A stretch of 64,000 bases of DNA from an uncultured Candidatus Saccharibacteria bacterium. Lineage in GTDB: Bacteria; Patescibacteriota; Minisyncoccia; Minisyncoccales; GWA2-38-27. The notes under the pieces were generated by a model. The model saw only the letters and a program-made list of their open reading frames with translations. It had not been told where the DNA came from and made no database searches. Shown here piece after piece: positions 1 through 64,000 of the stretch. The number at the start of each line of letters is the position of its first letter. Positions within the stretch are counted from its first letter, which is position 1. The stretch covers positions 22,349 to 86,348 of the forward strand of contig CAYMZK010000002.1 in NCBI GenBank assembly GCA_964394985.1, written 5' to 3'. The position numbers were made by a program, and so were the translations under genes.

Positions 1-102
1 ATAATTATTATTGGTTGTATTGGCGGAATAATTCTTCATGACTTATACACAGATGATGAATGGTTTAGAGTAGTTGTGAAAAAAAATGTTGCACGAAAAT
101 GA
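1..102 (+). CDS. 3' end of an unidentified CDS entering from upstream of the window (...IIIIGCIGGIILHDLYTDDEWFRVVVKKNVARK*)
   Basis: Frame 1 is open from base 1 to TGA at 100-102 and is followed by a hairpin terminator. Confidence 0.3.
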   Translation: MIIIGCIGGIILHDLYTDDEWFRVVVKKNVARK

Positions 103-155
103 CATTGCATGGTACAATATAATATATAGGAAGTAGCCAGCCTATTAAAAAGAAA

Positions 156-188
156 TAAAAATTGCTCCGCCAAGCGGAGCAATTTTTT
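156..188. terminator. Bidirectional rho-independent terminator
   Basis: A-run, then stem ATTGCTCCGC/GCGGAGCAAT, then T6. It lies between the convergent upstream CDS and rny. Confidence 0.65.
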
Positions 189-189
189 A

Positions 190-1722
190 TTATCTAGCGT
201 ATTCTATAATTCTATTTTCTCTAATCACTGTCACTTTTATTTCTCCGGGATATCTTAATTCTTCTTGAATCTTTACCGCGATGTCTCTACTTAGTTTTTT
301 AGCGTCATAATCATTAATTATTTCTGGATCAACAAAAACCCTAACCTCTCTTCCAGCTTGAATGGCATAAACCTTATCCACTCCCTTAAAAGTTTTAGCA
401 ATTCCTTCAAGCTCTTCTAATCTCTTAATATATTGTTCTAAAGTATCTTTTCTGGCTCCCGGCCTAGCTCCAGATATTTGATCAGCAACTTGAACAATTA
501 CAGCTTCTAAGGTTTCGGCTGGATGTTCTTCATGGTGAGCCTTCATAGCATCTATCACATCTTCTCCAAGATTAAACTTTTCTAAAATTCTAATACCAAT
601 ATCGGTATGAGATCCTTGCACCTGGTGATCAACTGCTTTACCAATATCATGAAGAAGACCAGCTTTTTTAGCAACTTTAGTATCTGCTTTTAATTCTCCA
701 GCAATTGCTTCAGCTAAGAAGGCGACCTCAATAGAGTGAAGTAAAACATTTTGACCGTAACTAGTTCTAAATCTCAATCTTCCTAAAAGTTGAACTAATT
801 TTGGATCTAAATCAACAATGCCTGTTTCATAAATTGCTCTTTCTCCAGACTCTTTAATTTGTTGAACAATTTCAGACTCCACCTTGTTAACAATTTCTTC
901 AATTCTAGCTGGCTGGATTCTCCCGTCTTGAACTAACCTTTCTAAAGCTAGTTTTGCTATTTGCCTCCTAACTGGATCAAAGCCAGAAATAGTTACAGCT
1001 TCTGGAGTTTCATCAACAATAATTTCCACCCCAGTAAGCTTTTCTAAAGTTCTAATATTTCTTCCTTCTTTCCCAATAATCCTTCCCTTTAATTCATCAG
1101 AAGGGATTACTACCGTCGTAGTTGTTAAATCTTGAGCTTGAGACATAGCAAACTTTTGAATAGCCATAGCTAATATCTCTTTAGCTCTTTCTTCATATTT
1201 TTCTAAACCAGCCTGTTCTAATTTTTGCATCTTCCCTAAAAGATCTACCTTATACTCCTGTTCTAGATTTTTCAAAAGCTCTTTTTTAGCTTCTTCTTTT
1301 GGAAGACGAGCTATTTTTTCTAGCCTTCTCGTTGACTCTTCTCTTAGCTTCTCTAGATTTTCTTTAATCTCTTTTAATTTTTTAACTCGATCATTAAAAT
1401 CTTCTTCTTTTTTATCCAAAAAAGATACTTTTTCAGTTAAAGTATTTTCTCTTTTGATTAGTAGTTTTTGAGCGTTAAATAGTTCTCTTCTTTGACTTTC
1501 TACGTCTTTATTTGCTTTTTTTATTATCTCAGTAGCTTTAGTATTCGCCTTTGAGATTGTTTCTTCAGCCTCTTTTTTGACTTGAGCAATTTTCTTTTGA
1601 AGAGTAACCTCGATCTTGTCTGCCTTCTTTCTGGCTATTGACTGACGAGCAATATAGCCTAAAACTGCCCCCAAGGCTAAGGCAATAAAGCCCGTAGGGA
1701 CTATCCAAATTAATAAATTCAT
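190..1722 (-). CDS. rny: Ribonuclease Y
   Basis: 510 aa with an N-terminal TM helix, a long K/E coiled coil, a KH domain (GKEGRNIRTLE) and an HD domain (LLHDIGKA). Confidence 0.95.
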   Translation of the reverse strand: MNLLIWIVPTGFIALALGAVLGYIARQSIARKKADKIEVTLQKKIAQVKKEAEETISKANTKATEIIKKANKDVESQRRELFNAQKLLIKRENTLTEKVSFLDKKEEDFNDRVKKLKEIKENLEKLREESTRRLEKIARLPKEEAKKELLKNLEQEYKVDLLGKMQKLEQAGLEKYEERAKEILAMAIQKFAMSQAQDLTTTTVVIPSDELKGRIIGKEGRNIRTLEKLTGVEIIVDETPEAVTISGFDPVRRQIAKLALERLVQDGRIQPARIEEIVNKVESEIVQQIKESGERAIYETGIVDLDPKLVQLLGRLRFRTSYGQNVLLHSIEVAFLAEAIAGELKADTKVAKKAGLLHDIGKAVDHQVQGSHTDIGIRILEKFNLGEDVIDAMKAHHEEHPAETLEAVIVQVADQISGARPGARKDTLEQYIKRLEELEGIAKTFKGVDKVYAIQAGREVRVFVDPEIINDYDAKKLSRDIAVKIQEELRYPGEIKVTVIRENRIIEYAR

Positions 1723-1814
1723 AATTTTCTAGAAATTGGTCTTTCATGCCAAAATTTAAATTAATACTATATATTAACTATAGCACAAAAAAATAGAGAT
1801 TACAAGTTTAGAGA

Positions 1815-2405
1815 TTATTTCTTTAAGGTTGGTCTAGCTTCTATAACCTCGTCAATTAAGCCATACTCCTTAGCTTCGTCAGCGGTTAAATAAAAGTCTC
1901 GGTCGGTATCTTTTTCTATTTGGTCTAATGGCTTATTAGTTGCTTCAGATAAAATATTATTAAGCTTATTCTTAATCTTAACGATTTGCTTAGCAGTAAT
2001 TTCAATTTCTGATGCTTGTCCTTGAGCTCCACCAGCTACTTGATGAAGAAGTACTTCGGAATTAGGTAAAGCAAATCTTTTTCCTTTTTCTCCGGCTGCT
2101 AACAGTACCGCTCCCATCGATCCAGCCAAACCAAAACAAATGGTAGCTACCGGACACTTAACATACTTCATTGTGTCATAAATAGCTAAGCCAGCCGTGA
2201 CTGATCCTCCTGGAGTATTTATGTATAGTTGAATATCTTTTTCTGGATCCTTGCTAGCCAAAAACAACATTTGAGCAATAATGCTATTAGCATTAGCATC
2301 AGTTACTGGGCCAGTAAGAAAAATAATTCTATCTTGCAATAGGCGAGAATAGATATCATAAGCCCTTTCTCCATATCTTGTTTTTTCTAATACACTTGGA
2401 ATCAT
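1815..2405 (-). CDS. clpP: ATP-dependent Clp protease proteolytic subunit
   Basis: 196 aa with the typical ClpP sequence (RIIFLTGPV..., [18 protein letters not shown]). Located downstream of tig. Confidence 0.95.
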
Positions 2406-2406
2406 A

Positions 2407-3540
2407 TTATTCTTCTAATAATTTAAATATTTTATTAATTGATTCTTCGTCTTTTACTTCAATATCGTTTTCTTTTCCAATCTCTCTAAGAATTAAATAT
2501 CTTTTAACTTTCTTTTCAGCTTCTTCTTTTAGGCTCTTTAAAATTTCTTCTTCAGACTTTTTAACGCTTTTTAAGTAATCTTCAAAAGACATTTTTAACC
2601 CTTGCTCTATTTGTTTCTTTAGTTGTTCTAACATTTGCCTTTGTTCGTTTTCTACTAGGGTTGCTGGTATCTCTGTTTTAGTTTCTTTCATTATATTCTC
2701 TAATATTTCATTTCTAGCCTTAATTACTTCTGACTCATTCTTTTCTCTTTCAATCCCTTCTTTAACGCTATTTTTCAAAGAATCAACATTAGAAAATTTC
2801 CCTAAAGATTTGGCAAATTCATTGTTTATCTCTGGTAATTCCATGTCTTGGACTGAAACCATCTTAACATCAACGACAAACTTCTTTCCATTACTATCCA
2901 ATTCAATACCTTTCTTTTCATCTCCAGCCCTCATGCCAACTAACTGGTCTTCAAATCCAGGAAGCATTCTACCCTCTCCAAGAATAAAGTTATCTTTTAA
3001 AGGATTAGCATCCTTACCAGATAAAATGTATTCTATTTGAACAAAATCTCCTTTTTGAGCTGGTTCGTTTTTAATTGTCATTTTTGCTCTAGTCTTTCTC
3101 AACCAATTCATTGCTTGTTCAATTTCTTTATCATCTACGGTAACTGACTTCTTTTCTGTTTTGCTAGCTATCTTTTTATAGTCTGGCAAATCTATTTCGG
3201 GCAAAACAGCAGTTCTAGCAGTATAGATAAAATCTTCGCCTTTTTTCAGATTTTTAACTTCAATGTTTGGATAAAAGATGGCTTCGATTTTATGCTCAGC
3301 AATAGCTTTTTTGTAAGATTCATTTACCGCTAAGTCGGCTGCTTCCATTAAAACTCTTTGCTCGCCAACTGTTTCTTCTACTACATTTAATGGAGCTTTT
3401 CCTTTACGAAAGCCTTTAACTTCTAAATCAACTCCAAGCTTTTCAAGGGTTTTGCTTATATAAGAGTTGAATTCGGTAGAATCAACTTTAATTTCTAATT
3501 CTATTTCTGTTTTTGTTTGTTTTGTTATTTTACTAATCAT
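2407..3540 (-). CDS. tig: Trigger factor
   Basis: 377 aa with the N-terminal ribosome-binding signature GFRKGKAP. The tig-clpP gene order is conserved. Confidence 0.9.
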
Positions 3541-3543
3541 ATT

Positions 3544-5517
3544 TTAAACTAAGAATGCAACAATAATTAATGCTACAATATTTAATACTTTTATCATTGG
3601 ATTAATGGCTGGACCAGCCGTGTCTTTGTAAGGGTCACCAACCGTATCTCCGGTAACAGCTGCTTGGTGGGCGACTGACCCCTTCCCACCATGAGCTCCT
3701 TCTTCAATATATTTTTTAGCATTATCCCAAGCAGCTCCACCAGTTGTCATTGACAAGGCGACAAAAAGACCTGTAACAATACTTCCGATTAATAATCCTC
3801 CTAAAGCTTCGGGGCCAAGAGTAAAGCCAACAATAATCGGGGCTAGAACCGGGATTAAAGCTGGGATAATCATTTCTTTAATTGAAGCTTTAGTAACGAT
3901 ATCAACACATTTACCATATTCAGCTCTAGTCGTTCCTTCCATTAATCCAGGTATTTCTTTAAATTGCCTTCTAACTTCAGTCACTACTTTGCCAGCCGCC
4001 TTTCCAACCGCACTCATTGCGTAACTAGCGAATAAGTAAGGAAGAAGCCCGCCAATAAAAAGCCCGGTAATAATTTTAGGATTTTCTAACAAAAACCTTA
4101 CTTGCCCGCCTCCATCTAACAGCTCTTGAGCATAGGCAGAAAATAGAACTAAAGCTGCTAGACCGGCTGAAGCAATAGCGTAAGCTTTGGTAACCGCTTT
4201 TGTAGTGTTGCCGACAGCGTCTAGAGCATCAGTTACTTCTCTAACGTTTTCTGGCAATTCTGACATTTCAGCGATACCACCGGCGTTGTCGGTAATTGGA
4301 CCATAAGCGTCAACTCCAACCGCAATACCAGCCATTGAAAGCATTGCCATAACCGCAATGGCAATACCATAAATACCAGCCAAAGAATAACTAAAAATAA
4401 TCCCTAAAGAAATTATAATAATCGGCAAAGCCGTTGATTGTAATCCTACCGCAATGCCAGTAATTATATTAGTAGCATGACCAGTTTCAGAAGAATTAGC
4501 AATACTTCTTACTGGCTTGTACTTTTTAGATGTATAATATTCAGTAATTAAAAACATACCACCAACAACTAAAAGCCCGATAATAGCTGACCAATAGAGG
4601 TTGCGTGGGTTTTCAATATTAAGAGCATTAATTACAGGATAAAAACCAATAGCTGATAATAATGCTGAGGCAATTATTCCTTTATACAATGCCCCCATAA
4701 TGCTTTTCTTTTGACCTAAGCGAACAAAGAAACTTCCAATAATTGAAGCGATAATAGAAATTGCTCCTAGAAACAAAGGCAAAAGAGTTATTGACACATT
4801 ACCCGGAAAAATTAAGTTTCCTAAAATCATTGTAGCAATAATAGTTACTGTATAGGTTTCAAAAATATCAGCAGCCATCCCGGCACAGTCACCAACATTA
4901 TCTCCCACCTGATCGGCGATAACCGCCGGGTTTCGAGGGTCATCTTCAGGAATGCCTTGTTCTACTTTTCCAACTAAATCAGCGCCGACATCAGCAGCCT
5001 TAGTATAAATTCCTCCACCCACTCTAGCAAAAACTGAAATTAAACTGGCTCCAAATCCTAATGCGATTAAAGCCTCTAATTCTTCGGTAGCAAAATAAAA
5101 ACCGGAAACAGCTAACAGCCCCAAACTAACCACCAACAAGCCGGTGACTAATCCTCCCTTAAAGGATAAATCTAAAGCTGGTGCCAAGCCCTTAGTAGCC
5201 GCTTGGGTAACTCTTACATTCGCTCTAGTTGAAACAATCATTCCAATAAAGCCGGATAAAGCTGACAAAATAGCACCGATTAAAAACCCTAAAGCAGTTA
5301 AATGTCCTAAAGTAATCCAAAGTAAAACAAAAAGAAAAATAGAAACAATGCTTACTGTTTTATACTGTCTTTTTAAGTAAGCGATAGCTCCTTCTTGAAT
5401 TGCCCGAGAAATACCGATCATTCTCTCTGAGCCAGAAGGCTGATCTTTAATCTTTTTAATCAAGTAACCGACAAATAATATTGTAATTATAGATACATAT
5501 ATAGGTAAGTACATCAT
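3544..5517 (-). CDS. hppA: Membrane-bound proton/sodium-translocating pyrophosphatase
   Basis: 657 aa polytopic membrane protein with motifs [19 protein letters not shown] and [17 protein letters not shown]. Confidence 0.95.
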
Positions 5518-5546
5518 ATAACTGAATTTTTAATTTTTAATTTTTA

Positions 5547-6740
5547 TTATTTCTCTTCTTTCTTTGCCTCGCCAGAGCTTTTGGCGTCGGCGGATTCTAC
5601 TTCTTTAATTTCTTTTTTTAATTCTTTTTCTGCTTCGTCAGCATTAGCAGCAGTTCTAACATCTATCTTCCAACCAGTTAGTTTGGCTGCCAATCTAACA
5701 TTTTGTCCGTCTTTGCCAATAGCTAATGATAACTGATCTTCCGGAACAATGCAAAGAGCAGTATTCTTTGGAAGAATTCTCACTTCTTCAATTTTGGCAG
5801 GAGAAAGAGCATTAGTTAAATATTCAGCTGGATCTTCTGACCACTCTATAATATCTATTTTTTCTCCGCCAAGCTCATTAATAATAGCCATTACTCTGGT
5901 TCCTCTTTGACCAACAGCACTTCCGATTGGATCAATCCCTTCTTCTTTTGATTCTACAGCTATTTTAGATCTTGAACCGGCCTCTCTAGCAATGGATTTA
6001 ATCTCAACTTGACCCTGAGAAATTTCTGGAACTTCTAATTCAAATAACTTGCTAATTAATTTAGGATAAGCTCTAGACAAAAGAACGATTGGGCCTTTCG
6101 GAGTTTCATCTACTTTAAGGATATAAAACTTTAATCTTTGTCCTGTTTTGTAAAACTCTCCATAAACTTGCTCTTCTCTAGGCATTAATCCTAAGGTTTT
6201 GCCAATATCTACATAAACATTTCTACTCTCAACCCTCTGAACAATTCCAGAAGCAATTTCTCCTTCTTTTGTCTTGTATTCTTCTAACACCATCTCTCTT
6301 TCAGCTTCTCTAATCTTTTGCAAAATAACTTGTTTGGCAGTTTGAGCCGCAATTCTTCCGTAGTCTTCTTTGGGCTTTAAGGGAATCTCTATTTCATCGC
6401 CAATCTTAGCGTTTTTGGCCTCTTCAAGCATTATATGTTTTTCCGGATTAAATCTTGCTTTTTCACTTCCTTCCGGCATTTCCAGCTCTCCTTTTTCTAG
6501 TTTTTCTAGTTCCTCATCGGAATAAATCATGCTTTCATCTACTACTTGCTTTACTTGCCAAAACTTAACTCCGCCTGACTTTTGATCAAGCTTGGCTTTA
6601 ATAATTTGGCCCTTTTCGCCATAATCTTTTTTATAAGCAGCAGCAATAGCTGCTTCAATGCTTTCTGCTATTCTTTCAGCAGATATACCTTTTTCCTCGG
6701 CAATTTGAGAAATAGCGGAAGCAAAATTCTTTAAATCCAT
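5547..6740 (-). CDS. nusA: Transcription termination/antitermination factor NusA
   Basis: 397 aa with NusA N-terminal, S1 and tandem KH regions (GSAVGQRGTRV, AIGKDGQNVRLA). Confidence 0.93.
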   Translation of the reverse strand: MDLKNFASAISQIAEEKGISAERIAESIEAAIAAAYKKDYGEKGQIIKAKLDQKSGGVKFWQVKQVVDESMIYSDEELEKLEKGELEMPEGSEKARFNPEKHIMLEEAKNAKIGDEIEIPLKPKEDYGRIAAQTAKQVILQKIREAEREMVLEEYKTKEGEIASGIVQRVESRNVYVDIGKTLGLMPREEQVYGEFYKTGQRLKFYILKVDETPKGPIVLLSRAYPKLISKLFELEVPEISQGQVEIKSIAREAGSRSKIAVESKEEGIDPIGSAVGQRGTRVMAIINELGGEKIDIIEWSEDPAEYLTNALSPAKIEEVRILPKNTALCIVPEDQLSLAIGKDGQNVRLAAKLTGWKIDVRTAANADEAEKELKKEIKEVESADAKSSGEAKKEEK

Positions 6741-6888
6741 ATTGATTATAATTATTTAATAAAAATGTCCGTTTTCCAACGGACACCTACTCATTCTTTC
6801 TTAATTTCATATTAACAAAAAAGAAACACCCTGTCAACATGTCAGTGGGCACATTCAACTTACAAGCGCAACACTTGAAGGAAAAAGA

Positions 6889-7000
6889 CTCCTGACCCCT
6901 TTTTTACCCCTTTTAGACCTTACGGTACAGAGCTCCCGCTACACAACACGTTTAGAGCTCTTAATTGAAATAAAATTTATGAAGGTTCAACCTTCATACG
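6889..7000. repeat. Degenerate copy of the composite junction repeat (CTCCTGACCCC motif plus ATGAAGGTTCAACCTTCAT palindrome)
   Basis: Both motifs recur in the 34-47.7 kb repeats and at the kinase-locus junctions. Confidence 0.5.
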
Positions 7001-7098
7001 GTCGTTTTCAACAAAGCCCATGATTAATTTCACGGGCTTCTTTTTTTACCCAATTCCGCCCAAACAAAACCCAGTCCAAAACTCCGGAGCCAGGCTCC

Positions 7099-7917
7099 TT
7101 AGCTTAGGAATTGTATTAGATCTTCAACTTTTTCTGTATCGATTCTTTGATCGAATGATTTTACGTTGACTTCGTCTTTTTGGGGAGTGCCTTCTTTAAG
7201 AGAAGTACTTACGATTAGACCGTCTGCATATTCCAATAACTCTTTTGCATTTTCTTTGTCCGCACCACTTCCAATTAGAATATGGAAGTCACCGATACTT
7301 GTCCGTACAGCTGACAACTCTTTCATGTCTGGAGCTTCTCCAGTCCATCTTCCTGTTACTATTAAGGCGTCTGATCCACGCTCAATTGCTTCCTTCGCCG
7401 ATTCTTCTATTGGTCTTTTATTCAAAAGTTCTGAATGCTTTACTTGAATATCCGTGAATAAAGCTATATCTTCAGCGTTAATTTCTTTCTGATATTCTAA
7501 AACAGCCTTCGGATCACCCGTAACAACCCCGCAATCAGTTTTTACCTTATCAACAAAAACAGGAATTCTTATAAATTTCGCCCCTATTTTTTTTGCGATG
7601 AAAAGACCTGCTCTATAATCATTCCATAAAACATTCACGCCAATTGGAAGTTTTGTTTCTTGTTTTATTCTCTTCCCTAGAGAAATCATCATATCAACTA
7701 TTTCTGGAGTAGTATTTTCTTGATGAGGGATATCATAATTATTTTCAATTATGATTGCATCCACTCCGCCGTTTTCAAAAGATTTCAAATCTTTTAAAGC
7801 GTTCTCTAATATAACGTCTTCTCCTGGAAAATCTGGATAACCTAAAAGTGGTGCAAAATGGATTACACCTATCGCCACTTTTTTATTATTAAAAATTTTA
7901 TTAAATTTTGTATTCAT
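7099..7917 (-). CDS. BtpA/SgcQ-family TIM-barrel protein
   Basis: 272 aa. The N-terminal VAIGVIHFAPLLGYP...GGVDAIIIEN pattern is typical of the BtpA family. Confidence 0.7.
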   Translation of the reverse strand: MNTKFNKIFNNKKVAIGVIHFAPLLGYPDFPGEDVILENALKDLKSFENGGVDAIIIENNYDIPHQENTTPEIVDMMISLGKRIKQETKLPIGVNVLWNDYRAGLFIAKKIGAKFIRIPVFVDKVKTDCGVVTGDPKAVLEYQKEINAEDIALFTDIQVKHSELLNKRPIEESAKEAIERGSDALIVTGRWTGEAPDMKELSAVRTSIGDFHILIGSGADKENAKELLEYADGLIVSTSLKEGTPQKDEVNVKSFDQRIDTEKVEDLIQFLS

Positions 7918-7959
7918 ATTTTAATTATAACAGATAAAATGAGTTCTATGAAAAAAGAG

Positions 7960-7992
7960 GGGAATGGTCGACATCTGTCGACCATTCCCTTT
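7960..7992 (-). terminator. Rho-independent terminator after the TrpD-like gene
   Basis: GGGAATGGTCGAC/GTCGACCATTCCC stem, followed by a T-run on the minus strand. Confidence 0.75.
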
Positions 7993-7995
7993 TGC

Positions 7996-9114
7996 CTAAC
8001 CAGGAAGTGATTCTTTTACTGCGATTATCTTCGCCTTGACTGCACCAGACTTCATAACTTCCTCTGCCATACTGAAACATTTTTTCCAATCTTCCGATCT
8101 TCCGGCGAGACGGAAAAGAAGAGCTGCATTGGCAGAAACCATCTGCCTAACATAACAATTTGATGTCAGGTCTAGAATAGTTTCGGAAAAGACTCCCTTG
8201 CTTATCCCTGACGGTGGAGAAACAGACTCTGGACAAATCGGAGACAGGCCGAAATCTTCGGCCGAGAGATGAAACTCTCTTATCTCTCCATCTTTGAGCT
8301 CAGCTACTTGGGTTCCACCTTCGCAGATAGAGACTTCGTCAATTCCTTCCTCTCGGGCTCCGTCTATAAAGCCCCGGACAAAAAGTCCATGCTTCAAATA
8401 GGTAATCCCTTTTTCGTTGAGAATCTTGTAAGCCTCAGCTACAACTCGCGGAGAGATCAGGTGATTAACACCCAAAACTCGTCGAGTCATTAGGACCGGA
8501 GACAACGGATTAGTTATCGGACCAATGATGTCGTTCATGTGCGGAAGCATTGCGATCTTGTGAGTCTGAAGATGGATTCTCTTGAACCGAGTATCAAGAG
8601 CCTCGGTATACACGAACCCCAACTCTTCGAGACAACGCTCTGCGTTTTCCTTAGAAGGATAAGCATTTATCCCACACATGGTTATGAAGTCCGAGCTTCC
8701 GTGTCTTCCTCCGTCAGCATTAGCCGGCGATCCATGCTTGCACATCGGAATTCCCGCCGTTGCTGCAATAAACGCAGCTATTGTCGAAACGTTAGCCGTC
8801 ACGACAAGATCTCCGCCCATGCCACAGTTATCCATAGCATAGTCCACTTTCGGATTAAGGAAACCGGATTTCGATTCTCCGATATCCGCTTCGAAGATAG
8901 CTGCACAAACACCTGCGATTTGACTTGCTCCATTCAGAGAAAGATAAGTCGCTTTGTTGTGCAGAGCCGAGAGAAGTGCGATGCTCTGAATTTTTGCTAA
9001 CTCATCTCCATTACATCCCACCAGTGCCATCAACCCCAATTCGTAAGCTTCTTCAAAACTTAGTGCGAGGTTTCTGTACGCATGATCTTTCAAGCAGTGT
9101 TTTACGTTCAACAT
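7996..9114 (-). CDS. Glycosyl transferase family 3 protein (anthranilate phosphoribosyltransferase TrpD-like)
   Basis: Motifs DNCGMGGD and KHGS...GSSD resemble TrpD/nucleoside phosphorylase family signatures. The ORF track starts at 9138, but the Met at 9114 follows a strong GGAG Shine-Dalgarno site. Confidence 0.7.
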   Translation of the reverse strand: MLNVKHCLKDHAYRNLALSFEEAYELGLMALVGCNGDELAKIQSIALLSALHNKATYLSLNGASQIAGVCAAIFEADIGESKSGFLNPKVDYAMDNCGMGGDLVVTANVSTIAAFIAATAGIPMCKHGSPANADGGRHGSSDFITMCGINAYPSKENAERCLEELGFVYTEALDTRFKRIHLQTHKIAMLPHMNDIIGPITNPLSPVLMTRRVLGVNHLISPRVVAEAYKILNEKGITYLKHGLFVRGFIDGAREEGIDEVSICEGGTQVAELKDGEIREFHLSAEDFGLSPICPESVSPPSGISKGVFSETILDLTSNCYVRQMVSANAALLFRLAGRSEDWKKCFSMAEEVMKSGAVKAKIIAVKESLPG

Positions 9115-9184
9115 TTTAATCTCCTTTATATCTTGCATTCCTGGTTAGTTTTCAAAGAACAATTGAGAGTTTTTTTATCAACGC

Positions 9185-9440
9185 AATAAAAAAACTTCTC
9201 GTCTCTATTATCTAAAAAATAGATAACAGGGACGAGAAGTCTTCCCGTGGTACCACCCTGGTTTCGCGCAAAGTAAATAAATTTACCGCCCGACACTTAC
9301 TGACTCAATTAAGAAACAGTTATCCTCTGATTACGGAGGAAGCCGAGTTGCCACCCTGTCTGCCGGCAGGCAGATAACAGCAGAAACCATCTCCTCGGGC
9401 CCAACCATCCAAAGCCCTTTGGATGACCCGATTCACAGAT
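9185..9440 (-). promoter_or_regulatory. T-box riboswitch leader (specifier not assigned)
   Basis: Minus strand reads AGGGTGGTACCACGG, which is the T-box consensus with one common variant. It overlaps a terminator CTTCTCGTC...GACGAGAAG plus T7 (9188-9239). The putative promoter is TTGACA-18-TAAAAT at about 9465-9495. Confidence 0.7.
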
Positions 9441-9560
9441 TTTAATAATTTTCAATGTTAATTTAATTTTAGCAAAAAAACAAGCCTCTTGTCAACCCGT
9501 TGACACTGTTGACAATTTTCTTGACAAAAAAATTTATTCAATATACACTTAAATTATAGT

Positions 9561-9641
9561 ATGAGAAAAAAAGAATTATCAATAGAAATAATTCATCATC
9601 ATAGGCTATCTTATGTTGTTAGCAATTTTCTGATGATTTAA
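9561..9641 (+). promoter_or_regulatory. Candidate 26-codon leader peptide MRKKELSIEIIHHHRLSYVVSNFLMI with three consecutive His codons
   Basis: The ORF is followed by mutually exclusive pairings 9615-9623/9673-9681 and 9670-9675/9682-9687 plus T6, directly upstream of the M20 peptidase start. Confidence 0.3.
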
Positions 9642-9697
9642 AATATACTTAAATAATAAATCATTTCAATCAGCTAACAACAGCTGATTTTTTAATC

Positions 9698-10804
9698 ATG
9701 AATTTAATTGACTTAACAAAAAAACTTATCAACATTCCTAGCTTTGTAGATGAAACCAATAACGAAAGCGAGGTTGGAGATTTTATAATAAATTATCTCC
9801 AAAGCTTTTCTTTTTTAAAGATTTCAAAACAAGAAGTAGAAAAAAAACGCTTTAATATTATTGCAAAAGATAAATACCCTACAAAAGTTCTAATTACCTG
9901 TCACATGGATACTGTTAGGCCTGGTTCTCAATGGAAAGCAAGTCCTCTTAAGCCGGAAATAAAAAATAACAAAATTTACGGACTAGGGTCATGCGATATG
10001 AAGGGAGGGATAGCTTGCATCCTAGATGCTTTAAAGTCTGTACCCAACACAAAGGGACTAGCCCTTCTTTTTTACTGTGATGAAGAGTATGACTTTAAAG
10101 GAGTTAAAAAGTTTATTAAAGAATATTCATATAAGCCAGATATAATAATTTCTCCAGAAGCAACAAATTTAAAAATTATCGACGGCTTTAAGGGAGTTAT
10201 AGAGATATATTTTAAAGTAAGGGGCAAATCGGGACACCCAGCCAGACCAAATGAAGGAACTAACAGCATCGAGAAAAACCAAAAGATTATAAATAGAATT
10301 AAAAGAGAGGTTAATCGCTACAAAGATCCTTTGTTGGGACCTTCTCTTTTTAATATCAGTTATATTTTAGGGGGTCTTCAAATAAAATCAAAAAATAAAG
10401 TTTCTGTAAGCAATAGAGGAAACAACATTCCCGACATTGCCGAAACTGTTATAGAAATAAGAACCTCTGATAATAAGCTAAACGCTAAAAAAATTATCAG
10501 TATTATAAAAGAAGAGACAATTAAAAATAGCCTATCAATTGAGAAAATTGAAATTCGGAGTGATTTAAAGCCAATGAAAACTAGTCGGGAAAAAAATAAA
10601 TTAATTGAAGGCGTAAAATTTGGAAATTTAAAAAAACAGGGCTATTTTGACGGAGAGATAATATCAAAAAAATTCTCTGCACCATTTATTTGCTTTGGAC
10701 CAATCGGAGGAAATGCTCACAATTCAGAAGAGTGGGTTGATATATCAAGCTTGAAGAAAACTAGAAATATTTATAAAGAAATAATAGAAAAAAATTGCAA
10801 ATAA
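9698..10804 (+). CDS. M20-family metallopeptidase (ArgE/DapE-like deacylase)
   Basis: 368 aa with a typical M20 N-terminus (LINIPSF...E) and motifs HMDTV, CDMKGG and DEEY. Confidence 0.8.
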   Translation: MNLIDLTKKLINIPSFVDETNNESEVGDFIINYLQSFSFLKISKQEVEKKRFNIIAKDKYPTKVLITCHMDTVRPGSQWKASPLKPEIKNNKIYGLGSCDMKGGIACILDALKSVPNTKGLALLFYCDEEYDFKGVKKFIKEYSYKPDIIISPEATNLKIIDGFKGVIEIYFKVRGKSGHPARPNEGTNSIEKNQKIINRIKREVNRYKDPLLGPSLFNISYILGGLQIKSKNKVSVSNRGNNIPDIAETVIEIRTSDNKLNAKKIISIIKEETIKNSLSIEKIEIRSDLKPMKTSREKNKLIEGVKFGNLKKQGYFDGEIISKKFSAPFICFGPIGGNAHNSEEWVDISSLKKTRNIYKEIIEKNCK

Positions 10805-10826
10805 CCTATGTCGAAAGGAGGCATAA

Positions 10827-11354
10827 ATGCTCATTAAAAATCTATCAAGCAAAGCAGAAGCTCAAGCTACAGCAAAACTTTACTGTCAGATATGGAAAGA
10901 ACCACCGTGGAATGAAGATTTTTGGGATCCTAACGAAGTCGTTAAAGACATTCAAAAACAAATCACAAAACTAAATGCTATTTTTCTAATAGCTATTAAT
11001 GGGGCTAGCGAGGTTCTTAGTTTTACTTGGGGATATCAAGTAAACATTAATGAACTTTCAAAGATTTCAGGCGTTGAAACTGAAATTTGGCAAAAAATTG
11101 TCGGCAACAGTAATGTTTTTTATATCGATGAGTTCGGAACTCAAAAAAAACATCGGAAACAGGGGATCGGCACAAAACTAGCTAAAGAGCTATTAAAACA
11201 ACTGTCCAAGACAGATATGGATCTTGTAACATTACGAACAGACAAGTCAGCTGTCCCTGCAAGGACAGTATACTCCCAGCTAGGATTTAAAGAAATTGGC
11301 ATTCAAGACGCCAAATACAAAAACAGAACATATTGGCTTAAATTCTGCAAATAA
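10827..11354 (+). CDS. GNAT-family N-acetyltransferase
   Basis: 175 aa with acetyl-CoA motif HRKQGIGTKLAKELL. A strong SD (AAAGGAGG) precedes the start. Confidence 0.8.
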   Translation: MLIKNLSSKAEAQATAKLYCQIWKEPPWNEDFWDPNEVVKDIQKQITKLNAIFLIAINGASEVLSFTWGYQVNINELSKISGVETEIWQKIVGNSNVFYIDEFGTQKKHRKQGIGTKLAKELLKQLSKTDMDLVTLRTDKSAVPARTVYSQLGFKEIGIQDAKYKNRTYWLKFCK

Positions 11355-11388
11355 AAAAAGAGGCGGTGTGTAAAAACACCGCTTTTTT
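11353..11388 (+). terminator. Rho-independent terminator
   Basis: GCGGTGT/ACACCGC stem flanked by an A-run and T6. Confidence 0.7.
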
Positions 11389-11411
11389 AAATTAAATTGC
11401 AATGAGCAACG

Positions 11412-11485
11412 GGGGCACGACGGGATTCGAACCCGCGACAACTGGAACCACAATCCAGCACTCTAGCCACTGAGTTACGTGCCCC
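11412..11485 (-). tRNA. tRNA-His (anticodon GTG) with encoded G-1
   Basis: Cloverleaf read manually: acceptor GGGCACG/CGTGCCC, anticodon stem CTGGA/TCCAG, loop TTGTGGT, T-loop TTCGAAT, extra 5' G, discriminator C. Confidence 0.9.
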
Positions 11486-11494
11486 TAATTGACA

Positions 11495-12880
11495 TCACTT
11501 AAGAACTGCCTTTATTCTACTCACCAGCAAAGATTTGTCAATAGCTTCTTGCGATCTATTTTTCATATCACGCAAAGAAACTTGACCACCCTTTTGCTCT
11601 TCAGCGCCCAAAATTATTACCAGGGGCACTTCTTTTTGTGCAGCATAAATGATTTGCTTCTTAAGACTACTTTCACCAAGATACACTTCTGTATTGATCC
11701 CCTCGGAACGAAGTTGACTTGCTATTCGAAAATATTCCGGAACAAGATCAGGATCAATTGTCGCGATCAAAACATCTACCAACGAACCTTTTAATCTCAG
11801 CTTTTCCAATTGAAGCATGGCTGAGAATAAACGATCAACCCCTACCGAAGCGCCAGTTCCAGGAATGTTGCTTCCAGGAATAAATCGATCTGTTAATCCA
11901 TCAAATCGACCACCAGAATAAACGCTACCAATCTCGGGAAGAGCAGTTAATACTGTTTCAAAAACAGGACCAGTATAATAACCTAACCCTCGAGCTACAG
12001 AAAGATCCACTTTCCAGTTTCCAGACGGAATTCCAATAGCTTTAAGATTATCAGCCATCATACTAAGCTCTACGATACCATCTTCGCCAATCTGAACACC
12101 CCTAACTACTTCTTCCGCCTTTAGCAAAACTTCATCACAACACCCATCAATCGTGATAAAAGATAGAATCTTATCAACATTTTCAGGAGAAAGATTGGGA
12201 GCAGGATCCCATTTATTGCATGGGGGTCGAGCAAGTTCCTGAGTCAATTCTTCCAAGCTAATTTTTTCTTTCTTGTCAATAATCCTTATTAGCTCGTCTC
12301 TTTTTTCAGGATCTTCGAGGTCAACAACCTGATTAAGAGCCTCGAAAATCTTTCGATTATTAAACTTGACTAAGAAATCCGAGAAGCCTAGAGCAGTCAT
12401 TACCCTAAACATTATCTCTACAATCTCAGTATCAGCTAATATAGACTTTGATCCGATAATATCTGCATCGAATTGAACAAACTCACGGAATCTTCCAGCC
12501 TGTGCTTTCTCGCCTCGCCAAACCTTCCCAATCTGATACCTCTTGAAAGGTTTTTTAATATCTTGCGGATAAGCAGAAACTACCCGCGACAGAGGGACCG
12601 TAAGATCGAAGCGCAAAGCTAAGTCAATGTCACATTTTTTCGCTGCATCCGAAATATTGTCTAGCCCGCTGACAACTAGTGTTCTATACAAGCTCATATC
12701 GAATGCCTTCTTGTTACCTGTTAACACGTCCAATCTTTCAACAGCAGGAGTATCCAAAGGATCGAAACCAAAGCGCTGATAAACTCCTTCAATTTTCCGA
12801 ATCATCTCCTGCCTAGCAATCATTACTGGCGGAAGATAATCAAGAAAGCCTCCTACTTTTTCAGGCTTAATCCTATTCAT
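11495..12880 (-). CDS. hisS: Histidyl-tRNA synthetase
   Basis: 461 aa class II aaRS with motifs FREFVQFDADIIG and YSGGRFDGL plus a C-terminal anticodon-binding domain. tRNA-His lies 10 nt downstream. Confidence 0.85.
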   Translation of the reverse strand: MNRIKPEKVGGFLDYLPPVMIARQEMIRKIEGVYQRFGFDPLDTPAVERLDVLTGNKKAFDMSLYRTLVVSGLDNISDAAKKCDIDLALRFDLTVPLSRVVSAYPQDIKKPFKRYQIGKVWRGEKAQAGRFREFVQFDADIIGSKSILADTEIVEIMFRVMTALGFSDFLVKFNNRKIFEALNQVVDLEDPEKRDELIRIIDKKEKISLEELTQELARPPCNKWDPAPNLSPENVDKILSFITIDGCCDEVLLKAEEVVRGVQIGEDGIVELSMMADNLKAIGIPSGNWKVDLSVARGLGYYTGPVFETVLTALPEIGSVYSGGRFDGLTDRFIPGSNIPGTGASVGVDRLFSAMLQLEKLRLKGSLVDVLIATIDPDLVPEYFRIASQLRSEGINTEVYLGESSLKKQIIYAAQKEVPLVIILGAEEQKGGQVSLRDMKNRSQEAIDKSLLVSRIKAVLK

Positions 12881-12891
12881 CGCTACCTCCT

Positions 12892-13908
12892 TTAAGAAAG
12901 AAATTTGAGATCTTCTGTTAGTATATCAATAATTCTTTCAGAATCATCTGAAAAATCGTTCTGATCGGAGGCAACAGCAATGCTTGTAGCTGGACTTGAA
13001 TGAATTACATCTCTTATAAGTAGCTCTTTATTGTTAACACTTTCTATTTCTCGATAGATTCTTCGAGAAAGCCTAATACAAGAAACACTAAAAGCTACTA
13101 AGTCCTTTTTGCTTCCTCTTAAAGAGGCCCACTCTTTTGGTTTTCCATAAAGAAAGATGTATGGCATAGACATGCTGGCACGATCATACAGATAAAGCGG
13201 AAAGTGGCTTTGGCCCATTTTTGCACCAACAACCCTGCCACAATTAGGAACAAATGGCAAAAAATCATGTGTCGGCACCCAATCAAGCAAGCTTTCTCTC
13301 GAGCCGCCTATTTGATAAAAAAGATCTCCACTATAAATCTTTTTTAGCAAAGCTTCTGCTTCAGGAAATAAAACCCCCAAAACAATTGTGATTATATTTT
13401 TTTCTGGGAGATTGTTTAAGATGAATTGCAAGGTCTTTCCAGTAAAGGCACCGTCTTCAATAATTATTATCGGTTTTTGTCTGACGGATTGCAACTGCCT
13501 ACTCAACGAACAGTGACCAGGCCTTGGACCAATTCCGATAATCTCCCCTTCAAAATTTACAAGCCTATTCAAGTAAGCACAATCTCCATCAGCCTCGTAG
13601 GCGATAAGCGGAGAAGTACTCACAATCACTGATTCTGGATGTTTTTGTTTAGCACTATGCGCATGTGCAACAAGATCATCACACATGTCTCCAAAATTCA
13701 GAACCGTAACGCCAACATTATCACCATCGAGATTGCTCTTTATAAGATCTATTAACTCCGCCTCTATCTTTTCAATAAAATCTTCTTCCGGTATCTTTAA
13801 ACCAATCCTCTTAAATGATCTTAAACACTTTTTTAGGGTAGTAGTTACAATGTATTTTTGGCAATGATGATCAGTCACACTATCTTCTTTTTTTTCTTTA
13901 CTAACCAT
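12892..13908 (-). CDS. Phosphoribosyltransferase-domain protein
   Basis: 338 aa with the type I PRT PRPP-binding signature IIIIEDGAFTGKT. A TTGACA/TATAAA-like promoter lies upstream at about 13990. Confidence 0.5.
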   Translation of the reverse strand: MVSKEKKEDSVTDHHCQKYIVTTTLKKCLRSFKRIGLKIPEEDFIEKIEAELIDLIKSNLDGDNVGVTVLNFGDMCDDLVAHAHSAKQKHPESVIVSTSPLIAYEADGDCAYLNRLVNFEGEIIGIGPRPGHCSLSRQLQSVRQKPIIIIEDGAFTGKTLQFILNNLPEKNIITIVLGVLFPEAEALLKKIYSGDLFYQIGGSRESLLDWVPTHDFLPFVPNCGRVVGAKMGQSHFPLYLYDRASMSMPYIFLYGKPKEWASLRGSKKDLVAFSVSCIRLSRRIYREIESVNNKELLIRDVIHSSPATSIAVASDQNDFSDDSERIIDILTEDLKFLS

Positions 13909-14302
13909 CTCGTTCTCCTTAATAAATAGTTCCTTTTTAAATTGTGAAAGAACACGTCGCTCTTTCTTGTACTTATATTTATATAAATAAAAATCAATGT
14001 CAACCCTTTTAAGGAAAACCCTCCGAAAACGCCCGCAAAACTCGCAGGCTTTTTATTTGTGCTCCACCTGGTGGATCACAATAATGAAAGCACAATATAT
14101 GACATCCCTCGCTAGGTTGCTCGGCTAAGCCGAGCAACCTAATTACAAACGCAAGAAATTAACTGAGCGTATAATATATATCTAGACATAGACATTTGTA
14201 ATATTTTTTAAAATATGTTACAGTCGAATTAGTTCTTTTTTTAAAAATTAGTACGCGATTGAGGGCATTTTACCCCTCTAAACCAAAATAGGAGGAAAAA
14301 CC

Positions 14303-14494
14303 CTCCGAAAACGCCCGCAAAACTCGCGGGCTTTTTATTTAAGTTCTTTTTTAATAAGCTCTATCATTTTAAAGGGAGGATAATCGGCCTTAAGAATAAA
14401 CTTTTGTCCCTCAACAAACTTTCCCTTGTTTTTTAGTTCATCAATAGAATAGTTTGTTGTTACTAAAACTTTAGTGTTTTTATTTTTAGAACTC
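14303..14494. repeat. About 192-bp direct duplicate of the terminator plus 3' end of the response-regulator gene (partner 17124-17315)
   Basis: The two stretches read as near-identical. The terminator core also recurs at 14028-14070. Confidence 0.85.
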
Positions 14495-14586
14495 TTTTTA
14501 AAAGGATTAGAACAATTAAATTATTCCAGAAAAAAGATTAATAATTTTAACATTAACGAGCTAGGTGTTGCACTTACTTGTTGAAC

Positions 14587-14769
14587 CTAGATGTTGTACA
14601 TCTCTTTAATTTCATAATAGATTATCTGTTCTAATCTAATTCTAGCTTGCTTGGAAAGCCCTAATGATTCAGTTATCTTTATCCATCTAGTATATTTATC
14701 TTGTAATATTAATGGTTTAGGTATGAAGAAGCTGTGGCCTCTCCATGCCTTTGTGGTACGATTAGTCAT
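14587..14769 (-). CDS. Hypothetical 60-aa protein, possibly the N-terminal HTH fragment of a transposase
   Basis: The ARIRLEQIIYY segment resembles N-termini of IS481-like transposases. This is weak and based on recollection only. Confidence 0.2.
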   Translation of the reverse strand: MTNRTTKAWRGHSFFIPKPLILQDKYTRWIKITESLGLSKQARIRLEQIIYYEIKEMYNI

Positions 14770-14770
14770 A

Positions 14771-14850
14771 AGATGAGATTACATAGGTTATTTATTGTTC
14801 TTTTACCCTCATTTTACCAGATTTTGGTAAAATAGGGGTGTTACCTATGT
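14771..14850. repeat. Long imperfect palindrome
   Basis: AGATGAGATTACATAGGT pairs with ACCTATGTATCTCATCT. Inner pairing is TTTTACC/GGTAAAA. Confidence 0.6.
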
Positions 14851-14858
14851 ATCTCATC

Positions 14859-15722
14859 TTATTCAATTTTAAATAAAAGAATGGAGAAGCGGCAATGACC
14901 AAAAAGCTCTTGAATTAAATTAATTTTACCAGTTTTTTGCCTATAAAACTCAAACCCTTCTTTCTTAATTTTTTTTATTATTTTATTAGGTCTCTTTTGA
15001 GTAGTTAATAACAAAAAACCTTTTTTATTGAGTTTATTTTTTATAATTTTTAAATATTTTTCTGTTTCGTCACAATATTTTTTATTATCAAAAATATTTG
15101 AGGTATAAATCAAATCATAAAAATTGTTCTCAAATAAATCTAAGTTTTCGTCAAACAAACCCTGATATATATTTATTTTATAAAGATTTTTTCTTAATTT
15201 TTTATAATTTTCTTTTTCTAAATATAAAAGATATTTTTTATTATTTTGCACAAAGCTATGTTTGTACCAAAATTTTGAATTTTTAAGACAATTTATAAAA
15301 TTATTATTATTACAATTATTAAAAACATGACAAAGAAGTAATTTGGTAATTGGATTTATTTCTTTTTCAATTCTAGAATAAATATCTAGATTATTTTCTA
15401 TTTTACTATTTTTAAGAATACTCTTTAATTCTTCTACTGATAGTTTTTTTATTAATGCCGATTTTAAATCAACGGTTATGTTAGATAATAGCCTCACATC
15501 ACAAAGATTTATTTTAGAAATATCTTTAAAATTAACCAAACAATTAAATGCAAAATCTCCTCCTCCACTTATAGAGTATATCTTCTTAATATTTTCGCCC
15601 TTAAGTTTTGATAAAAAATCGCTATTTTTTTCGTTCGTAAAAAACCAAGCTCGCTCGTTTTTTTTAAAGAAAATATCTTTAATGTTTATTTTTTGACATA
15701 TCTGTTTTATTTTTTTATTCAT
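14859..15722 (-). CDS. Hypothetical protein, possibly a DUF3419/BtaA-like SAM-binding fold
   Basis: 287 aa, extremely AT-rich, with a SISGGGDFAFNCL glycine-rich motif. Confidence 0.3.
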   Translation of the reverse strand: MNKKIKQICQKINIKDIFFKKNERAWFFTNEKNSDFLSKLKGENIKKIYSISGGGDFAFNCLVNFKDISKINLCDVRLLSNITVDLKSALIKKLSVEELKSILKNSKIENNLDIYSRIEKEINPITKLLLCHVFNNCNNNNFINCLKNSKFWYKHSFVQNNKKYLLYLEKENYKKLRKNLYKINIYQGLFDENLDLFENNFYDLIYTSNIFDNKKYCDETEKYLKIIKNKLNKKGFLLLTTQKRPNKIIKKIKKEGFEFYRQKTGKINLIQELFGHCRFSILLFKIE

Positions 15723-16501
15723 AATTCAATTACCGGCCTAAAAGTTAAAATTGTGCTCCAAAAATCCAAAGGCTCCCAACCAAAACATCCGGGCAATTTA
15801 CTTCCACCAGCTAACTGCTTGTCTTTTCCAAATTTATCTTCAAGCCATTCCCATGTGTTTGTTTTTCTCCACGCCGGATAAAAAGTGTTTGCTAAATAAT
15901 TATATTCTATAAAATACGGCAGGCGTATATTTTTTTTATTGTTTATTTTTAAAAATTCCAAAATGGCCGGCTTCAATTCATTTATCTCATGAACATTAAG
16001 GCAAAATCTTGAACCAAAACCCTTCTCTGTTAAGATTTCCTTTAAATATTCTTCACTGTGTATTTGCTTGTTCCATTTTTTAAAATATTCTTTAGAAGAA
16101 AATCCTAGTTTGTCTAAAAATCGCACATCAGCAGATCTTACCCACGGAACTTTTTTCCTCGGTCTATTTCTAACATCAATTAGAATCCACTTACCAGTTA
16201 AATTTAGAGCATTTTCGTTTATTTTCCCTTCTTTTATTTTTTTGTAAAAAACTCTATGTAGTCTATTTCTCTTCTTCCTCCAAAAAGAGACATCTGGAAC
16301 TTCTCTTAAAGATATCTTAGGCATATAATGAACATTAAACAAATTTTGTTGCCAATAAAAAAGATTATTTTCATCAATCCAGTTCGGCATTTTAGGTGCT
16401 TCTTTAAAATTTAAACTAAAGAGAGAGTTAATCATTTTTTTTTCTCTTTCATATATTTCTTTTTTATTTAAAAACCTCTCACAATTCATTCTCATCTCCA
16501 A
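15719..16501 (-). CDS. Hypothetical protein
   Basis: 260-aa ORF overlapping both neighbours by a few nt. No motif recognised. Confidence 0.5.
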   Translation of the reverse strand: MEMRMNCERFLNKKEIYEREKKMINSLFSLNFKEAPKMPNWIDENNLFYWQQNLFNVHYMPKISLREVPDVSFWRKKRNRLHRVFYKKIKEGKINENALNLTGKWILIDVRNRPRKKVPWVRSADVRFLDKLGFSSKEYFKKWNKQIHSEEYLKEILTEKGFGSRFCLNVHEINELKPAILEFLKINNKKNIRLPYFIEYNYLANTFYPAWRKTNTWEWLEDKFGKDKQLAGGSKLPGCFGWEPLDFWSTILTFRPVIEL

Positions 16502-17036
16502 TTAAAAAGATTTTGGGATTTGATAAAATCCCCTTAACAAAGTCATTGTTTTTCTTGTTTTTAAACTCTTTTTTTGAAAAAATATGATAATTAATATCTC
16601 TATTAACTAGTTTTTCTAACTGACAAATTTTTTCAATTAACAAATCTTCGTTTGGTTTACCAATAATCATTAAATCAATATCTGAAAAAGAATCTTCTTT
16701 ATTTTTTGCATAAGATCCAAAAATAAAAGCAATTTCTATTTTGTTAATTTTCTTCAATAATTCTTTTAGCCTCCCCTTAATCCCGACTGTTTTAAAAAAA
16801 ATGCTCTTAATTTCTTTATATAGAGGGTGGTTTTTGTTTATTTTAAAAAAACGACTATTTCCCTTAAATTCACTTTGCAAAATATCTTTTTTAACCAAAT
16901 CATTAATGTCTTTTTGGAAAACACCAGCTTTTTTATTTATTATCCTTCCAATCTCTCTCAAATAGTATTCTTTTCCCGGATCATTTAAAAAAAGCTCTAA
17001 AATTAAAGTTTGATTTTTAGTAAATTTTAATGGCAT
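16479..17036 (-). CDS. wHTH plus nucleotidyltransferase-domain protein (MNT-like)
   Basis: FIFGSYAKNKEDSFSDIDLMIIG matches the GSx(n)DxD polymerase-beta-type NTase motif. Confidence 0.7.
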   Translation of the reverse strand: MPLKFTKNQTLILELFLNDPGKEYYLREIGRIINKKAGVFQKDINDLVKKDILQSEFKGNSRFFKINKNHPLYKEIKSIFFKTVGIKGRLKELLKKINKIEIAFIFGSYAKNKEDSFSDIDLMIIGKPNEDLLIEKICQLEKLVNRDINYHIFSKKEFKNKKNNDFVKGILSNPKIFLIGDENEL

Positions 17037-17156
17037 AAATAGGGTGTTTATTATCTACATACAATTGTATGCTAAAAAAATACACCTGTCAATCTCCTGC
17101 ATAAAATATTAGGGGGCGCATCGCCTCCGAAAAAGCCCGCAAAACTCGCGGGCTTT

Positions 17157-17522
17157 TTATTTAAGTTCTTTTTTAATAAGCTCTATCATTTTAAAGGGAG
17201 GATAATCGGCCTTAAGAATAAACTTTTGTCCCTCAACAAACTTTCCCTTGTTTTTTAGTTCATCAATAGAATAGTTTGTTGTTACTAAAACTTTAGTGTT
17301 TTTATTTTTAGAACTTTTTTTAATTTCTTTTAAAATAGTTAGCCCGTCAATATCTGGCAAGATATAATCTAAAAGAATTAAATCAAACTTATCTTTTTTT
17401 ATTTCTTCTAAAGCTTCTTCTCCGCCTCTAGTATTAACAACTTCAAAGTCGGCTTGCTTCATAGCAATAGTATATACTTCTGCAGTATTTGGATCGTCTT
17501 CTATAAACAATATCTTTACCAT
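17157..17522 (-). CDS. Single-domain response regulator (CheY-like receiver)
   Basis: 121 aa with ILFIEDD...DLILLDYILPDIDG...K. Confidence 0.85.
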   Translation of the reverse strand: MVKILFIEDDPNTAEVYTIAMKQADFEVVNTRGGEEALEEIKKDKFDLILLDYILPDIDGLTILKEIKKSSKNKNTKVLVTTNYSIDELKNKGKFVEGQKFILKADYPPFKMIELIKKELK

Positions 17523-17631
17523 AATCCCTTTATTTCAGTATACTCTTCTTAATTTTAAACACAAGCAACTATTTCAATTCAATAAAGAAAGTAGTCCCTT
17601 TTCCTTTTAGACTTTGCTTCTTTAATCAATT

Positions 17632-17889
17632 TTATTTTCTAGTAGAGATTGGTAAAAATTTTTCTATTAGCAGGTCTACATCTTTATTCTTTTCCCAAAC
17701 TTTTTTCATGCTAAAATACATTTTCAATATACTAATATGCGGTTTTTGTTTTATTTTATAAATTTTTACCCATTCATCCTGGTTTTGTATTAAAATATTT
17801 AAACACTCTGAAAATTTATAAATTCTTTCTTTTTCTTCCTTGTAATTATAATTAACATTTAGGTAATTATAAAATATAATATGAAGCAA
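17632..17889 (-). CDS. Hypothetical protein inside the insertion scar
   Basis: ORF only, very AT-rich. Confidence 0.2.
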   Translation of the reverse strand: MLHIIFYNYLNVNYNYKEEKERIYKFSECLNILIQNQDEWVKIYKIKQKPHISILKMYFSMKKVWEKNKDVDLLIEKFLPISTRK

Positions 17890-17908
17890 CTCGTGCGGGG
17901 AAAAGCGG

Positions 17909-18004
17909 GAAAAGGGGTCAGGAGCCTTTTTTGTATGTTTATGCTATTAAAAATTATTTTTCAAAAGTGGATTGTCTCTTTTTATGATAATTTTCACGAA
18001 GACA
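17909..18004. repeat. Junction repeat unit (AAAAGGGGTCAGGAGCC...CACGAAGACA); second copy at 18524-18624
   Basis: The two copies are near-identical. Each abuts a copy of the kinase 3' end. Confidence 0.85.
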
Positions 18005-18503
18005 ATTCAATAAAGAAGGTGGTTCCTTTACCTTTGCCCTCAGATTCCGCCCAAATTTTACCATTATGAGCTTTTATAATATGTCCGGTTACATAAACGC
18101 CAATCCCCCTACCAAGACCATGAACCTTGCTAGCTTCTTTTCCTCTTTTAAAGGCAGATTTAAATAGCACCTTTGCTTTTTCCGGATCTAATCCAATCCC
18201 CGTATCTTTAACCGAAAGTAGCGCTCCTTTACTTTTAGCTTTTTGTAAGGTTACCGAAACACTTCCTTCTTTAGTGTATTTGATAGCATTATCAATAATG
18301 TTAAACAAAGCTACTTTTAATTTTTCTGGGTCAGCTTTAATTTCTGGAACACTGCCAATCTTCTTATAGGTTAAATCTATGCCTCTATTTTTTGCCTCAA
18401 AATGAAGTTCTTCCATTACTTCTTCAATTAAGTCTTCAAATTTAATTCCAGATTGTAAACTAACGACCTCTTTGCCCATCTGAAATTGAGAAATATCCAA
18501 CAA
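17994..18503 (-). pseudogene. Duplicated 3' fragment (HATPase_c domain) of the histidine kinase gene at 27770-29386
   Basis: The 169-aa translation is identical to the kinase C-terminus except for the last residues (ELSS* versus ELK*). The antisense ORFs 18127-18369 and 27900-28142 also translate identically. Confidence 0.9.
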
Positions 18504-18761
18504 AGCGTTAACTACTCTAATTGAAAAGGGGTCAGGAGCCTTTTTTGTATGTTCATGCTATTAAAAATTATTTTTCAAAAGTGGATTGTCTCTTTCTCTT
18601 TTTATGATAATTTTCACGAAGACAGTTCAATAAAGAAAGTGGTTCCTTTACCTTTGCCCTCAGATTCCGCCCAAATTTTACCATTATGTTCTTGCACTAT
18701 TTTTTTAATTTTTTAAATAAATCCAACATCTTAAGTTGAACCTGATTTTAAATTAGCAAGA

Positions 18762-19363
18762 TTAGCAAGGCATTATAATATCTCCCTTAATTGAAGAATA
18801 TTTGTTTTTACATATATTTTCTTGTTTGGTTTTTAATAATACATTTTTAAAATAGCATTTGATTCCTTTCCCTTCTTGAATTATTCCGCTATTTTGCAAA
18901 TGATAATAAAGGTGTGGCTCTGAAGTGTTTCCCGAATTGCCGCAAAGCCCAACAACTTGGTCTGTTTTAACTTTATCTCCTACTTTCACTTTTATGTTTC
19001 CTTGTTTCAAATGAGCAAAAACTGAAAATTCACTTTTGTGATGTTTAATAATTACTGCGCTTCCTATTGCTGAATACGGATTCATTGAACCAGGTATATT
19101 ATTTTTCACGCCATCAATAACTTCCACCACAAAACCGCTTACTGGAGCTAAGATTTTTTTCCAAAAGAATAAAAATCCTGATTTCTTTTACCTTTTCCTC
19201 TATACCTTTTATTTTTACTATTTAAAGCATCAAAGTCAAAAGCAAATTTCTGATTAGGTGCTTCGTGGTGAGCATTTGGTCTTTCCGTGTCTCCTCCCAA
19301 AAAACAGCCCAAGTCCTCTCAAATGGCAAATATAAAATTGTTTTGTTTCTTTTTTGCAACCAT
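18762..19363 (-). pseudogene. M23/LytM-family peptidase, disrupted by at least two frameshifts
   Basis: The C-terminal part is intact (GNSGNTSEPHLYYH). The upstream parts MVAKKKQNNFI / PFERTWAVFW / GGDTERPNAHHEAPNQKFAFDFDA lie in three different frames, and one shift is at a T6 run. Confidence 0.7.
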
Positions 19364-19369
19364 GTTTTA

Positions 19370-20590
19370 TTAGATTTTTGCAATACCTTGCTTGAGTAGA
19401 TTAATATCTTTAGTAACGCAAATCCTCGACCAAGACCCCTCTTCTTCAGGATTCATACCAAAAACATCACATGGATAGATTGCTAGACCCTTTTTAATAA
19501 ATTCGAGAATCATTTCATCTGGCGACAGCGTTTTATAGTATCGAAAATACACGCTATTACCACAGTTTGGATGAATAACATCAACTACATTATCGTTATC
19601 TATTAACGCGTTGCATACTTCGCTGTTACTCACCTGCTGCAACTTTTTATTTGTATCAACGGTGTAGTAATAATTATCGATTTCTTCATTTGAAAACCAC
19701 TTTAGGTCTTCAAATTTTATTCCAGTGCGAGCATAGTAACGAAGAGCTATATCCACAAGAAAAATAAAATCTGCATTAATATTTCCAGAAAAATTTCTGA
19801 CAAGCTGGCTGTTAGAGAGATGCTCAATCAATCTACGGTCTCCGATATAATATCCCGTTCTCATACCTGTCATGCCGGGCATATCTTTTGATAAACCATA
19901 AAGTTTTGCATAATTTTGATATGACCCCTGTATGTGCGGAATGTGAGAAAAACAATAATCTTTATAGACCGTATCAAAATATATCTCATCACTAATAATA
20001 AACAAATTGCTTTCCTTGGATATAGCTAAAAGGTCTTTTGTCCAGTTTTCCGAGTAAATCTGGCACGTTGGGTTGTTAGGATTGGAAAAAAGTATAGCAG
20101 CAGTATTTTCGGTTATATTTTCTGATATTTGGTCTATAGTCACTTGATAATTATTCTCCCTTTTCGAATAAATCAGTTTTGGTATGCCTCCAGCATACTC
20201 TACTGAAGAATGAAAAATTGTATAATCTGGACTAAACAAAATTACTTCTCTTCTGTTCTTATTTTCTGGCAAATTAAGAACAGCTTCTATGGTTGGAAAA
20301 ATAATAGAACTAACGCCGCTACCGACAAATACTTCACTTTTGTCAGAGGAAATTCCCGTTATATTTTTTTCATAATCTAAGACTAGTTGTTTAAACCTTC
20401 TAATACCTCCGAAATCCGAATACGTTAGTGTGTGATGTTTAAACATCAGATCAATTGCTCTTTTGTATATCTTGGGCATTTTAAAAAACTTGGTGTCATA
20501 ATCCATGCTCTCAAGCCTAAGTAACTTCTTCCCATATTTTACGAAGAGGTCCTCATAGAAAAACATTCTTTTATACTTTAATTGTCTCAT
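19370..20590 (-). CDS. PLP-dependent aminotransferase (class I/II fold)
   Basis: YGLSKDMPGMTGMRTGYYIG contains the PLP-lysine region. The start was chosen at the TAATG overlap with the upstream stop. Confidence 0.75.
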   Translation of the reverse strand: MRQLKYKRMFFYEDLFVKYGKKLLRLESMDYDTKFFKMPKIYKRAIDLMFKHHTLTYSDFGGIRRFKQLVLDYEKNITGISSDKSEVFVGSGVSSIIFPTIEAVLNLPENKNRREVILFSPDYTIFHSSVEYAGGIPKLIYSKRENNYQVTIDQISENITENTAAILFSNPNNPTCQIYSENWTKDLLAISKESNLFIISDEIYFDTVYKDYCFSHIPHIQGSYQNYAKLYGLSKDMPGMTGMRTGYYIGDRRLIEHLSNSQLVRNFSGNINADFIFLVDIALRYYARTGIKFEDLKWFSNEEIDNYYYTVDTNKKLQQVSNSEVCNALIDNDNVVDVIHPNCGNSVYFRYYKTLSPDEMILEFIKKGLAIYPCDVFGMNPEEEGSWSRICVTKDINLLKQGIAKI

Positions 20591-21312
20591 TATATCTTTG
20601 TGGCATATAAAAAAGACCAATCCTCTCCATAGCTCGGTATGTAAACAGACGATTCTTTGATATCGGGAAAGTAATCTGATAGCGATTTCTTTAGAATATG
20701 TATTGCTGGTATATATTTGTTATCAACCTCTGTGGAACCAGCTTGTAAGATCACCCACCCTCCTATATTTAGATTTCTATGAATTTCGCGTAGCAACTTG
20801 TAATAGAAAGCTTTAAAATCATCTATCTCCTTTGTACCAACAGGAGTATCAGTAAGATCACATAAGATTGCATCGAATTTAGAATTATTATTTTTGAGAT
20901 ACAATAAGGCGTCACTAACTATAAAATTGATACTCTTATATGTCCGATCATTAGAGTGTATATATTGACCGGTAAGTTTTATAACATCTTCATCAATTTC
21001 AACAACTGTGATGTTAAGATGTGGGTGCTTTTTTGTCACGTGCATAGCGATGTATCCATCACCTCCGCCAAGAATCAAGATATTTTTATTATTGCCGTCC
21101 AATGGAAATAAAAAATGTGTATCATATAACTTATGATCTGTCTCGGCTGTTTGCATGCATCCATCTATAATCAAACATTTCCCAAACTCTAGCGTGTCTA
21201 AAATTTCTATTTGTTGGTATTTGCTTTTCTTATCACAAAGCGTTTCCAGTACATGAACAGGCATTGTGCTGCCGGTGGAAAAGACAGGAAGATTTATAAT
21301 CTTATTTTTCAT
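20590..21312 (-). CDS. Spermidine synthase-like aminopropyltransferase (stand-alone paralog)
   Basis: Motifs [19 protein letters not shown] and CDLTDTPVG. Confidence 0.7.
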
Positions 21313-22573
21313 GATTATTTATCGAAAAGTTATTATGCAATAATTCTTTAACAAACCCCGGCAACGCAAACGATGCTCTGTGTATTTCTTCGTTATAATA
21401 ATGCAACTTATTTCGCTCTGAAAATTCTTTAGCATATTCGTAATTATAATTTTTTGCAGGATCTATAGCGTGTTTGGCACAAAGACAAAAACTCCATAAA
21501 CCAGAGGGATATGTTGGGATTGGAGCTAAAAATAGAGAAACCGTCTTAAACTTTTTGCGCAAATTTAAGTATGTATTCCTTAAAACGCTTGGATTATACC
21601 AAGAAGACCCATTTTGGAGTACTAAGATTCCATCATTTTTTAATACTCGATAAATATCTTTATAAAATTCACTGGTAAAAATACTAAGTGATGGGCCTAA
21701 TGGGTCTGTGCTATCCACGATAATTGTGTCATAAGTATCGTTGGTTAATTTTACATATTTTGCGGCATCTTGAATAATTAACTTTACCCTTTTATCGGCC
21801 AAAGAATCTGACCAAAAAGGAAGATGTGCTATGCTCGCTTTAATTACATCTTCATCAATTTCAACAACTGTGATTCTATTTATAAATTTGTGTTTTAGAA
21901 GCTGAACAACCACTCCTCCGTCGCCACCACCAACCACTAAAATATTTTGAGGGCTAGCGTGAGTTATTACCGGAATATGAGAAATCATTTCATGGTAAAT
22001 AAACTCATCTCTCTCACTTGTCATGATTGCACCATCAAGAACAAGTGTTTTGCCATATTCAAATGTATCGTAGACTTCAACAATTTGATATTCTGATTTT
22101 TTTTTGAATAGCGGAAATCCCTTATGCCTTAATGAATACAATACATTATTATGCCTTTCTGTAACCCAGCGATCATTCCTTAAGATTGACTTAGAAGAAA
22201 AACCGTCATTTAAGTGTTTTAAACGTTGGTCTCCTCGCGATATTTCCATTGTTAAAACATCGCCGGCGCGTAAGACAACTTTTAGGTAATCAAAAGCATC
22301 CCAAGGATTGACGTTTTCTCCGCAAGTGAAAATATCAACTGCCGCGTATTTATATTCAGGCCACGTATGTATAGACAGGTGACTCTCTTTTATAACCACC
22401 ATGCCTGATACACCAAGTGGAGGGAAGTGATGGAACATTGAATTTACAACGGTGGCATTTGCTATCTCGGCAGCTTTAGCCATAACGCTCTCGATATAAG
22501 CAACATTGCACAATTTTTCCTCTGAGCAATCATATAATTCAATTAAAATGTGTTTGCCTAACTTTTCTTGCAT
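21302..22573 (-). CDS. Fusion of S-adenosylmethionine decarboxylase proenzyme (SpeH/SpeD-type) and spermidine synthase (SpeE-type)
   Basis: N-terminal [27 protein letters not shown] is the pyruvoyl AdoMetDC signature. C-terminal motifs are [18 protein letters not shown] and VDSTDPLGP. The start was moved to Met23 (MQEKLGKH), 4 nt after the upstream stop. Confidence 0.8.
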
Positions 22574-22577
22574 AAAA

Positions 22578-23498
22578 TTATGTGAATTTAGATGTGATTG
22601 GTCGAGACTGCAAAATATAAATATTATTTTCTTTGGCACACCACTCTATATCCATCGGTCCCCGGAAAATTTTCTCAACTTTTTTTGCGATTTTTGACAA
22701 GGATATTATCTGTTCGCCCGTGAGTTTTTGTTCTTTCCATTTACGATTGGGTACTTTGCGCAATCTTCCGTTAAAGAATCTCAATTTGTGCTTTTGTGCG
22801 TTAAAATAAACTTCCAGAATGATGTTACCGTTTTTCTCTACAAGATATCTGTCCGGAGTTGCCTGTCCTTGAACTAAGCGTTCACCTATTCCATGAACAG
22901 CCTCTATAATAAGTTCTTTGGAGTCTTCTTTATAAATATTCTCTGTAAAACAAACGCCGGAAACACTCGCATCAATCGCTTCCTGTATCAAGACAGCCAT
23001 TTTGATTTTCTTGATATCCTCAGGTCTTTTTAAATACTTGATTATTCTTTCAGAAAATACAGAAGCCCACACTTTTTTAATGTACCTCTCTATATCTTTA
23101 TATTCGACACCGATAAAGCTTTCAAATTCTCCAGCCCAAGACTTTGTCAAAGCATCTTCTGTGTTGGCAGATGATCTAACCGCCCAGCTTTTGACACCAA
23201 TATTTTTAAGTCCCACTAATTCGTCTTTTAGTTTGCTGTCAATTTTTTGGTTTTCTATTTTACTTCTAATTTTTGCCAGCACCTCAGGCAGCCCGTTATC
23301 TTGGCTGGCAAAGATTAACTCAATTTCATCTTTTAAATCGGCCCTGCCAATATGTTGTACAAAAAAATCCGAGTCTAGAGCAAAGCTTTTCGGAATAAGA
23401 ATGTCGTTTTTTGACATTTCAATAAAGGGCGCGCTTTTTCCACCAACTTTGTCACGAGAAAGAGAAGCGCTTTTTTTATTTAAAGAATATATTTTCAT
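22578..23498 (-). CDS. PEP/pyruvate-binding (PPDK_N, ATP-grasp) domain protein
   Basis: Motifs VGGKSA and [22 protein letters not shown]. The start at MKIYSL lies 1 nt after the upstream stop. Confidence 0.75.
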
Positions 23499-23499
23499 A

Positions 23500-24675
23500 T
23501 TATGATATTTTCTTAGCAATCCCATTACGGGCATCTAATAAAATTCGTTCTCCGTCTTTAAAAAATTTTGTTGCCGTCTTAGTGCCCACAAGGCAAGGTA
23601 TTTTATACTCTCTACTCACTAAGGCGGCGTGGGACATTAACCCACCTTCATCTGTAATTATTCCGCTCACTTTTGAAAAACCAATGGTCAAATCAGGAGA
23701 TGTCATTGGAGCGATTATTATATCTCCTTTTTTTAAAGAAGAAAAGAATTTTTCGTAATCACTCTTGCTAAATAATAGCGACGCGATTTTTGCTCTGCCT
23801 TTAATTTTGCCAGGGTACGCAACTGTTCCGCCAATCTCTTTTTTCTTCGTGTTCTCGTTTTTCTCAATGGCATTTATCTGTTTAAGGCTCAAGTTTTCAA
23901 GAAAGGTCTTGCCATTTTTTACTAAAACCTTGATCCCAAAGATTTTGCTTCTTGCATTTAGCTTATGCGTATCAATTTTGACATTCATAGACAATAACTT
24001 TCTCAATTCATCTAAAGACATGTTGGATATTTGAGATACCGCATAGTTAGTCCTTACGGCGGTTTCCTTTAAGAGTATTTCGGTATCCTCTAATAAATTT
24101 TCTATGATTTTTTTTGCTTCAAATCTTATTTTTGAAATACTATTGACCAAATCAAAGTCATCCTCATACTTTTGCAGACCGTATTCTTTGATTTTTGTTT
24201 TTTTTGACGACAATATCTCAGCCAACAAAACATCCGTGGATTTTCTAGAATTAACTCTTTTGGAGACAATTTTCTTGATATTATTCTCGACATGTTTTAA
24301 CAAATGAGGTTCTGTAAATCGATATATCTCAATGTATTCGCCATAGAGTTTAATTAAATCATTATACAAGCTAAAAATACCATCATTTGATAACTCTTTT
24401 ATGTTTAAACTAACAAATGTTTTATGAAAAATGTTTATCTTTTTTTTGATTACCGAAAAGTCTTTTTTTGTTTCCAATAATGCTTCTGGGTTTTTAATTA
24501 AATTATTAGTCAGGATCAGCGCCTTTTTGATTTCTCTGTTTGTCGCATAAGCAGAGAGCACACCGCCATGATATATTAAATACCCACTATCAAAAAAATA
24601 GTGTTTTCCTGTTGTCTCTGTTGCCCACAGGTAGTCTAAGTAATTTTCTCTCCATAGAAAGATGCCGCTTTTCAT
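23500..24675 (-). CDS. Protein with a C-terminal PEP-utilising-enzyme mobile (phosphohistidine swivel) domain
   Basis: The C-terminus reads MTSPDLTIGFSKVSGIITDEGGLMSHAALVSREYKIPCLVG. No motif was recognised in the N-terminal ~290 aa. Confidence 0.75.
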   Translation of the reverse strand: MKSGIFLWRENYLDYLWATETTGKHYFFDSGYLIYHGGVLSAYATNREIKKALILTNNLIKNPEALLETKKDFSVIKKKINIFHKTFVSLNIKELSNDGIFSLYNDLIKLYGEYIEIYRFTEPHLLKHVENNIKKIVSKRVNSRKSTDVLLAEILSSKKTKIKEYGLQKYEDDFDLVNSISKIRFEAKKIIENLLEDTEILLKETAVRTNYAVSQISNMSLDELRKLLSMNVKIDTHKLNARSKIFGIKVLVKNGKTFLENLSLKQINAIEKNENTKKKEIGGTVAYPGKIKGRAKIASLLFSKSDYEKFFSSLKKGDIIIAPMTSPDLTIGFSKVSGIITDEGGLMSHAALVSREYKIPCLVGTKTATKFFKDGERILLDARNGIAKKIS

Positions 24676-25799
24676 ATCGTTTTATAGAATTTAAACAATA
24701 ATTTTTTGTTTCGTATCATGTGCATTAACTCAAAACTGTAATCAATAAAACTGTTTTTAATTTTTTCTTGTTTTTCTTTCGTAATACTAACATTTAAAAA
24801 TATTTTAAGCAAATACTTTGATTCGTTTATTTTAATAATGTCGACTTTGATAAAAAATTCTCCCCCCAAGATCAGATTCACTATCTTTTTTATTTCATCA
24901 ACCTCGATTCTATATCCCTCATGAAGATCAACGGTTAATTTTAATCTTCTGTCCACCCATATTCGAGGGTGAGATAATCCGCATTTACATTTATCGTACG
25001 ATATTCTACACCTGTCTCCAGACAGATATTTGATTATTTGAGTACCTTCCGGATTAGTGTTTAGGGTAGTGATTACTAATTCCCCCCATTCATTTTTACC
25101 CAAATCTTGTCTTGTTATTGGATCAACAATATCTAGCTTAATTTTTTTTCCATTAAAATGGTACCCATCATGCTGGCTGCATTCGGTGCCAATCACAGCC
25201 TCAGTTAGACCATAAGCGTCATAGACTTCACCGCCATAAATAGCCTCTATTGATTTTCTGTCTTTGTCACTTAATTTTTCTCCGGTCGTTTCAATTATAC
25301 GAAAATTATAATTAACAACAGCGTCCTTAATTTCTAATAACACCGAAGGTAAAGAGGATATTATCGTGGGTCTGATTGTTTCAATTATTTCTTTAATTTT
25401 TTGCAAAGGTAAATCGTTATCAACTGGAACTACTATATTGCCCGCCTTTATATGGCCAATATTTGTTATATAACCAACGCCCCAAAAGGAATGATCCATT
25501 AAAACTATAACTGTTTCATTTTTTATGGCTTTTTCCACGCTACAAAACCATTTTATATAGTCAGAAAAATACTCAATATCGCTGTCGCTATAATAGATTG
25601 CCTTTGGGTTCGAAGTAGTTCCGCTAGTAAAAAATACAGTGCTCCCGTTGACCTTCTGATCAGCGTATACTGATTGGATTTCTGAAGAATCAATAAAGGG
25701 TAATCTATTAAAATTAAAATTCTTTACCTTTTTATATCTATCAGAATAGAAGGGTTTCCTTTTTGCGGTAGCAATAACTTTTTTTAGATTATCTTTCAT
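24672..25799 (-). CDS. Adenylate-forming enzyme (phenylacetate-CoA ligase / F390 synthetase / CapK-like)
   Basis: Motifs FFTSGTTSNPK, YGLTE and YLSGDRCRISYDKCKCG. The start is uncertain (Met42 or Met47 of the ORF). ATGA overlap with the downstream gene. Confidence 0.75.
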   Translation of the reverse strand: MKDNLKKVIATAKRKPFYSDRYKKVKNFNFNRLPFIDSSEIQSVYADQKVNGSTVFFTSGTTSNPKAIYYSDSDIEYFSDYIKWFCSVEKAIKNETVIVLMDHSFWGVGYITNIGHIKAGNIVVPVDNDLPLQKIKEIIETIRPTIISSLPSVLLEIKDAVVNYNFRIIETTGEKLSDKDRKSIEAIYGGEVYDAYGLTEAVIGTECSQHDGYHFNGKKIKLDIVDPITRQDLGKNEWGELVITTLNTNPEGTQIIKYLSGDRCRISYDKCKCGLSHPRIWVDRRLKLTVDLHEGYRIEVDEIKKIVNLILGGEFFIKVDIIKINESKYLLKIFLNVSITKEKQEKIKNSFIDYSFELMHMIRNKKLLFKFYKTI

Positions 25800-27009
25800 A
25801 GCTCCTTTGATCATCGACTGATAGAAGTATTTTAGTTCCCCTATAAGAAGATTTAAAGTTCTTAACCTCAAACTTAATAAATCCTTGTGCACATACATCT
25901 GAAAAATCCAACGACATGTTTTGCAAATTTTGGGCAATCTCTTTCAGTGAAGTCTGGTCCATTTTTTTATCTGTTCCAATATTGAATATGATGTTGTCTC
26001 GACCAGGATCACCGTCAAATATACTAACCTTGCATTCCTTAATGTGCACACTCATTTTTTTAAAAGACTCTATAATCTGGTATGGGAAAACAGTAACGGC
26101 ACCGGAAAGGTTAAATACGTTCTTTTCTCGACCATCTAGAAAAACCTGTGGCAGCGCGGTACCACATTCGCAACTTATATTTTTAATCCGCCCTAAGTCG
26201 CCCATGGAATATCTATAAATTGGAACAATATCAGAATCGTAAACTGTAAATAATAAAGCATGATCCTTATTTGTATCTATTTTAACATAGTCGGGGTTAT
26301 AGTGATACCCTCTCGAAAACTCACATTTATACCCTATAAAAGCTTCGGAAGAAGCATAAGTAGAAAAAGATTTTGCCCCGATTATATTATAAATCTTATC
26401 TCGAATATGGTCGGGCATAAATTCCCCAGACGTAATAACTTTTTCTAATTTTAATTTTAACTCATTCTTTTCCAGGAGAAAAATAAACATGCTCATAAAA
26501 CTTGGTGTTGTTATAATTGTATCTATTTGGTGCTTCTTTATTATAGAAAATAAAGCAATAATTTCGTGCTCATCTTTTAGTAAACCCAGGGGGAAGGCCG
26601 TACTGCCAATTAGCTTTACCGCTTCATATGTAGAAGGTCCTGCCACCCAAGGTCCAAAAGGAAGCAATATTGCTACCTTATTGCGTTTCTTAAGCCCAAT
26701 CTTTTTATAACAGTTGGCTCGATATAAGGCTCTTTTATAAATTTCCTTGATAGAAAGTGGTATCATTTTTGGCTGACCAGTAGTTCCCCCCGAAAAGTAA
26801 AAGAAAGATGCTTTATGTTTGGTATTGCTTAAAAAATCTTTGACATTAGCCCTATCAAAGAGATCTTTATTGGAGGATAAAAGTCTCAACCCATTCTTTC
26901 TAATTTTATTTCTATAATAGGAGGTCTTTAGAACCTTCACTAGCATTTTTAGATTATTAAATCTTTTCTTGCTTACGTTTATAACCTTATTATTTTTTGT
27001 GTCTAACAT
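25789..27009 (-). CDS. Adenylate-forming enzyme (PaaK/F390 synthetase-like), second paralog
   Basis: Motifs FYFSGGTTGQPK and YSMGDLGRIKNISCECG. Confidence 0.75.
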   Translation of the reverse strand: MLDTKNNKVINVSKKRFNNLKMLVKVLKTSYYRNKIRKNGLRLLSSNKDLFDRANVKDFLSNTKHKASFFYFSGGTTGQPKMIPLSIKEIYKRALYRANCYKKIGLKKRNKVAILLPFGPWVAGPSTYEAVKLIGSTAFPLGLLKDEHEIIALFSIIKKHQIDTIITTPSFMSMFIFLLEKNELKLKLEKVITSGEFMPDHIRDKIYNIIGAKSFSTYASSEAFIGYKCEFSRGYHYNPDYVKIDTNKDHALLFTVYDSDIVPIYRYSMGDLGRIKNISCECGTALPQVFLDGREKNVFNLSGAVTVFPYQIIESFKKMSVHIKECKVSIFDGDPGRDNIIFNIGTDKKMDQTSLKEIAQNLQNMSLDFSDVCAQGFIKFEVKNFKSSYRGTKILLSVDDQRSYER

Positions 27010-27189
27010 AAAAATTGCAAAGATTATTTACATCTGTTATTATTAGTATGTACAATTTTATTCATTTAGTCAAAGAAAATTAGGGAAGGGAGTTCCTTAC
27101 TGTCGCCCACGCATAGTTGGTATGGGGCAAGAGGGAAATAGCAGAAATAGCAGAAATAGAGTCAGCCACCATTCTTTCGCCCACCCACT

Positions 27190-27768
27190 CTACGGAGAGT
27201 ATGAACTTTTATGTTTTATTGATCTTAACATCAGTTCTGGTTTACCAATATTTAATTCTTTTCCTAGTTTTATATCTAATAATTTAAGAAAGTTTCTAAT
27301 TTCTTCTTTAGCTCTACTTATGTCTTTTTCTTTAACAACCAACCTTTCAACTTCTAAAAATATTCCTAGGTTTTTTACATCCTCAAGAACAATCTCATAT
27401 TTATCTGTTAAAAAAGTGTGTTTCTTGTTTTCTATTTTAATCAATTTTTTAAATCCTAAATATTTTAATATTTGCATGCCTTGCTTAAAACTAGATAATT
27501 CTACTTCGTGTCCATCAGAATATAACCAAATTCCAGCGCTATCAAAACGATCAATTTTATAAGCAAGGAAGTTCTTTTTATTCTTTTTTCTCAATCTAAA
27601 ACATTTATCCAAGTTACCGGATTTATTAGGCTTAAGATCGTTTCTCAGGGGATCATAAAAATAGATATCCAAAACCTCTTTAGATCCTAAAAATTTAAAC
27701 TCCTTTAAGGCTTTTAATGCTTTTGATTTTTTATCTAAAACTTTAACCAAGATCTCTACTTCTTTCAT
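27190..27768 (-). CDS. CYTH-domain protein (class IV adenylate cyclase / triphosphatase fold)
   Basis: N-terminal KEVEILVKV resembles the CyaB-type EVEIK start. The start codon lies 1 nt after the kinase stop. Confidence 0.55.
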   Translation of the reverse strand: MKEVEILVKVLDKKSKALKALKEFKFLGSKEVLDIYFYDPLRNDLKPNKSGNLDKCFRLRKKNKKNFLAYKIDRFDSAGIWLYSDGHEVELSSFKQGMQILKYLGFKKLIKIENKKHTFLTDKYEIVLEDVKNLGIFLEVERLVVKEKDISRAKEEIRNFLKLLDIKLGKELNIGKPELMLRSIKHKSSYSP

Positions 27769-27769
27769 G

Positions 27770-29386
27770 TTATTTCAATTCAATAAAGAAGGTGGTTCCT
27801 TTACCTTTGCCCTCAGATTCCGCCCAAATTTTACCATTATGAGCTTTTATAATATGTCCGGTTACATAAACGCCAATCCCCCTACCAAGACCATGAACCT
27901 TGCTAGCTTCTTTTCCTCTTTTAAAGGCAGATTTAAATAGCACCTTTGCTTTTTCCGGATCTAATCCAATCCCCGTATCTTTAACCGAAAGTAGCGCTCC
28001 TTTACTTTTAGCTTTTTGTAAGGTTACCGAAACACTTCCTTCTTTAGTGTATTTGATAGCATTATCAATAATGTTAAACAAAGCTACTTTTAATTTTTCT
28101 GGGTCAGCTTTAATTTCTGGAACACTGCCAATCTTCTTATAGGTTAAATCTATGCCTCTATTTTTTGCCTCAAAATGAAGTTCTTCCATTACTTCTTCAA
28201 TTAAGTCTTCAAATTTAATTCCAGATTGTAAACTAACGACCTCTTTGCCCATCTGAAATTGAGAAATATCCAACAAAGCGTTAACTACTCTAATTAATCT
28301 TCTAGTTGAAATTTGAAATTTTGTTAATGGTTCTTTTAATTTTTTTGGAATTTTTCCATAAGTTCCACCAAACATTAAATCAAGATAGCCAATCATAGAT
28401 GTTAGGGGAGTCCGCAAATGATGTTGGGTGGCCATAATAAACTGGGTTTTGGCTTCAGTAATCTTTTCAATTTCCTTTCTCGCTTTCTTCTCCAACTTAT
28501 ACGCCCTCTGAACCTTCTCATTCAAAACCTGCAACTGCTCTCTATGCTCCACCTCTTTAATTACGCTTCTAATCAATAATATTCCAAATAAAACAACTGC
28601 AATCAATAATCCTCCATTTATAAAATAGTCTTTTAATTCTTCCGATAATAAAACTCTAGCTAGCAAGAAAATCCAAATTGCAAAAGTAAGCAACTCCGTT
28701 GCAATAACTTTAATATCAAACAAATGATGCCTTAGAGCAGCATAGCTAATAAAAATAACATATAGTATTACTAGATAGTTTCCAAACGGATATATATTAC
28801 TAGAAAATATTTGAGGAAAAAAGTTAGTCACGCCCCCACCAAAACCAAATAAAATTGCTACTAGCAAGTAGTTAATTTGACCCTTTTTTGTTCCCGAAGC
28901 ATTTTTTCTAGAAGAAAATAATATGTATGTAGTGCGAAAAATATAAAGTATAAAAAAGGCAAAAAAAGAATAATAAATTGAGCCAGGCTCAATCCAATAA
29001 TTAAAGTTTGTAATAGGGGGCACCCCTTTTACAAATAAATCTGTAAATAAATTAAAAACAACCAAAAAAGTAAAAGCAAAAAGGTAGCCAACTACAATAA
29101 ATAATTTTTCTTTTTCATTTTTATTTAACACCGAAACAACAAAATGATAAAAAAATATAGGTATAAAGATTGCTCCTATATTTAATATCTTGTTCCAAAA
29201 AAAAGCTAAATTATAATTAGGAGACGAGACCTCCATGCCTAAAGAAAATGCCCAAATTCCAATAGCCAAAGTAGTTAAAAACCACAATATATTTATTTTT
29301 TCTTTATAATTTTTAAAAAGCACAAATAGACCCATAAAGATACTGGCTCCGGCTGTAAGAAATGAAGATATGACAAATAAAGACAT
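27770..29386 (-). CDS. Sensor histidine kinase with a multi-TM N-terminal domain
   Basis: 538 aa with about 7 TM helices, an H-box (ATQHHLRTPLTSM) and an HATPase_c domain (DNAIKYT, DTGIGL, GLGRGIG). Confidence 0.9.
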   Translation of the reverse strand: MSLFVISSFLTAGASIFMGLFVLFKNYKEKINILWFLTTLAIGIWAFSLGMEVSSPNYNLAFFWNKILNIGAIFIPIFFYHFVVSVLNKNEKEKLFIVVGYLFAFTFLVVFNLFTDLFVKGVPPITNFNYWIEPGSIYYSFFAFFILYIFRTTYILFSSRKNASGTKKGQINYLLVAILFGFGGGVTNFFPQIFSSNIYPFGNYLVILYVIFISYAALRHHLFDIKVIATELLTFAIWIFLLARVLLSEELKDYFINGGLLIAVVLFGILLIRSVIKEVEHREQLQVLNEKVQRAYKLEKKARKEIEKITEAKTQFIMATQHHLRTPLTSMIGYLDLMFGGTYGKIPKKLKEPLTKFQISTRRLIRVVNALLDISQFQMGKEVVSLQSGIKFEDLIEEVMEELHFEAKNRGIDLTYKKIGSVPEIKADPEKLKVALFNIIDNAIKYTKEGSVSVTLQKAKSKGALLSVKDTGIGLDPEKAKVLFKSAFKRGKEASKVHGLGRGIGVYVTGHIIKAHNGKIWAESEGKGKGTTFFIELK

Positions 29387-30537
29387 TATTTTTCTATTTC
29401 CTTTTTAATATATGCTAAAGTTTCTTTTACGCTGGGCGGGCATTTATCTAAATTTTTCATTCCTTTCTTTTTAGCAAAACATTTTGTGCAATTTCCAATA
29501 CATATAATTTTTTCGTTTTTCGGCAAATCTAATCCATCTGCCTTGCCAATTACTACATTTATTTTTTTATTCCCCAAAAAAATTTTTCTTATAATCTTTA
29601 AATGTTTAAGGGGGTGTTTTTTTATTAATTTCCCGGATTCATTAATTGCAGTTATACATCTTGAACAACCAGTGGTGGGCCATGCATATATATTTTTACC
29701 AAATTTTTCGAATCGTCTAGCCAAAGAAAAATTTTTTATTTTAAAACCTTTTACTGACTCAAGTAATTCTTTTGAGGGATAATTTCCAACTTTAATTTTA
29801 TTTGCGATAAAAATATGATTTATTCCCCTGAAATCTAAATTTATTAAATACGAGATTACAGAATCTAATTCCACCATATCATTTCCTGCGATTAATAAGT
29901 TTGTTTTTTTACTATTACCATGATGTGGGCCATTTCCCTCCATTGAAATTATCCCGTCAACTATATTTAAATCTGGTTTTATAGTTTTAGCTAAATGTGC
30001 AATCATTTCCTCTAAATCGTTCTTATGCATTTTTATTCTATCAGCCATAGAAACTAAACCCATTTGATTCTTTAAAGAAAATGTCACAGTGGTTTCCATG
30101 TGTGTTTTTAATTTTGCGAAGTTTATATGGCCATCAAATTCTTTAATTCTTTTGGGGATAAGAAAAGTGAAGTCCTCTATCTCAACTAGCTCTTTTTCTT
30201 CTTTATCTAGATTTACAAGCTCTACATTTTTCATTTTATAAAGAAAATCAAAACCACCTTTTTTAATTATATCACTAAAAGAGAAAATTTTATCTTGAGT
30301 TCCCAGTAAAGCACCGTGGCCAACAAAGACTTTGTCTGCTCCTAACTCTAACAAAGTTTCAATTAATATTTTTAATAATTCCGGGTCTGTATTCTCGCCA
30401 GAAATAACAGGAGGCCTTCCGGAAAAATTTGGTTTAATAAAAATCTTCCCGCTAGGAGAGAAATTTAAATCTTTAATTATTTTCTTAAAACTATTTTTAG
30501 CCTTATCTTTGTTGCTTTTTAAAACTAAAACTGACAT
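29386..30537 (-). CDS. DUF362-domain protein with a Cys-rich C-terminus
   Basis: 383 aa. The IFIKPNFSG...TDPELL pattern is typical of DUF362, and C-terminal Cys clusters are present. Confidence 0.6.
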   Translation of the reverse strand: MSVLVLKSNKDKAKNSFKKIIKDLNFSPSGKIFIKPNFSGRPPVISGENTDPELLKILIETLLELGADKVFVGHGALLGTQDKIFSFSDIIKKGGFDFLYKMKNVELVNLDKEEKELVEIEDFTFLIPKRIKEFDGHINFAKLKTHMETTVTFSLKNQMGLVSMADRIKMHKNDLEEMIAHLAKTIKPDLNIVDGIISMEGNGPHHGNSKKTNLLIAGNDMVELDSVISYLINLDFRGINHIFIANKIKVGNYPSKELLESVKGFKIKNFSLARRFEKFGKNIYAWPTTGCSRCITAINESGKLIKKHPLKHLKIIRKIFLGNKKINVVIGKADGLDLPKNEKIICIGNCTKCFAKKKGMKNLDKCPPSVKETLAYIKKEIEK

Positions 30538-30684
30538 TTAATTTTCTGCTTGATTTCTTTATTTCATTATACCTCAATATCAATTTAATTTAAATGAAAA
30601 ATGTTTAAAATAACTAATCGCATTGACCCCGAAATAAACCAGTGCTAATATAAAAATAGATTAAGTTAAATAAATTTAATTAAA

Positions 30685-31764
30685 ATGATAATTGAGGGAT
30701 CAGATAAAAATTATGAGATTTTTTTAGAAATGATTCAGTTTGAGATAACTGGAAGATGTAATATGCAATGCAAGCATTGCAGAGCATGGAAAGAACCGAA
30801 AAATGATATGACCTTAGAAATGATAAATAAGGTTTTAGATTTTGCTATTCCAGAAGCTGGAAAAGAAATTCGTTTTACAATATCTGGAGGTTAACCGTTG
30901 TTGCATCCAAATTTTTTTAAAATTCTTAATTTAATAAAAAACAAAGTAGATGCTGCCACTAACACAAAAATGGATCACACAGTCATAACTACTAATGGAT
31001 CTCTTGTTAATAAGGAGATAATCGAAGTTTTAGAAAAAATAAATTTGGGAGAACTATTTTTACAAGTAAGCATTGATAGTCCTAATAAAAAAGAACATGA
31101 CAGCTTTCGACAATCGCCCGGAGCATTTGAAAAAGCTATTAACGCTATTAAATTAACGGCTGATTCTAGCTTAACATTAATGATACGAACAACAATAATT
31201 CCAGATCAACTTTATAATATGGAAAATATGGTAAGGTTGGCTGATAATTATGGAGTGAAAAGAGTAAGCTTTGGACCTGTAATTCCTTCTGGAAAAGCTC
31301 AAGTTGATAAGTCTTTAATACTAGACAAAAAACAAAAAAAGAAATTTATAGAAAATATATTATCGTTAAAAGAAAAATATCCTGACATCAGTATTTCTAC
31401 CGAAGATCCGGTAAAATTTTCCATATGCTCAAAAGTATGGGATTACGGAGATTTTGACTACTCAAGAAATGATTTTATAGGAGGTTGTTCTGCAGGAATA
31501 ACAAATATTAATATTTTAGCTGACGGAACCATTACCCCTTGCTCGATGATGTTAAAACCAATAACAAATATTAAAGATAAAACCCCAAAAGAAATTTTAA
31601 AAAACTATACTTCTTCTAAAATTATTAAAAACTTGATTGAAAGAAACGTAAAGGGAAAATGTAAAACTTGTAACTTTAGCAGGTTGTGCGGAGGATGTCG
31701 AGCTACAGCACACGGGATTAGCGATGATTATTTAGCTGAAGATCCAACTTGCTGGAAGCAATAA
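30685..31764 (+). pseudogene. Radical SAM/SPASM-domain enzyme interrupted by an in-frame TAA at 30892-30894
   Basis: Contains CNMQCKHC (CxxxCxxC). The stop replaces the Glu of the GGEP motif (TISGG*PLLHP). The C-terminus reads CKTCNFSRLCGGCRATA. Both track ORFs are in the same frame. Confidence 0.8.
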
Positions 31765-31772
31765 TTCAATTT

Positions 31773-33575
31773 TTAGTTTCTGTATTTTTCTGATATTGCT
31801 TTTTTAATTTTTTTAATAAAAGAGCTTTTGTCTAAAATTTCGATTTTTGAACTTTCTCTTGAACGAATCGCTAAATCATTACTTTTCTTCTCTTTTTCCC
31901 CAATTACAATTATGTAGGGGATTTTTTCTTTTACCGATTTTCTGATTTTATTTCCAACGGTTTCAGGCAAATCGTCCACTTCTGACCTTAGGTCATTGTC
32001 TTTAAATTCCTCGGCGAGTTGATGGCAAAATTTGTTATAATTTTCGTTTACTGGAATTAGCTTAATTTGAATAGGGCACAACCAAACAGGAAAAGCGCCA
32101 ATATAATGTTCTATCAATAATGCTATAAAACGCTCAAAAGATCCAAATAAAGCCCTGTGGATCATATATGGAGATTCATTTTTTCCTTCATTATTAACAA
32201 ACTCCATATTGAACCTTTCCGGTAAATTAAAATCAAACTGCAAAGTGGAACATTGCCATTCTCTGCCCATTACATCCTTTATTTTAAAATCTAATTTAGG
32301 CCCATAAAAAGCCGCTTCTCCTTTTTCTTCTATGTAATTTAATTTTTTATCATTAGCTACTCTTTTAAGAACTTTTTCGGTAAAACCCCATCCCTTGTCA
32401 GAACCTGCATATTTTCCTTTTTCTTTGGAATTACGAAGCGAAAGATACACATTAATATCATCCAGATTAAATCCGAAAGACTTAAAAACAAAAAGAATAA
32501 AATCAATAATTTTTTTAAGCTCTTCTTCAACTTGATCTTTTCTGCATATGATATGAGCATCGTCTTGAGTAAATCCCCTTACTCTCGTTAAGCCGGATAA
32601 CTCCCCCTTCTTCTCAAAACGATAAACAGTCCCACATTCAGCCCATCTAATAGGAAGGTCTCTATATGATTTTGGACTATCTTTATAAATTTGAATATGA
32701 AATGGGCAATTCATTGGTTTTAATAGATACTCCTCTAAATTATTATTCCTCTTCTTGTTCTGAATATCTTTTAAAGATCGACTTATTTCCATAGATGGAA
32801 ACATACTATCACTATAAAAATCCCAATGGCCAGAATTTTCCCATAATGATCTATTGCCAATATGAGGACTGCGTACTAAACTGTATCCATTATTTAAATG
32901 CTCTTTATGCCAAAAATCCTCTATTATTTTCCATAATATCGCTCCCTTAGGATGCCACAACGGAAGTCCGAGACCTACTTTATCGTCAATATGAAATAAG
33001 TCTAGTTCTTTTCCTATTTTTCTGTGATCTCTTTGTAAAGATTCTTCTTTTTTTTCTAAATAATTATTTAAATCTTTCTTTTTTTCAAATGCTAATCCAT
33101 AAATTCTTGTAAGCATTTTTCTTTTTTCATCTCCTTGCCAATAAGCGCCAGCAGTTTTTTCAATTTTAAAAGTATCTTTATTAAGCTCGCCAGTAAATTT
33201 GAGATGAGATTCTTCGCATAAATTATCAACTTCATCTATTTTACAATAACTAACCTTCTTTTTGCCTTTCTGTTTCAACTCATTAATCATCTCTTGTCCA
33301 TAAATTGCATTTCTTTCTTTTTCTTTTTTAAGAGCATCGTCAATATTCATACTAATTTTCTGAATTTTGATATTTTGATTAATCAAATTTTTCATTTCTT
33401 TTTCTATTTTACCTAAATCGTTTCCACTGATTTTTATTTTCCCAAAATCAAAATCACAATAAAAACCATTTTCATTGGTAAAGTTAATTACAAATTTAAC
33501 ACTTGGCCAAATTTTTTTTACTGCTAAACCTAAAATATGTGCAAGGGAGCATCTAATAATATTATTTTTGTTCAT
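31773..33575 (-). CDS. thrS: Threonyl-tRNA synthetase (lacks the N-terminal TGS domain)
   Basis: 600 aa with an N2 editing-type domain (RCSLAHILG..., TAGAYWQGD), a class II core and an anticodon-binding domain. Confidence 0.9.
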   Translation of the reverse strand: MNKNNIIRCSLAHILGLAVKKIWPSVKFVINFTNENGFYCDFDFGKIKISGNDLGKIEKEMKNLINQNIKIQKISMNIDDALKKEKERNAIYGQEMINELKQKGKKKVSYCKIDEVDNLCEESHLKFTGELNKDTFKIEKTAGAYWQGDEKRKMLTRIYGLAFEKKKDLNNYLEKKEESLQRDHRKIGKELDLFHIDDKVGLGLPLWHPKGAILWKIIEDFWHKEHLNNGYSLVRSPHIGNRSLWENSGHWDFYSDSMFPSMEISRSLKDIQNKKRNNNLEEYLLKPMNCPFHIQIYKDSPKSYRDLPIRWAECGTVYRFEKKGELSGLTRVRGFTQDDAHIICRKDQVEEELKKIIDFILFVFKSFGFNLDDINVYLSLRNSKEKGKYAGSDKGWGFTEKVLKRVANDKKLNYIEEKGEAAFYGPKLDFKIKDVMGREWQCSTLQFDFNLPERFNMEFVNNEGKNESPYMIHRALFGSFERFIALLIEHYIGAFPVWLCPIQIKLIPVNENYNKFCHQLAEEFKDNDLRSEVDDLPETVGNKIRKSVKEKIPYIIVIGEKEKKSNDLAIRSRESSKIEILDKSSFIKKIKKAISEKYRN

Positions 33576-33589
33576 ATTATTTAATAATT

Positions 33590-33800
33590 TAAATTAAAAA
33601 AACTCGTTCTAATAATTTAATTTCTTAATTAAATTGCTAGAACGAGTTTTCTCGCGGTTCCATCTAGCTTCCCCAACAAAAGGGCACTTAATTTATTTGA
33701 GCTTAGCTTTAGAGCTATTCCTAAAGTTTTAAATCAAAAGACTTAAAATATGATTGGTGATCATATCAATCACTCAATTATTTTTACAAAGTTTATTATA
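33590..33800 (-). promoter_or_regulatory. T-box leader upstream of thrS
   Basis: Minus strand reads GCTAGATGGAACCGCGAGAAAACTCGTTCTAGC, a T-box/antiterminator with a UGGA bulge. It overlaps terminator ACTCGTTCTA...TAGAACGAGT plus T7 (33596-33647). Confidence 0.6.
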
Positions 33801-33803
33801 AAA

Positions 33804-33896
33804 CTATTTATGTCCACCAGAACAAGTAGAACAGGTGTGCTTTCCTATTTCTAGTCTTATAACAGGCTTCTCTTTTTTTGCTTTTTTAGACTTCAT
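33804..33896 (-). CDS. Candidate 30-aa peptide MKSKKAKKEKPVIRLEIGKHTCSTCSGGHK
   Basis: Small ORF found manually. It has a basic N-terminus and a C-terminal HxCxxCxxxH motif. The SD is weak. Confidence 0.25.
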   Translation of the reverse strand: MKSKKAKKEKPVIRLEIGKHTCSTCSGGHK

Positions 33897-33954
33897 AATA
33901 TTTAAAACCTTAAAAGAAAAATGACCTTTTTCTACTTTAAAGATTAGCAAATTG

Positions 33955-34055
33955 AAGATATTTGTCAAGTGATTGCTGACTGGGTTCAGTTAACTAACGC
34001 ATATTTCGGGCAAATATATGAAGATTCTATATATGAAGGTTGAACCTTCATACAT
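33955..34055. repeat. Composite junction repeat, module 1 only (copy a)
   Basis: CTGGGTTCAGTTAACTAACGCATATTTCGGGCAAATATATGAAGATTCTATATATGAAGGTTGAACCTTCATACAT. Confidence 0.85.
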
Positions 34056-34073
34056 ATACACTAATTTTTAATC

Positions 34074-34706
34074 TTATTTTTCGCCTAAATGCGCAAAATC
34101 ATTAAATGTCCATAGATCCCAGCGACCGTCTTTGTGTTTTTCGCACATAGTTATGCCTGTATTTGTTATTCTAAATAATTCATTGAATTTATAATAAATC
34201 TCAGGGTCAACATCTTTCCCCAAAAACATAATATTTAATATTGTCATTCTTATGGGACCTCCGTGGCTTACAATTAATATGCTTTCTTCTTTTAAATTAT
34301 TTAAATGTTTAAAGAACTTATTAATTCTATTTTTAAATTCTGTATAATTTTCTTCATTGGAATAATGCCACAAAGGATCTTTAGCGTTTTTTCTCATTGC
34401 TTCTTTTATCTTCATCAATTCATCAGAATAAGCATATTTTCCTATTGTTTCTTTGGGCATTTTTCTTTCACCGATTAATTCAGAGAATATAATTTTCTTC
34501 TTGATTTTTTTGTTTATAGTCTCTGCTGTCTTTTTAGCTCTAGGGTGGGGACTGGATATTATAATATCTATAGGAATATCAGAAAATCTCTCAGCTAAAA
34601 TTTGAGCTTGTTGCTTTCCTTTTTCAGAAAGCAAGACATTGCCGTCTTGAAACAAGCTCTTTGCGTTATATTCGCTTTCTCCGTGTCTAACAAAATATAC
34701 TTTCAT
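34074..34706 (-). CDS. Histidine phosphatase family protein (phosphoglycerate mutase-like)
   Basis: N-terminal VYFVRHGESEYN contains the RHG motif. SHGG is also present. Confidence 0.85.
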   Translation of the reverse strand: MKVYFVRHGESEYNAKSLFQDGNVLLSEKGKQQAQILAERFSDIPIDIIISSPHPRAKKTAETINKKIKKKIIFSELIGERKMPKETIGKYAYSDELMKIKEAMRKNAKDPLWHYSNEENYTEFKNRINKFFKHLNNLKEESILIVSHGGPIRMTILNIMFLGKDVDPEIYYKFNELFRITNTGITMCEKHKDGRWDLWTFNDFAHLGEK

Positions 34707-35290
34707 TGTTTTTTAATCTTTAAAAATGGGTTTTCTATATCAAAAGTTATTTCTTTAATTTCATTATTTATAATCTCTGGCGGCATATTATACTTTTTAC
34801 TATAAAGCAAACCTACTGCACAAAACCAAGCTTTAGAATAATCAAAACCTAATTTTTCAGAAACTACTTTTACTTCTTTTTCTGATTTGCCTTCTACTTC
34901 TACAAAAGGCTCTAAAAATGGCCATTCGTCTATACATATTTCTACATTATCTAAATTCCATAACTCTCTTTTGTTTTCTTGATAGGCCTTTCTTTCACAG
35001 CCAATTGTCTCTAAGAAATCTATTGCCTTATTAAAATCATTAACTATTAATTCTATTTCTTTTTGATCTTCTATTTTATTTCCCTTTATGGCTTTATAAG
35101 TCATTGTTATTTTATCACCCTCGTCTCTAATTCTCACCCAACTATGTTTGCATGGAGGATTAGGAAGATTAAAAACAACTCTTTTCTGTAAAAATTCGGG
35201 CTTTATTAATTTAGCTCCCATGTCTTTCAGTTTTTTTCTTATTTCATCTTTATCTATATTTAAAAATGTTGCTTCGTATTCTATTGCCAT
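34703..35290 (-). CDS. CYTH-like domain protein
   Basis: 195 aa. The N-terminal IEYEATFL resembles the ExExK-type CYTH start. ATGA-type overlap with the downstream gene. Confidence 0.5.
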   Translation of the reverse strand: MAIEYEATFLNIDKDEIRKKLKDMGAKLIKPEFLQKRVVFNLPNPPCKHSWVRIRDEGDKITMTYKAIKGNKIEDQKEIELIVNDFNKAIDFLETIGCERKAYQENKRELWNLDNVEICIDEWPFLEPFVEVEGKSEKEVKVVSEKLGFDYSKAWFCAVGLLYSKKYNMPPEIINNEIKEITFDIENPFLKIKKQ

Positions 35291-35301
35291 AAATTTAAGT
35301 T

Positions 35302-35382
35302 ATTTGTCATTAATTAATCCTAGCAAAATTATATCTTAGAAACAAGAAAAAATGTGCTTAACCAGGTTAAGCACATTTTATA
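35302..35382. repeat. 81-bp repeat carrying a palindromic hairpin, -10-like box, SD and ATG-ACA-AAT-AA (partner 41396-41476)
   Basis: Both copies share the same sequence, TATTTGTCATTAATTAATCCTAGCAAAATTATATCTTAGAAACAAGAAAAAATGTGCTTAACCAGGTTAAGCACATTTTATA. Confidence 0.9.
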
Positions 35383-35410
35383 CTGTTTTTCTTCTATCAA
35401 ATTAAATACT

Positions 35411-35626
35411 TTAAAATAATTGTTTAGTTATTTTTATCGCTTTGTCTAAAAAAACTTTAAAGTCTTTTTCTTTTTCATCCTCTTGTATATTTACTAAATC
35501 TAAATAATCCTTTGGAATATCTATTGGCCACTCATCTAATAATTCTTTTTGTTTATCATCTCCATAGATTCTTTTGTATAAGCTAGACCATTTCCAGTTT
35601 TCTGCCCTTTCTGACCTTTTCTGCAT
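35411..35626 (-). pseudogene. C-terminal fragment of a REP-associated/IS200-like Y1 transposase (RayT-like, COG1943-type)
   Basis: AENWKWSSLYKRIYG...LLDEWPIDIPKDYLDLVN matches the conserved C-terminal tail (W-x-WSS...WP...P..W...VN) of that family as I recall it. The catalytic N-terminal part is absent. Confidence 0.55.
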
Positions 35627-35664
35627 GTTTTTTAATAATTTGCTCCAACACTTTAACGCTTAAT

Positions 35665-36414
35665 TTATTTTGAGCATAAAATTACCATTCTTTTTGATTT
35701 TTTATTATATTTTTTGCCTTCTGTCGTATCTCCATAAACTTTAATAACATCATTAAAGCCTGCATTTTTTAGCATGTCCTTCATTTTATCCAACGAATAA
35801 AGTTTAGTTATGTATTGAGCGGAGTAATTCCCTCCTTTTTTATCTGTAATAGTTAAATTTACTATTTCTTGGCTATTTTTTTTATCAAAAACTCTTTTTT
35901 CTAAAACAGAGTAGTTTTTTGTTTTGTAGCAACGCTTTGAAAATGAATTTTTGAGTGCTAAGCTCTTATTTCTTATATCAAGCAAAAACTTTCCACCTTT
36001 TTTTAATGACCTTCTCGCCTCTTTTAAAGCTTTAAGGTTTTCTTCTTCTTTCTCAAAATAGCCAAAAGAAGTAAATATATTGATTACCGCATCAAATTGA
36101 TTTTTAAATGGAACTTTTCTCATGTCTCCTTCAATAATTCTTACATCTAAATTATTTTTCTTTGCCTCTTTTCTTAAAATATTAAGAGCTTTTCTGTTTA
36201 AATCAAAAGCTGTCATTTTATATCCAGCCGCAGCCAACGAAATAGTATGCCGCCCGTGCCCCGAACATAAATCCAAAATTTTAGATCCTTTTGGCAAATT
36301 TAAAACACGCTCAATAAAAGCGTTTTCTTTTTTAATATAATCTTTTTTAAATCTCGGATTTTCTTGATAAAGGTCAAGATACCATTTATCAAAAAACTCT
36401 TTATGCCATTTCAT
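35665..36414 (-). CDS. Class I SAM-dependent methyltransferase
   Basis: ILDLCSGHGRHTISLA...FDLN. The start was moved to MKWHKEFF. A hairpin terminator lies upstream at about 36436-36468. Confidence 0.8.
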   Translation of the reverse strand: MKWHKEFFDKWYLDLYQENPRFKKDYIKKENAFIERVLNLPKGSKILDLCSGHGRHTISLAAAGYKMTAFDLNRKALNILRKEAKKNNLDVRIIEGDMRKVPFKNQFDAVINIFTSFGYFEKEEENLKALKEARRSLKKGGKFLLDIRNKSLALKNSFSKRCYKTKNYSVLEKRVFDKKNSQEIVNLTITDKKGGNYSAQYITKLYSLDKMKDMLKNAGFNDVIKVYGDTTEGKKYNKKSKRMVILCSK

Positions 36415-36482
36415 AATAATTAAAATAAATGTGGCGCCTTGTTTTTTTGTAACAGGACGCCACGCTTTAAAAGAACAAAGAA

Positions 36483-37010
36483 CTAATCGTCCCACCAAAC
36501 TAAGTCGGTTTCTACTCCCAACATCGAATTCACCTCCTTTCTTATTATCTTAATACCTGAAACAACCTTACTAAAAGAACCTTTTGCCCTGTACAGCTCA
36601 TGAGTTCTGCTATCCCAACCATCGAGAGAAACTTTAATAATAATCTTTTCCGAAGAAAGGATTCTTAATTGTTTCTCTGTCATTTTGTTAAATAAAAGCC
36701 CGTTTGTTTGAAGACGCAAAGTATAACCGAACAACAAAGCTAATTCAATTATTTCAAAGATAGCTGAGCAAAGAAAAATCTCTCCACCAGTAAGTTGTAA
36801 ATATAGCTCTCTAACATCGGATTGCTTCTCCTTGAAAAAATCTAACACTCTTTTAACGTCATCTATCCTGATTTTATCTTGACCGAATTTTCTAGAGTCC
36901 CTAAAACAATATTTACAATAAGTATTACACCTATTTGTAAGATTAATTGTTAAACTGCTAAAAAACCTTTCAACCGGTAGGGGCTTTACTTTAATGCTTA
37001 ACCGTTCCAT
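36483..37010 (-). pseudogene. Truncated radical SAM enzyme (N-terminal half only)
   Basis: CNTYCKYC and GGEIFL are present. The ORF ends after 175 aa with no auxiliary-cluster region. Confidence 0.65.
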
Positions 37011-37089
37011 TGTTTCGCTTCCTTAATATTAGATGTATATTAGATGTAAATGTTCCAATAATGTTCTAAATTTATATTAAAGAAAATAA

Positions 37090-37266
37090 TAAATTTGTCA
37101 AATTTTTCACGGCTGAGTTCAGTTAACTAACGCATATTTCGGGCGAATATATGAAGATTCAATATATGAAGGTTGAACCTTCATATATAAAAAATGTGCT
37201 TAACCCGGTTAAGCACATTCTGGAATAACTTTTGTCAGCGACTAATCACTCCTGGCCCCATTTCCT
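37090..37266. repeat. Composite junction repeat, modules 1+2+3 (copy b)
   Basis: Aligns with copies at 38148-38324 and 46535-46797. Confidence 0.9.
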
Positions 37267-37276
37267 GTATTTCCCG

Positions 37277-37786
37277 CTAATGTTTTATATATAAATAGTA
37301 GGGAATTCCCTTGTTTTTCTCACTTGCCTTTAGCGGTTCTTCGTTTAAAAACGGCCAACAAGCTAGTATTATTCTTGTTTCTTTCTTCACCTCGCGATAT
37401 ATCTTTTCTTTTAATTCCTTATACATGTCAGGATGAAGAAAAGCATAAACTATATCAGCACCTGATAGATTATATTTAAATAAATTGCCATATTTAATTT
37501 TTACGTTACGATAAAATAGAGATCTAACTTTTGAATATAAATACAAAATTGGAGAAATTTCTATCCCCACACATTTTATTTTATATTTCCTTGATAAGTA
37601 AAATAATAAATCACCAGTCCCACTTCCTAAATCGTAAAGAACCATTCCTTCTCTCAAGCTTACTAAATTTTCAATTCGATTATAGTCTTTCTTTTTGGTT
37701 GGCAACCAAATTACTCCCCAAAAACCACCTAGAGAAAAGGAGAGAAGAGCTATAATTAGAATAAATAAAAAAACATTAACATTCAT
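37277..37786 (-). CDS. Small membrane-anchored class I SAM-dependent methyltransferase
   Basis: N-terminal TM helix followed by VLYDLGSGTGDLLFYLS...GIEISP. Confidence 0.7.
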   Translation of the reverse strand: MNVNVFLFILIIALLSFSLGGFWGVIWLPTKKKDYNRIENLVSLREGMVLYDLGSGTGDLLFYLSRKYKIKCVGIEISPILYLYSKVRSLFYRNVKIKYGNLFKYNLSGADIVYAFLHPDMYKELKEKIYREVKKETRIILACWPFLNEEPLKASEKNKGIPYYLYIKH

Positions 37787-37884
37787 TTTAAAAATTTAGA
37801 TATTAATTATTCAACGAACTAGACTTCATTATATTGTATTTTGTAGAATAATTAAGGCGAGAGGGATTTTCTCTCGCCTTTGTA

Positions 37885-38055
37885 CTACTTTGATTTAAGA
37901 TCCTTCCATGCATTATCTTTAGCCTCTTCATTAGTAAAACCGGCGCCCTTGCCTTTTTCTCCGGTTTTTGTATCCTCAACCTCAGAAGAATGAGTCGTTG
38001 GAGGAAGTAAAAGGTCTGCTATGGTTGTAGTGTCTTTTTCTTTATATCTTCCCAT
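37885..38055 (-). CDS. Hypothetical 56-aa protein (MGRYKEKDTTTIADLLLPPTTHSSEVEDTKTGEKGKGAGFTNEEAKDNAWKDLKSK)
   Basis: Found manually. A strong SD (GAGGTG) precedes it, and the terminator hairpin AAGGCGAGAG.../...CTCTCGCCTT follows at 37853-37880. Confidence 0.5.
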   Translation of the reverse strand: MGRYKEKDTTTIADLLLPPTTHSSEVEDTKTGEKGKGAGFTNEEAKDNAWKDLKSK

Positions 38056-38147
38056 TTTTTTCACCTCATTTCTTTCTTTACTAGAGATTTCATTTTTTAA
38101 CGTCGAGAACTATTCTCGACACTATCCTCATTTTATCAAATTCAAAC

Positions 38148-38324
38148 AACCTTATCAAATTTTTGTGTAGCTAAGTTCAGTTAACTAACGCATATTTCGG
38201 GCAAATATATGAAGATTCTATATATGAAGGTTGAACCTTCATACATGAAAAATGTGCTTAACCCGGTTAAGCACATTCTGGAATAACTTTTGTCAGCAAT
38301 TAATCGCTCTTGGCCCCTTTCCCC
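38148..38324. repeat. Composite junction repeat, modules 1+2+3 (copy c)
   Basis: Same architecture as copy b. It begins right after the stop of the HExxH gene. Confidence 0.9.
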
Positions 38325-38338
38325 AAATTCATTTCGGG

Positions 38339-39055
38339 CTATAGCGTTGCCTCCATTTCTTTTGTCATTTTATCTACCCATTCTTCGAGATTTGGATTTT
38401 CTTTCCATATTTTTTTACCACGTGCAATTAATTTTTTGTGATCTGGATAGCCAAGATTATCAATCTTACCATGTAGTTTAATAAAATCATCCGTATCCTG
38501 AATTACCGCATTAAAAACCTCGGCTAAGTCCCAGAATAATCCTTCTTCGGTGCTTAAATTTTTAAATTTATCTAAGAATTTCCTTTGAACGAAATCGTAG
38601 AAAATAAAGTGAAGCATTTCGTGAAAAATAGTAAAAAGTTGCATATTACGATTATCGTAAATAAAAATCTGGAACCCTCCCCAATCTAAAAAACGAGGAC
38701 AAAAATCAAAAATTGAGAAAACACCAGTAAATTCTTTTTTTGGCCAAGGATAATGATTAAAAATCTTATCAACTGTTTTAAAGAAATCTTCTTGGGTTTG
38801 GTCAAGATATTCCTGTGTTTTTTGATTAAGTTTTTTTAATTCAAGAGCGTGAGATTTATAATATTCTTTAATATATTTATTTAAAAAGCTCTTTGGGTTA
38901 TTAACTGATTCCATTTCTGAAAGATCTGTGTGATAAGGTAAGGCTCTTTCTTTCCAAAAATCACAACCACCAAATTCCGAGTTAGAATAAAATTCCCAAG
39001 CCAAATCTTGGTCTAATTTTTTATCAAATTTCAATTTTATAACTGGATTTAACAT
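38339..39055 (-). CDS. HExxH-motif protein (putative metallopeptidase), cassette 1
   Basis: 238 aa with HEMLH and GYPDHKKL. Paralog of 43493-44212. Confidence 0.7.
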   Translation of the reverse strand: MLNPVIKLKFDKKLDQDLAWEFYSNSEFGGCDFWKERALPYHTDLSEMESVNNPKSFLNKYIKEYYKSHALELKKLNQKTQEYLDQTQEDFFKTVDKIFNHYPWPKKEFTGVFSIFDFCPRFLDWGGFQIFIYDNRNMQLFTIFHEMLHFIFYDFVQRKFLDKFKNLSTEEGLFWDLAEVFNAVIQDTDDFIKLHGKIDNLGYPDHKKLIARGKKIWKENPNLEEWVDKMTKEMEATL

Positions 39056-39144
39056 ATTATTTTATATGAAAAAGCTCACTAGTATTATATCCTTTTTATA
39101 GAATAAATAATAGTGAGCTGGAGTTATTTTCAACATTTTTGCAC

Positions 39145-40542
39145 CTACTGAGCTTGTGTTTGCTTGAGAAGATCCCAAACAAGCCACTCTAGGGTCATTT
39201 TTGCGTGAACACAAAATCGTTCATCAAGGTCCCAAATAGACCCATTTTGTATTTCAGCCTGAAATGGACATCCACCGCCGCATATACCAAGAGCAGGACA
39301 ATTCTGACATTGAGGCATATTTAAAGGAGACCGCATGCTCCATTCACGAAAAGTTTCATCCTTGCTAATGTCGAAGAATCCATCATCAACATTAGTTGGA
39401 AAATACTTTCTTTCTGTGACAAAGCCATGACAGATACCGACATCACCATTGGGAGCAATAACGATCTGGTTTCCTCCAGTTGCCCCGCAATCAAACGGCC
39501 AAACATTCCTTTCGATAAAAGCATTGGCTTTACGCATAATACGATCTTCGTAAACACCTTTTTCTCTAAAGATTTGGAAGGCATCGATTATGAAACGAGC
39601 TGCCTTTTCGTTATAACCGTCAAGTATTTTTTCATCTCCACTAATCATGAGATTTAGACCCAAATTTGTTATAGCACATTCATCTAAAAGCACTCTTATA
39701 GTATTATCAAAATCAGAAATATTAACCTCTGAAAGAGTACACGATGCACCAATGTCCATTCCAAGATCTCTACAAATCCTAAACCCTCTTTTGATATCCT
39801 GATATACCGGTTCTCCATTTGTATAAGCACGATGAGAGTTTGTCGCCGATTCATTGCCGTCAATAGATATTGAAACTTGAACATTGTTACCCCTAAGAAC
39901 TTCGGCGATATGATCGGTTAAAAGAGTACCATTCGTAACTAAATTAAGTGTAGTTTTCTTGGGGAGCTTTTCTGCTTTTCTATATTCTCTTATTTTAACT
40001 AGCAATGCTTCAAAAACTGGCCAGTTCATAAGAAGCTCTCCCCCGTAAAAAACTATTGTCTTCTCTGCCTCAAATTGCTCGGAGTCTTTCTGAATTGCAC
40101 GACAAAAGAAATCAAGACCTTTAAGGGCAGTTTCTTTTGTCATATGATCTTCCTTATACCCCGAACTAATTTGGTTTTTTATGAAACAGTAGCTACATCG
40201 AAAGTTACATTTTTCCGTGAGAAGAAAATAAACCAAATGAGGATAAGGGTTTCCAAGAAGACCAAGAAAATATCTTATTACCTGATCGTCTTCCTCGGGA
40301 TTTTGAACTAAAATTTTCACATCTCTTAATACATCAATTATAGTTAAGAGATTTTCTTTTTTTTCAGAATCGGCAATAATCAAATCTTCCGGACAAGCAC
40401 CTCCTTTGAATTCGCTGATCATCGGAAGCAAATCTGTAGGGACATAAACCGGCATCATTCGAAGAGAATGATAGCACGCACTCAGAGACTGTCTTGTAAA
40501 AAAATGAGCAAATCTTGAAAGAAAAAATTTGTTCTTTTCCAT
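39145..40542 (-). CDS. Radical SAM/SPASM-domain peptide-maturase-like enzyme, cassette 1
   Basis: 465 aa with CNFRCSYC and C-terminal CQNCPALGICGGGCPF. A ~100-aa N-terminal extension begins ...LSRFAHFF. Confidence 0.85.
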   Translation of the reverse strand: MEKNKFFLSRFAHFFTRQSLSACYHSLRMMPVYVPTDLLPMISEFKGGACPEDLIIADSEKKENLLTIIDVLRDVKILVQNPEEDDQVIRYFLGLLGNPYPHLVYFLLTEKCNFRCSYCFIKNQISSGYKEDHMTKETALKGLDFFCRAIQKDSEQFEAEKTIVFYGGELLMNWPVFEALLVKIREYRKAEKLPKKTTLNLVTNGTLLTDHIAEVLRGNNVQVSISIDGNESATNSHRAYTNGEPVYQDIKRGFRICRDLGMDIGASCTLSEVNISDFDNTIRVLLDECAITNLGLNLMISGDEKILDGYNEKAARFIIDAFQIFREKGVYEDRIMRKANAFIERNVWPFDCGATGGNQIVIAPNGDVGICHGFVTERKYFPTNVDDGFFDISKDETFREWSMRSPLNMPQCQNCPALGICGGGCPFQAEIQNGSIWDLDERFCVHAKMTLEWLVWDLLKQTQAQ

Positions 40543-40582
40543 GGCAAGAACTCCTTTGCATTAGCATTTATTGTTTCCATGT

Positions 40583-40613
40583 AGGGGGAGGAAGATTTTT
40601 TCTTCCTCCCCCT
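40583..40613 (-). promoter_or_regulatory. Intercistronic hairpin between precursor and rSAM gene (cassette 1)
   Basis: AGGGGGAGGAAG/CTTCCTCCCCCT, a 12-bp stem with no U-tract. Confidence 0.6.
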
Positions 40614-40622
40614 TGACGCTCC

Positions 40623-40767
40623 TTACCAAGGAGATTTCGTGGACTTGGAATTGTACCTGCACGCACATTTGCACGCACATGTACCACACTTGGATGCATG
40701 GGCGATCTTCGCAGAATTTCCAAGAATCTTCGTAGCATCCTTAACTGTGGGTACTATAAGCCTTCAT
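40623..40767 (-). pseudogene. Cys-rich precursor-like peptide, cassette 1, with frame broken after codon 2 as assembled
   Basis: SD AGGAGA then ATG AAG G|CT TAT AGT... hits TAA after 8 codons. Removing one G gives MKLIVPTVKDATKILGNSAKIAHASKCGTCACKCACRYNSKSTKSPW (47 aa), which is homologous to the cassette 2 peptide. Confidence 0.6.
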
Positions 40768-40893
40768 AATTTTCTCCTTTCTTGCCTGCAACTATCTATT
40801 GTTTTCTCTACCGAAAGTTTACGTAAACTTCCTTTTGCAATATTGAAAAACAATAAACAGAAACAGGGCTTGTATGATTGTCAAAGGTCCATA

Positions 40894-40925
40894 ATTATAC
40901 TACTGAACAACTTGATTGCTGTCAA
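40894..40925 (-). promoter_or_regulatory. Sigma70-like promoter of cassette 1
   Basis: Minus strand reads TTGACA (40920-40925), a 17-nt spacer, then TAGTAT overlapping a perfect TATAAT. Confidence 0.5.
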
Positions 40926-40942
40926 GCGCTAGCGGGCTGAAT

Positions 40943-41404
40943 TCAACCTTCAAGTGCAACACTTAATTCTTTACTTAACCAAAAGAATTTTCCATCTTCT
41001 TTCCATTTAATAATAGCTTTTGGCAAAATAACGGGATAAACCTTTTCATTTAAAAATTTATCCTTAGACAGAAAGATAAAATCAATCTCATCTTCTTTGC
41101 TTTTGTCTTCAATATCATCAAACTCAACATAAAAGAAAAGATTAATATCGTGATGTTTCTCTCCATCTTCTTTAGTAAAAATATCTTCCATTCCTCCAAT
41201 TAAAGATACTTTTCTTATAGATATAATAAGCTCCTCATTTAATTCTCGAATCACAGCATCTTTTGCAGTTTCACCAAATTCAACATGACCACCAGCTAAA
41301 AAATAATAATCCTTACATTCATCTTTGTGTTTACAAACTAAAAACTTTCCGTCTTTTTCAACAACAGCCCTCACTCTTATCTCAAATTTTTTATTATTTG
41401 TCAT
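40943..41404 (-). CDS. NUDIX hydrolase
   Basis: Nudix box GGHVEFGETAKDAVIRELNEELII. Confidence 0.85.
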   Translation of the reverse strand: MTNNKKFEIRVRAVVEKDGKFLVCKHKDECKDYYFLAGGHVEFGETAKDAVIRELNEELIISIRKVSLIGGMEDIFTKEDGEKHHDINLFFYVEFDDIEDKSKEDEIDFIFLSKDKFLNEKVYPVILPKAIIKWKEDGKFFWLSKELSVALEG

Positions 41405-41476
41405 TAATTAATCCTAGCAAAATTATATCTTAGAAACAAGAAAAAATGTGCTTAACCAGGTTAAGCACATTTTATA
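41396..41476. repeat. 81-bp repeat (partner of 35302-35382) covering the 5' region and first codons of the NUDIX gene
   Basis: Identical sequence read in both places. Confidence 0.9.
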
Positions 41477-42197
41477 TCTCTTTAATTTGATTTTCGTCTA
41501 TATATGGATATTTCTTTTCCGCCAAGCTAGCTACTTCCGACATTATCTTGTCTGTTACTTTACGATAATCGTCATTAGTTAATTCTTTGTTTTCGTATTC
41601 TGAAAAATATATTGGCTTTCCAATTTTTATTTTCGCCTTAGCCCCCCTAAACTTAGGACGTTTATCATGACGAGACATAATATCATATGTACCAACAATT
41701 CCTACTGGAATTACCGGTACTTTTGCATTTAAGGCAAATTTAGCCACACCAGTAAATGGTTTTTGAATTTCTCCGTCTGCTGACCTAGTTCCTTCTGGAA
41801 AAATCCCAATCATTCTTCCTTGCCTTAGAGCAGAATAAACCTTACCAATTGTTTCGCTTTTATTATGAGCCTCACGATCAACTTTTATTTGACCGGTTAG
41901 ATTCATTACCGGCCTCCAAACTCTGCTCTTGTAAAATTTTTCAGCTGCTAAATAATGCACCTTTCTAGGAGAAGTAGCTGTAAAGCAAATAAAGTCAAAA
42001 TAGCTTTGATGGTTAGAAGCAATTATAACTGGACCTTCCTTGGGAATATTCTCTAATCCTTCCACCTTATCTATCCAAACTCTGTTAACTAAAGACCCTA
42101 GAGTTTTTTTGATTATAGAGTAACCATATTTAACAGATCTGGTTTCTTTAAAATCAGAGATTCCATTATTTTGTTTTGATTTTTTACTCCAAAACAT
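41472..42197 (-). CDS. 1-acyl-sn-glycerol-3-phosphate acyltransferase-like (PlsC family)
   Basis: NHQSYFDF (HX4D) and FPEGTRS. Promoter TTGACA-18-TATAAT lies at about 42215-42245. Confidence 0.8.
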   Translation of the reverse strand: MFWSKKSKQNNGISDFKETRSVKYGYSIIKKTLGSLVNRVWIDKVEGLENIPKEGPVIIASNHQSYFDFICFTATSPRKVHYLAAEKFYKSRVWRPVMNLTGQIKVDREAHNKSETIGKVYSALRQGRMIGIFPEGTRSADGEIQKPFTGVAKFALNAKVPVIPVGIVGTYDIMSRHDKRPKFRGAKAKIKIGKPIYFSEYENKELTNDDYRKVTDKIMSEVASLAEKKYPYIDENQIKEI

Positions 42198-42290
42198 ATA
42201 TTCTTATACTATAATTATAGCACAATAAATAGTATTTTGTCAAACAAGTTTCGGTACATTCTACTCCGAAGTGAAACATCAAGGTAACTT

Positions 42291-42370
42291 AAAAAGGTGT
42301 GCTTAACCCGATTAAGCACATTCTGGAATAACTTTTGTCAGCAATTAATCGCTCCTGGCCCCTTTCCCCT
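42291..42370. repeat. Composite junction repeat, modules 2+3 (copy f)
   Basis: GTGCTTAACCCGATTAAGCAC hairpin plus CTGGAATAACTTTTGTCAGCAATTAATCGCTCCTGGCCCC. Confidence 0.85.
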
Positions 42371-42675
42371 TTAACTTAATAAAGTCAAGGGTAAAAACAC
42401 TAGAGGTTCGTGTTCGATATAAAACTATCGATCGAATTCAAGCAGGAGAAATTATTTCCTTGGTTACTCATAACGAAAACATGGATGTAAAAGTAAAAGA
42501 TGTCCGGCACTATCGCAGTTTCGAACAAATGCTTCGGCAAGAACCATGGGAAAAAATAGCCCCAGAATCACATTCTAGAGAAGAAGTACTTTCTTTGTTA
42601 AAACAAATATATCCCTATCACAAAGAAAAGCTTGGCGTTGTAGTTTTCGAGTTTTCTCGTGCTAACAATAGTTAA
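42349..42675 (+). pseudogene. ASCH-domain gene lacking its 5' end (truncated by repeat copy f)
   Basis: The frame is open from 42349 and reads ...KSRVKTLEVRVRYKTIDRIQAGEIISL...YRSFEQML...GVVVFEF, but no usable start codon precedes the domain. Confidence 0.5.
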
Positions 42676-42720
42676 GACTTTTCTTAAATGTCCAGCCTCC
42701 TATATGGTGACTGGACTTTT

Positions 42721-43047
42721 TTATTTAATCAATTCTATTTTTATTCCAACAGCATTATATTTCTGTTGTTCTTTTTTTGAATAAAATTTATTAACCTCTT
42801 CAATCAATTCCTGTTTTGATTTACCACCAAATCTTTTCGCAGAAAAATCAGAAAAAAGCTCTTCAAAAGAGCTGTAAAGATAAATAGCTTTTACTTTTAC
42901 TAATACTTTCTTTGAAAAATCATCTTTACAAGTAAATTCAATCTGATCGCCAACATTAACTTTTTGGCGTTTTTGATCATATAATCTAGACTCTATGTCT
43001 TTTTTACCACTGATAACTTTTTTAAAGGGATATACGGCAAGTTTCAT
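42721..43047 (-). CDS. ASCH-domain protein
   Basis: 108 aa with FKKVISGKKDIESRLYD...VGDQIEF. Confidence 0.65.
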   Translation of the reverse strand: MKLAVYPFKKVISGKKDIESRLYDQKRQKVNVGDQIEFTCKDDFSKKVLVKVKAIYLYSSFEELFSDFSAKRFGGKSKQELIEEVNKFYSKKEQQKYNAVGIKIELIK

Positions 43048-43405
43048 TTTATGTTTTTCTATGTTTATTTTAAATTCTTTTTAGTGTTTATTTTATCATT
43101 ATACTTTTATCTGGCAAAAAATCCAAGAATAAACCTCAGGTAGGGCTAATATTTTGAATTAATCCTAATAGTTTATTTTCAAAGTAAATTTTTTAATAAA
43201 AAGGCAAAAAGGGGACGCGTCATTTTTGAACAAGGTTTTAGGTTTTTAGGTTTTTCTCTTTATTTTTCGGCTAATTCTTTGTTGTTTGCAATAATTTCTC
43301 TCATAAATATCTTTTTTAATTTTTTCTTAGTTTTTTTGTATTTTCTTCTACACGGTTTAATAATTTTTTTGCATATTTTTATATTTTATTTTCTCTTTTC
43401 TTTTC

Positions 43406-43439
43406 TTATTATACCCTAAAAACTATTTTAAAACAAAAA
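43406..43439. repeat. 34-bp direct repeat flanking cassette 2 (partner 46053-46086)
   Basis: TTATTATACCCTAAAAACTATTTTAAAACAAAAA occurs at both positions. Confidence 0.9.
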
Positions 43440-43492
43440 TAAAGAGCTAAGCTTCTTAAATTAAAACTCGCTCGGGATAAGTTTAAAGATAT

Positions 43493-44212
43493 CTATTTTT
43501 GGAGGTTCTTATCTTTGTTAATTTTAATAATAGATTTATCTAAAAATTTAGTAAAATCTTTATCGTCTCGCCAGATTTTCCTTAGTTCTTCTCTTAATCT
43601 TTTATGTTGAGGATATCCTTTATCTCCGACTAAAATAATCTTCTTGAATTCGGGTTCGTTCAATAAAAAGGTTAAAGCTTCTTTTAAAGCTTCTATTTGT
43701 TGATTATTAAGTCCTCTTTTTCTCAAATAATTTTTATAATAATACAAAAACTGAAGATGCAATAATTCATGACATATTGTTGTTATTGAAGATGGCAAGC
43801 TGTGCCACATCGATATCATAAACCAATTTTCTTTCTGGTTATAAGGACACATAAAACCTGTCGTTAAAAAACACCTAAAATTATTTCTATAAATAGGTTC
43901 TTCGGTAATATGAGAAAGGATATCAAAAAAATTCTTTTCGACCTTACTCCAAATATTCTCAAGCGTAATTAATTCTTGATTGATTACTAGTTTGCGATAT
44001 TCTTTTTTCGGGTGATTTCTTAAATACCTCTCTACTGTATTCTGAGCTTTTGAAAAATCTGATTTTAAGATCTTGGCCAGTAAATCATCCGGAATATGAA
44101 TAACTTGCTCTCGCCAATTAAGTCCGAGCATATCCTTGTTTTTGCTTTTCGCAATCAAAATCCAACTCCAGGCGTCTTTTTTAATGTTATATTTAAAGGT
44201 AACTTTTGACAT
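43493..44212 (-). CDS. HExxH-motif protein (putative metallopeptidase), cassette 2
   Basis: 239 aa with HELLH and GYPQHKRL. Paralog of 38339-39055. Confidence 0.7.
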   Translation of the reverse strand: MSKVTFKYNIKKDAWSWILIAKSKNKDMLGLNWREQVIHIPDDLLAKILKSDFSKAQNTVERYLRNHPKKEYRKLVINQELITLENIWSKVEKNFFDILSHITEEPIYRNNFRCFLTTGFMCPYNQKENWFMISMWHSLPSSITTICHELLHLQFLYYYKNYLRKRGLNNQQIEALKEALTFLLNEPEFKKIILVGDKGYPQHKRLREELRKIWRDDKDFTKFLDKSIIKINKDKNLQK

Positions 44213-44309
44213 AGAACTAATTTCTTATTTTTATTATAGAATAAAATTGAAATTATATAAAGAAAAAAGGGTGTCCTTGCTTTAATTTACTTAAAACTGG
44301 ATACCCCTT

Positions 44310-45712
44310 TTATAAGTTTTCTGATTTTTGGGTCTGTTCATAAAGATCCCAAACTAACCATCGAATAGTTTCTTTAGCATGCACACAAAAGGCCTCATCA
44401 ACTTCCCAAATACTATCTTTTTGGAGATAAGCATTGTGGGGACAACCTCCACCACAAACAGTAAGTGCTTCACAATCGTGACATCGAGACATATTAAGTG
44501 GAGAGCGCTTACTCCACTCTTGCCAAAAAGGATGTACATAGGGATCAAAACTACCATCTGGCTGTACGAAGAATTCCCCTGTACCACTGTAGGCATGACA
44601 AACACCAAATTTCCCATCTGGCCTAACAACAATTTGTCTTCCACAACCAGAGCAATCTCGATCATATAGTTCGCCATTCACAAATGCTTCAACTTTACGC
44701 ATAATCCGATGTTCATGTATTCCCCGCCTTCTCGCGACTTTAAAACAATCAATCATCGCCTGAGCAGCTTTAATAGAATACTCTGAATCTTTAACTCGAT
44801 ATTCACAACTATCTAATAAGGGATTGAAACCTACTTGATCAATACCTAATTCATCAAGAAACCATTCAAGAACCATCGGCAATTCATCAGCGTTTGCTTT
44901 AGAAATAGTACAAGAAATACAAGTTTTAGCACCTGCTTTTTTAAGAATGGAAATTCCTTTCATCACTTTCGAAAATGTTCCTTTGCGACTTTTCTTCCAA
45001 ATACGACACTTATCATTCACTAATTTGTAACCATCCAATGAAACATCGACTTCAATCTTATGATCTGCACAAAACGCAGCAATTTCAGGAGTTATAAGCG
45101 ATCCATTAGTATTAACGCTAGTTGATAGCCCAAGAGGCAACTGCTTACGTTTTTTAAGACGGTTTATTTCTTTCACAGCCGAATAAAAAACTTTAAGATT
45201 TAGCAATGGCTCTCCGCCATAAAATATAATCGACGGTTTCTGGGGATGAAAGTCTGGAAAATTATAAGCTCTTTTCAAGTAGGTAGCAAATTTTCGGATG
45301 GCAGATATTGCTATTACATCAGATATTGTATCACGTTGCATCTTTGAAGAACTATAAGATCCTTCAAAAAAACAATAGGTGCAATCAAAATTACAGTTGT
45401 CTGTCAGAATTAAATAGAGGGTATCAATACACGGACGCGAAAGAATAATTTTTTGTAATCTCTCTATTTTTCTTTCTTCTTTTTCAGTAACCGACACCAA
45501 AAGTTCACAGTTTTTTAATTCGTTGATTGAGCGAGCAACAATCGCTGGCTTTTCAGAAACACTATCAGACATGGAAGATAAAAAACTTTTAAAATAGACA
45601 ATAACTCAGGATTAAGAAAAAGGACTTGTCTATTTAAGGCGTGGAAAACTGCAATAACGTCATTTTTCTTCCAAAAATGAGCGAATCGAGAAAACTTTAA
45701 ATTGTTATTCAT
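44310..45712 (-). pseudogene. Radical SAM/SPASM-domain enzyme, cassette 2, with a -1 frame break in the N-terminal extension
   Basis: The main frame 44310-45572 carries CNFDCTYC and CHDCEALTVCGGGCPH. The conserved N-terminus MNNNLKFSRFAHFW... (start 45712, SD GGAGG) is in another frame, and the two frames meet at an A6/T6 run at 45579-45584. Confidence 0.8.
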
Positions 45713-45747
45713 TTTAAAACCTCCTTTGGAAACTAAACAGTTAAATA

Positions 45748-45781
45748 GGGGGCAGTTTCGCAAAAATACGAAACTACCCCC
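45748..45781 (-). promoter_or_regulatory. Intercistronic hairpin between precursor and rSAM gene (cassette 2)
   Basis: GGGGGTAGTTTCG/CGAAACTGCCCCC, a 13-bp stem with one G-U pair. It occupies the same position as in cassette 1 but has a different sequence. Confidence 0.6.
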
Positions 45782-45792
45782 TTGAGTCTAAG

Positions 45793-45921
45793 TCACTTAC
45801 AGGCTTGCGGACTACCGGTACACGAAGCACACGCTCCACACTTAAGATTCATGACTGGCTTTGTTCTTAGAGTGCCAAGAATCTTGCGATAGGCTTTCTT
45901 GTTTGGTACTACAAGTTTCAT
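45793..45921 (-). CDS. Cys-rich precursor-like peptide, cassette 2: MKLVVPNKKAYRKILGTLRTKPVMNLKCGACASCTGSPQACK (42 aa)
   Basis: Found manually, below the ORF-track cut-off. SD AAAGGAGG lies 7 nt before the ATG. It sits immediately upstream of the rSAM gene and is homologous to the cassette 1 peptide. Confidence 0.75.
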   Translation of the reverse strand: MKLVVPNKKAYRKILGTLRTKPVMNLKCGACASCTGSPQACK

Positions 45922-46005
45922 TAAATTCACCTCCTTTCTGTCTTTTCTAAAATTATTCAATTATTAAAGATCCTTTGCCGAAGAACATCCTCGGCTACTG
46001 ATTTT

Positions 46006-46034
46006 AATCTACCAAAACAAAACATCTCTGTCAA
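46006..46034 (-). promoter_or_regulatory. Sigma70-like promoter of cassette 2
   Basis: Minus strand reads TTGACA, a 17-nt spacer, then TAGATT. Confidence 0.5.
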
Positions 46035-46152
46035 GTTTTTTTGGTTATTTTTTTATTATACCCTAAAAACTATTTTAAAACAAAAAAACAGGCGTTAAAA
46101 GATTGATTTTATTATAAATTTTAATTTTGCGATAAACCTGGTTTCGTTCAGG

Positions 46153-46569
46153 CTATAAAATTTTTTCCATATAAACATCGTGGTAATTTTGATGCTTTTT
46201 TCTGTATTTTACCTTAAATCCAAACTTCTCATAAAATGGGACCAATCCCTTTTCTTCCATAACATCCAATGCCACTATTTTAAAGTTTTTCTTTTGAGCA
46301 ATCCCTAAAACGGCATTTATTAACTCGCCGCCGATTCCCCTACAACGATATGTCGACAGAACTGCTAAGCGAGCTATTTTCATTTTTGAGCCAACGGAAG
46401 CAAAACGAACAACCCCAATTAAATTATCATTTTCTTCTGCTACTAAAATTTTCTGCCCCTTCTTTATGTTTTCTTTAATTTCTTCTAATATTTTATGACA
46501 ATGATCATGACCTTCTTCTTTGTTAAGATAATTTTGTAAATAAGTCAAGCGTTGTATAACTGGGTTCAA
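46153..46569 (-). CDS. GNAT-family N-acetyltransferase
   Basis: 138 aa with RCRGIGGELINAVL. The TTG start and first ~10 codons coincide with the flank of repeat module 1. Confidence 0.7.
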   Translation of the reverse strand: MNPVIQRLTYLQNYLNKEEGHDHCHKILEEIKENIKKGQKILVAEENDNLIGVVRFASVGSKMKIARLAVLSTYRCRGIGGELINAVLGIAQKKNFKIVALDVMEEKGLVPFYEKFGFKVKYRKKHQNYHDVYMEKIL

Positions 46570-46797
46570 GGAATTAACGCATATTTCGGGCGAATATATG
46601 AAGATTCAATATATGAAGGTTGAACCTTCATATATAAAAAATGTGCTTAACCCGGTTAAGCACATTTTAGAATAACTTTTGTCAGCAATTAATCGCTCCT
46701 GACCCCATTTTCTCTGACCCCATTTTCTCAATTAATCGCTCCTGGCCCCATTTTCTCAATTAATCGCTCCTGACCCCATTTCCTGACCCCATTTTCT
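46535..46797. repeat. Composite junction repeat, modules 1+2+3 with tandemly expanded module 3 (copy d)
   Basis: Positions 46686-46797 hold three 26-28-bp units CAATTAATCGCTCCTGRCCCCATTTTCT interleaved with two 15-bp partial units CTGACCCCATTTTCT. Confidence 0.9.
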
Positions 46798-46848
46798 CCT
46801 TTTCTGATTTTCCTTCCACTTCTACAAATAGTTCTAAAAATGGATACA

Positions 46849-47268
46849 TTAAAAAATGCTAAAAAAATCTAAAAATATTCCAATAAGCAGGGCTAAAAGA
46901 GAAAGTAAAAAGATAACAGCTGAATTCCATCTTGATTTTGAAGTTAAGCTGGTTCTAACTAAATAGTGAAGGGCTAGTTTTTTTTGTGAATCAAGACAGC
47001 TTGCTTTGTCTACCGCCCCAACAAGATCATATTTTTCAATTAAATCAGTTCTTTTTTTTGCAACGCTGTAACGATGTCCAAAATAAAGAATAAATCCGAC
47101 TGTCCCAATATACCAGGCAATTTTTACCCACAAGGGATCATAAAAATTTAAAATAATAATTATCCGATAAGAAACCGTGGCTAGAATTCCCGCCCAAAAG
47201 AAAAATAAGCGAACCGGCTTGGGATTTGGTTCTATAACTTTTAACTCTTTCTTGGTTTTTATTTCCAT
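46849..47268 (-). CDS. Hypothetical membrane protein
   Basis: 139 aa with 3-4 predicted hydrophobic helices. Confidence 0.5.
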   Translation of the reverse strand: MEIKTKKELKVIEPNPKPVRLFFFWAGILATVSYRIIIILNFYDPLWVKIAWYIGTVGFILYFGHRYSVAKKRTDLIEKYDLVGAVDKASCLDSQKKLALHYLVRTSLTSKSRWNSAVIFLLSLLALLIGIFLDFFSIF

Positions 47269-47595
47269 AATATTTCATTATATCACAATAGTCTCAATAA
47301 AATAAAAAATAGTGTAAAAAAAAGGGGGTTGCGTTTGCAAAACCCCCTTCTGACTTATTTTATTGAGACTATTCCGACATAATAGTCGGTTGGTAATCCT
47401 CCCAACCATTTTTCATGCCAGGGTATGTTTTCTGGCTTGAAGCGTTTCAACCCATAAAACGGGTTGAGGACAAACCATGTAAAATCCTGATTTGTCCAGA
47501 AAAGCGGGAGGAGAGAAATTATTTGGACTTCTCTCATCCACGTCCATTCCACGCCTGCCAGAAAAGGAGCGTGGAAGATAAAAACTTCCAACTTG

Positions 47596-47683
47596 GTTAA
47601 ATTTGTCAATGATTTGTGTACTGGGTTCAAGGAATTAACGCATATTTCGGGCAAATATATGAAGACTCTATATATGAAGGTTG
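47596..47683. repeat. Composite junction repeat, truncated module 1 (copy e), overlapping the ABC transporter stop
   Basis: CTGGGTTCAAGGAATTAACGCATATTTCGGGCAAATATATGAAGACTCTATATATGAAGGTTG. The palindrome is cut after its first arm. Confidence 0.85.
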
Positions 47684-49389
47684 TAAAACTTATGATAAGC
47701 TCCTTGCTCCTCAAGTAGTTGCTCGTGAGTTCCTTGTTCAATTATCTTTCCTTTTTGTAAAACTAAAATCTTATCTGCTTTTCTAACAGTGCTTAAACGA
47801 TGAGCAATAATAAAAGTGGTTTTGTCTTTAGTTAATCTTTCTAGAGCTTGGCTAATCATTTTTTCCGAATGAACATCTAGCGAAGAAGTCGCTTCGTCTA
47901 GAATAAGGATTTTAGGATCTCTAATTATAGCTCTGGCAATAGCTAGTCTTTGTTTTTGACCAGCTGATAACTTAACTCCTCTTTCTCCAACCATTGTATT
48001 ATACTTATCTGGCAGTCTTTCAATAAAGTCATGAATATTGGCCATTTTGGCTGCTTCTACTATTTCTTTTTTGCTCGCATTTGGCTTTCCATACAAAATA
48101 TTATTACTTATGGTATCATTAAAAAGAATTATTTCTTGAGGAACATAGGCAATTAAACTTCTTAAGAATTTTAACTTTAAATCTTTAATATTTACTCCAT
48201 CTAACAAGATCTCTCCCTTTCTAGGAGTAAAATAAAGAGAGAGCAAATCAATAGTAGTAGTTTTTCCTTCTCCGCTTCCACCAACCAAAGCAACTTTTTG
48301 CCCAGCCAAAGCAGTAAAATTAAGACCATCTAAAACAGGACGCTTATGACTATAGCCAAATTCTACATTCTTATATTCTATCTTTCCTTTAACGTCTTCT
48401 ATAATCTTTCCTTCTTCTTTAGCTTCTTCGACTTCCATATCTAAAAATTCATTAGCTCTTTTGATGGCGGCCAGCCCTCTTTGAATTTCTAGCCATTGCC
48501 ATAGTAAAATAGCCAGGGGCATTCTAGTTAAATTTAGATAACCCAAAAACATTACTAAAACTCCATGAGAAATTACTCCTTGTCCTAATAGATAAATGGC
48601 ATAACCAAAAACAACAACAAAACCTAAAGAAAAGATAATTTCTTGAAATAAGACGGTGTTTTCCCAAATTAAAGAGTTTTTCTTTAGGGCGGGATTAACC
48701 TTGTCTAAATAAACACTTTTAATTTTAGATTTTTGAAATTCTTCAGAAGCCGAAGATTTAATTGTATGAATATTTAAAAAAGAGTCGTTTAAAATTCCGG
48801 CTGACTGATCAAAGCTTTTACTAACTTCTTTTTGACTGCCCGCCAAAAGAGGAGTTCTTTTAATGGCAATAATAACTGAAAGAATAAAAATAACTAAAAC
48901 CCCCAAAGATAATCTCCAGTTAATAGCAAGCATTATAACCAAACCAATTAAAAGGGTGACGAATCTGGGAGCAATCCAAAAGACAGTGTTACTAATAATA
49001 TTATTTAAATGGTCAGCGGCTCTAGTTATTCTAGAAACTAATTCACCAACCTTCTTTTCCCGATGAAAAGATAAAGGAAGATTAACCACATGAGACATAT
49101 GATCATAAACAAAATCAGTCAAAACATCTACTCCTAGATAAGCCCCCCTAACATAAACTATTCTTTTAAAAATTGCTGATAAAAAAGTAGTAATTGCCCA
49201 AATACCAAGCAGAGCAAGAACTAAAAAAGAAATTGAATCACTGGAAACAGTATCTACCAACCTTCCATAAAGATAAGGAACTATTCCTTCAAAAGCGGCA
49301 AAGCTCACAGCTAAAATTGCAGTCGCTACAACTGTTCTTTTATGCTTCTTTATATATCTCCAAATAATTTTAAAATCTAAAAGCATCAT
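47668..49389 (-). CDS. ABC transporter, fused permease/ATPase (exporter type, MsbA-like)
   Basis: 573 aa with a 6-TM domain, Walker A GGSGEGKTT, signature LSAGQKQRLAIARA and Walker B ILILDEATS. Confidence 0.9.
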   Translation of the reverse strand: MMLLDFKIIWRYIKKHKRTVVATAILAVSFAAFEGIVPYLYGRLVDTVSSDSISFLVLALLGIWAITTFLSAIFKRIVYVRGAYLGVDVLTDFVYDHMSHVVNLPLSFHREKKVGELVSRITRAADHLNNIISNTVFWIAPRFVTLLIGLVIMLAINWRLSLGVLVIFILSVIIAIKRTPLLAGSQKEVSKSFDQSAGILNDSFLNIHTIKSSASEEFQKSKIKSVYLDKVNPALKKNSLIWENTVLFQEIIFSLGFVVVFGYAIYLLGQGVISHGVLVMFLGYLNLTRMPLAILLWQWLEIQRGLAAIKRANEFLDMEVEEAKEEGKIIEDVKGKIEYKNVEFGYSHKRPVLDGLNFTALAGQKVALVGGSGEGKTTTIDLLSLYFTPRKGEILLDGVNIKDLKLKFLRSLIAYVPQEIILFNDTISNNILYGKPNASKKEIVEAAKMANIHDFIERLPDKYNTMVGERGVKLSAGQKQRLAIARAIIRDPKILILDEATSSLDVHSEKMISQALERLTKDKTTFIIAHRLSTVRKADKILVLQKGKIIEQGTHEQLLEEQGAYHKFYNLHI

Positions 49390-49514
49390 AAAGGTTATTC
49401 TACAATATTGAGAGGATTAAATCAACCCTTTTATCTTGATTACTTTTATACGAGAAGTATGACCAGTTTTTATAGTTACAAAAATTTTCATACACTCATT
49501 TTAAGCAATGACAA

Positions 49515-49545
49515 AAATAAAAGCAAGGGCTAAAACCCTTGCCTC
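49515..49545 (-). terminator. Rho-independent terminator after the DUF378 gene
   Basis: GCAAGGG/CCCTTGC stem followed by TTTTATTTTT on the minus strand. Confidence 0.65.
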
Positions 49546-49563
49546 TATAATATATAAATATAT

Positions 49564-49758
49564 TTATTGTTTTTTGCCAGCAGTATCAATAGCCACAACA
49601 ATGGCACCAATACCTACCAAGACATAAACAACTTTTGAAATAGCTGACATGTCTCCAAAAATAGCAGCAACTAAATCAAAACCAAACAGTCCAACTAGAC
49701 CCCAGTTTAATCCACCAATAATTACTAAAATTAATGATATAATTTTAATAGCTTTCAT
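49564..49758 (-). CDS. DUF378-family small membrane protein
   Basis: 64 aa with IIGGLNWGLVGLFGFDLVA. Confidence 0.75.
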   Translation of the reverse strand: MKAIKIISLILVIIGGLNWGLVGLFGFDLVAAIFGDMSAISKVVYVLVGIGAIVVAIDTAGKKQ

Positions 49759-49823
49759 AATATTATTACATAATATATTAATTAGTGACCTTTAGGGTAT
49801 TATAATACATTTTTTTATGAAGG

Positions 49824-50117
49824 TTAAGTGAAACTGTTAATAATCCCCCGTATTCTTTCTCCTTCTTTTTCAACTATTGGGCTATCATATTCAGCCCCAT
49901 GAGCTTTTTTGTAAACTGGTCGCTTCTGGTCTATGTGCAAATTAAACAAAAACCCGTCCTCTTCTTTTTTAAGATACAAATGGAAGCGCGGGTAACCGCT
50001 TCTCTCTAAGGGACGCACTAAAGAAATTTCATTTTCTGAAACTTCTCTTTGAAAAATATAGCCGATATCTCTAGCAAAATTAATAATATTTCCTTCTATT
50101 TTTAATTTAAATTTCAT
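49824..50117 (-). CDS. Hypothetical protein
   Basis: 97-aa ORF with a 4-nt overlap with the upstream amidohydrolase gene. Confidence 0.5.
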   Translation of the reverse strand: MKFKLKIEGNIINFARDIGYIFQREVSENEISLVRPLERSGYPRFHLYLKKEEDGFLFNLHIDQKRPVYKKAHGAEYDSPIVEKEGERIRGIINSFT

Positions 50118-51172
50118 ATCTTTAAAATTCTTTTTTTATAATTTTCGCCTAAAACATTAGCTAGAGAATCCTTGAAGCCTTCTTTAATTTTAGCGGATTT
50201 TAAGCCTTGGTACAAAAAAACAAGATTATGAGTCATATTATTATACAAAGCATCAGAACCAAAGATAATTCTTTTACTCGGAGCAATTTTAAAAACTTTT
50301 TTAATAATAGTCGGCGAAGCGCCAGAAGTATCAAAATAAACATTATTAAATTTTTGAATAATTGATTTTATTAAACGATAATCAGGCCTTAAAATAGCAT
50401 TATGGCCTAAATGAGCAATGACGATAGGAATATCATAATTATTAAATAATTCACTTTTCCCTTTATAGTCACAAAAACTCTTTAACAAAGCATTATCTCT
50501 GCTCCTTTTATACTCTGGATCATTAATATTGGAATAATCTGAATAACCTCCATGGAAAACAAGGTAAAGTTTTTCTTTTTCAATTGTTGAGTATATTTTA
50601 CGAAGCTTTTTGGCAATCTCTAAAGAATTATGGCTTGGCTGAGGTTTAAAGTTTTGGAGATTTGGGTGAAGCTTAATTCCAACAATTTTGTAGTTTTTGA
50701 TTAATTCTTTAATTTTCTTCTCTATTTTATCTAATTTTATCCGACAGACATCAATAGAGCCTAAAACAAAAAATCTTTGATGTTGAAAGTTTTTGCCAAT
50801 AGCTTCAGAAGAAATCCAAGGCTCAATCGGAAGCAAGCTTGATTTATCAATTAACGAAATATCCATTTCTTTTAAAATCCTTTCTTTATTGCTGCCAACA
50901 TATTTTTTTCTAATAATACTATGAACATATTTGGGGGTAATAAAAAAACCAAGCGTTAAAATAAATCTTTCTACTTTATTATACTCCAGAAACTCCAAGA
51001 TGCTTGGTTTTAAAAAATCTTCATTTTTAAAGCTTTTTTTCACTTCCTTTTTGTTATCCGCGACCCCTAAAACATCATAAGGATGAACATGAGAATCAAT
51101 AATCTCAAAACCTAACTCTTTTTTAATTTTTTTAATATCTTTTAAAATCTCTAAAATTCTTTCTTGTTTCAT
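50114..51172 (-). CDS. Amidohydrolase-family (TIM-barrel metal-dependent hydrolase) protein
   Basis: Motifs IIDSHVHPYD, VFHGG, AHLGH and FGSDA. Confidence 0.7.
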   Translation of the reverse strand: MKQERILEILKDIKKIKKELGFEIIDSHVHPYDVLGVADNKKEVKKSFKNEDFLKPSILEFLEYNKVERFILTLGFFITPKYVHSIIRKKYVGSNKERILKEMDISLIDKSSLLPIEPWISSEAIGKNFQHQRFFVLGSIDVCRIKLDKIEKKIKELIKNYKIVGIKLHPNLQNFKPQPSHNSLEIAKKLRKIYSTIEKEKLYLVFHGGYSDYSNINDPEYKRSRDNALLKSFCDYKGKSELFNNYDIPIVIAHLGHNAILRPDYRLIKSIIQKFNNVYFDTSGASPTIIKKVFKIAPSKRIIFGSDALYNNMTHNLVFLYQGLKSAKIKEGFKDSLANVLGENYKKRILKI

Positions 51173-51217
51173 ATAATTAAGTTTAACATTTTTAGGTTAA
51201 ATAAAAAAGAAGAGATT

Positions 51218-51406
51218 TTATCTCTTCTTTTTATCGCCGTTTAAAAACCAAGCTTTGCGAAAAACCCTTCCACATTTTTCGCATCCACTAAGTTGAGTAA
51301 AAAGAAACTTTGTAGAACCATTCTCTTGAAAAGCGTCTATTACTTCTTTAGGCGTAATACATTTATGAGAACTGCTACCGCTTCTTTTCTTCATCATTTT
51401 AGCCAT
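51218..51406 (-). CDS. Hypothetical small basic protein with a CxxC motif
   Basis: 62-aa ORF containing ...SGCEKCGRVF.... Confidence 0.4.
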   Translation of the reverse strand: MAKMMKKRSGSSSHKCITPKEVIDAFQENGSTKFLFTQLSGCEKCGRVFRKAWFLNGDKKKR

Positions 51407-51490
51407 AATAATCTCCCCGTTTAAAAGAACAAAAAATCAAAGAACTATATCTTTCTTTGATTTTAAATAAAGAAGAAAAGAAGTCAACAG

Positions 51491-52177
51491 CTAAAGCTGC
51501 CTAATTCTGTTAATAACGTAATTAGCCGGTTGATTATAATCTTCAATAACTTTAATTTCCTTGCTTGGCAAATTAAAAGGTTTGCCAATTTTTATCTTTA
51601 TCTTGTATTTTCTTAACAAAACACCTAAAAACTTCATTTTAATTACCGGTGTTTGAATCCTTACCGGAAGAATTTTAGTCCCCGTCTTAAAAGCTAAATA
51701 AGCAACTCCTCTCTTAGGCTTAGATGGCCCTTCTTTCCATTGTCTTTTTCCTTCTGGGAAAATGCCAACCACTCCTCCGTTATTAAGAATATCTACTGGA
51801 ATTTTTAAAGACTTATCTAGTCCTATTTTTCTTTTAACCGGAAACCCGCCAAAAGCCCAAATAATTGGCCAAAAAATAGGAATATAATAAATTTTTTTTA
51901 AAACGGCGTAATGAATAGGGAAGGATTTGGAAGCAAAAGGAAAAGAAGTCCCAATAAGAAAAGGATCAATCCAAGAAGTATGATTGCTAGCAACTATTAA
52001 GGGCCCTCTTATCTTCTCAAGATCAATATCTGATTCTACTTCTACTCTTAAGAAAAATCTTAAGATTAGCTTCATTGGACCCCAAAAAATATTATAGAAG
52101 AGATACGGAAGATTGAGTTTTCCCCAACCAAGGTCTCTTGACAATAACTTTTGTCCTTGATAATATTTATATGTCAT
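51491..52177 (-). CDS. PlsC-family acyltransferase
   Basis: NHTSWIDPF (HX4D) and FPEGKRQ. Confidence 0.75.
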   Translation of the reverse strand: MTYKYYQGQKLLSRDLGWGKLNLPYLFYNIFWGPMKLILRFFLRVEVESDIDLEKIRGPLIVASNHTSWIDPFLIGTSFPFASKSFPIHYAVLKKIYYIPIFWPIIWAFGGFPVKRKIGLDKSLKIPVDILNNGGVVGIFPEGKRQWKEGPSKPKRGVAYLAFKTGTKILPVRIQTPVIKMKFLGVLLRKYKIKIKIGKPFNLPSKEIKVIEDYNQPANYVINRIRQL

Positions 52178-52300
52178 GACACAATAAGATGGCCAAAATA
52201 TTTAGTCTCGTCCCCAATTTGAGCTAAAGATGGTCGTCTTTTTTGTTTATCTTGATTTTATTCGAATTTAATTTGATTATACCATATTACATTATTTTTT

Positions 52301-53722
52301 TCAAGTCACCCAGTATTTATTCTTAGTCATTTTATCTTTTTTCATTATAACCTGATCTCTTTCTTTTTGTGAAATTTTAGCTAGTTTATCTATTTCTTTT
52401 TCAGAAAATTTAGCTAATTCTTTTACCTTTTCTTCTAAAAATTCTTTATTGTTGTTTTTAGGATCATTTAAAACTTCGCCTAAAAGTATATCTAGCACTT
52501 TTCCCACTATTGGCCCAGATTTAACGTTTAATAACTTCATTACCTTTTTCCCGTCTATTTTAAGCATCTTAACCGAAATCGGATCTTTAGAACTCTTTTC
52601 TATTATATATTTCATATGACGCAGTTTATAGGGCTCTGCCTTGGGAACACCGGAACCAATTCTGTCAGCCATTCTAACCTGTAACAGTTCTTTAATGTTC
52701 TCTGGTCCCACCTTGCGAACTAAACGCCTGACAGAGGCCTCTGTGACCTCGTCAACATTATAATAAAACAGGTGATAGCGAACTAACTTCACAATCTTTT
52801 CTATTTCTTTTTTGGGAAACTTTAATCTTTCTAAAATCTTTTTAGTTATTCTAGCTCCGATCACTTCGTGTCCATAAAAAGTTGCCTTTTGACCAGCTCC
52901 TCTTTTGGATTTTGGTTTTCCAATATCATGTAACAAGGAGGCAATTCTAACTTCTTTGCTAAAGTCTTTTTTAGCAGCATACTTTAAAGAAAGCACCGAG
53001 TGCTCATAAACATCATAAATATGATGCTTAGATTGAGCTACTTTATATCCTTCTAATAATTCTGGAATTATATATTCTAATAACTTTAGCTTTCTTAACA
53101 TCTCTATCCCCTGATAAGCTCTTTCTGACATTATTATTTTAATAAGCTCGTCTCTAATTCTTTCTCTTGAAATAACTTTCATTAAAGAAGAATTTTTAAC
53201 TATTGCCCTAGCTGTTTCCTTTTCAATTTTAAAACCTAAAACAGAAGCAAATCTTACTGCCCTCATCATTCTTAAAGCATCTTCATTAAACCTTTTATTG
53301 GGGTCGCCAACGGCTCTAATTATTTTCTTTTTTAAATCCTTTTGGCCCTCAAACAGATCAACAATTTCTTTATCTTTTAGGGCTATAGCATTAACAGTAA
53401 AATCTCGACGAGACAAGTCTTCTTCTAGAGTTTTAGCCCATTTAATTTCATCGGGGTGTCTTTTGTCGCTATATTTAGCTTCTGTCCTAAAAGGAGTAAT
53501 CTCAACATCACCTTCAACAGTTACCGTTCCAAAATCATTATTACTAAAACTATTTGGAAATACTTTAATGATTTCTTCTGGGGTAGCGTTAGTAGTAATA
53601 TCCCAGTCTTTTGGCTGGACATCCATTAATAAATCTCTAACGCAACCACCAACCAAAAAAGCTTGGAACTTATTCTTTTCCAGTTTTTTTAAAATATCTC
53701 TAATTTTCTTAGGAAGAACCAT
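52301..53722 (-). CDS. cca: CCA-adding tRNA nucleotidyltransferase with an HD domain
   Basis: LVGGCVRDLLM...DWDITT head domain and LLHDIGKP. Confidence 0.88.
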   Translation of the reverse strand: MVLPKKIRDILKKLEKNKFQAFLVGGCVRDLLMDVQPKDWDITTNATPEEIIKVFPNSFSNNDFGTVTVEGDVEITPFRTEAKYSDKRHPDEIKWAKTLEEDLSRRDFTVNAIALKDKEIVDLFEGQKDLKKKIIRAVGDPNKRFNEDALRMMRAVRFASVLGFKIEKETARAIVKNSSLMKVISRERIRDELIKIIMSERAYQGIEMLRKLKLLEYIIPELLEGYKVAQSKHHIYDVYEHSVLSLKYAAKKDFSKEVRIASLLHDIGKPKSKRGAGQKATFYGHEVIGARITKKILERLKFPKKEIEKIVKLVRYHLFYYNVDEVTEASVRRLVRKVGPENIKELLQVRMADRIGSGVPKAEPYKLRHMKYIIEKSSKDPISVKMLKIDGKKVMKLLNVKSGPIVGKVLDILLGEVLNDPKNNNKEFLEEKVKELAKFSEKEIDKLAKISQKERDQVIMKKDKMTKNKYWVT

Positions 53723-53796
53723 TATCTAATCATATCTTAAAATAAGACGATTTTCAATTGATTTTTGCCAAATTTGTGCTAGAATAATAAAACAAT

Positions 53797-53873
53797 GCGC
53801 CTGTAGCTCAATTGGATAGAGTGTTAGGTTTCGGCCCTAAAGGTTGCAGGTTCGAGTCCTGCCAGGCGCACCA
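53797..53873 (+). tRNA. tRNA-Arg (anticodon TCG) with encoded CCA
   Basis: Cloverleaf read manually: acceptor GCGCCTG/CAGGCGC, anticodon stem TTAGG/CCTAA, loop TTTCGGC, T-arm GCAGG-TTCGAGT-CCTGC, then ACCA. Confidence 0.9.
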
Positions 53874-55202
53874 GTAAGGAATTTGCAAGGAGTTTCGGTT
53901 CGCCTCGCTTCGCTCGGCGATTATTTTGTACGGGATTTTGGGGGTAAAAACGAATTGGCGGTTTCGCAAAATATGGTTCGAGCCGATGTTTTTCAGAAAT
54001 GTTGTCATTTCGGATTTGTTTTGAGAGGAAAGTAGATTAGCGGCTTGATTCAAGGATTTTACGAACTCACGAGCCGGTTCGAGCCAAGACAATCCTTTTT
54101 GCTCAAAATCGGTGATTTTCTCGCTGAGCGACACTTTCTCGGAAAGCAAACTCTGTTTTTTGGCGGCGTATTCTTCTGTGGATAAAGCGTCTACCAAATA
54201 GATGTCGAGAAGTTTTGCTAACTTACTTTCCACGCTTGCCAGTTGTTCTTTCAAAACACTAACCTCGGTTTGTGCGTCCTCTCTCGCTTTATCCCGCTCT
54301 TGTTCCAACGCCGCCAAAACTTTTTCTGTGTCTTGGCTCGATAAAGAAACTTTTTGAAGAAATGTTTTTATCTGCTCGATCAATTCCTCCTCTCTCAAAT
54401 AATGTTTTTCTTGGCATAAACCTTTTTTCTTGGTGCAACGATAATAATTATGTCCTTTTTGAATTTCGGCAGTAATTGAGCAACCGCAAGAAGCACATTT
54501 TAACAAACCAAGAAAAGCAAAATTATGCTTTCTTACTTCTTGCACTTTTCCTCGCTTGCTTATTACCTCTTGGCATTTATCAAAAAGTTTCTTTGAAATT
54601 AACGGTTCGTGTTGTCCCTCGAAAATTTCCCGCTTCCAACGCATAAGCCCGATATAGAAAGGGTTAGTCAAAATTTTCTGAACATTGCTTACGGCAATTT
54701 TCTTGCCGAGATTACCACGCAGATTTTTATGTTCGCACCAATTTGCGAGAGATAAGAGCGTTTGGCTTCCGGTGGCGTACATTTCAAAAAGTTTCTTCAC
54801 TTTTAGGGATTTCTCTTTATCAATATCCACGCCTCTCGTTTTTGGATTATTGAGGTAGCCCACCGGAGCCCAACCGGGCCATACGCCGTTTCTAATTTTT
54901 TGTCGTAGTCCTCGCTTTACATTCTCTCGCAAATTATCTACGAAGTATTTGCTCTGTCCAAAAGCAATGTTCAGCATAAAAAGTCCTTGCGGTGTTGGCT
55001 CAAACCAAAAAGTGGGAAATTTTAGGGACTTAATCAAACCGCGATCTACAAAGTGGATAATTCTACCGCCATCTACGGAATTGCGAGCGAGGCGGTCTGG
55101 ATGCCAGCTCAAAATCCCTTCTGCTTTTCCTTTTTCCAAAAATGACAACATTTCTGAAAAATATCGGCTCGAACCACATTTTGTAAAAGAAAATTTTTTC
55201 AT
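53808..55202 (-). mobile_element. Large serine recombinase-family protein that appears N-terminally truncated; its 3' end overlaps the tRNA-Arg 3' half
   Basis: GILSWHPDRLARNSVDGGRII, FGQSKYFVDNLRENVKRG, a Zn-ribbon (CASCGCS...YYRC) and a coiled coil are present. The usual N-terminal catalytic-Ser segment (about 50-60 aa) is not encoded. Confidence 0.65.
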
Positions 55203-55350
55203 TTTTGTTTATTGCAGAAATTCTTGGGAATTTCTGTTTTTTGTTTTACTCTTGCATTTTCCCTTGATTTATTGTAATGTAATCCAGAAGACTAGGGCAT
55301 AGTGCTTAGTCAATCTGTACCTTGAAAACCTAATAAAGGAGGTAAAGAAA

Positions 55351-56439
55351 ATGGCGCACTGCCGAAAAACTCAGTTGAGTATATTTTTGACACATCGGTG
55401 CAACCTTCGATGTATTTATTGTTACGTTGGAGAGAAAGAACGAGATAAGTCAGTAATTGACTATGAGTTTGTCAAAAGAGGCATCGAGGATTTCTTTCAA
55501 AAGTATGATTCAAGGGAAATCCGTTTCTTTGCTACCGGAGAACCAACGCTTGAATTTGAGCTAATAAGAAAGATTAAAGACTGGACTTTCGAACAAGTGG
55601 GAGAGGATTGCAGATTTGAACTGCAGACGAACGGTTTTTTCTCAACTAAAATTGCTAAGTGGGTAGCTGAAAATATAGATATTGTTTGGATTTCCTGCGA
55701 TGGTCCACCAGAAATTCAGAATTATTATCGACCAACACCTGCAGGTCGACCAAGCTCAGATATTGTTGAGAAAAATATACAATATTTGGCTACGAAACCG
55801 ATCATGCTAGGGTGTCGGGCAACCGTAGGTAATCGGAATATGGAAAAACAGCGCGAGATGATTGAGTATTTTGCACATCTCGGTGTAAGAGCTGTAATGT
55901 CTGACCCCATGTTTTCTCCTGTTAGAAAATATTCTGGCCAGATTGTTGAATGTGAAGCCCTTGACCTACGGGAATATGCTGAACATTTTTTGGAAGCAAG
56001 AAGGTACGCAATTGAACAGGGTATATTCTATGGCAGTATATTAACTGTTAATTTTGATGAGGAAACAGAATATTTCTGTAGATCCTGTATTCCTTACCCG
56101 CATCTTACAGTTGATGGATATGTGTCAGCTTGTGATATGGCTTTTTCTGGCACAGATCCTACTATGAAAGACTTAATCTATGGTCGTTATATTTCGGAGG
56201 AAGACCGAATAGAATATGACCAAGAAAAGATTAGGTTGATTAAATCTCGAAGTGCTCAGAACATGCCTCATTGTCAGGGATGTTTAGCATTAAAGAATTG
56301 TGCAGGGGCCTGTTTGGGCGAAGCCTTGAATGAAACCGGAAGTATATTTGGGATCAAGCCACATGTTTGCGAAGTAATTCGTTACTTGGCTAAGAGGATG
56401 CCACTCAATCAGGGCTTGTATCCTTATCTTCATCCATGA
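55351..56439 (+). CDS. Radical SAM/SPASM-domain enzyme (no N-terminal extension)
   Basis: 362 aa with CNLRCIYC, ATGEPTL and C-terminal CQGCLALKNCAGACLGEA. SD AAAGGAGG. Confidence 0.85.
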   Translation: MAHCRKTQLSIFLTHRCNLRCIYCYVGEKERDKSVIDYEFVKRGIEDFFQKYDSREIRFFATGEPTLEFELIRKIKDWTFEQVGEDCRFELQTNGFFSTKIAKWVAENIDIVWISCDGPPEIQNYYRPTPAGRPSSDIVEKNIQYLATKPIMLGCRATVGNRNMEKQREMIEYFAHLGVRAVMSDPMFSPVRKYSGQIVECEALDLREYAEHFLEARRYAIEQGIFYGSILTVNFDEETEYFCRSCIPYPHLTVDGYVSACDMAFSGTDPTMKDLIYGRYISEEDRIEYDQEKIRLIKSRSAQNMPHCQGCLALKNCAGACLGEALNETGSIFGIKPHVCEVIRYLAKRMPLNQGLYPYLHP

Positions 56440-56476
56440 TAGAATAAAGGCATAAAACAAGAAAGGAGGCAAAACT

Positions 56477-57124
56477 ATGACAAAGAGATTGTATTCCGAG
56501 GACCCATACAAACAGTTCTTTGAGGCTGTTGTTGCAAAGATCGAGGGAAATAATGTCTGGCTCGATCAGACCTGTTTTTATCCTGAAAGCGGTGGACAGG
56601 TTGGAGATACAGGTACTTTAAATAACCAGAGAGTGACAGACACTCAGTTTGATTCAGAAAAAGATGTTGTTCATATTCTGGAATCCACACCAACTTTCAA
56701 AGTTGGTGATAAAATGGAAGGTCAGATTGACTGGGAAAGGCGTCACAGAATTATGCGTGTTCATGCCGCTTCTCATATTATGGAACATTTTTTGTTCCAA
56801 GTGTTTGGCCCCCTAAAACTAACTGGTTCACATCTTAATGAAAAGTATGACAAAAGCACTTACGAGTCAGATGAAAGGCTTGACCCTGAAAAGTTGGCAG
56901 AAGTTGAAAAAAAGGCAAATGAGTTTATCGCTCAAAGTCTGCTAATCGAGACTTCGCCAGACGAAAAAAGACCTCACTTCAGATACTGGAAGTGTGGACT
57001 AATTCAAATGCCCTGTGGCGGTACGCATCCAAAAAATACCAGCGAGATTGGTCCGATTAAATTAAAACGAGAAACTGGTGGTCGAGGACGAGAAAAGGTA
57101 ATAACATCTCTTCAGAAACCATAA
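56477..57124 (+). CDS. AlaX-type Ala-tRNA(Ala/Thr) trans-editing domain protein
   Basis: 215 aa with the HxxxH motif (HAASHIMEH) and CxxxH motif (MPCGGTHP) of the Thr/Ala-tRNA synthetase second additional domain. Confidence 0.8.
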   Translation: MTKRLYSEDPYKQFFEAVVAKIEGNNVWLDQTCFYPESGGQVGDTGTLNNQRVTDTQFDSEKDVVHILESTPTFKVGDKMEGQIDWERRHRIMRVHAASHIMEHFLFQVFGPLKLTGSHLNEKYDKSTYESDERLDPEKLAEVEKKANEFIAQSLLIETSPDEKRPHFRYWKCGLIQMPCGGTHPKNTSEIGPIKLKRETGGRGREKVITSLQKP

Positions 57125-57132
57125 CTTATTAC

Positions 57133-57172
57133 AAGCCCTTCGTGAAAAAAATTTTCACTTAGGGCTTTTTTC
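57133..57172 (+). terminator. Rho-independent terminator
   Basis: AAGCCCT...GTGAAAA/TTTTCAC...AGGGCTT stem followed by T6. Confidence 0.75.
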
Positions 57173-57392
57173 TTTCAAAGAGCAAAAGAATTCGCTGCCA
57201 AAGCAGTAAATTTTTCAAGATCATTTTCCTTGAAAAATTTACTGAAATGAGTTATTATTAACTCATAGAAAAACTTGAAATTGTCAAAGTTCAGGATTTC
57301 GGTTCGGAATTTCGTGGGGGGATTTCCTCGCCGCCGCAGGCGGCGAAATGCGTTCGGACTATTTTAAGAATACTGCTCAACCATCCTAAAAC

Positions 57393-58958
57393 TTAATTCC
57401 TTTGCACACCTACTATATCCCAAAAACCAGTTGCTTTTGATAAATGAACCGTAAGATATTTAGCCTCCTCTCCTTGGTTTAAATTTATAGTAACATGCAC
57501 ATAAGCAGATATTTCATTAAATAAATGAGCATGAACAATCAATATATTCATTGAAGAAAAAGAATAATTTTCTAGCTCTGTTTCAGAGCTTTTTATTTTA
57601 TTTTTAAATGATTCCGAGAAATAAGGATTATTTTCAACACTCTCATCAAAATTATCCATATTAATAAAATACCACTTTAGTCCTTTGCCAGTAGCGTCTT
57701 TTACATACCAAGATTTTGAATATTTAGTTTCTTCAAGATTCTCATAATACGATCCGTCTTCCCAAAAATCTCCATTTAAAATCTCATACTCAACCGATGT
57801 ATTCAAATTATAACTACCATCAGCATTCAAGTCATCAACATCTTGCTCAGTCGTCCTATCAACTTCAATACCATCCAATAAACAAAAAGGTGCTATTGAA
57901 AGAGGAACGCCATATTCATCAAGTAAATTACAAGATAAAGCGTGCTGGTGCGTGCCCACGATCTCCCATTTTCCATTTATTTTCTTGGCTATCCACTCAA
58001 CACCTATACCATATTCTTGACTACCCGCTAATCCCCGCATAAAGTCACCCTCTTTTTTTAATATCTTAACAACAATATCTGGATCATTTTCTGGATTTAG
58101 GATTGCCGAAATTTCCTTTAGAATATCGTCTTCAATGGTACTTTCCTGTAAAATCAAATTATTTATATTTATTTCTCCTAAGTTAACTATTTTCCCACCT
58201 GATACAAAGCGAGTGATTACTAAATATTCTGATCCGGACAAGGTTCCTCCTTTTACATGAAAAGATGTTTTTATAAATAAATCTTCTATTCCATCCTTAT
58301 TAAAATCTCCACGCCCAATCACAGAAACTTGATACATTGCACTATCGTCTTCTAATTTTATAGAAAAATCATTTTTCTTTTCTATAAACCTAATCGACTT
58401 ATTATATTCACGCCAGCTTAATCCTTCTGCTTTTGATCTATTATCTATGCCAATAATCGGTTCTACGGTTCCCGGGAAATCTTCAATCACATCCTTATCT
58501 AATATAAAATCGTCTATATAACTTATTTTAGAGCCAATAGCATCACCTAAATATTTAGGAATTACACAACTTTCTTTAAAAAAACCCTCATGCGCATTAC
58601 TAAGTGTACTTTCTGAACCGAAATCTTCTTTAACCGCCCAAAAATAATCCTCACAATTTCGAACCTTTCTTTCTTTTCTTGTTTCTTTATATCCCTTTAC
58701 CAAGATTAAGTCATTGTAGTGCCCGTTTTCTTTTAAGGTTTTTTTGTTGATTTCATAATCTTTATTTTTATCAAAGTTTACCATTTTTCCATCTTGAACC
58801 CATTTCACCGGATAAAGAGAAGTTTCATTATTTTTTGTGCTTTTAATTCTTAAGGTTTCAAAGTTTTGCCAAACAGCAAAGCCCGAAACTGAAATAGCTA
58901 AAATAGCTATAACTATTAAGATAACCCAGGATATTTTAGAAGATAATATTTTATTCAT
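57393..58958 (-). CDS. Hypothetical membrane-anchored/secreted protein with an FG-GAP-like segment
   Basis: 521 aa with an N-terminal TM helix and GRGDFNKDGIEDLFI. Confidence 0.5.
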   Translation of the reverse strand: MNKILSSKISWVILIVIAILAISVSGFAVWQNFETLRIKSTKNNETSLYPVKWVQDGKMVNFDKNKDYEINKKTLKENGHYNDLILVKGYKETRKERKVRNCEDYFWAVKEDFGSESTLSNAHEGFFKESCVIPKYLGDAIGSKISYIDDFILDKDVIEDFPGTVEPIIGIDNRSKAEGLSWREYNKSIRFIEKKNDFSIKLEDDSAMYQVSVIGRGDFNKDGIEDLFIKTSFHVKGGTLSGSEYLVITRFVSGGKIVNLGEININNLILQESTIEDDILKEISAILNPENDPDIVVKILKKEGDFMRGLAGSQEYGIGVEWIAKKINGKWEIVGTHQHALSCNLLDEYGVPLSIAPFCLLDGIEVDRTTEQDVDDLNADGSYNLNTSVEYEILNGDFWEDGSYYENLEETKYSKSWYVKDATGKGLKWYFINMDNFDESVENNPYFSESFKNKIKSSETELENYSFSSMNILIVHAHLFNEISAYVHVTINLNQGEEAKYLTVHLSKATGFWDIVGVQRN

Positions 58959-58959
58959 A

Positions 58960-59724
58960 TTAAAAGCATGAGGTAGATGAAGAATTACATGGATAAGCTG
59001 TTTCTTTCGCCGTTCCTTTATTATCTACGCAATAATAACTATTCTTTGAAACTAATTTAGCACAAGCCACCCACGTATTTGACTTGTTAGCTCCCCAAAT
59101 TATTTCAGAACTAATGTCTTGCAAGCCCTCTTTTGCATTTTTAGCATAATTGCTGTAATAAAAATTGTAATAACTGTCATCATTATCATAATGATACAAT
59201 TCCGCTCCAGCCCTCAACCCAGATAGCGTAGATTTAATTGATGCATCTTGTGATTTAGCTCTAGCGCTTAATAAAGACTCTTGAACTACTTCAAGGTTAT
59301 AAGAAAAATAAAAATCAACATCTCCTTGGCGCACCCACTCTCCTTTTTGTTTTTGATATCTTCCTTTCGCAACAATCATCAACGAGCCTGCCGAGCTAGT
59401 ATCAGTTAACGGAATCCCAAAATCTTTTTGAAGCTGTTCTTCGGAAGGATTAAGGGCTACTAAAAAATTTAAAACATCATCTTTTTGATCAAAATAAGCA
59501 TTCCCTTGCCAATCGCTAGCAATTAATTCAGGGTATTCATCCTTAATATCGCTTATTATATCCGGTAGTTCAGCGTCTTTTACGATAAGCTCTTTTTCAA
59601 AAACAAAAAATAGAAGAAAAAGAGCAACTCCAACAATAATAATTATCCCAAAAATAATCAATAAAATTGTCTTTATATTGTTACTAGAATTAGTATTTGG
59701 ATTAAAATTTTCAAGATTGTCCAT
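58960..59724 (-). CDS. Hypothetical membrane-anchored protein with a pilin-like C-terminal region
   Basis: 254 aa with an internal TM helix. The ARAKSQDASIKSTLSGLRAGAELYHYDN segment resembles the helix of type IV pilin-like proteins. Confidence 0.4.
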   Translation of the reverse strand: MDNLENFNPNTNSSNNIKTILLIIFGIIIIVGVALFLLFFVFEKELIVKDAELPDIISDIKDEYPELIASDWQGNAYFDQKDDVLNFLVALNPSEEQLQKDFGIPLTDTSSAGSLMIVAKGRYQKQKGEWVRQGDVDFYFSYNLEVVQESLLSARAKSQDASIKSTLSGLRAGAELYHYDNDDSYYNFYYSNYAKNAKEGLQDISSEIIWGANKSNTWVACAKLVSKNSYYCVDNKGTAKETAYPCNSSSTSCF

Positions 59725-59823
59725 AATTTTGTTTTAATTTCTAAAATTATTTTATTATATCATCAAAATTAGACAGTTGCCAAACGTCGTTTATCCGGCG
59801 GCCACTAGAAAGCATTCCGCCCA

Positions 59824-60192
59824 TTATTTTTGGCATTTTTTACAAAGCTTTGCTTCTGGATAAATTTTAAGCCTTGCTTCGGGAATATTTTTATCACAAT
59901 TCTCACACTTACCATACTTTCCCTTTTTTATCTTTTTTAAAGCCTCGTTAATAGATTGCAAACGAAGCTCTAAGTCGTGCTCTACCGGAAGTAAATTAGA
60001 ATAACGCTCTACTTGATCTGCAGCATCCTCTAAGAAGCTACCGCCAACAGCTCCACTTGATTCTGGAAATTTAGTATCCCAATCATCTTTTAATTTATCA
60101 TCTTTTTTAGCAAACTTCGTAAGTTCTACCTCTATTGCTTTCTTTTCTTTTTCAAGTTTTTTCTTAAGTTCTTCTTGTAATTTCTTGTTCAT
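59824..60192 (-). CDS. DksA/TraR-family C4 zinc-finger protein
   Basis: C-terminal CENCDKNIPEARL...LCKKCQ. Confidence 0.8.
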   Translation of the reverse strand: MNKKLQEELKKKLEKEKKAIEVELTKFAKKDDKLKDDWDTKFPESSGAVGGSFLEDAADQVERYSNLLPVEHDLELRLQSINEALKKIKKGKYGKCENCDKNIPEARLKIYPEAKLCKKCQK

Positions 60193-60204
60193 CTTTTTAT
60201 TTTT

Positions 60205-62475
60205 TTAATCTGTTAAATCTAGTTTATCCCAAGAGAAATTCCACGGATCAGTTTTTCCGGTCAAAGAAATATCTTCGTGAGAAACAATGTTTTCAAGAGG
60301 AATATTGTATTGTTTTTTAACTTTTTTTACAAGCTCTGATAGGGCTTTATATTGTATTTCATTAGGAGAATTATCTTTAGTATAGATCAGTTCTATCCCT
60401 ATAGAGATTGTATTAATGTTAGTTCTGCCATCGGGCATCCTACTTTTTCCAGCATGATAAGCAATGGCATTTTCTGGAGCTAACTTATAGACAGCTCCTT
60501 CTCGGTCAATCATATAATGAGTAGTTACATTATACCTTTTATATGTCTTTAAAAGCTCGTCTATGTCATAATCATCTCCACCGTTATTATTATAACTTGA
60601 GTGGAAAACAATCACATCTATTTCTCTATTTCCGGAAGGTAAACGATAACCGAAATCTACTATCCTTTCAATAATAGAAAGTTCGTATCCTTTCTCTTCT
60701 GGTGGCGCAACCTCTTCGTTTTCTTCGGTTGTTTTTTCGGGCGCTACGGCTTGTCTCTTTTGAACAACAAAATACCAATACCAAAAAGTACTTACTGCCG
60801 TTAAGGTTATAATCACCAAAATAACAATTAAAAATCTTAGCCAAAGCTTCTTTTGTGCCGAAGGTCTTTCTGGCAATTTCTTAGTAAATTCTTTTGGTTT
60901 TGGAGTTATTGGTTTTGATTGATCGACAGTGAGAGGGGAGCGCATTCGTTTCAGTAAATCTTGTCTTCTTAACTCTTTTTCCTCTCTTTCTTTTTCTTCT
61001 ATAATTTCTTCATCAGAAATCTCTTTATCCTCTTTTTTTATTTCTTCGGGTTCAACTGATTCGGGCTGAGTCTCGCCTCTTTTTAGGTCTTCAATTCTTT
61101 TTTTTGCTTCTTCTAAGCTTTTTTCTTTTTCTTCTACTGGTTCGCTGGAGACTTTATTAGAGATAATCGGTTCTTTTTGTTTTTCGGGAATTTCTTGTTT
61201 TGGCTCTTCTTTAGGTTTTTCCTCAATCTCTTTTTCTGTTTGTTCTTCTGGCTCTGGCTCCCCGCTAATTTCTTGATCTATTTCTTCTATCTCTTGAGTA
61301 ATTCTGTTCTTTTTCTGACTGATAGATTCTAACCTGTTTTCAACAACATCTAATTCAGAATCTATTCTGTCTTTTTCTTCTTCTAATTTCCATTTATTCG
61401 TTTCTATTTTTCTTCTTTTCTCTTCCACTTCCCATCTTTTTTTCTCTAATTCTCTTCTTTGATCTATTTCTTCTGCTTGAGATTCTTTTTCTTCAATGGC
61501 ATCTTTTTCTTGATTTATTTGCTTCTCTTCTTCTATGGCTTTCTGGAATTTTTCTTTAGCCTCTCTCAATTTCTGGCCCATTTCTATTCTTTTTTCACTA
61601 AAAGAACTTCTTAGCTCTTCGGTGTTTTTTAAGTCTTCTTCCAATTCTATTTTTCTTATTTTTAAATCTATCTTTTTTTGTTCTTCTATCGCTAATTCTC
61701 TTTCTTCAGATAGCTTTTCTTCTTCTAGATCGATAGAGGTGATCTTATCATCTATTTCTTGAAGCTGACTGTCTAGCTCTTTTAACTTTTCATCCCAGGG
61801 CCATCTCTTCTTTTCTAGTTCTTTTCTTTTATCTTCTATTCTCCAACGCTCTTTTTCTATTCTTTTCTTTTCAGCTGAAGAGCTGGCTGTTAGTTCTTTT
61901 TGTTCTAGTTTTTTTTGTTGTTCTTCAATTTTACTTTCTTGCGTGGCAATATTAGCAAAACCCATTTTAACTTCTTCTAATTTGGTGTTAATCGCTTCTC
62001 TTTGAGAATTTAGGGGAATCTTCTTTTCTAATAATTTTTTGGATCTTTCTTCAATTTCTCTTCTTTTTTCTTCCGATTCCTTTTTCTGATTATTTAAAGC
62101 TTCTGTTGGAGAAATAGGTTTTGGTTTAGGAATCTTAACTGGCTTGGGGGCCGGAGCTGATTCTTTTTTTGGTTCTTTTGACTGGACTAGATCTTCTTGA
62201 TTTTGATTTTCGGATTTAATATCTTGTTGTTTGTGAATTTCTTCTTTTCTCTTTTCTTCTTCTAGCTCTTTTAGTCTTTGGGCTTTTCTTATTCTTAATA
62301 ACTCTTCCTCCTCTCTTTTTATTTGATCGTCTTTCTGATTTTTAATTCGTTCCTCAATTTTCAACCTCTTCTCATGCTCAATATCTTTTTTTCCAAAAGA
62401 AGAATCATCACCTCCTTTTTTAAGACGAATGATGTCTTGTCTCATTGTACGAATGTTGTTTGGTTTTTTAGTCAT
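60205..62475 (-). CDS. N-acetylmuramoyl-L-alanine amidase (Amidase_2/PGRP fold) with a long E/K-rich coiled-coil N-terminus and a TM helix
   Basis: The C-terminal ~170 aa read VIVFHSS..., AYHAGKS, SIGIELIY, ISHEDI and KTDPWNF. Confidence 0.75.
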   Translation of the reverse strand: MTKKPNNIRTMRQDIIRLKKGGDDSSFGKKDIEHEKRLKIEERIKNQKDDQIKREEEELLRIRKAQRLKELEEEKRKEEIHKQQDIKSENQNQEDLVQSKEPKKESAPAPKPVKIPKPKPISPTEALNNQKKESEEKRREIEERSKKLLEKKIPLNSQREAINTKLEEVKMGFANIATQESKIEEQQKKLEQKELTASSSAEKKRIEKERWRIEDKRKELEKKRWPWDEKLKELDSQLQEIDDKITSIDLEEEKLSEERELAIEEQKKIDLKIRKIELEEDLKNTEELRSSFSEKRIEMGQKLREAKEKFQKAIEEEKQINQEKDAIEEKESQAEEIDQRRELEKKRWEVEEKRRKIETNKWKLEEEKDRIDSELDVVENRLESISQKKNRITQEIEEIDQEISGEPEPEEQTEKEIEEKPKEEPKQEIPEKQKEPIISNKVSSEPVEEKEKSLEEAKKRIEDLKRGETQPESVEPEEIKKEDKEISDEEIIEEKEREEKELRRQDLLKRMRSPLTVDQSKPITPKPKEFTKKLPERPSAQKKLWLRFLIVILVIITLTAVSTFWYWYFVVQKRQAVAPEKTTEENEEVAPPEEKGYELSIIERIVDFGYRLPSGNREIDVIVFHSSYNNNGGDDYDIDELLKTYKRYNVTTHYMIDREGAVYKLAPENAIAYHAGKSRMPDGRTNINTISIGIELIYTKDNSPNEIQYKALSELVKKVKKQYNIPLENIVSHEDISLTGKTDPWNFSWDKLDLTD

Positions 62476-62527
62476 GTTAGTTTATTATACATCGTAGAAG
62501 AAATTTAACCAAACCACTTTTCAACAC

Positions 62528-62560
62528 AAAAAAAGAACCCCTAACAGGGGATCTTTTTTT
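62528..62560. terminator. Bidirectional terminator-like hairpin after pnp
   Basis: A-run, CCCCT/AGGGG stem, then T7. Confidence 0.5.
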
Positions 62561-64000
62561 ATTTTTGTATAAACTTTAGATTGATTCTTCCTTGATCGTC
62601 TATTGAGATTACTTTTGCCTTTACTTTCTGTCCTTCCTTGACTACATCAGTAACTTTATCCACTCTTTTGTCTGAAAGCTTAGAAATATGAATCAATCCT
62701 TCTTTGCCGGGTAAAATTTCAACAAAAGCCCCAAAGTCCATAATCTTTTTTACTTCTCCTTCATAAATTTTACCTATTTCAGCTTCGGCGGTTATGTCTT
62801 GAATCATTTTTACTGCTTTCTCAACAGATTCTTTGTTTTCAGAAGTTACAAAAATATCTCCAGAATCTTGAATATCTATTTGAGCTCCAGTTTCATCAAT
62901 AATCTTATTAATAATCTTTCCGCCCGGACCAATAACTTCACCGATTTTGCTTGGATTAATTTTAATTATAATTATTCTTGGAGCATAAGAAGAAAGTTCA
63001 GCTGGACTAGAAATGGTTTTTTCCATAACATCTAAAATTGAATATCTGGCCTTTTTAGCTTCAACTAACGTTTTTTCAATTATTTCTCTAGTAATTCCTT
63101 CTATCTTAACATCCATTTGAATAGCCGTAATTCCTTCTCTGGTTCCAGCTACCTTAAAGTCCATATCGCCATGGTGATCTTCTGGTCCCTGAATATCTGT
63201 TAAGATTTTGTAGTTATTTTCACCTTTAATTAAGCCCATTGCAATTCCAGTAGCTAATCTTTTAATTGGCACGCCGGCAGCCATCAAGGCAAGAGCCGAA
63301 CTAGAAGTAGAAGCCATAGAACTAGAACCATTAGAAGAAACTATTTCTGAAACAATTCTAATAGTATATGGAAATTCTTCAGCTTTTGGTATTAGCGGAG
63401 TTAAGGCTTTTTCAGCCAACATTCCGTGGCCAATCTCTCTTCTTCCGGGCCCTCTCATTGGTTTAACATCACCGACACAATAAGGAGGAAAGTTGTAATG
63501 ATGCATAAATCTTTTTTCGCTAGTTCCTTCCATTGCTTCAATTAATTGTTGGTCTCCCGGCGATCCTAGGGTAAGAATAGACAAAGATTTGGTCATCCCT
63601 CGAGAAAATAGAGCTGATCCATGAGTTCTTGGTAATAGGTTTACTTCAGCTGAAATATCTCTTACTTCATCTAACTTTCTGCCATCAACTCTTTTATCTT
63701 CTTTTAATGCGCCTTGATGAACCAATCTATCAGCTTCCTCATCTAAAAACTTTTCGGCCTGTTTAAACTTATCTTCTTCCGGATATTTTTCTGTTAAATA
63801 ATTTTTTAAGTCTTTTTTTAGAGCAACTAGGTCGTTATTTCTCTTTTGCTTGTCTTTTTGAAAGAAAGCTTTTTGATATCTATCGCCTAAAAATTCTATA
63901 ATTTCTTTTTCTAGTTCTTCGTCTTTATCAATAGGGGGGAGATTGATTTTTTCTTTACTTTCAATTTCTTTTTGAAATTCAATAATTTCTTTAATGTTCT
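62559..64000 (-). CDS. pnp: Polynucleotide phosphorylase, C-terminal part (gene continues beyond the window end)
   Basis: Second RNase PH domain, KH (GPGGKIINKI) and S1 (GEVKKIMDFGAFVEI). I checked that the frame stays open from 63726 to 64000. Confidence 0.93.
   Translation of the reverse strand, partial: NIKEIIEFQKEIESKEKINLPPIDKDEELEKEIIEFLGDRYQKAFFQKDKQKRNNDLVALKKDLKNYLTEKYPEEDKFKQAEKFLDEEADRLVHQGALKEDKRVDGRKLDEVRDISAEVNLLPRTHGSALFSRGMTKSLSILTLGSPGDQQLIEAMEGTSEKRFMHHYNFPPYCVGDVKPMRGPGRREIGHGMLAEKALTPLIPKAEEFPYTIRIVSEIVSSNGSSSMASTSSSALALMAAGVPIKRLATGIAMGLIKGENNYKILTDIQGPEDHHGDMDFKVAGTREGITAIQMDVKIEGITREIIEKTLVEAKKARYSILDVMEKTISSPAELSSYAPRIIIIKINPSKIGEVIGPGGKIINKIIDETGAQIDIQDSGDIFVTSENKESVEKAVKMIQDITAEAEIGKIYEGEVKKIMDFGAFVEILPGKEGLIHISKLSDKRVDKVTDVVKEGQKVKAKVISIDDQGRINLKFIQK

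Follow-up and report, generated by a model that had tools for sequence, protein, structure and literature searches.

The question raised by this locus is how a CPR genome controls the transcription of a gene pair encoding a TrpD-like and a BtpA-like protein. In the window, which is the whole 64,000-nucleotide stretch of DNA that was analysed, the region in front of these genes (9459-9188, minus strand) is probably their mRNA leader and a tRNA-Trp-responsive T-box transcription attenuator; we give this reading a probability of roughly 0.88. A T-box leader before the gene pair had been proposed in the original prediction, and the T-box interpretation of 9443-9188 is now supported at the sequence level by a match to the Rfam family RF00230, by covariation and by homologous leaders in 26 other CPR genomes. 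The call of a CPR-like genome also proved right, since the TrpD-like protein has its closest named homologs in Patescibacteria (60-67% identity).

The T-box leader is complete on the minus strand (9443-9188) and has its own promoter at 9495-9466. As originally predicted, the promoter is TTGACA-18-TAAAAT: the -35 element TTGACA (9495-9490), an 18-nt spacer and a TG-extended -10 element TAAAAT (9471-9466), which in a consensus scan matched at 11 of 12 positions plus the TG. Transcription would start near 9459. The gene 5' of the promoter is not co-directional; this neighbour, encoding an M20 (ArgE/DapE-like) deacylase (9698-10804, plus strand), is divergent and lies outside T-box control here. 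The leader region folds with a z-score of -4.0 against shuffled sequences. The ribosome-binding site (RBS) AAGGAG (9126-9121, minus strand) is located about 60 nt (62 nt) 3' of the terminator, where it is unoccluded and outside the switch. Between the terminator and the RBS, the 5' UTR contains a conserved GUUCUUU motif (9160-9154, minus strand); its relative position is the same whether or not a locus has a T-box.

A permissive local scan aligned RF00230, model positions 1-219, to 9445-9225; the score was 51.8 bits (E = 2e-10). This RF00230 search had been suggested as a check of the original prediction, and its outcome is a significant full-length match, though below the gathering score. At the gathering threshold of 93 the match is not reported, and a scan of the whole window with Rfam gathering thresholds gave only two tRNAs. 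Five relatives scored 38-58 bits, and one further relative was undetected at E <= 1e-3. The score is low (51.8 versus 93) because the distal platform for the tRNA elbow is absent from Stem I. Leaders of this type were found 5' of the orthologous TrpD-like/BtpA-like operon in the 26 other genomes; 18 of the resulting 27 leaders were collected with the T-box core motif and nine independently with covariance model R1 (56-110 bits). No T-box leader was found in the DPANN loci of the operon. In alignment A2 of 18 leaders, 97.5% of cells were paired and 23 of 29 pairs were changed on both sides, counts that are to be read with the fact that the 5'-domain structure was drawn by eye on the same sequences. 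None of 500 shuffles reached this level, and slid controls gave 33-57%.

Stem I is truncated and occupies 9440-9389 (minus strand), as delineated by the RF00230 alignment and by covariation across the 18 leaders. The original prediction depended on a Stem I that could be folded upstream, and such a stem, with covariation in its favour, is present. Its base helix (AUC 9440-9438 with GAU 9391-9389) covaries, as do the lower helix (9431-9427 with 9399-9395) and the upper helix, which forms an 8-bp apical hairpin with a GGGC loop (9425-9406). A K-turn, composed of the bulge UGU (9437-9435) and the G.A/A.G pairs (9434-9433 and 9393-9392), follows the base, and the two together (AUC-UGU-GA...GA-GAU) align to the K-turn of RF00230. 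The K-turn is also found in leaders L027, L064, L014 and L024; in most relatives its place is taken by a three-way junction that carries a mini-hairpin. The distal platform of Stem I, in which the AG bulge and the distal loop form interdigitated T-loops, is absent from the leader, where 28 nt stand against 75 in RF00230. Across the leaders the apical hairpin differs in length and in the sequence of its loop, and it has no conserved motif. In L020, L028 and L033 it is wholly absent and the specifier is located in a terminal loop.

The predicted specifier codon is UGG (Trp) at 9403-9401 (minus strand), in the 3' bulge GUUGGG of Stem I, and it is followed by the purine G9400. UGG and the following G are invariant in all 27 leaders; the preceding base varies (U in 22, C in four, G in one). 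The first paired column 3' of the specifier covaries. The location conforms to the TBDB rule that the specifier lies 2-4 nt from the end of the bulge (PMC7778990). Covariation by itself does not fix the frame of the specifier: the flanking bases U9426 and G9400 never vary, and a pair between them would move the frame to UUG. The original prediction had looked for the specifier elsewhere, as UGG or GGC in the internal loop GGUGGCAA. This candidate (9355-9348) was rejected: it aligns with the covarying 3' strand of Stem II.

Stem II (9388-9346, minus strand) is formed by pairing of GGUUUC (9388-9383) with GCAACU (9351-9346), with one U.C mismatch. It contains GGUGGCAA, the conserved UGC...AGUG motif and an inserted hairpin specific to the window. 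In alignment A2, 98% of its cells were paired and five of six pairs were changed on both sides. Stem IIA and the IIB pseudoknot span 9345-9323. Stem IIA (CGG 9345-9343 with CCG 9336-9334) is invariant across leaders, and in IIB, where the loop UCCU (9340-9337) pairs with AGGA (9326-9323), all four pairs were changed on both sides (UCCU/AGGA, GCCC/GGGC, UUCU/AGAA). Between IIA/B and Stem III there is an extra, class-specific helix at 9320-9299 (ACUG 9320-9317 with CAGU 9302-9299). This helix is outside the RF00230 consensus, in which it is aligned as an insertion, and it covaries across leaders (CUGA/UCAG, UCAA/UUGA, UUGA/UCAA, UCGA/UCGA, CCGA/UCGG, CCGU/ACGG). Stem III with its flanking purines was placed by the RF00230 alignment at 9298-9262 and is composed of AAGUG (9298-9294), a hairpin (9293-9264) and AA (9263-9262). 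It matches the RRRNG-Stem III-AA motif described for T-boxes (PMC7778990), and the purine-flanked pattern is also visible in relatives.

The T-box sequence and antiterminator occupy 9259-9228 (minus strand), with a 4-bp helix A1, a 7-nt bulge UGGUACC and a 7-bp helix A2. AGGGUGGUACCACGG is at 9259-9245 with its bulge at 9255-9249, so the UGGU bulge of the original prediction is present. AGGGUGGUACCACG (9259-9246) agrees with the conserved T-box sequence AGGGUGGNACCGCG, which comprises A1, a 7-nt UGGN bulge and A2. Helix A1 pairs AGGG (9259-9256) with CCCU (9231-9228), and helix A2 pairs 9248-9242 with 9238-9232. All 27 leaders form A1, the 7-nt bulge and A2, and the fourth base of the UGGN bulge is U in 14 of them, C in 13 and never A or G. 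The intrinsic terminator (9243-9188) is composed of a hairpin at 9242-9192 with -29.6 kcal/mol and a U7 tract (9194-9188). It shares 9242-9228 with the antiterminator, so that the two folds are mutually exclusive. The 9-bp arms (9195-9203 and 9231-9239) and T7 named in the original prediction are real and compete with the antiterminator; the arms are only the core of the longer hairpin. An overlapping terminator hairpin of -21 to -38 kcal/mol, followed by at least five U, was found in 26 of the 27 leaders.

These elements suggest the following switch. RNA polymerase would initiate at the TTGACA/TAAAAT promoter, and the 5' domain (K-turn, short Stem I, Stem II and IIA/B) would form a pocket in which UGG (9403-9401) pairs with the anticodon CCA of tRNA-Trp. 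When tRNA-Trp is uncharged, its 3' end G73-C-C-A would pair with UGGU (9255-9252) in the 7-nt bulge. This pairing would stabilise the weak antiterminator, block the terminator and allow transcription of the operon. When tRNA-Trp is charged, pairing with the bulge would not occur and transcription would end at the U7 tract. We infer that tRNA binding, charge discrimination and termination take place in vivo in this manner. The distal platform of Stem I is absent, and therefore co-transcriptional switching of the leader is not guaranteed; binding of the tRNA without it would rest on Stem II and IIA/B, and perhaps on the extra helix too.

The discriminator base fits this specificity. In tRNA-Trp(CCA) genes neighbouring the operon, G73 was found in 13 of 13. 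The window does not include the tRNA-Trp gene of this genome, and therefore its G73 is deduced from relatives. From UGGU, the original prediction expected a tRNA with A73 or, by wobble, G73; the wobble with G73 of tRNA-Trp is the part that holds, and the A73 tRNA is not. Bacterial tRNA-Gly has U73 as its discriminator. Frame +1 of the specifier (GGG, Gly) was rejected, as it needs UGGA, which was seen in none of the 27 leaders. The TBDB records the same mixture of C and U in the bulge of Trp T-boxes opposite G73 (PMC7778990).

Signals of tryptophan were also found at sister loci. Of the 23 CPR loci that have no T-box, 13 carry tandem-Trp leader peptides, compared with a background of 3.2% (P ~ 3e-14). 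Their ORFs have 17-31 codons with WW or WWW; a terminator and candidate alternative pairings lie 3' of them, and the terminator can be seen in L001, L002, L004, L009, L025 and L030. The antiterminator of these leader-peptide loci appears to pair with the loop of the terminator (a GGACUUUGC repeat) and not with a stem arm. Trp_repressor (TrpR)-family genes adjoin the operon in seven loci. Among 26 tRNA genes in operon loci, 16 are for tRNA-Trp (P < 1e-14), and this linkage is seen even in DPANN archaea. The T-box, the tandem-Trp peptides, the TrpR-family genes and the tRNA-Trp linkage thus point to tryptophan as four independent markers of the module, and the Trp frame of the specifier is supported by these independent signals.

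Pairing of U9426 with G9400 would turn the T-box into a reader of tRNA-Leu, and frame -1 indeed gives Leu codons, UUG in 22 leaders and CUG in four. The UGGU of the window would pair perfectly with A73, which is carried by two CPR tRNA-Leu(CAG) genes (L004, L015). However, this frame requires A73, and the UGGC of 13 of the 27 leaders would be a C.A mismatch to it, whereas G73 of tRNA-Trp fits all 27. One leader would have GUG (Val) in frame -1 whereas UGG is invariant, CUG and UUG would demand different tRNA-Leu isoacceptors, and the strong locus linkage of tRNA-Trp has no counterpart for tRNA-Leu. The Trp-Trp leader peptides and TrpR-family regulators of sister loci also speak against Leu. 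Frame -1 was rejected on the discriminator base, and a tRNA-Leu T-box is very improbable. A further reading takes the region as a decayed T-box relic, or as a mere structured 5' UTR with a terminator-like hairpin. It could explain the sub-threshold Rfam score and the missing elbow-binding platform, which is held to be essential for transcriptional T-boxes. We give it hardly any credence, as all functional elements are kept, with compensatory changes, across 27 genomes of many CPR lineages; UGG and UGGY are invariant, and a covarying pseudoknot and mutually exclusive folds are not expected in a relic. The main control could also lie downstream, in GUUCUUU and the preceding hairpins, for example through RBS occlusion or binding of a TrpR-family protein, with the T-box as an auxiliary. 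The motif is 15-45 nt 5' of the RBS in T-box loci, in leader-peptide loci and in loci with neither, its UUCUUU could pair with AAAGGA of the RBS in the window, and L005 carries only a TrpR-family gene plus the GUUCUUU element. Nevertheless, complementarity to the RBS is poor in several relatives, and such an element does not conflict with a T-box working as proposed; we regard GUUCUUU as the main control as unlikely.

The nature of the regulated genes bears on whether the operon is simply a remnant of a canonical tryptophan operon, with an ordinary divergent trpD and a passenger. The first gene (7996-9114, minus strand) encodes a TrpD-like family-3 glycosyl/phosphoribosyl-transferase of 372 aa (PF00591, 119.6 bits). 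It is conserved in CPR and DPANN. JGI names it anthranilate phosphoribosyltransferase, its identity to the E. coli TrpD domain is 29-33%, its best PDB matches are TrpD (E 1e-21), and compared with 1kgz it keeps the PRPP/Mg motifs GMGGD, NVST, KHG and DE, which are invariant in the family alignment A1. However, it scored 152.1 bits against TIGR01245, below the equivalog cutoff of 199.05, and KHGNR of TrpD is replaced by KHGSP. The KHGNR residues form the acceptor site of TrpD. The protein is best regarded as a paralog of anthranilate phosphoribosyltransferase and not as a bona fide TrpD. Its partner (7099-7917, minus strand) is a BtpA/SgcQ-family (beta-alpha)8-barrel protein of 272 aa (PF03437, 211.9 bits) that matches TIGR00259 over its full length (212.9 bits, cutoff 153.4) and is below the equivalog cutoff of cyanobacterial BtpA (195 versus 400). 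To our knowledge, the function of the BtpA family is known only for photosystem I biogenesis in cyanobacteria, which is inapplicable to CPR or DPANN. In PDB sequence and profile searches, only a generic C-terminal phosphate-binding motif of the BtpA-like protein was matched, with TrpA as the best hit (E 2e-4), and a profile of the family gives weak matches to TrpA and to other phosphate-binding barrels; these matches are not enough for assigning a reaction.

The BtpA-like gene adjoins the TrpD-like gene in nearly all 69 loci, and the accessory genes that accompany the pair are a fixed, non-trp set encoding HAD phosphatases, a PfkB-like kinase, M20, an LMW-phosphatase-like protein and an EamA transporter. 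A gene for a class I amidotransferase recurs as well. M20 homologs are in or beside the operon in L001, L006, L017, L025, L026, L042, L049, L066 and L067, and the EamA transporter in L012, L020 and L026. In tblastn searches with the E. coli trp enzymes, no homologs of trpA, trpB, trpC/F or trpE were found in the window or in about 790 kb of related loci (the 69 loci). An ordinary trpD would agree with the fact that Firmicutes trp operons commonly carry Trp T-boxes (PMC7778990). The invariant BtpA-family partner, the accessory genes, the absence of the other trp genes from these loci and the conservation of the pair in DPANN archaea stand against it, and Parcubacteria are generally without amino-acid pathways (PMC4508563). 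On balance, a canonical tryptophan-operon remnant is rather doubtful. Literature searches for BtpA in Patescibacteria, BtpA/TrpD in DPANN and anthranilate phosphoribosyltransferase in CPR found nothing relevant.

The T-box core pattern occurs four times in the window, against 0.37 expected. The occurrence at 33653 (33.6 kb) is a genuine second T-box, on thrS in the same genome, and its discriminator sequence UGGA matches U73 of a CPR tRNA-Thr. The original prediction named neither this T-box, nor the truncation of Stem I, nor the far wider, tryptophan-marked module of which the operon is part. Near-matches at 26155, inside an ORF, and at 9344, part of Stem II, were rejected.

Judged by its sequence, the leader is a pared-down version of a known switch: a T-box of the transcriptional type whose Stem I is truncated and which fronts an enzyme module conserved across CPR and DPANN. 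The CPR leaders score far below the Rfam gathering score, and therefore T-box regulation in CPR is invisible at present; in the literature that could be searched, no paper linking T-boxes to CPR, Patescibacteria or Parcubacteria was found. The leaders would constitute a widespread natural class of terminator-based T-boxes without the elbow platform of Stem I. As a natural test, this class may show what speed and tightness of tRNA binding co-transcriptional switching demands, and what roles the extra helix and the junction have. As a functional label, the T-box is a first clue tying an unexplained enzyme pair, among the best conserved in the reduced symbionts of CPR and DPANN, to tryptophan supply, and together with the leader peptides, the TrpR-family genes and the tRNA-Trp linkage it turns 'function unknown' into a hypothesis that can be tested directly. 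CPR and DPANN are thought to be devoid of amino-acid biosynthesis, the case of Parcubacteria being described in PMC4508563. We see an even chance that the TrpD-like/BtpA-like module, with its accessory genes, is an undescribed CPR/DPANN route to tryptophan or charged tRNA-Trp and that CPR T-boxes (Trp, thrS, argH-like) switch co-transcriptionally without contact to the tRNA elbow.

Among known systems, the transcriptional Trp T-boxes of Firmicutes (RF00230 class I; trp operons, trpS and rtpA-ycbK of B. subtilis) share with the window a UGG specifier followed by a purine, and with the CPR leaders the 7-nt bulge with UGGC or UGGU opposite G73, the competition of antiterminator and terminator, Stem II, the IIA/B pseudoknot and Stem III with flanking purines. 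The B. subtilis Trp T-box operon also includes an EamA-family transporter, ycbK, as L012, L020 and L026 do here. In contrast to the Firmicutes forms, Stem I of the CPR leaders is a hairpin of 4-10 bp above the specifier, or a terminal loop, and does not have the AG bulge/distal-loop platform; a covarying helix is added after IIA/B and before Stem III, most leaders have a three-way junction in place of the K-turn, and the scores lie at 38-58 bits, with the gathering score at 93. The host is a CPR bacterium, and the target genes are outside the recognised trp pathway. Attenuation of the E. coli trpL type shares its logic with the Trp leader peptides of sister loci and is a functional analogue that is absent from the window. 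For the gene products, the TrpD-like protein belongs to the fold family of TrpD (TIGR01245) and has its PRPP/Mg motifs but is below the cutoff and has altered acceptor-site residues; the assignment of the second gene to the BtpA/SgcQ family (TIGR00259) is solid at 213 bits.

According to reviews, transcriptional T-boxes generally need the distal Stem I platform, and only translational T-boxes can do without it (PMC7583486). Class II T-boxes of actinobacteria have a short Stem I without the elbow platform, which is compensated by Stem II and IIA/B (PMC7583486, PMC11297988). The ileS class II T-boxes with an intermediate or ultrashort Stem I, such as those of Mycobacterium tuberculosis and Nocardia farcinica, resemble the CPR leaders in this respect, with Stem II and IIA/B presumably compensating, and their ultrashort forms have the specifier in a terminal loop as in L020, L028 and L033. 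However, in the ileS T-boxes the Shine-Dalgarno sequence is sequestered and control is at the level of translation, whereas the window has a terminator with a U-tract and a free RBS, and the CPR leader differs from them in specificity (Trp, not Ile), in phylum and in target genes.

The leader on the minus strand is, with a probability of about 0.88, a functional tRNA-Trp T-box transcription attenuator. The original observation is confirmed, and its prediction of a T-box leader fronting a TrpD-like/BtpA-like gene pair in a CPR-type genome is supported, with Stem I and the specifier now located. The T-box sequence that it named, AGGGUGGUACCACGG, is present at 9259-9245, and the strong terminator lies 3' of it as a long hairpin (9242-9192, -29.6 kcal/mol) ending in U7 (9194-9188). 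The promoter TTGACA-18-TAAAAT was also found where expected, at 9495-9466 (-), with a TG-extended -10 element. In the whole-window Rfam scan at gathering thresholds the T-box was absent, the matches being tRNA-His and tRNA-Arg only. A permissive local scan aligned positions 1-219 of RF00230, the Rfam T-box family, to 9445-9225 (51.8 bits, E=2e-10), and the K-turn, Stem III, T-box sequence and antiterminator were well aligned; the Stem I interior is 28 nt in this leader versus 75 in the model. The leader folds with z=-4.0, better than all shuffles. The nearest co-directional gene upstream lies at a distance of 1.9 kb, and the adjoining M20 gene is divergent, so the hairpin belongs to a 5' UTR and is not the terminator of another gene. 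The RBS AAGGAG (9126-9121) and the ATG at 9114 stand about 60 nt beyond the U-tract, indicating a switch on transcription, not on ribosome access.

On the minus strand, Stem I is composed of a base helix (AUC 9440-9438/GAU 9391-9389), a K-turn with the bulge UGU and tandem G.A pairs, lower Stem I (9431-9427/9399-9395), an 8-bp apical hairpin (9425-9406) and the 3' bulge G-U-UGG-G (9405-9400). Stem II with an inserted hairpin (9388-9346) contains the internal loop GGUGGCAA, formerly the candidate for the specifier. It is followed by Stem IIA (9345-9334), whose loop UCCU pairs with AGGA at 9326-9323 in the IIB pseudoknot, an extra helix (9320-9317/9302-9299), Stem III (AAGUG-hairpin-AA, 9298-9262) and the antiterminator, in which helix A1 (AGGG/CCCU) and the 7-bp helix A2 enclose the bulge UGGUACC.

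In 17 CPR loci a strict T-box core motif precedes the operon on its own strand. An explicit structure was written on an alignment of 18 leader 5' domains; standard pairs occupy 97.5% of its cells, the structure having been derived by eye from those same sequences. Changes on both sides occur in 23 of 29 pairs, including all four pairs of the IIB pseudoknot, which covary. None of 500 shuffles reached the observed values, and sliding the partners by 1-3 columns lowered pairing to 33-57%. The helix between IIA/B and Stem III, which is not in the canonical model, covaries class-wide. A covariance model built from this structure recovered nine more leaders from outside its training set (56-110 bits). 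None of the nine is archaeal; each lies upstream of the orthologous operon and carries a variant of the T-box core, a terminator and the specifier context of the other leaders. A1, the 7-nt bulge and A2 form in 27/27 leaders (for three short A2 helices this was judged by eye); 26/27 also have an overlapping hairpin (-21 to -38 kcal/mol) and, after it, a run of five or more U. Two junction types occur at the base of Stem I: the canonical K-turn is the minority type (the window, L027, L064, L014 and L024), and most leaders in the alignment have a three-way junction with a mini-hairpin, often GCC-GCAA-GGC, inserted between lower Stem I and the base helix (e.g. L008 5735-5847, L010 5727-5837 and L022 5097-5218).

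The specifier bulge reads N-UGG-G, in which UGG and the next G are invariant in 27/27 leaders and the preceding base varies (U 22, C 4, G 1). The covarying pairs of the lower helix start with the column after UGG-G, so that UGG occupies positions 2-4 counted from the bulge end, where the TBDB rule locates the codon (PMC7778990). The variable base of the antiterminator bulge is U in 14 leaders, C in 13 and A or G in none, and all 13 tRNA-Trp(CCA) genes in the CPR loci carry G73. G73 pairs with C and wobbles with U. A tRNA with A73 or a wobbling G73 had been predicted; the G73 part holds, and A73 would leave 13 C.A mismatches. U opposite G73 is found in 46% of Trp T-boxes in TBDB (PMC7778990). 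Reading the bulge in frame -1 gives UUG or CUG (Leu) and would require A73; two CPR tRNA-Leu genes do have it, but this frame meets those same 13 mismatches. The GGG frame (Gly) would need a UGGA bulge, which no leader has; bacterial tRNA-Gly carries U73. The specifier and the discriminator point to tRNA-Trp as the tRNA of the window leader.

Tryptophan also marks the operon where the T-box is missing. CPR loci without it have another conserved leader, in which a terminator comes after a short ORF with tandem Trp codons: MKYNQNIISLNWWRTF in L001 (5753-5818), ...NSWWWTLQ... in L004 (5751-5846), MNRLSSVNWWWIKM... in L009 (5711-5830), ...QAWWWNF... in L069, an ORF at 5744-5839 in L002, and further WW/WWW ORFs in L013, L025, L029, L030, L041, L045, L052 and L065. 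Of 23 T-box-less CPR loci, 13 have such an ORF in the 400 nt before the operon, and random 400-nt windows contain one in 3.2% of cases (P ~3e-14). Among 26 T-box loci there is a single such ORF, likely a spurious one. Two mechanistically unrelated sensors of tRNA-Trp charging would thus serve the same operon in sister lineages, and this strongly supports the Trp assignment. Genes of the Trp_repressor family (PF01371, 68-74 bits) lie directly beside the operon in seven CPR loci (L004 5465-5749, L005 251-574, L029 ~5491-5748, L035 ~4472-4735, L045 ~255-500, L019 ~9131-9343 and L043 ~8036-8299); L005 has neither T-box nor Trp leader peptide. tRNA-Trp(CCA) accounts for 16 of 26 tRNA genes across all loci (P<1e-14, which overstates independence since the loci are related). 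It occurs in three DPANN archaeal loci (L047 5837-5912, L059 5749-5819 and L048 3519-3592), and in two of them it directly precedes the TrpD-like gene, on the strand of that gene.

In leader-peptide loci, the terminator loop repeats GGACUUUGC, complementary to GCAAAGUCC just past the Trp codons; this suggests that antitermination works by invasion of the loop. A GUUCUUU(r)AAAC motif is conserved 15-45 nt 5' of the RBS of the first operon gene, 3' of whichever attenuator is present (9154-9160 (-) in the window; same relative position in L001, L002, L004-L008, L010, L012, L014, L015, L019, L021, L023, L026, L038, L040, L041, L052, L062 and L063), and could be an anti-RBS or protein-binding element. 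In leader-peptide loci two overlapping hairpins (GUUGAUGG...CCACCAGCAC GAA.. GUGCUG) precede it.

The first gene encodes a TrpD paralog (PF00591, 119.6 bits; TIGR01245, 152 bits versus a cutoff of 199), of a family with 60-72% identity in Patescibacteria and 45-55% in DPANN archaea. It retains the PRPP/Mg motifs GMGGD, NVST, KHG and DE, with KHGSP at the KHGNR position of TrpD. The second encodes a BtpA/SgcQ-family barrel (TIGR00259, 213 bits) and adjoins the TrpD-like gene nearly always in the 69 fetched loci. Matches of a BtpA family profile to TrpA, BX1 and further phosphate-binding barrels are confined to the C-terminal phosphate-binding motif. No trpA, trpB, trpC/F or trpE homologs were found in the window or in ~790 kb of loci. 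Around this constant core, T-box operons add variable genes: an EamA transporter, an LMW-phosphatase-like protein (in some cases part of a fusion with the transporter or with the TrpD-like protein), a class I glutamine amidotransferase, HAD phosphatases, a short PfkB-like kinase, a kinase-like protein and an M20 deacylase. The window's divergent M20 gene (9698-10804) is one of this accessory set, several members of which recur in DPANN loci. Within the operon, fusions of LMW-phosphatase-like with TrpD-like (L022 5353-7170), EamA transporter with LMW-phosphatase-like (L026 2200-3669) and HAD with kinase-like proteins (L021 6591-8225) suggest that these proteins act together. In L064 (386-2827, Falkowbacteria) a Trp T-box precedes a Glu/Leu/Phe/Val-type amino-acid dehydrogenase and a class I/II aminotransferase, with the TrpD-like gene further downstream; this single case hints at a 2-oxo-acid to amino-acid step in the regulon. 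On the regulatory evidence, the module responds to tryptophan starvation. As in all known T-box regulons, its role would presumably be to restore Trp-tRNA charging.

tRNA-His(GUG) is the only other tRNA found more than twice near the module (window 11411-11484 (-); DPANN L049 304-379 and L066 8209-8281); the window ORF beside it (11495-12880 (-), 461 aa) is, judging from its sequence, presumably a histidyl-tRNA synthetase. In L027 (11109-11187 (-)) ARAGORN reports a tRNA whose anticodon has four bases (tacg) and to which it assigns no amino acid; the Rfam tRNA score there is 42 bits.

A second T-box-type leader, undetected by Rfam even at E<=0.01, lies at 33596-33967 (-), upstream of thrS (31773-33575 (-); threonyl-tRNA synthetase, TIGR00418, 656 bits). 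On the minus strand it has A1 CUAGA/UCUAG, the 7-nt bulge UGGAACC (33662-33656), A2 GCGAG/CUCGU and an overlapping terminator with U7 at 33602-33596. UGGA predicts U73, which is present in a CPR tRNA-Thr (L019); the candidate specifier ACC+A (33758-33756) lies in a 5-nt hairpin loop, and Stem I is probably short here too. This leader also holds a 31-codon ORF (MKSKKAKKEKPVIRLEIGKHTCSTCSGGHK). In L007 a T-box with bulge UGGU (10839-11100 (+), 40.4 bits on RF00230), with only a short hairpin (CCGGA-GUCGCGA-UCCGG) as Stem I, precedes the gene of a 502-aa member of the fumarate-lyase family that bears GSSIMPQKKNP, the signature of argininosuccinate lyase. In L010 a T-box with bulge UGGC (~11900-12210 (+)), not detected by Rfam, precedes a 99-aa ORF.

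The chances are about even that the module is an unrecognised tryptophan-supply route common to CPR and DPANN and that CPR T-boxes switch co-transcriptionally without elbow contact. Our literature search found no paper linking T-boxes to CPR or Patescibacteria, though a gap in the library is possible. All CPR T-boxes that were scored reached only 38-58 bits on RF00230 (gathering score 93), and two were missed entirely. In mode of action the window leader matches a class I Trp T-box, and it has most defining features of that family, except the distal Stem I platform and the Rfam gathering score. A long platform-bearing Stem I is generally required in transcriptional T-boxes and dispensable in translational ones (PMC7583486, a 2020 review; also PMC11297988). 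Actinobacterial ileS T-boxes likewise have a short Stem I and rely on Stem II and IIA/B; unlike the window leader, however, they are translational. In trp operons, T-boxes and leader peptides are known alternatives, and the CPR sister lineages mirror that pattern.

What the first reader, a model, noticed from the sequence alone, without database searches (positions are those of the whole stretch)
17570..28295. A histidine kinase/response regulator pair is split by about 10 kb of accreted DNA, with nested duplications of the kinase 3' end
The receiver gene (17157-17522) is followed by a diverged 39-bp copy of the kinase 3' end at 17570-17608, which keeps the same stop-codon context as the full gene. 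Next come a 518-bp copy (18005-18522) whose overlapping ORFs translate identically to those of 27778-28295, and a ~63-bp copy (18626-18688). The two longer copies are each preceded by the same ~100-bp unit starting AAAAGGGGTCAGGAGCC. The intact kinase lies only at 27770-29386. The pattern fits repeated insertion at, or recombination through, the kinase 3' end, each event regenerating part of the target. The 18.7-27.8 kb segment, which carries the biosynthetic operon and a CYTH gene, is the cargo. No integrase is present inside the segment.
Basis: partly seen in the sequence, partly recalled or inferred. Interest (0 to 1): 0.65.

Follow-up and report, generated by a model that had tools for sequence, protein, structure and literature searches.

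The report
Integrase-free insertion hotspot splitting kinase–regulator pair
In this small-genome candidate-phyla (Parcubacteria-type) bacterium, a sensor kinase and its partner regulator have been pushed 10 kb apart by repeated gene insertions that entered through the end of the kinase gene and left a stack of leftover kinase-end copies, a scar pattern that recurs in related genomes, never with a dedicated insertion enzyme inside the insert.

Summary
Window 18003-18522 equals 27776-28295 (520 bp, 100%). Shorter kinase-end copies lie at 18623-18688 (97%) and 17570-17607 (89%). A ~100-bp unit (U1, U2) follows the two longer copies.

Related genomes have contiguous DUF362-HK-RR-NusA (HK-RR gap 43-130 nt), so the pair was split by insertion. 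The HK|RR gap is a lineage-wide hotspot. About 9 independent lineages (12 of 43 loci) carry same-strand, 5'-truncated relics of their own kinase 3' end downstream. None lies upstream or on the other strand. No insert examined in any genome encodes an integrase or transposase.

Relic-versus-live differences sit mostly at third codon positions (80 of 120), so recombination with diverged functional alleles was involved. An independent k=31 assembly of run SRR7048227 breaks exactly at every repeat boundary, so the junctions are not scaffolding artefacts.

The receiver gene has its own nested 3'-end copies (14302-14501, 14015-14058). The cargo is composite: a backbone-like CYTH gene, a seven-gene operon that looks foreign by GC3, and a frameshifted M23 gene. 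ORF85 is a gene fragment.

Best explanation: homology-anchored, integrase-free insertion (Campbell-type or homology-facilitated illegitimate recombination). Moderate interest; a new member of a known kind.

The parts
29386..30537 (-). DUF362 gene, a conserved backbone neighbour upstream of the kinase
   Evidence: Pfam PF04015. The same DUF362-HK adjacency occurs in L001, L005, L007-L009 and L011.
27770..29386 (-). Live 7TM histidine kinase (538 aa), ending ...FFIELK*
   Evidence: Pfam HisKA_7TM, HisKA, HATPase_c. Identical to database protein P0001; the nearest relatives are 72%, 70% and 63% identical.
27776..28295 (-). Copy 1 of the 520-bp perfect repeat (the last 520 nt of the kinase coding sequence up to codon L537)
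   Evidence: Logan unitig L090 ends exactly 30 nt inside it, at 28266.
27190..27768 (-). CYTH (class IV adenylate cyclase-like) gene; its ATG lies 1 nt after the kinase stop
   Evidence: Pfam PF01928. GC3 0.228, like the backbone. A 71%-identical CYTH lies in the same HK|RR gap in L085/L086.
19370..27009 (-). Seven-gene biosynthetic operon: two AMP-binding enzymes, PEP-utilizers, PPDK_N, an AdoMetDC-spermidine synthase fusion, a second aminopropyltransferase-like gene and an aminotransferase. This is the part of the cargo that looks foreign.
   Evidence: Pfam. GC3 0.29-0.35 against 0.21-0.26 for backbone genes. Reproduced 100% in the independent contig L087.
18762..19312 (-). M23 peptidase gene broken by a frameshift in an A7 run (~19150-19160)
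   Evidence: Pfam PF01551 on 18762-19130. Translation and sequence. The same sequence is in L087.
18623..18688 (-). x66: a 66-nt 5'-truncated kinase 3'-end relic, ending ...FFIELSS*
   Evidence: 97% to the live gene, and both differences are synonymous. The junction with the M23 side at 18688|18689 is reproduced in L087.
18523..18622 (-). U2: the 3' flank of the 'SS*' kinase allele. It ends (in gene orientation) with GCTCCTGACCCCTTTTC at the blunt junction with the 520-bp copy.
   Evidence: A read-graph branch at this junction is inferred from L090.
18003..18522 (-). X518: copy 2 of the 520-bp perfect repeat, a 5'-truncated kinase fragment ending ...FFIELSS*
   Evidence: HATPase_c domain intact.
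17896..18002 (-). U1: the same 3' flank as U2 (1 substitution plus a 6-bp indel), about 13 nt longer at the motif end (17896-17908), abutting the ORF85 fragment
17632..17895 (-). ORF85: a 5'-truncated 3' third of a ~230-aa HExxH-motif gene (homology starts at ...HELLH)
   Evidence: phmmer against 1.84 billion representatives: P0241 residues 148-230, E=1e-14, with most hits 217-258 aa long. Sequence comparison. No Pfam family.
17570..17608 (-). relic39: the oldest kinase 3'-end relic (KGKGTTFFIELK*), 46 nt upstream of the receiver start
   Evidence: All 4 differences plus the stop codon change are synonymous.
17124..17522 (-). Stand-alone receiver (response regulator) gene 17157-17522 plus its intrinsic terminator 17124-17156
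   Evidence: Pfam PF00072. Terminator found.
14502..17123 (-). Second inserted block: a nucleotidyltransferase, a 260-aa ORF, a DUF3419-like gene and a 60-aa ORF
   Evidence: Pfam. Logan unitig L091 = 17164..14464 ends inside both flanking repeat copies.
14302..14501 (-). 5'-truncated copy of the receiver gene's last 167 nt plus its terminator (99%)
14015..14058 (-). A further relic: a terminator copy with only the last few nt of the receiver gene

Best explanation
The ancestral operon DUF362-kinase-(~45 nt)-receiver-NusA was split by several successive insertions that needed no integrase. Incoming DNA came from conspecific or related Parcubacteria. It carried a stretch of the kinase 3' end followed by other genes, and it paired with the resident kinase by ordinary homologous recombination.

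The far end of the insert was joined without homology inside or just after the resident kinase 3' end. This could happen by a Campbell-type single crossover of a circularised fragment, or by homology-facilitated illegitimate recombination (HFIR) of linear DNA taken up by natural transformation. Either route keeps the kinase intact. It leaves a 5'-truncated, same-strand copy of the kinase end, with whatever lay downstream of it, on the far side of the insert.

Repetition stacked the scars. In gene order they are: live kinase, CYTH, operon, M23, x66+U2, X518+U1, ORF85 fragment, relic39, receiver. Selection keeps only outcomes that preserve both the kinase and the short kinase-receiver junction, which is why relics so often sit directly in front of the receiver gene.

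The perfect 520-bp copy is either the most recent event, with a donor from the same population, or a relic homogenised by gene conversion with the live gene. The same process acted on the receiver gene's 3' end.

Shown: the repeats and junctions, the contiguous ancestor, the recurrence across lineages, the strand and direction bias, the absence of recombinase genes, and the allelic nature of the differences. Inferred: the recombination route and the DNA-uptake route.
For: (1) A contiguous ancestor exists. DUF362-HK-RR-NusA-H+PPase occurs with HK-RR gaps of 43-370 nt in L005, L009, L039, L003/4/10 and L006. The window keeps the whole backbone (acyltransferase...RNase Y), but every gap is inflated by about 10 kb.

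(2) The relics are recurrent and polar. In 12 of 43 loci (about 9 lineages), the last 150 nt of the locus's own kinase recur downstream on the same strand. The count is 0 on the opposite strand and 0 of 36 upstream. Relic 5' ends vary from about 21 to over 500 nt from the stop (a separate 774-nt near-identical repeat joins two full-length kinases in L017), while 3' ends stop at the stop codon. In L034, L021, L037 and L015 the relic lies 45-90 nt before the receiver gene.

(3) L085 and L086 are two independent assemblies that are 100% identical over 6.4 kb. Both show HK, a toxin-antitoxin pair, a relic, CYTH, CYTH/NUDIX, a relic, then RR.

(4) No integrase or transposase domain appears in any ORF of the window segment or in the larger ORFs of the inserts of L008, L015, L017, L021, L023, L024, L034, L047 and L073. 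The cargo is heterogeneous accessory genes.

(5) Differences between relics and live ends fall 26:14:80 over codon positions 1, 2 and 3 (p=9e-14 against an even spread), with 65 synonymous against 37 non-synonymous codons. The mosaics in L047 and L037 show recombination breakpoints inside the repeats.

(6) Logan unitigs of SRR7048227 are 100% identical to the window and end exactly 30 nt inside each repeat copy. L087 = 27805..18659, L090 = 34013..28266, L091 = 17164..14464.

(7) GC3 of the operon is 0.29-0.35 against about 0.24 for the backbone.

(8) Literature. [quoted passage not shown] HFIR integrates DNA with one homologous end (PMC3240628). Patescibacteria are naturally competent and integrate DNA by homologous recombination (PMC10633639). 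Most HGT into Patescibacteria comes from other Patescibacteria (PMC12455944).
Against: The U2|X518 junction is blunt, with 0-1 nt of microhomology, whereas classical HFIR joints usually show 3-8 nt.

Ages are out of positional order. x66+U2 lies nearer the live gene but has 4 differences in 166 nt. X518 lies farther away but has 0 differences in 520 nt. So an extra event (gene conversion or a separate duplication) is needed.

The 5'-diverged, 3'-identical mosaics are not predicted by a single Campbell or HFIR event with a diverged donor. They need later allelic recombination, so 'born diverged' and 'born identical' cannot be separated.

Both U copies end within about 15 nt of each other, at a motif that is over-represented at other junction-like sites (9 observed, 0.09 expected). 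That hints at a sequence-specific component which the model does not explain.

Competence and recA genes of this genome could not be checked, because only the 64-kb window is available. No donor arrangement (kinase followed by the operon) was found.
Confidence: 0.6

Rival explanations
1. Tandem site-specific integration. The kinase 3' end is an attB for integrative elements (as with tRNA-targeting islands or tycheposons). Each element carried a kinase-end copy in its attP, and the integrases act in trans or have since been lost.
For: Flanking direct repeats of a target gene's 3' end, with newer elements pushing older ones outward, is exactly the pattern described for integrase-borne islands (bioRxiv 10.1101/2020.12.28.424599). 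The window contains one large serine recombinase at 53808-55202. The shared boundary motif at the ends of U1 and U2 could be a recombination site.
Against: No integrase is present in this insert or in the inserts of nine other genomes. Relic 5' boundaries are scattered from about 21 to over 500 nt from the stop, with no common core. Repeats of 200 and 520 nt here, and 774 nt in L017, are far longer than att sites. Serine recombinases need only a 2-nt identity and do not regenerate long target copies. The motif is absent from all 84 related loci then held.
Confidence: 0.12
2. Local replication or duplication errors. The kinase-end and receiver-end copies arose in situ by tandem duplication or fork-stalling template switching at terminator hairpins, followed by deletions. 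The cargo arrived separately by ordinary double crossover.
For: There are perfect or near-perfect repeats of 520, 200 and 83 nt flanking 9.8-, 2.8- and 6.1-kb blocks in one window. Several junctions lie next to terminators or hairpins. The [X+U] pair has a 614-620-nt spacing like a tandem duplication. The mosaics are compatible with copies that were identical at birth.
Against: A 9.77-kb tandem duplication followed by deletion does not fit the data. It predicts the x66 variants in X518 and U1 identical to U2, but 4 differences fall in 166 nt against 0 in 520 nt. It does not explain why unique cargo always sits between the full gene and its relic. It does not explain relic39 (5 of 5 changes synonymous) or the overall third-position bias, unless allelic recombination is added.
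Confidence: 0.13
3. Assembly artefact or chimera of co-existing strains. The perfect 520-bp duplication and the order x66-U2-X518-U1 reflect mis-threading of a repeat in a metagenome assembly.
For: The genome is a metagenome-assembled genome. The repeat is 100% identical. The read graph cannot by itself tell whether a cargo-free variant co-exists, and the order of nodes through the collapsed 520-bp repeat is not independently verified.
Against: The U2|X518 junction has no k-mer overlap that could cause a false join. The independent k=31 unitig L090 stops exactly 30 nt inside X518, which shows a second predecessor in the reads. L087 and L091 reproduce the other junctions. U1 differs from U2, and x66 differs from the X518 end. 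Analogous structures occur in unrelated assemblies, including the L085 (JGI) and L086 (Logan) pair.
Confidence: 0.04
4. A 3'-anchored copying mechanism. 5'-truncated copies with a constant 3' end (kinase end plus U up to the motif; receiver end plus terminator) are made from a fixed 3' start point. This could be reverse transcription of transcript 3' ends, or one-ended rolling-circle transposition starting at the GGGGYCAGGAGC motif.
For: x66+U2 and X518+U1 share a 3' end within about 15 nt but differ in their 5' truncation. The receiver-gene copies end just past the terminator. The motif is strongly over-represented, shows stuttered partial copies and a nested array at 46.69-46.78 kb, and heads a highly structured repeat family (z=-6.4).
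Against: No reverse transcriptase or HUH/Rep gene was found among the window's annotated ORFs. In most other genomes the relics stop at the stop codon and do not include a 3' UTR. U itself is not significantly structured. There are no Rfam or viral matches.
Confidence: 0.05

Closest known systems
[quoted passage not shown] 2017, PMC5635113)
   Same: There is a fixed interval between conserved core genes (kinase and receiver/NusA). Its accessory content is different in almost every relative, and it has no integrase, transposase, prophage or conjugative genes. There are signs of allelic recombination in the flanking gene.
   Different: The published model is double crossover in both flanks, which leaves no scar. 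Here one end of each event fell inside or just after the left flank gene, leaving nested 5'-truncated copies of its 3' end.
Homology-facilitated illegitimate recombination, or insertion-duplication by Campbell-type single crossover (e.g. PMC3240628 and references therein)
   Same: One homologous anchor plus a non-homologous joint adds foreign DNA. A single crossover of a circle duplicates the homologous segment as direct repeats around the insert, exactly the full gene - cargo - partial gene layout.
   Different: These are known mainly from laboratory transformation or conjugation assays. Here they are inferred from natural scars in uncultivated bacteria. The one junction that can be examined (U2|X518) lacks the usual 3-8-nt microhomology.
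Integrase-borne islands with partial target repeats (tRNA/tmRNA islands; Prochlorococcus tycheposons, bioRxiv 10.1101/2020.12.28.424599)
   Same: The target gene's 3' end is regenerated and partial copies mark successive integrations. Older inserts are pushed away from the intact gene.
   Different: The target is a protein-coding kinase, not a tRNA gene. No integrase is present in any insert. Repeat lengths are highly variable and reach 520-774 nt, and there is no common crossover core.
Integron cassette arrays
   Same: Co-oriented accessory genes are accreted at one site, with repeated intergenic elements between some cassettes (34-48 kb region).
   Different: No IntI-type integrase was found among the window's annotated ORFs. 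The boundaries are gene 3' ends or terminator modules rather than attC sites.

Membership tests
HR-driven MGE-free HGT hotspot | The interval is bounded by conserved core genes in a conserved synteny block | tested here: met
   DUF362-HK-RR-NusA-H+PPase-Tig-ClpP-RNase Y is shared with L003, L005, L008, L009, L013 and L085.
HR-driven MGE-free HGT hotspot | The gene content of the interval differs between related genomes | tested here: met
   The gap ranges from 43 nt to over 10 kb. Contents include toxin-antitoxin pairs, radical SAM enzymes, methyltransferases, NUDIX, a HisRS paralogue, M20, CYTH and the operon.
HR-driven MGE-free HGT hotspot | No integrase, transposase, prophage or conjugation genes in the interval | tested here: met
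   Pfam scans of all ORFs of at least 50 aa in 17.1-29.4 kb and of the larger ORFs in the inserts of nine other genomes.
HR-driven MGE-free HGT hotspot | Elevated homologous recombination in the flanking core genes | tested here: inconclusive
   Third-codon-position bias of 80 of 120 differences, and mosaic relics, indicate allelic recombination in the kinase 3' end. No genome-wide recombination-rate comparison was possible.
Campbell-type insertion-duplication | Direct repeats of the homologous segment flank the insert, with one copy completing the gene | tested here: met
   520-bp (kinase) and 200-bp (receiver) direct repeats flank 9.8- and 2.8-kb blocks, confirmed as read-graph branch points.
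Campbell-type insertion-duplication | A circular intermediate carrying one repeat copy plus the cargo | not testable with these tools
   Needs reads or PCR across the predicted circle junction.
Homology-facilitated illegitimate recombination | An illegitimate joint at short (3-8 nt) microhomology | tested here: not met
   The U2|X518 junction (18522|18523) shows 0-1 nt of microhomology when compared with the live kinase and U1. The other joints lack a known donor sequence.
Homology-facilitated illegitimate recombination | The recipient is naturally transformable and RecA-proficient | not testable with these tools
   Only a 64-kb window is available. Competence is shown for Saccharibacteria (PMC10633639) and inferred for Patescibacteria generally (PMC12455944).
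Integrase-mediated island (tRNA-island or tycheposon-like) | A tyrosine or serine recombinase is encoded in or at the edge of the element | tested here: not met
   None in the segment or in the other genomes' inserts. The only recombinase in the window is 26 kb away, at 53808-55202.
Integrase-mediated island (tRNA-island or tycheposon-like) | A fixed crossover core, so that partial target copies share a boundary | tested here: not met
   Relic 5' ends lie at -39, -66 and -518 in the window, and at about -21 to over -260 in the other genomes.
Integron | An IntI integrase with attI, and attC-bounded cassettes | tested here: not met
   No Phage_integrase-type hit among the window's annotated ORFs. 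attC models were not run. The boundaries are gene 3' ends.
Diversity-generating retroelement | A reverse transcriptase, plus a template/variable repeat pair differing at adenines | tested here: not met
   No RT domain was found. The long repeat is 100% identical, and the short ones differ at synonymous sites without adenine specificity.

The most novel reading that the evidence does not exclude
The nested relics are the footprint of a lineage-wide, integrase-free cassette-exchange system in Parcubacteria. Conserved gene 3' ends (here the kinase HATPase end and the receiver end plus terminator) act as portable homology handles. In this genome a 12-17-nt boundary motif (A4-6 GGGGYCAGGAGY) would do the same. 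Repeat-flanked blocks would pop out by recombination and re-enter any related genome after DNA uptake, working like an integron without an integrase. A still unidentified motif-specific nuclease or copying enzyme might set the distal ends.
Probability: 0.15. Interest if true: 0.7.

Novelty: new member of a known kind. Interest (0 to 1): 0.42.

Why it matters
Candidate-phyla (Patescibacteria) genomes are small and mostly uncultivated. They lack most classical mobile elements, yet they show substantial gene exchange, mainly with each other. This locus gives a readable natural record of how accessory genes are added without integrases. The same core-gene junction is hit repeatedly in many lineages, and each hit leaves a dated scar: a 5'-truncated copy of the kinase end. 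Such scars could be mined genome-wide to count and order insertion events. They could also be used to estimate how much of CPR gene gain comes through transformation plus homologous recombination, and to pick neutral, recombination-friendly insertion sites for genetic tools. On a practical level, 200-520-bp perfect repeats around multi-kb blocks will break or mis-thread short-read assemblies of these genomes.

Tried and rejected
- Diversity-generating retroelement: rejected. There is no RT, and the repeats are identical or differ at synonymous sites.
- Invertible or shufflon-type switching: rejected. All copies are direct and on the same strand.
- Silent-cassette antigenic variation (pilS-like): rejected. 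The copies encode the same conserved catalytic C-terminus.
- U as a known RNA: no Rfam match, and folding is not better than shuffles.
- Motif or unit in viral contigs: 0 hits. The motif is also absent from the 84 related loci then held.
- Donor context for the operon: the metagenome scan with the PEP-utilizers gene returned only two distant partial hits. No kinase relative among 78 genome loci has the operon next to it.
- Exact-protein look-ups for the kinase and the receiver failed. This was later explained by unitigs breaking inside the repeats.
- Promoter scan around the relics: no more sites than chance.
- ORF85 as a real small gene: rejected. It is the C-terminal third of a ~230-aa family.
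- 'M23 fragment' as a 5'-truncated relic: rejected. It is a frameshifted, near full-length gene.
- 'Relics were born diverged', my first reading of the codon-position test: weakened by the mosaic relics. Only 'in-situ duplication plus mutation-only decay' is rejected.
- Cross-lineage cassette transfer test (L015 against L073, AbiEii cassette): uninformative. The HSP spanning the kinase 3' part and the cassette is 79% identical, similar to the flanks at 72-76%.

Full report
**1. Observation**

All genes in the region are on the minus strand. Self-BLAST and repeat finding give these matches:

| Feature | Coordinates | Match |
|---|---|---|
| 520-bp copy | 18003-18522 = 27776-28295 | 100% |
| 66-bp copy | 18623-18688 vs 27776-27841 | 97% |
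| 39-bp relic | 17570-17607 vs 27771-27808 | 89%, E=1e-6 |
| Unit U1 vs U2 | 17909-18002 vs 18523-18622 | 1 substitution + 6-bp indel |

The live kinase ends FFIELK*. The two unit-bearing copies end FFIELSS* and then run into U. The 39-bp relic ends FFIELK* (TAG) 46 nt before the receiver start codon. Pfam confirms the receiver (17157-17522), the 7TM kinase (27770-29386), CYTH (27190-27768), a seven-gene operon and an M23 ORF.

**2. The pair was ancestrally contiguous**

The kinase is database protein P0001, from a 138.8-kb NCBI contig of a Parcubacteria-type organism. Its nearest relatives are only 72%, 70% and 63% identical. Orthologous loci show DUF362-HK-RR-NusA-H+PPase with short HK-RR gaps:

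| Locus | HK-RR gap |
|---|---|
| L005 | 43 nt |
| L039 | 54 nt |
| L009 | ~130 nt |
| L003, L004, L010 | ~330-350 nt |
| L006 | 366 nt |

 The window keeps the same backbone, running from the acyltransferase at 42.2 kb down to RNase Y at 0.2 kb on the minus strand. Each backbone gap is inflated by roughly 10 kb. The 39-bp relic therefore marks the original kinase-receiver junction.

**3. The gap is a lineage-wide hotspot that leaves polar scars**

I scanned 78 genome loci holding kinase relatives with the window's proteins. The HK|RR gap varies from 43 nt to over 4 kb.

I then took the last 150 nt of each locus's own kinase and searched 10 kb either side.
- 12 of 43 loci have a same-strand copy downstream. 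These represent about 9 lineages: the window, L001/2/7, L008, L015, L021, L034, L037, L047 and L085/6.
- None has a copy on the opposite strand.
- 0 of 36 loci have a copy upstream.

In L034, L021, L037 and L015 the relic sits 45-90 nt before the receiver gene. L085 (JGI) and L086 (Logan) are independent assemblies that are 100% identical over 6.4 kb. Both show kinase, Gp49/HTH toxin-antitoxin pair, relic, CYTH, CYTH/NUDIX, relic, receiver. Relic 5' ends are scattered from about 21 to over 500 nt from the stop, and 3' ends stop at the stop codon. In L017 a separate 774-nt, 99.5%-identical repeat joins the 3' parts of two full-length kinases and runs about 50 nt past the stop.

**4. No recombinase in any insert**

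Pfam scans of every ORF in the window segment and of the larger ORFs in the inserts of L008, L015, L017, L021, L023, L024, L034, L047 and L073 found no integrase or transposase. The inserts carry radical SAM enzymes, methyltransferases, NUDIX, HIT, guanylate kinase, a HisRS paralogue, M20 and amidoligase genes, and toxin-antitoxin pairs. The only recombinase in the window is a large serine recombinase at 53808-55202, next to tRNA-Arg.

**5. Nature of the differences**

Across all non-identical relic/live pairs, 120 differences fall 26:14:80 on codon positions 1, 2 and 3 (p=9e-14). There are 65 synonymous against 37 non-synonymous codons.
- In the window, all four relic39 differences and its stop-codon change are synonymous.
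- Both x66 differences are synonymous.

This rejects in-situ duplication followed by mutation-only decay, for which I estimate about 44% of differences at third positions.

Some relics are mosaics. In L047, about 95 nt at 72% identity are followed by 145 nt at 100%. In L037, a diverged 5' part is followed by 82 nt with one difference. So copies can be born identical or be homogenised, with the live gene later altered by allelic recombination. Either way, recombination with diverged functional alleles is involved.

**6. Not an assembly artefact**

Logan (k=31) unitigs of run SRR7048227 are 100% identical to the window and end exactly 30 nt inside each repeat copy:

| Unitig | Window span | What it shows |
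|---|---|---|
| L087 (9,147 bp) | 27805..18659 | Reproduces the kinase-stop/CYTH and M23/x66 junctions |
| L090 (5,748 bp) | 34013..28266 | Stops 30 nt inside X518, so a second predecessor (U2) enters the repeat in the reads |
| L091 (2,701 bp) | 17164..14464 | Ends inside both receiver-3' copies |

The order of nodes through the collapsed 520-bp repeat, and whether a cargo-free variant co-exists, remain unverified.

**7. Anatomy refined**

- The receiver gene has its own nested series: the full gene plus terminator (17124-17522), its last 167 nt plus terminator (14302-14501, 99%), and the terminator alone (14015-14058). These flank a 2.8-kb block holding a nucleotidyltransferase, a 260-aa ORF and a DUF3419-like gene.
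- ORF85 is the C-terminal third of a ~230-aa HExxH family (P0241 residues 148-230, E=1e-14). Homology begins at ...HELLH, about 5-10 nt from the extended end of U1.
- The M23 ORF is a near full-length gene frameshifted in an A7 run.
- GC3 separates the seven-gene operon (0.29-0.35) from the backbone, CYTH and M23 (0.21-0.26). A 71%-identical CYTH also occupies the same gap in L085. The 'cargo' is therefore composite.

**8. Order of events and an inconsistency**

x66+U2 differs from the X518 end plus U1 by 4 changes in 166 nt. X518 is identical to the live gene over 520 nt. So X518's identity is younger than the x66/U divergence, although X518 lies farther from the live gene. A 9.77-kb tandem duplication followed by deletion does not fit, because it would carry the x66 variants into X518 and would make U1 equal to U2. 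The likeliest readings are gene conversion of an older relic by the live gene, or a separate recent single-crossover or unequal exchange within the population. The U2|X518 joint is blunt.

**9. An unexplained motif**

The first 12 nt of U, GGGGYCAGGAGC, are preceded by an A-run and often by a stuttered partial copy. The motif occurs 9 times in the window against 0.09 expected. The sites are:
- at both U ends;
- 150 nt upstream of nusA, at 6888;
- at the head of a ~170-nt intergenic repeat family at 34-48 kb;
- in a nested array at 46.69-46.78 kb.

The intergenic repeat is highly structured, with three hairpins (z=-6.4), whereas U is not. The motif is absent from the 84 related loci then held and from viral contigs, and there is no Rfam match. 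It may be a breakage or joining hotspot or the end of a small element. I could not decide.

**10. Mechanism and comparison with known systems**

The best-supported mechanism is homology-anchored, integrase-free insertion through the kinase 3' end. The route would be either a Campbell-type single crossover or homology-facilitated illegitimate recombination after DNA uptake. Selection would then retain outcomes that keep both the kinase and the kinase-receiver junction.

This fits the class of MGE-free hotspots with recombination at flanking core genes (PMC5635113). It also fits HFIR (PMC3240628), and the demonstrated competence and homologous integration in Patescibacteria (PMC10633639, PMC12455944).

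It looks like integrase-borne islands with partial target repeats (tycheposons), but it fails that family's defining tests: there is no integrase and no fixed core.

**Verdict**

It is a new member of a known kind, and of moderate interest.

Noticed in passing
window 6888-6899, 17914-17925, 18528-18539, 37248-37259, 38306-38317, 42351-42362, 46695-46777: The 12-nt motif GGGGYCAGGAGC occurs 9 times against 0.09 expected. It is preceded by an A-run and by stuttered partial copies, and is always intergenic, at or near block boundaries. It forms a nested tandem array at 46.69-46.78 kb. It is absent from the 84 related loci then held and from viral contigs. Its function is unknown.
   Followed up: partly
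window 33960-34056, 37095-37265, 38152-38322, 42291-42369, 46540-46730, 47598-47683: A ~170-nt intergenic repeat family (88-100% identical) lies downstream of co-oriented accessory genes. It starts with the motif and folds into three strong hairpins (z=-6.4). It looks like a REP- or MITE-like element, or a shared terminator module that could also serve as portable homology.
   Followed up: partly
window 35300-35382 and 41394-41476: An 83-nt perfect direct repeat (terminator hairpin plus leader) lies upstream of the second CYTH gene and of a NUDIX gene. It flanks a 6.1-kb block of radical SAM and methyltransferase genes, making a third repeat-flanked block in this window.
   Followed up: no
window 14015-14501 and 17124-17323: The receiver gene's 3' end plus terminator is duplicated (200 nt, 99%), and the terminator alone occurs a third time. 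The repeats flank a 2.8-kb nucleotidyltransferase/DUF3419 block. Confirmed as read-graph branch points by Logan unitig L091.
   Followed up: yes
window 53797-55202: A large serine recombinase gene (GC3 0.42, foreign-looking) has a 3' end that overlaps tRNA-Arg(TCG) on the opposite strand. A 44-nt inverted repeat lies at 53967-54010 / 55140-55183. It may be a small integrated element.
   Followed up: no
window 18762-19312: The M23 peptidase gene is interrupted by a frameshift in an A7 homopolymer (about 19150-19160). The sequence is identical in the independent Logan contig, so this is a real pseudogene or a slippage-prone tract.
   Followed up: partly
window 27190-27768 and 34703-35290; L085 10001-11557: CYTH (class IV adenylate cyclase-like) genes recur at this kinase-receiver locus. 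There are two in the window and two (one fused to NUDIX) inside the HK|RR gap of L085. This may be a functional link with the two-component system rather than chance cargo.
   Followed up: partly
L017 2880-3653 and 10919-11692: Two full-length kinases with different sensor parts share a 774-nt, 99.5%-identical 3' portion that extends ~50 nt past the stop. Further kinase-end relics lie at 4179-4368 and 8448-8637. This points to gene conversion or module swapping between kinase paralogues.
   Followed up: partly
window 19370-27009: The operon has an unusual enzyme set: two adenylate-forming enzymes, a split PEP-utilising enzyme (PPDK_N plus mobile domain), an AdoMetDC-spermidine synthase fusion, a second aminopropyltransferase-like gene and an aminotransferase. 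It may make a modified polyamine. No close relatives with context were found in the scans made.
   Followed up: partly
L085 9779-9821: A kinase-end relic is itself split by a ~35-nt insertion that may form a hairpin (CTCTCACACCATAACGAAGTTTGGTAGTGAG).
   Followed up: no

Follow-up and report, generated by a model that had tools for sequence, protein, structure and literature searches.

A frameshifted, probably inactivated precursor gene in a FibroRumin-type RiPP cassette of Patescibacteria

In FibroRumin systems (maturase model TIGR04136, precursor model TIGR04135), a small cysteine-rich precursor is encoded immediately 5' of a radical SAM/SPASM peptide maturase. The leader of the precursor contains two hydrophobic residues and a proline, followed after six to seven positions by a hydrophobic residue and a glycine. 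The precursors of Firmicutes relatives that share this maturase profile pass TIGR04135 at 55.4, 46.8, and 56.7 bits. The ranthipeptide and SCIFF maturases (PapB, NF047865; ScfB, TIGR03974) are likewise radical SAM/SPASM enzymes of short cysteine-rich peptides. Our literature search found no paper on "FibroRumin" or on SRR7048227, the sequencing run discussed below, and the top-ranked article of a search on ranthipeptides and Patescibacteria (PMC11613949) contained nothing specific.

The whole stretch of DNA analysed here (the window), which is 64,000 nucleotides long and has a G+C content of 33%, contains two RiPP cassettes. The maturase of cassette 1 has 465 amino acids (39145–40542, minus strand), is intact, and is preceded by its own Shine-Dalgarno (SD) sequence. 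It matches TIGR04136 over profile positions 1–454 of 458 with a score of 404.4 bits, a borderline value given the cutoff of 400, and the maturase of cassette 2 reaches just 261.1 bits. PapB and ScfB are second-tier matches of the cassette 1 enzyme, the scores of 156.8 and 105.9 bits being far under the respective cutoffs of 340 and 425. As in FibroRumin loci, a small cysteine-rich precursor with the same leader motif is located immediately 5' of the maturase. The precursor itself differs from the FibroRumin model: once its reading frame is repaired, it scores 11.6 bits against the TIGR04135 cutoff of 45, and the precursor of the orthologous locus L002 has no match to this model. A core of its own, KCGTCACKCACRYN...SPW, characterises the Patescibacteria clade, and the source names of the nearest homologues of the maturase also point to Patescibacteria (CPR). 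Judged by the maturase sequence, the locus belongs to the FibroRumin family and is best called a divergent Patescibacteria sub-family.

Organization of cassette 1 and its surroundings

The precursor is the first gene of the cassette and is separated from the maturase by 80 nt; the precursor-first layout is repeated in approximately 37 related loci. The gap between the two genes contains a G+C-rich hairpin with 13 base pairs and no U tract (40583–40613, minus strand), which has a folding energy of −32.3 kcal/mol and a z-score of −5.75. Equivalent hairpins are present between precursor and maturase in L002, L003, L004, L013, and L048, as well as in cassette 2. The hairpin may stabilise the mRNA or act as an attenuator, and could in this way set the ratio of precursor to enzyme. 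The maturase is followed by a conserved gene for a partner protein of 238 amino acids (38339–39055, minus strand), which carries the HExxH-like motif FHEMLHF and has no match among Pfam and NCBIfam families. A gene encoding 234–244 amino acids occupies the position of the partner in L002, L004, L048, and cassette 2. The cassette 2 counterpart (approximately 240 amino acids, 43493–44212, minus strand) has the motif CHELLHL and likewise matches no Pfam or NCBIfam family. The partner may be a leader peptidase or have an accessory role.

A promoter-like site, in which TTGACA and TAGTAT are separated by 17 nt (40897–40925, minus strand; 10 of 12 matches), is placed to serve the precursor/maturase operon, and the homology with the orthologous loci starts at this site. 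A TTGACA...TATAAT block and a 5' UTR of approximately 110 nt are found in L002, L005, and L048; the region kept corresponds to 40785–40925 of the window (minus strand), 2120–2270 of L002, and 1120–1270 of L048. The genes 5' of the cassette differ: the window has a NUDIX gene there, and both L002 and L048 have one for an MFS transporter. The conservation of the 5' UTR despite these different upstream genes indicates that the unit from promoter to partner moves as one module. An Rfam search of the window detected just two tRNAs, and nothing near the locus or its 5' UTR.

The substitution pattern indicates that the maturase is under purifying selection. Relative to the L002 orthologue, dN/dS is 0.047/0.397 (approximately 0.12), and 17 residue changes are specific to the window versus 14 to L002. 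At otherwise invariant columns the window maturase has two private changes, and its relatives have zero to nine. Decay of the maturase was considered, and nothing convincing was found; the number of private changes is in the range of the relatives. One of the two private changes is at residue 170 (40033–40035, minus strand), where the window has a leucine and all 25 aligned relatives have the proline of a GGEP motif (YGGELLMNW versus YGGEPLLNW). This substitution is one observation inside the normal range and is not significant on its own.

The cassette is located in an island rich in repeats. A perfect 23-nt palindrome, TGTGCTTAACCNGGTTAAGCACA, occurs in six copies in the window (35353–35375, 37195–37217, 38253–38275, 41447–41469, 42298–42320, and 46642–46664), with zero copies expected by chance, and is absent from all of the 49 related loci. 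All copies are positioned at 35–47 kb inside two types of intergenic repeat of 77–177 nt. The repeats bound modules that consist of methyltransferases; RiPP cassette 1 and the NUDIX gene; an acyltransferase; and cassette 2 together with a GNAT acetyltransferase. A run of T comes after the palindrome on the gene strand, as in a terminator. The palindromes and repeats might serve as terminators, or they could be scars left by a system of recombination or of mobile modules. The same island contains an ORF of 175 amino acids (36483–37010, minus strand) that corresponds only to the N-terminal half of a different radical SAM/SPASM maturase (best match WgkB-like, 73.5 bits), and the end of which is overlapped by a methyltransferase ORF (35665–36498). 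This ORF looks like a truncated remnant and, if so, would add a second case of RiPP-gene decay to the island.

The shifted reading frame of the precursor

The precursor gene starts with the SD sequence AAAGGAG (40774–40780, minus strand), which is kept in the orthologues and is separated from the ATG by a 6-nt spacer. In the zero frame, the minus strand reads ATG (40767–40765) AAG GCT TAT AGT ACC CAC AGT TAA (40743–40741), so that the product of eight codons and a stop (40741–40767) is MKAYSTHS. The body of the precursor is positioned in the +1 frame (40623–40763, minus strand) and ends with a TAA at 40625–40623. The distance from the ATG to this TAA (40767–40623) is 145 nt, that is, 3 × 48 + 1. 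Translation of the +1 frame from 40763 to 40626 gives RLIVPTVKDATKILGNSAKIAHASKCGTCACKCACRYNSKSTKSPW, which is composed of a leader ending in IVPTVKDATKILGNSAKIAHAS and the core KCGTCACKCACRYNSKSTKSPW. The ORF listing (at least 20 amino acids) and the codons read by hand contain no ATG, GTG, or TTG in this frame, which is closed just on the 5' side by a TGA (40766–40764) overlapping the ATG. Reading from its start codon stops after eight codons, and the window precursor is not translatable as one ORF.

A profile constructed solely from the precursors of other loci and that of cassette 2 was run against all six-frame segments of the window. The +1-frame segment scores 93.7 bits with an E-value of 5.8e-28, and by this measure its homology to the precursors is far above chance. 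The cassette 2 precursor gives the sole other match; just these two known precursors were detected in the window, and the six-frame profile search gave no second, intact precursor of the cassette 1 type. The cassette 2 precursor starts with MKLVVP, ends in a TGA directly 5' of its hairpin, and has the leader pattern ...VP-x7-KILG in common with the cassette 1 precursor. It is a distant paralogue, and its core differs. A sequence-only reading that preceded this analysis had described the SD sequence, the short zero-frame ORF, the 145-nt span, the lack of an ATG, GTG, or TTG in the productive frame, and the homology of the shifted peptide to the cassette 2 precursor. Re-reading of the sequence, the ORF listing, and the profile search bear out these descriptions.

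An ATG-started ORF of 56 amino acids in the third frame (40568–40738, minus strand) overlaps both the precursor body and the hairpin, and gene callers may report it instead of the precursor. It was rejected as a real gene and is considered a by-product of codon composition, since the substitutions in the orthologues follow the precursor frame.

Orthologous precursors and the position of the extra base

Orthologous precursors were obtained by tracing the nearest relatives of the maturase to their contigs, which come from samples other than that of the window. All six (L002, L003, L004, L005, L013, and L048) are in frame from an SD-preceded start, which is ATG in five of them and ATT in L013. 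The closest clade is formed by L002 (ENA), L005 (JGI), and L048 (JGI). The maturases of L002 and L048 share the 90%-identity cluster of the window maturase, that of L002 being 91% identical to it, and L005 is a contig end with the L002 allele of the precursor. The three loci all read AAAGGAGAAAATT ATG AAR (G/A)CT GTA GTR CCC ACR ATY AAG GAT ..., and their precursor is an in-frame peptide of 47 amino acids, MK(A/T)VVPTIKDAAKILG(S/N)SAKIAHASKCGTCACKCACRYNSKSTKSPW. The precursors of L003 and L004, the maturases of which are 75–76% identical to that of the window, are also ATG-started, in frame, and 47 amino acids long. In L013 (maturase identity 77%), the position of the start codon in the in-frame precursor is occupied by ATT (1743–1760: GGAGGTGAGACT ATT ATT AAG ACC GTG GTG CCA). 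The sole in-frame ATG of this locus, a few codons further 5', lacks an SD sequence and overlaps the SD region. The L013 precursor may be initiated at ATT.

The DNA alignment with the six orthologues has a single column that only the window fills, none of the six precursors having a base there. The interval of the extra base is 40755–40759 (minus strand), where the window reads GCTTATAGTA and the orthologues read GC-TGTAGTA, and the base maps to codon 3/4 as GCT[T]ATA. Because codon 3 of the orthologues is GCT or ACT, as in the ATG frame of the window, the extra base is within T-T-A-T-A (40759–40755). The inserted base is probably T 40759 or T 40758, accompanied by a G-to-A change that converted GTA to ATA. 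The sequence-only reading had proposed the removal of one G of AAGG as the sole way to obtain the peptide, and MKLIVP as its start. The first proposal was too narrow, since a plausible leader is regained by removing any single base from 40764 to 40755. The second was based on the distant cassette 2 paralogue; the true orthologues start with MK(A/T)VVP (ATG AAR (G/A)CT GTA GTR CCC) and indicate an additional T or A in codon 3/4 and a repaired peptide that probably starts with MKAIVP. The full-length precursor restored by this repair is MKAIVPTVKDATKILGNSAKIAHASKCGTCACKCACRYNSKSTKSPW. As this case illustrates, orthologues rather than a distant paralogue should be used to place an indel.

The comparison was extended to the sequence 5' of related maturases in GTDB representative genomes, approximately 37 loci. 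Each visible cysteine-rich precursor segment in these loci is one uninterrupted frame; L032 and L033 have no such segment, and the upstream sequences of L023 and L024 are too short. The intact frames of the surveyed loci indicate that the frameshift is unique to the genome of the window. Variation among the precursor sequences falls mainly on third codon positions of the +1 frame; most changes between the window and its orthologues are silent or conservative in that frame, and the window and the closest clade have the same core. The third-position variation and the identical core indicate that the +1 frame was under selection until recently.

Origin and consequences of the frameshift

A Logan contig, independently assembled from the run SRR7048227, is 100% identical to positions 38280–41423 of the window over its full length of 3144 bp, including the extra base, and is unbroken across the frameshift site. 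The ends of this contig fall in two of the intergenic repeats (38148–38324 and 41385–41476). The presence of the same base in the contig of a second assembler makes an assembler error unlikely as its source. The one other record of the proteins of the window locus is an NCBI contig from which the window presumably derives, and the Logan and NCBI assemblies may therefore share one read set. No samples of the strain other than these two records were found, and DNA pattern scans gave just the intact sister allele in JGI metagenomes and nothing in GTDB representative genomes.

An error of sequencing or consensus would confine the extra T or A to the reads or the consensus and leave the gene of the organism intact. 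The intact and conserved state of the rest of the cassette is also consistent with a lesion that is absent in vivo. In addition, the strain is known from one sample, which gives no truly independent confirmation, and the Logan contig probably comes from the same run as the genome. However, the two assemblers agree on the base across an unbroken contig, and the site, GCTTATAG, is not a homopolymer. Furthermore, five pairs of overlapping ORFs from other parts of the window were tested, and none is a gene split by a frameshift; the assembly thus does not look generally indel-prone. We consider an error of this kind unlikely. The extra base is probably a genuine mutation, which would place it in the DNA of the organism and not just in the reads; a minority intact allele may exist alongside the frameshifted one.

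Recoding, either by programmed +1 frameshifting of the ribosome or by spontaneous +1 slippage at a low level on AAG-G or GCU-U, would yield some full-length precursor from the gene in its present form. The retention of the SD sequence, ATG, leader, core, and enzymes is consistent with such recoding, and tRNA-Lys could in principle slip from AAG onto AGG by forming a G:U pair in the middle of the codon. Some CPR (Patescibacteria) lineages are without ribosomal protein bL9, the loss of which increases slippage in E. coli, and such an absence would also favour a shift. However, the need for a shift is found in none of the six orthologues and none of the approximately 37 more distant loci. The hydrophobic-hydrophobic-proline motif of the leader is family-wide and must be kept, and therefore the shift would fall within codons 2–3. 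GCT and TAT, used 26.5 and 28.1 times per 1000 codons, are the commonest choices for their amino acids, so the site has no rare "hungry" codon. The AGU that precedes the in-frame stop is unable to re-pair as GUU, and the sole SD sequence is that of initiation, 9 nt from AAG, as opposed to 3 nt in prfB. No slippery P-site codon beside a stop or rare codon is present in AAG GCU UAU AGU ... AGU UAA. Recoding is accordingly given a very low probability. A prfB-like or Ty-like +1 site was rejected, as the sequence is without a slippery, rare, or stop configuration, and so was transcriptional slippage, as there is no run of approximately seven or more A/T between 40767 and 40741. The narrower idea that ribosomes of the CPR lineage slip +1 at AUG-AAG-G or GCU-U, making small amounts of precursor and rendering the lesion tolerable, is slightly less probable again. 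If true, it would be a lineage-specific, non-conserved recoding event that throttles the production of the peptide.

Direct translation of the +1 frame would require either read-through of TGA under an alternative code or a non-canonical start, such as the ATA at 40757–40755. A TTG-started ORF of 29 codons (40853–40764) is in the productive frame and separated from the precursor body by just the TGA, and the ATT at the start position of L013 suggests that the family may tolerate starts other than ATG. On the other hand, TGA terminates 7 of the 41 long ORFs of the window as well as the cassette 2 precursor, and the long genes are uninterrupted under table 11. The ATA is 16 nt from the SD sequence and is rivalled by a well-placed ATG, and the upstream ORF corresponds to the 5' UTR of the orthologues, in which it is not kept as coding sequence. 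Three forms of this explanation were rejected: a genetic code with TGA as sense (tables 4 and 25), since TGA is used as a stop and long ORFs are intact under table 11; TGA read-through from the upstream ORF, for the same use of TGA; and a productive-frame start at ATA, CTT, or ATT, because of the 16-nt SD spacing and the competition from the ATG, despite the ATT of L013. Direct translation is largely refuted by the stop-codon usage, and its residual probability is minimal. Even taken together, recoding and direct translation are highly improbable.

The frameshifted gene is best explained as a recent lineage-specific inactivation, which would make it an ordinary young pseudogene; we give this reading, which is drawn from sequence comparison, a probability of approximately 0.7. 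The window carries an extra base that is absent in all relatives, and the neighbouring genes are intact. The gene would have encoded the precursor of a FibroRumin-type cysteine-rich RiPP, predicted to be modified by the radical SAM enzyme. An insertion at codon 3/4 would have changed the ancestral ATG AAR GCT GTA GTA CCC to ATG AAG GCT T ATA GTA CCC. Ribosomes initiating at the SD-preceded ATG would stop after MKAYSTHS, and the leader and core, left in a +1 frame with no start codon, would go unmade, so that the frameshifted precursor probably gives rise to no peptide. The maturase and the 238-amino-acid partner, each with its own ribosome-binding site, would stay intact, leaving an enzyme that lacks its own substrate. 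Because the precursor core and the maturase still look selected, the lesion is probably recent. The sequence-only reading had named an assembly error, a recent inactivation, and recoding as options, and had called for a comparison with related genomes. The six orthologues and the approximately 37 distant loci, all intact, favour inactivation, which is the best supported of the three; an assembler error is unlikely, and recoding found no support.

The precursor is not among the gene calls on the related contigs of L002, L003, L004, and L048, and only five clusters match it in a collection of 5.8 billion proteins. The lack of gene calls and the small number of clusters indicate that the Patescibacteria precursor family KCGTCACKCACRYN..SPW is essentially unannotated. 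Among the FibroRumin-like precursors, the surveyed loci show it to be a coherent sub-family of Patescibacteria, one that escapes the curated precursor model. Genome-mining pipelines would score the cluster of the window as an orphan maturase, for which the repaired peptide is the likely substrate. The biological weight of the lesion is small: it adds one case to the frameshifted small genes of uncultivated genomes.

Compared with FibroRumin loci, the cassette is distinguished by the frameshifted copy of its precursor and by the partner of approximately 240 amino acids with an HExxH-like motif that follows the maturase. It resembles the prfB-type +1 frameshift (CUU UGA C with an SD sequence 3 nt upstream) in requiring a +1 shift and in having an early zero-frame stop, but is without a re-pairing slippery codon, a correctly spaced internal SD sequence, or conservation among orthologues. 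With the frameshift pseudogenes of reduced and uncultivated genomes, it shares a single-base indel near the 5' end, an otherwise undegraded ORF, and intact relatives. It is set apart from these only by its victim, a 47-codon RiPP precursor of a kind that gene callers almost never annotate.

Follow-up and report, generated by a model that had tools for sequence, protein, structure and literature searches.

A probably recent frameshift in the predicted recognition element of a FibroRumin-like radical SAM maturase gene

Cassette 2 and its split maturase gene

The window (the whole 64,000-nucleotide stretch of DNA that was analysed) carries two RiPP cassettes on its minus strand (Table 1). Cassette 2 appears to be a three-gene RiPP operon of a probable Patescibacteria (CPR) genome, made up of a Cys-rich precursor, a FibroRumin-like radical SAM (rSAM)/SPASM maturase and a HExxH protein. 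Its maturase gene is divided by a net -1 frame change in the N-terminal extension, and the two frames described in an earlier sequence-only reading are confirmed: a conserved N-terminus, which starts at ATG 45712 behind its own Shine-Dalgarno sequence (AAAGGAGG), and a catalytic body in a different frame. The N frame translates from this ATG as MNNNLKFSRFAHFWKKNDVIAVFHALNRQVLFLNPELLSILKVFYLPCLIVFLKSQRLLLAQSTN. Its conserved part (MNNNLKFSRFAHFWKK...LNPELL) spans codons 1-39 (45712-45596), which encode strands beta1 to beta3 and the beginning of helix alpha1 of a predicted RiPP recognition element (RRE), and the last 26 codons of the fragment are read-through out of frame. Over codons 1-39, residues 4, 35 and 39 are the sole differences from P0001, an intact orthologue with 94% identity overall, and the match is therefore far beyond chance.

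The body frame is open from 45605, behind a body-frame TGA at 45608-45606, and overlaps the N frame for 29 codons, from that TGA to the N-frame stop. The mechanically called ORF runs from ATG 45572 to 44310 (minus strand, 420 aa, -1 relative to the N-terminus). The remainder of the RRE, the CNFDCTYC radical SAM motif and the SPASM cysteines all lie in the body frame. Inspection of the sequence found no Shine-Dalgarno motif in front of ATG 45572; the one that precedes ATG 45712 is kept in L002, the locus of the closest intact orthologue. Joined in one frame, the two parts give a protein of 467 aa. The closest intact orthologues (94%, 80% and 78% identity) are just as long, and the intact orthologues recovered by the protein search range from 463 to 467 aa at 74-94% identity. 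No further stop or indel was seen in this otherwise intact 1.4-kb gene.

Genomic comparison shows that the other two genes of the cassette accompany the maturase elsewhere. Peptides near-identical to the 42-aa precursor (MKLVVPNKKAYRKILGTLRTKPVMNLKCGACASCTGSPQACK) are encoded upstream of the orthologous enzymes at five loci (L002, L004, L006, L008 and L009); the precursor itself matches TIGR04135 (FibroRuminTarg) weakly, at 17.3 bits vs a cutoff of 45. The gap between the peptide and enzyme genes holds a stem-loop whose arms are GGGGGTAGTTTCG and CGAAACTGCCCCC, which the terminator scan did not call. Cassette 1 also has a strong, G+C-rich stem-loop in its precursor/maturase gap (about 40585-40615, minus strand, GGGGGAGGAAG...CTTCCTCCCCC). 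The stem-loops of both cassettes may be putative attenuators that set the ratio of peptide to enzyme. The HExxH gene follows the enzyme in L002 and L004 as well (69% and 68% identity). Its product has no match in Pfam and NCBIfam searches and is homologous to that of a cassette 1 gene (38339-39055, minus strand; 24% identity over 150 aa, E 8e-9). In either cassette, gene three encodes a protein of about 239 aa with a HE(L/M)LH motif, a putative candidate for the leader peptidase. Beyond the cassette, comparison with L002 revealed no synteny: its NUDIX and SnoaL-like genes (2812-4304) have no counterpart in the compared part of the window (40943-43500), the window's own NUDIX gene (40943-41404) shows no similarity to that of L002 at E < 1e-5, and cassette 1 was not found on the L002 contig. 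Since synteny stops right after the cassette, the comparison suggests that both cassettes belong to a variable part of the genome.

Table 1. Coordinates of the features discussed, numbered along the window
Feature	Position	Strand	Remarks
Third rSAM/SPASM gene	30685-31764	+	In-frame TAA at 30892-30894
Cassette 1 rSAM/SPASM maturase	39145..40542	-	Intact, 465 aa; TIGR04136 404.4 bits (cutoff 400), profile 1-454
Cassette 1 precursor peptide gene	40623..40767	-	Codon 3 has an extra base (around 40760)
Cassette 2 third gene	43493..44212	-	239-aa protein with HELLH (HExxH) motif
Cassette 2 maturase body, -1 frame	44310..45590	-	Conserved from K42 (AAA 45590-45588)
Cassette 2 maturase, N-terminal fragment ORF	45515..45712	-	65 aa and stop; stop codon 45517-45515
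T6 run (A6 on the plus strand)	45580..45585	- (coding)	Wild-type length; the overlap has no other six-base A/T run
T_TTA_AAA heptamer	45587..45593	-	N-frame register; arises at the lesion; starts at the last base of codon 40
Lesion	45593..45597	-	Codons 40-41; one base fewer (net) and 1-2 substitutions, from the DNA alignment with L002 and the codons of 11 intact orthologues
Cassette 2 maturase Shine-Dalgarno sequence	45720..45727	-	7 nt before ATG 45712; read from the sequence
Stem-loop between peptide and enzyme genes	45748..45781	-	13 pairs, one of them G-U; read from the sequence
Cassette 2 precursor peptide gene	45793..45921	-	Intact; 42-aa Cys-rich ORF

Family and predicted leader-binding domain of the maturase

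The best NCBIfam model for both cassette enzymes is TIGR04136 (FibroRumin system radical SAM peptide maturase). The joined cassette 2 protein is colinear with this model over its full length, including the N-terminal SRFxHF segment (282.8 bits, residues 7-459 on profile 1-455 of 458), and the 420-aa body alone reaches 261.1 bits and covers profile positions 47-455, both scores lying below the curated cutoff of 400. Against the cassette 1 enzyme, the joined protein aligns end to end from residue 3, at 34% identity (E 3e-95). Pfam Radical_SAM is found in the cassette 2 enzyme at 63 bits, and the Pfam SPASM model is reported for the cassette 1 enzyme only. An alignment of 31 family members reveals invariant columns at C107, C111 and C114, at G166, G167 and E168, and at C411, C414, C420, GGG and C424; the CxxxCxxC motif, the GGEP motif and the SPASM cysteines of a radical SAM/SPASM RiPP maturase are thus all in place, and the cassette 2 enzyme is a member of this known enzyme class. 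Two more specific models score far below their cutoffs, those for the PapB-type ranthipeptide maturase (NF047865, 141.2 bits vs a cutoff of 340) and the SCIFF equivalog (98 bits vs 425). Homologues that carry names come mostly from Patescibacteria/CPR MAGs, and the best match in the GTDB scan, a set that does not include this genome, has 57% identity. Neither the name 'FibroRumin' nor the accession SRR7048227, discussed below, is mentioned in the literature searched.

The same 31-member alignment shows S8, F10 and H12 of the N-terminus to be nearly invariant. The sequence-only reading had considered that homologues might genuinely start at the internal Met of the body; since these N-terminal residues are so strongly conserved, they do not, and a protein starting there would lack the first 46 positions of the profile.

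An AlphaFold2 model computed on the family alignment (mean pLDDT 91) places strands at residues 5-7, 11-16, 19-24 and 30-33 and helices at 35-46, 57-68 and 80-89; the rSAM barrel comes next and the SPASM domain last. The modelled N-terminus forms a three-stranded sheet with three helices, like known RREs. Its best PDB matches in Foldseek are CteB (5WGG/5WHY) and TigE (8VPO), both over the full length (E about 1e-20, TM 0.68-0.77), and the family profile aligns with TigE from residue 6 (E 1e-39, positions 4-454). Residues 3-85 of TigE form a typical winged helix-turn-helix RRE, with the peptide bound between beta3 and alpha3 (PMC10878394). From the modelled fold, these structural matches and the extent of the TigE element, the N-terminal extension of the cassette 2 enzyme (the first ~90 residues) is a predicted RRE of the winged helix-turn-helix type found in CteB and TigE. 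The frame break falls within its first helix, alpha1, just after beta3.

In the intact 467-aa enzyme, the N-terminal RRE would dock the leader peptide, and the rSAM/SPASM body would then cross-link the core cysteines, probably as thioethers, going by similarity to PapB and CteB only. We know of no member of the FibroRumin family whose chemistry has been determined.

Position and origin of the frameshift

The sequence-only reading placed the break at a homopolymer, an A6 run at 45579-45584 on the plus strand. The run itself lies one base further on, at 45580-45585, and comparison with the DNA of 11 intact orthologous loci shows that it is not the lesion. The body frame reads xxT TTT TTA (x-F-L) across a T6 run in 8 of the 11 and across T5 in the other three, so T6 is the normal in-frame length, and upstream of the run the body frame of the window already reads K-S-F-L-S, matching the orthologues. 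From codon 38 onward, L002 has TTG TTT AGC ATT AAA AGT TTT TTA TCT and L004 has CTA TCC AGT ATT AAA AGC TTT TTA TCC. In the DNA alignment, the gap opens before the run, where window TTG TCT A-T TTT AAA faces L002 TTG TTT AGC ATT AAA; over the region 45593-45597, this amounts to CTATT in the window vs TTAGCA in L002. Where the orthologues have AGY, GAC or AGA followed by ATT, the window has (A)TTTT (AGY ATT -> ATTTT). The lesion thus lies 8-17 nt upstream of the T6 run and adjoins merely a T4 run. One extra T in the T6 run does fuse the frames into a 467-aa ORF, as had been proposed, but the orthologues locate the missing base elsewhere, and the question of whether reads show A7 at the run aims at the wrong site.

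The same frameshift is present in contigs built by an independent assembler (Logan, run SRR7048227), with 100% identity over 2634 bp for the contig at the lesion and over 11.4 kb of the window for the contigs together; these contigs probably share reads with the window, so that they rule out an assembler artefact but not a problem at the level of reads or minority variants. An exact-protein look-up for the same or a near-identical intact allele elsewhere returned only Logan SRR7048227, and a scan of JGI metagenomes returned only orthologues of at most 82% identity. Wherever a JGI or other close orthologous locus covers the 5' end, tblastn matches it in one unbroken segment that starts at residue 1. 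Split genes are likewise absent from the 80 GTDB loci searched by tblastn with the family proteins, where multi-frame cases are adjacent paralogues only, and from about 90 related loci altogether (GTDB plus the 11 close orthologous loci). Substitutions polarised along the two branches number 11 synonymous and 9 non-synonymous for the window and 12 and 10 for intact L002 (dN/dS about 0.22 in both), giving no signal of relaxed selection on the cassette 2 maturase, a result that cannot part a very recent mutation from an artefact. With no extra decay and equal dN/dS, the mutation is very recent, or not real, or tolerated.

A genuine and recent inactivating frameshift is the reading we favour, and it is probably correct; the cassette 2 maturase gene is most likely a young pseudogene. 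A sequencing or consensus error, through which the sequence of an intact gene came to lack one base of the T4/A4-rich stretch 45587-45597 at the sequencing or the assembly stage, is unlikely. In its favour, the gene is perfectly conserved over its 1.4 kb apart from the frameshift, selection is not relaxed, and the allele is known from one sample only. It has to contend with the identical sequence produced by two different assemblers, with a site that has no long homopolymer and that differs from the orthologues by substitutions in addition to the deletion, and with two other lesions nearby that are equally reproduced, including a base substitution that creates TAA. The version put forward in the sequence-only reading, a contraction from T7 to T6 at 45580-45585 that might be phase-variable, accounts for the fact that one T added there restores an ORF of the right length. 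It is nevertheless very improbable, for the intact orthologues have T6 in frame (or T5) at that position, the body-frame K-S-F before the run agrees with them, and the alignment gap falls upstream; the same tract length speaks against a phase-variable homopolymer locus.

Expression across the break has also been weighed. The lesion creates a heptamer of the slippery X_XXY_YYZ kind, T_TTA_AAA, in register exactly at the junction, and a -1 slip on it would give ...ELLSILK-SFLSSM..., just as slippage of tRNA-Phe or RNA polymerase on T6 would give ...KVF-LSSM...; either product has 467 aa and is colinear with the orthologues, whose sequence conservation the gene shares undiminished. That some full-length enzyme is made at a low level in one of these ways is nonetheless quite unlikely. 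Heptamers of this kind occupy 1.2% of in-frame codon positions in the AT-rich window, which gives the 29-codon overlap a chance of about 0.30 of containing one or more. The 97 nt downstream contain no stimulatory structure, being less structured than shuffled sequences (-11.9 kcal/mol vs a shuffle mean of -16.0, z = +1.48), and no upstream Shine-Dalgarno-like stimulator (GGAGG) was found before the heptamer. No relative has the frameshift (80 GTDB and 11 close loci), and a T6 tract is too short for efficient transcriptional slippage. Programmed -1 frameshifting was rejected on these grounds: a heptamer expected by chance, without downstream structure and not conserved in relatives. A two-piece enzyme, whether put together from a 65-aa fragment and a 420-aa body that are made separately or consisting of a body that functions in the absence of the RRE, is the hardest of the readings to credit. 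Stand-alone RRE proteins do exist in other RiPP pathways, and the N-terminal fragment retains its Shine-Dalgarno sequence and start codon, but the cut lies inside helix alpha1 and not between domains, the fragment carries 26 out-of-frame residues, the ATG of the body has no Shine-Dalgarno sequence, and the arrangement occurs in no relative.

Under the favoured reading of a recent frameshift, a lineage-specific mutation would have removed one base from codons 40-41, inside helix alpha1 of the RRE. As a result, translation from the ATG at 45712 would end after 65 aa, and the catalytic body would be left without a ribosome-binding site of its own and without the RRE beta-sheet. To judge from the gene's sequence, the cassette 2 maturase would thereby have lost its function. 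An uncultured Patescibacteria genome thus probably carries an inactive copy of a FibroRumin-like RiPP maturase, in itself an ordinary event. Annotation pipelines will mis-call the gene as a 420-aa enzyme without a leader-binding domain. The case also carries a caution, in that a homopolymer beside a frame break need not be the lesion: intact orthologues shifted the site by about 10 nt.

Lesions in the neighbouring RiPP genes and comparison with known systems

Cassette 1 bears a lesion of its own, in the peptide gene. Its start reads ATG AAG GCT TAT AGT ACC C in the window vs ATG AAG GTT ATT GTG CC in the orthologues, and the ATG is in frame in five orthologous peptides (L020, L023, L026, L030 and L055; L030 has ATG AAG GTT ATT GTG CCT). 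Because of the insertion, ATG 40767 and ...LIVPTVKDATKILGNSAKIAHASKCGTCACKCACRYNSKSTKSPW lie in different frames, so that this ATG yields only MKAYSTHS followed by a stop, and the rest of the peptide (LIVPTVKDATKILGNSAKIAHASKCGTCACKCACRYNSKSTKSPW) is intact and perfectly conserved. The single lesion that the sequence-only reading had assigned to this gene therefore holds against five intact orthologues. Its larger claim, of one lesion per cassette with one intact peptide gene and one intact enzyme gene left over, is formally correct for both cassettes.

A third rSAM/SPASM gene of the window is broken as well. Its in-frame TAA replaces the invariant Glu of the GGEP motif (ISGG*PLLHP, with the asterisk as the stop; GAA -> TAA), which one G-to-T change would explain. 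By NCBIfam, the gene is NirJ2/AhbD-like, at about 150 bits and under the cutoffs. Both this stop, which is found in Logan contig L088, and the +1 insertion of cassette 1 are reproduced in the SRR7048227 contigs.

The window has five rSAM genes within 26 kb. A radical SAM ORF at 36483-37010 (minus strand) has only 175 aa, matching Pfam Radical_SAM positions 1-142 and lacking SPASM; either a remnant left by truncation or a short rSAM protein would fit, and a class I methyltransferase gene (about 35665-36400) comes directly after it. The fifth gene, an rSAM/SPASM gene at 55351-56439 (plus strand, 362 aa), appears intact, with a PapB-like best model at 115 bits, below the cutoff. Three further regions suspected of holding split genes (15719-17036, 20590-23534 and 24672-27009) proved to contain separate genes or paralogues, and an unsystematic look at the other long ORFs of the window found no obvious break.

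The complementary lesions raise the idea of a natural hybrid RiPP pathway, in which the cassette 1 maturase processes the cassette 2 peptide. By reading of the sequences, the two leaders share 11 of their first 16 residues (MKL-x-VP--K---KILG), which makes recognition by the surviving RRE conceivable, and some cassette 2 enzyme could in addition still arise by residual -1 slippage at T_TTA_AAA. We give a hybrid pathway only a slim chance. Identity between the two enzymes is only 34%, and elsewhere either enzyme type is co-conserved with its own peptide type. With the third rSAM gene broken as well, general decay of the RiPP genes is a simpler reading than designed complementarity. Several independent lesions in RiPP and rSAM genes within 15 kb bear on how RiPP pathways are lost in small-genome bacteria, and the peptide-rSAM-HExxH cassette family, being well conserved, is a reasonable biochemical target.

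As a genetic event, the split gene resembles the ordinary frameshift pseudogenes of bacterial genomes and MAGs, with an early one-base indel, intact relatives and no conserved recoding signal; it differs in that sibling RiPP genes of the same 15-kb region bear independent lesions. With programmed -1 frameshifting of the dnaX and IS3-family transposase type it shares an X_XXY_YYZ heptamer in register at the frame junction. Unlike those systems, the window has no hairpin, pseudoknot or Shine-Dalgarno-like element, and the frameshift is not conserved in relatives. As an enzyme, the joined protein has the architecture of CteB and TigE, an N-terminal winged helix-turn-helix RRE, then an rSAM barrel, then a SPASM domain that holds two auxiliary clusters, although sequence identity to CteB (a SCIFF/ranthipeptide thioether synthase) and TigE (a cyclopropyl synthase) is only 18-19%. 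Its nearest described relatives are the FibroRumin system families: TIGR04136 is the best-scoring family for both enzymes of the window and is colinear over the whole profile, and, as with TIGR04136 and TIGR04135, a Cys-rich precursor is encoded directly upstream. The window peptides, however, match TIGR04135 weakly (17-20 bits vs the cutoff of 45), and the cassette 2 enzyme, at 283 bits, represents a separate, Patescibacteria-centred subfamily with a peptide type of its own (KCGACASCTGSPQACK).
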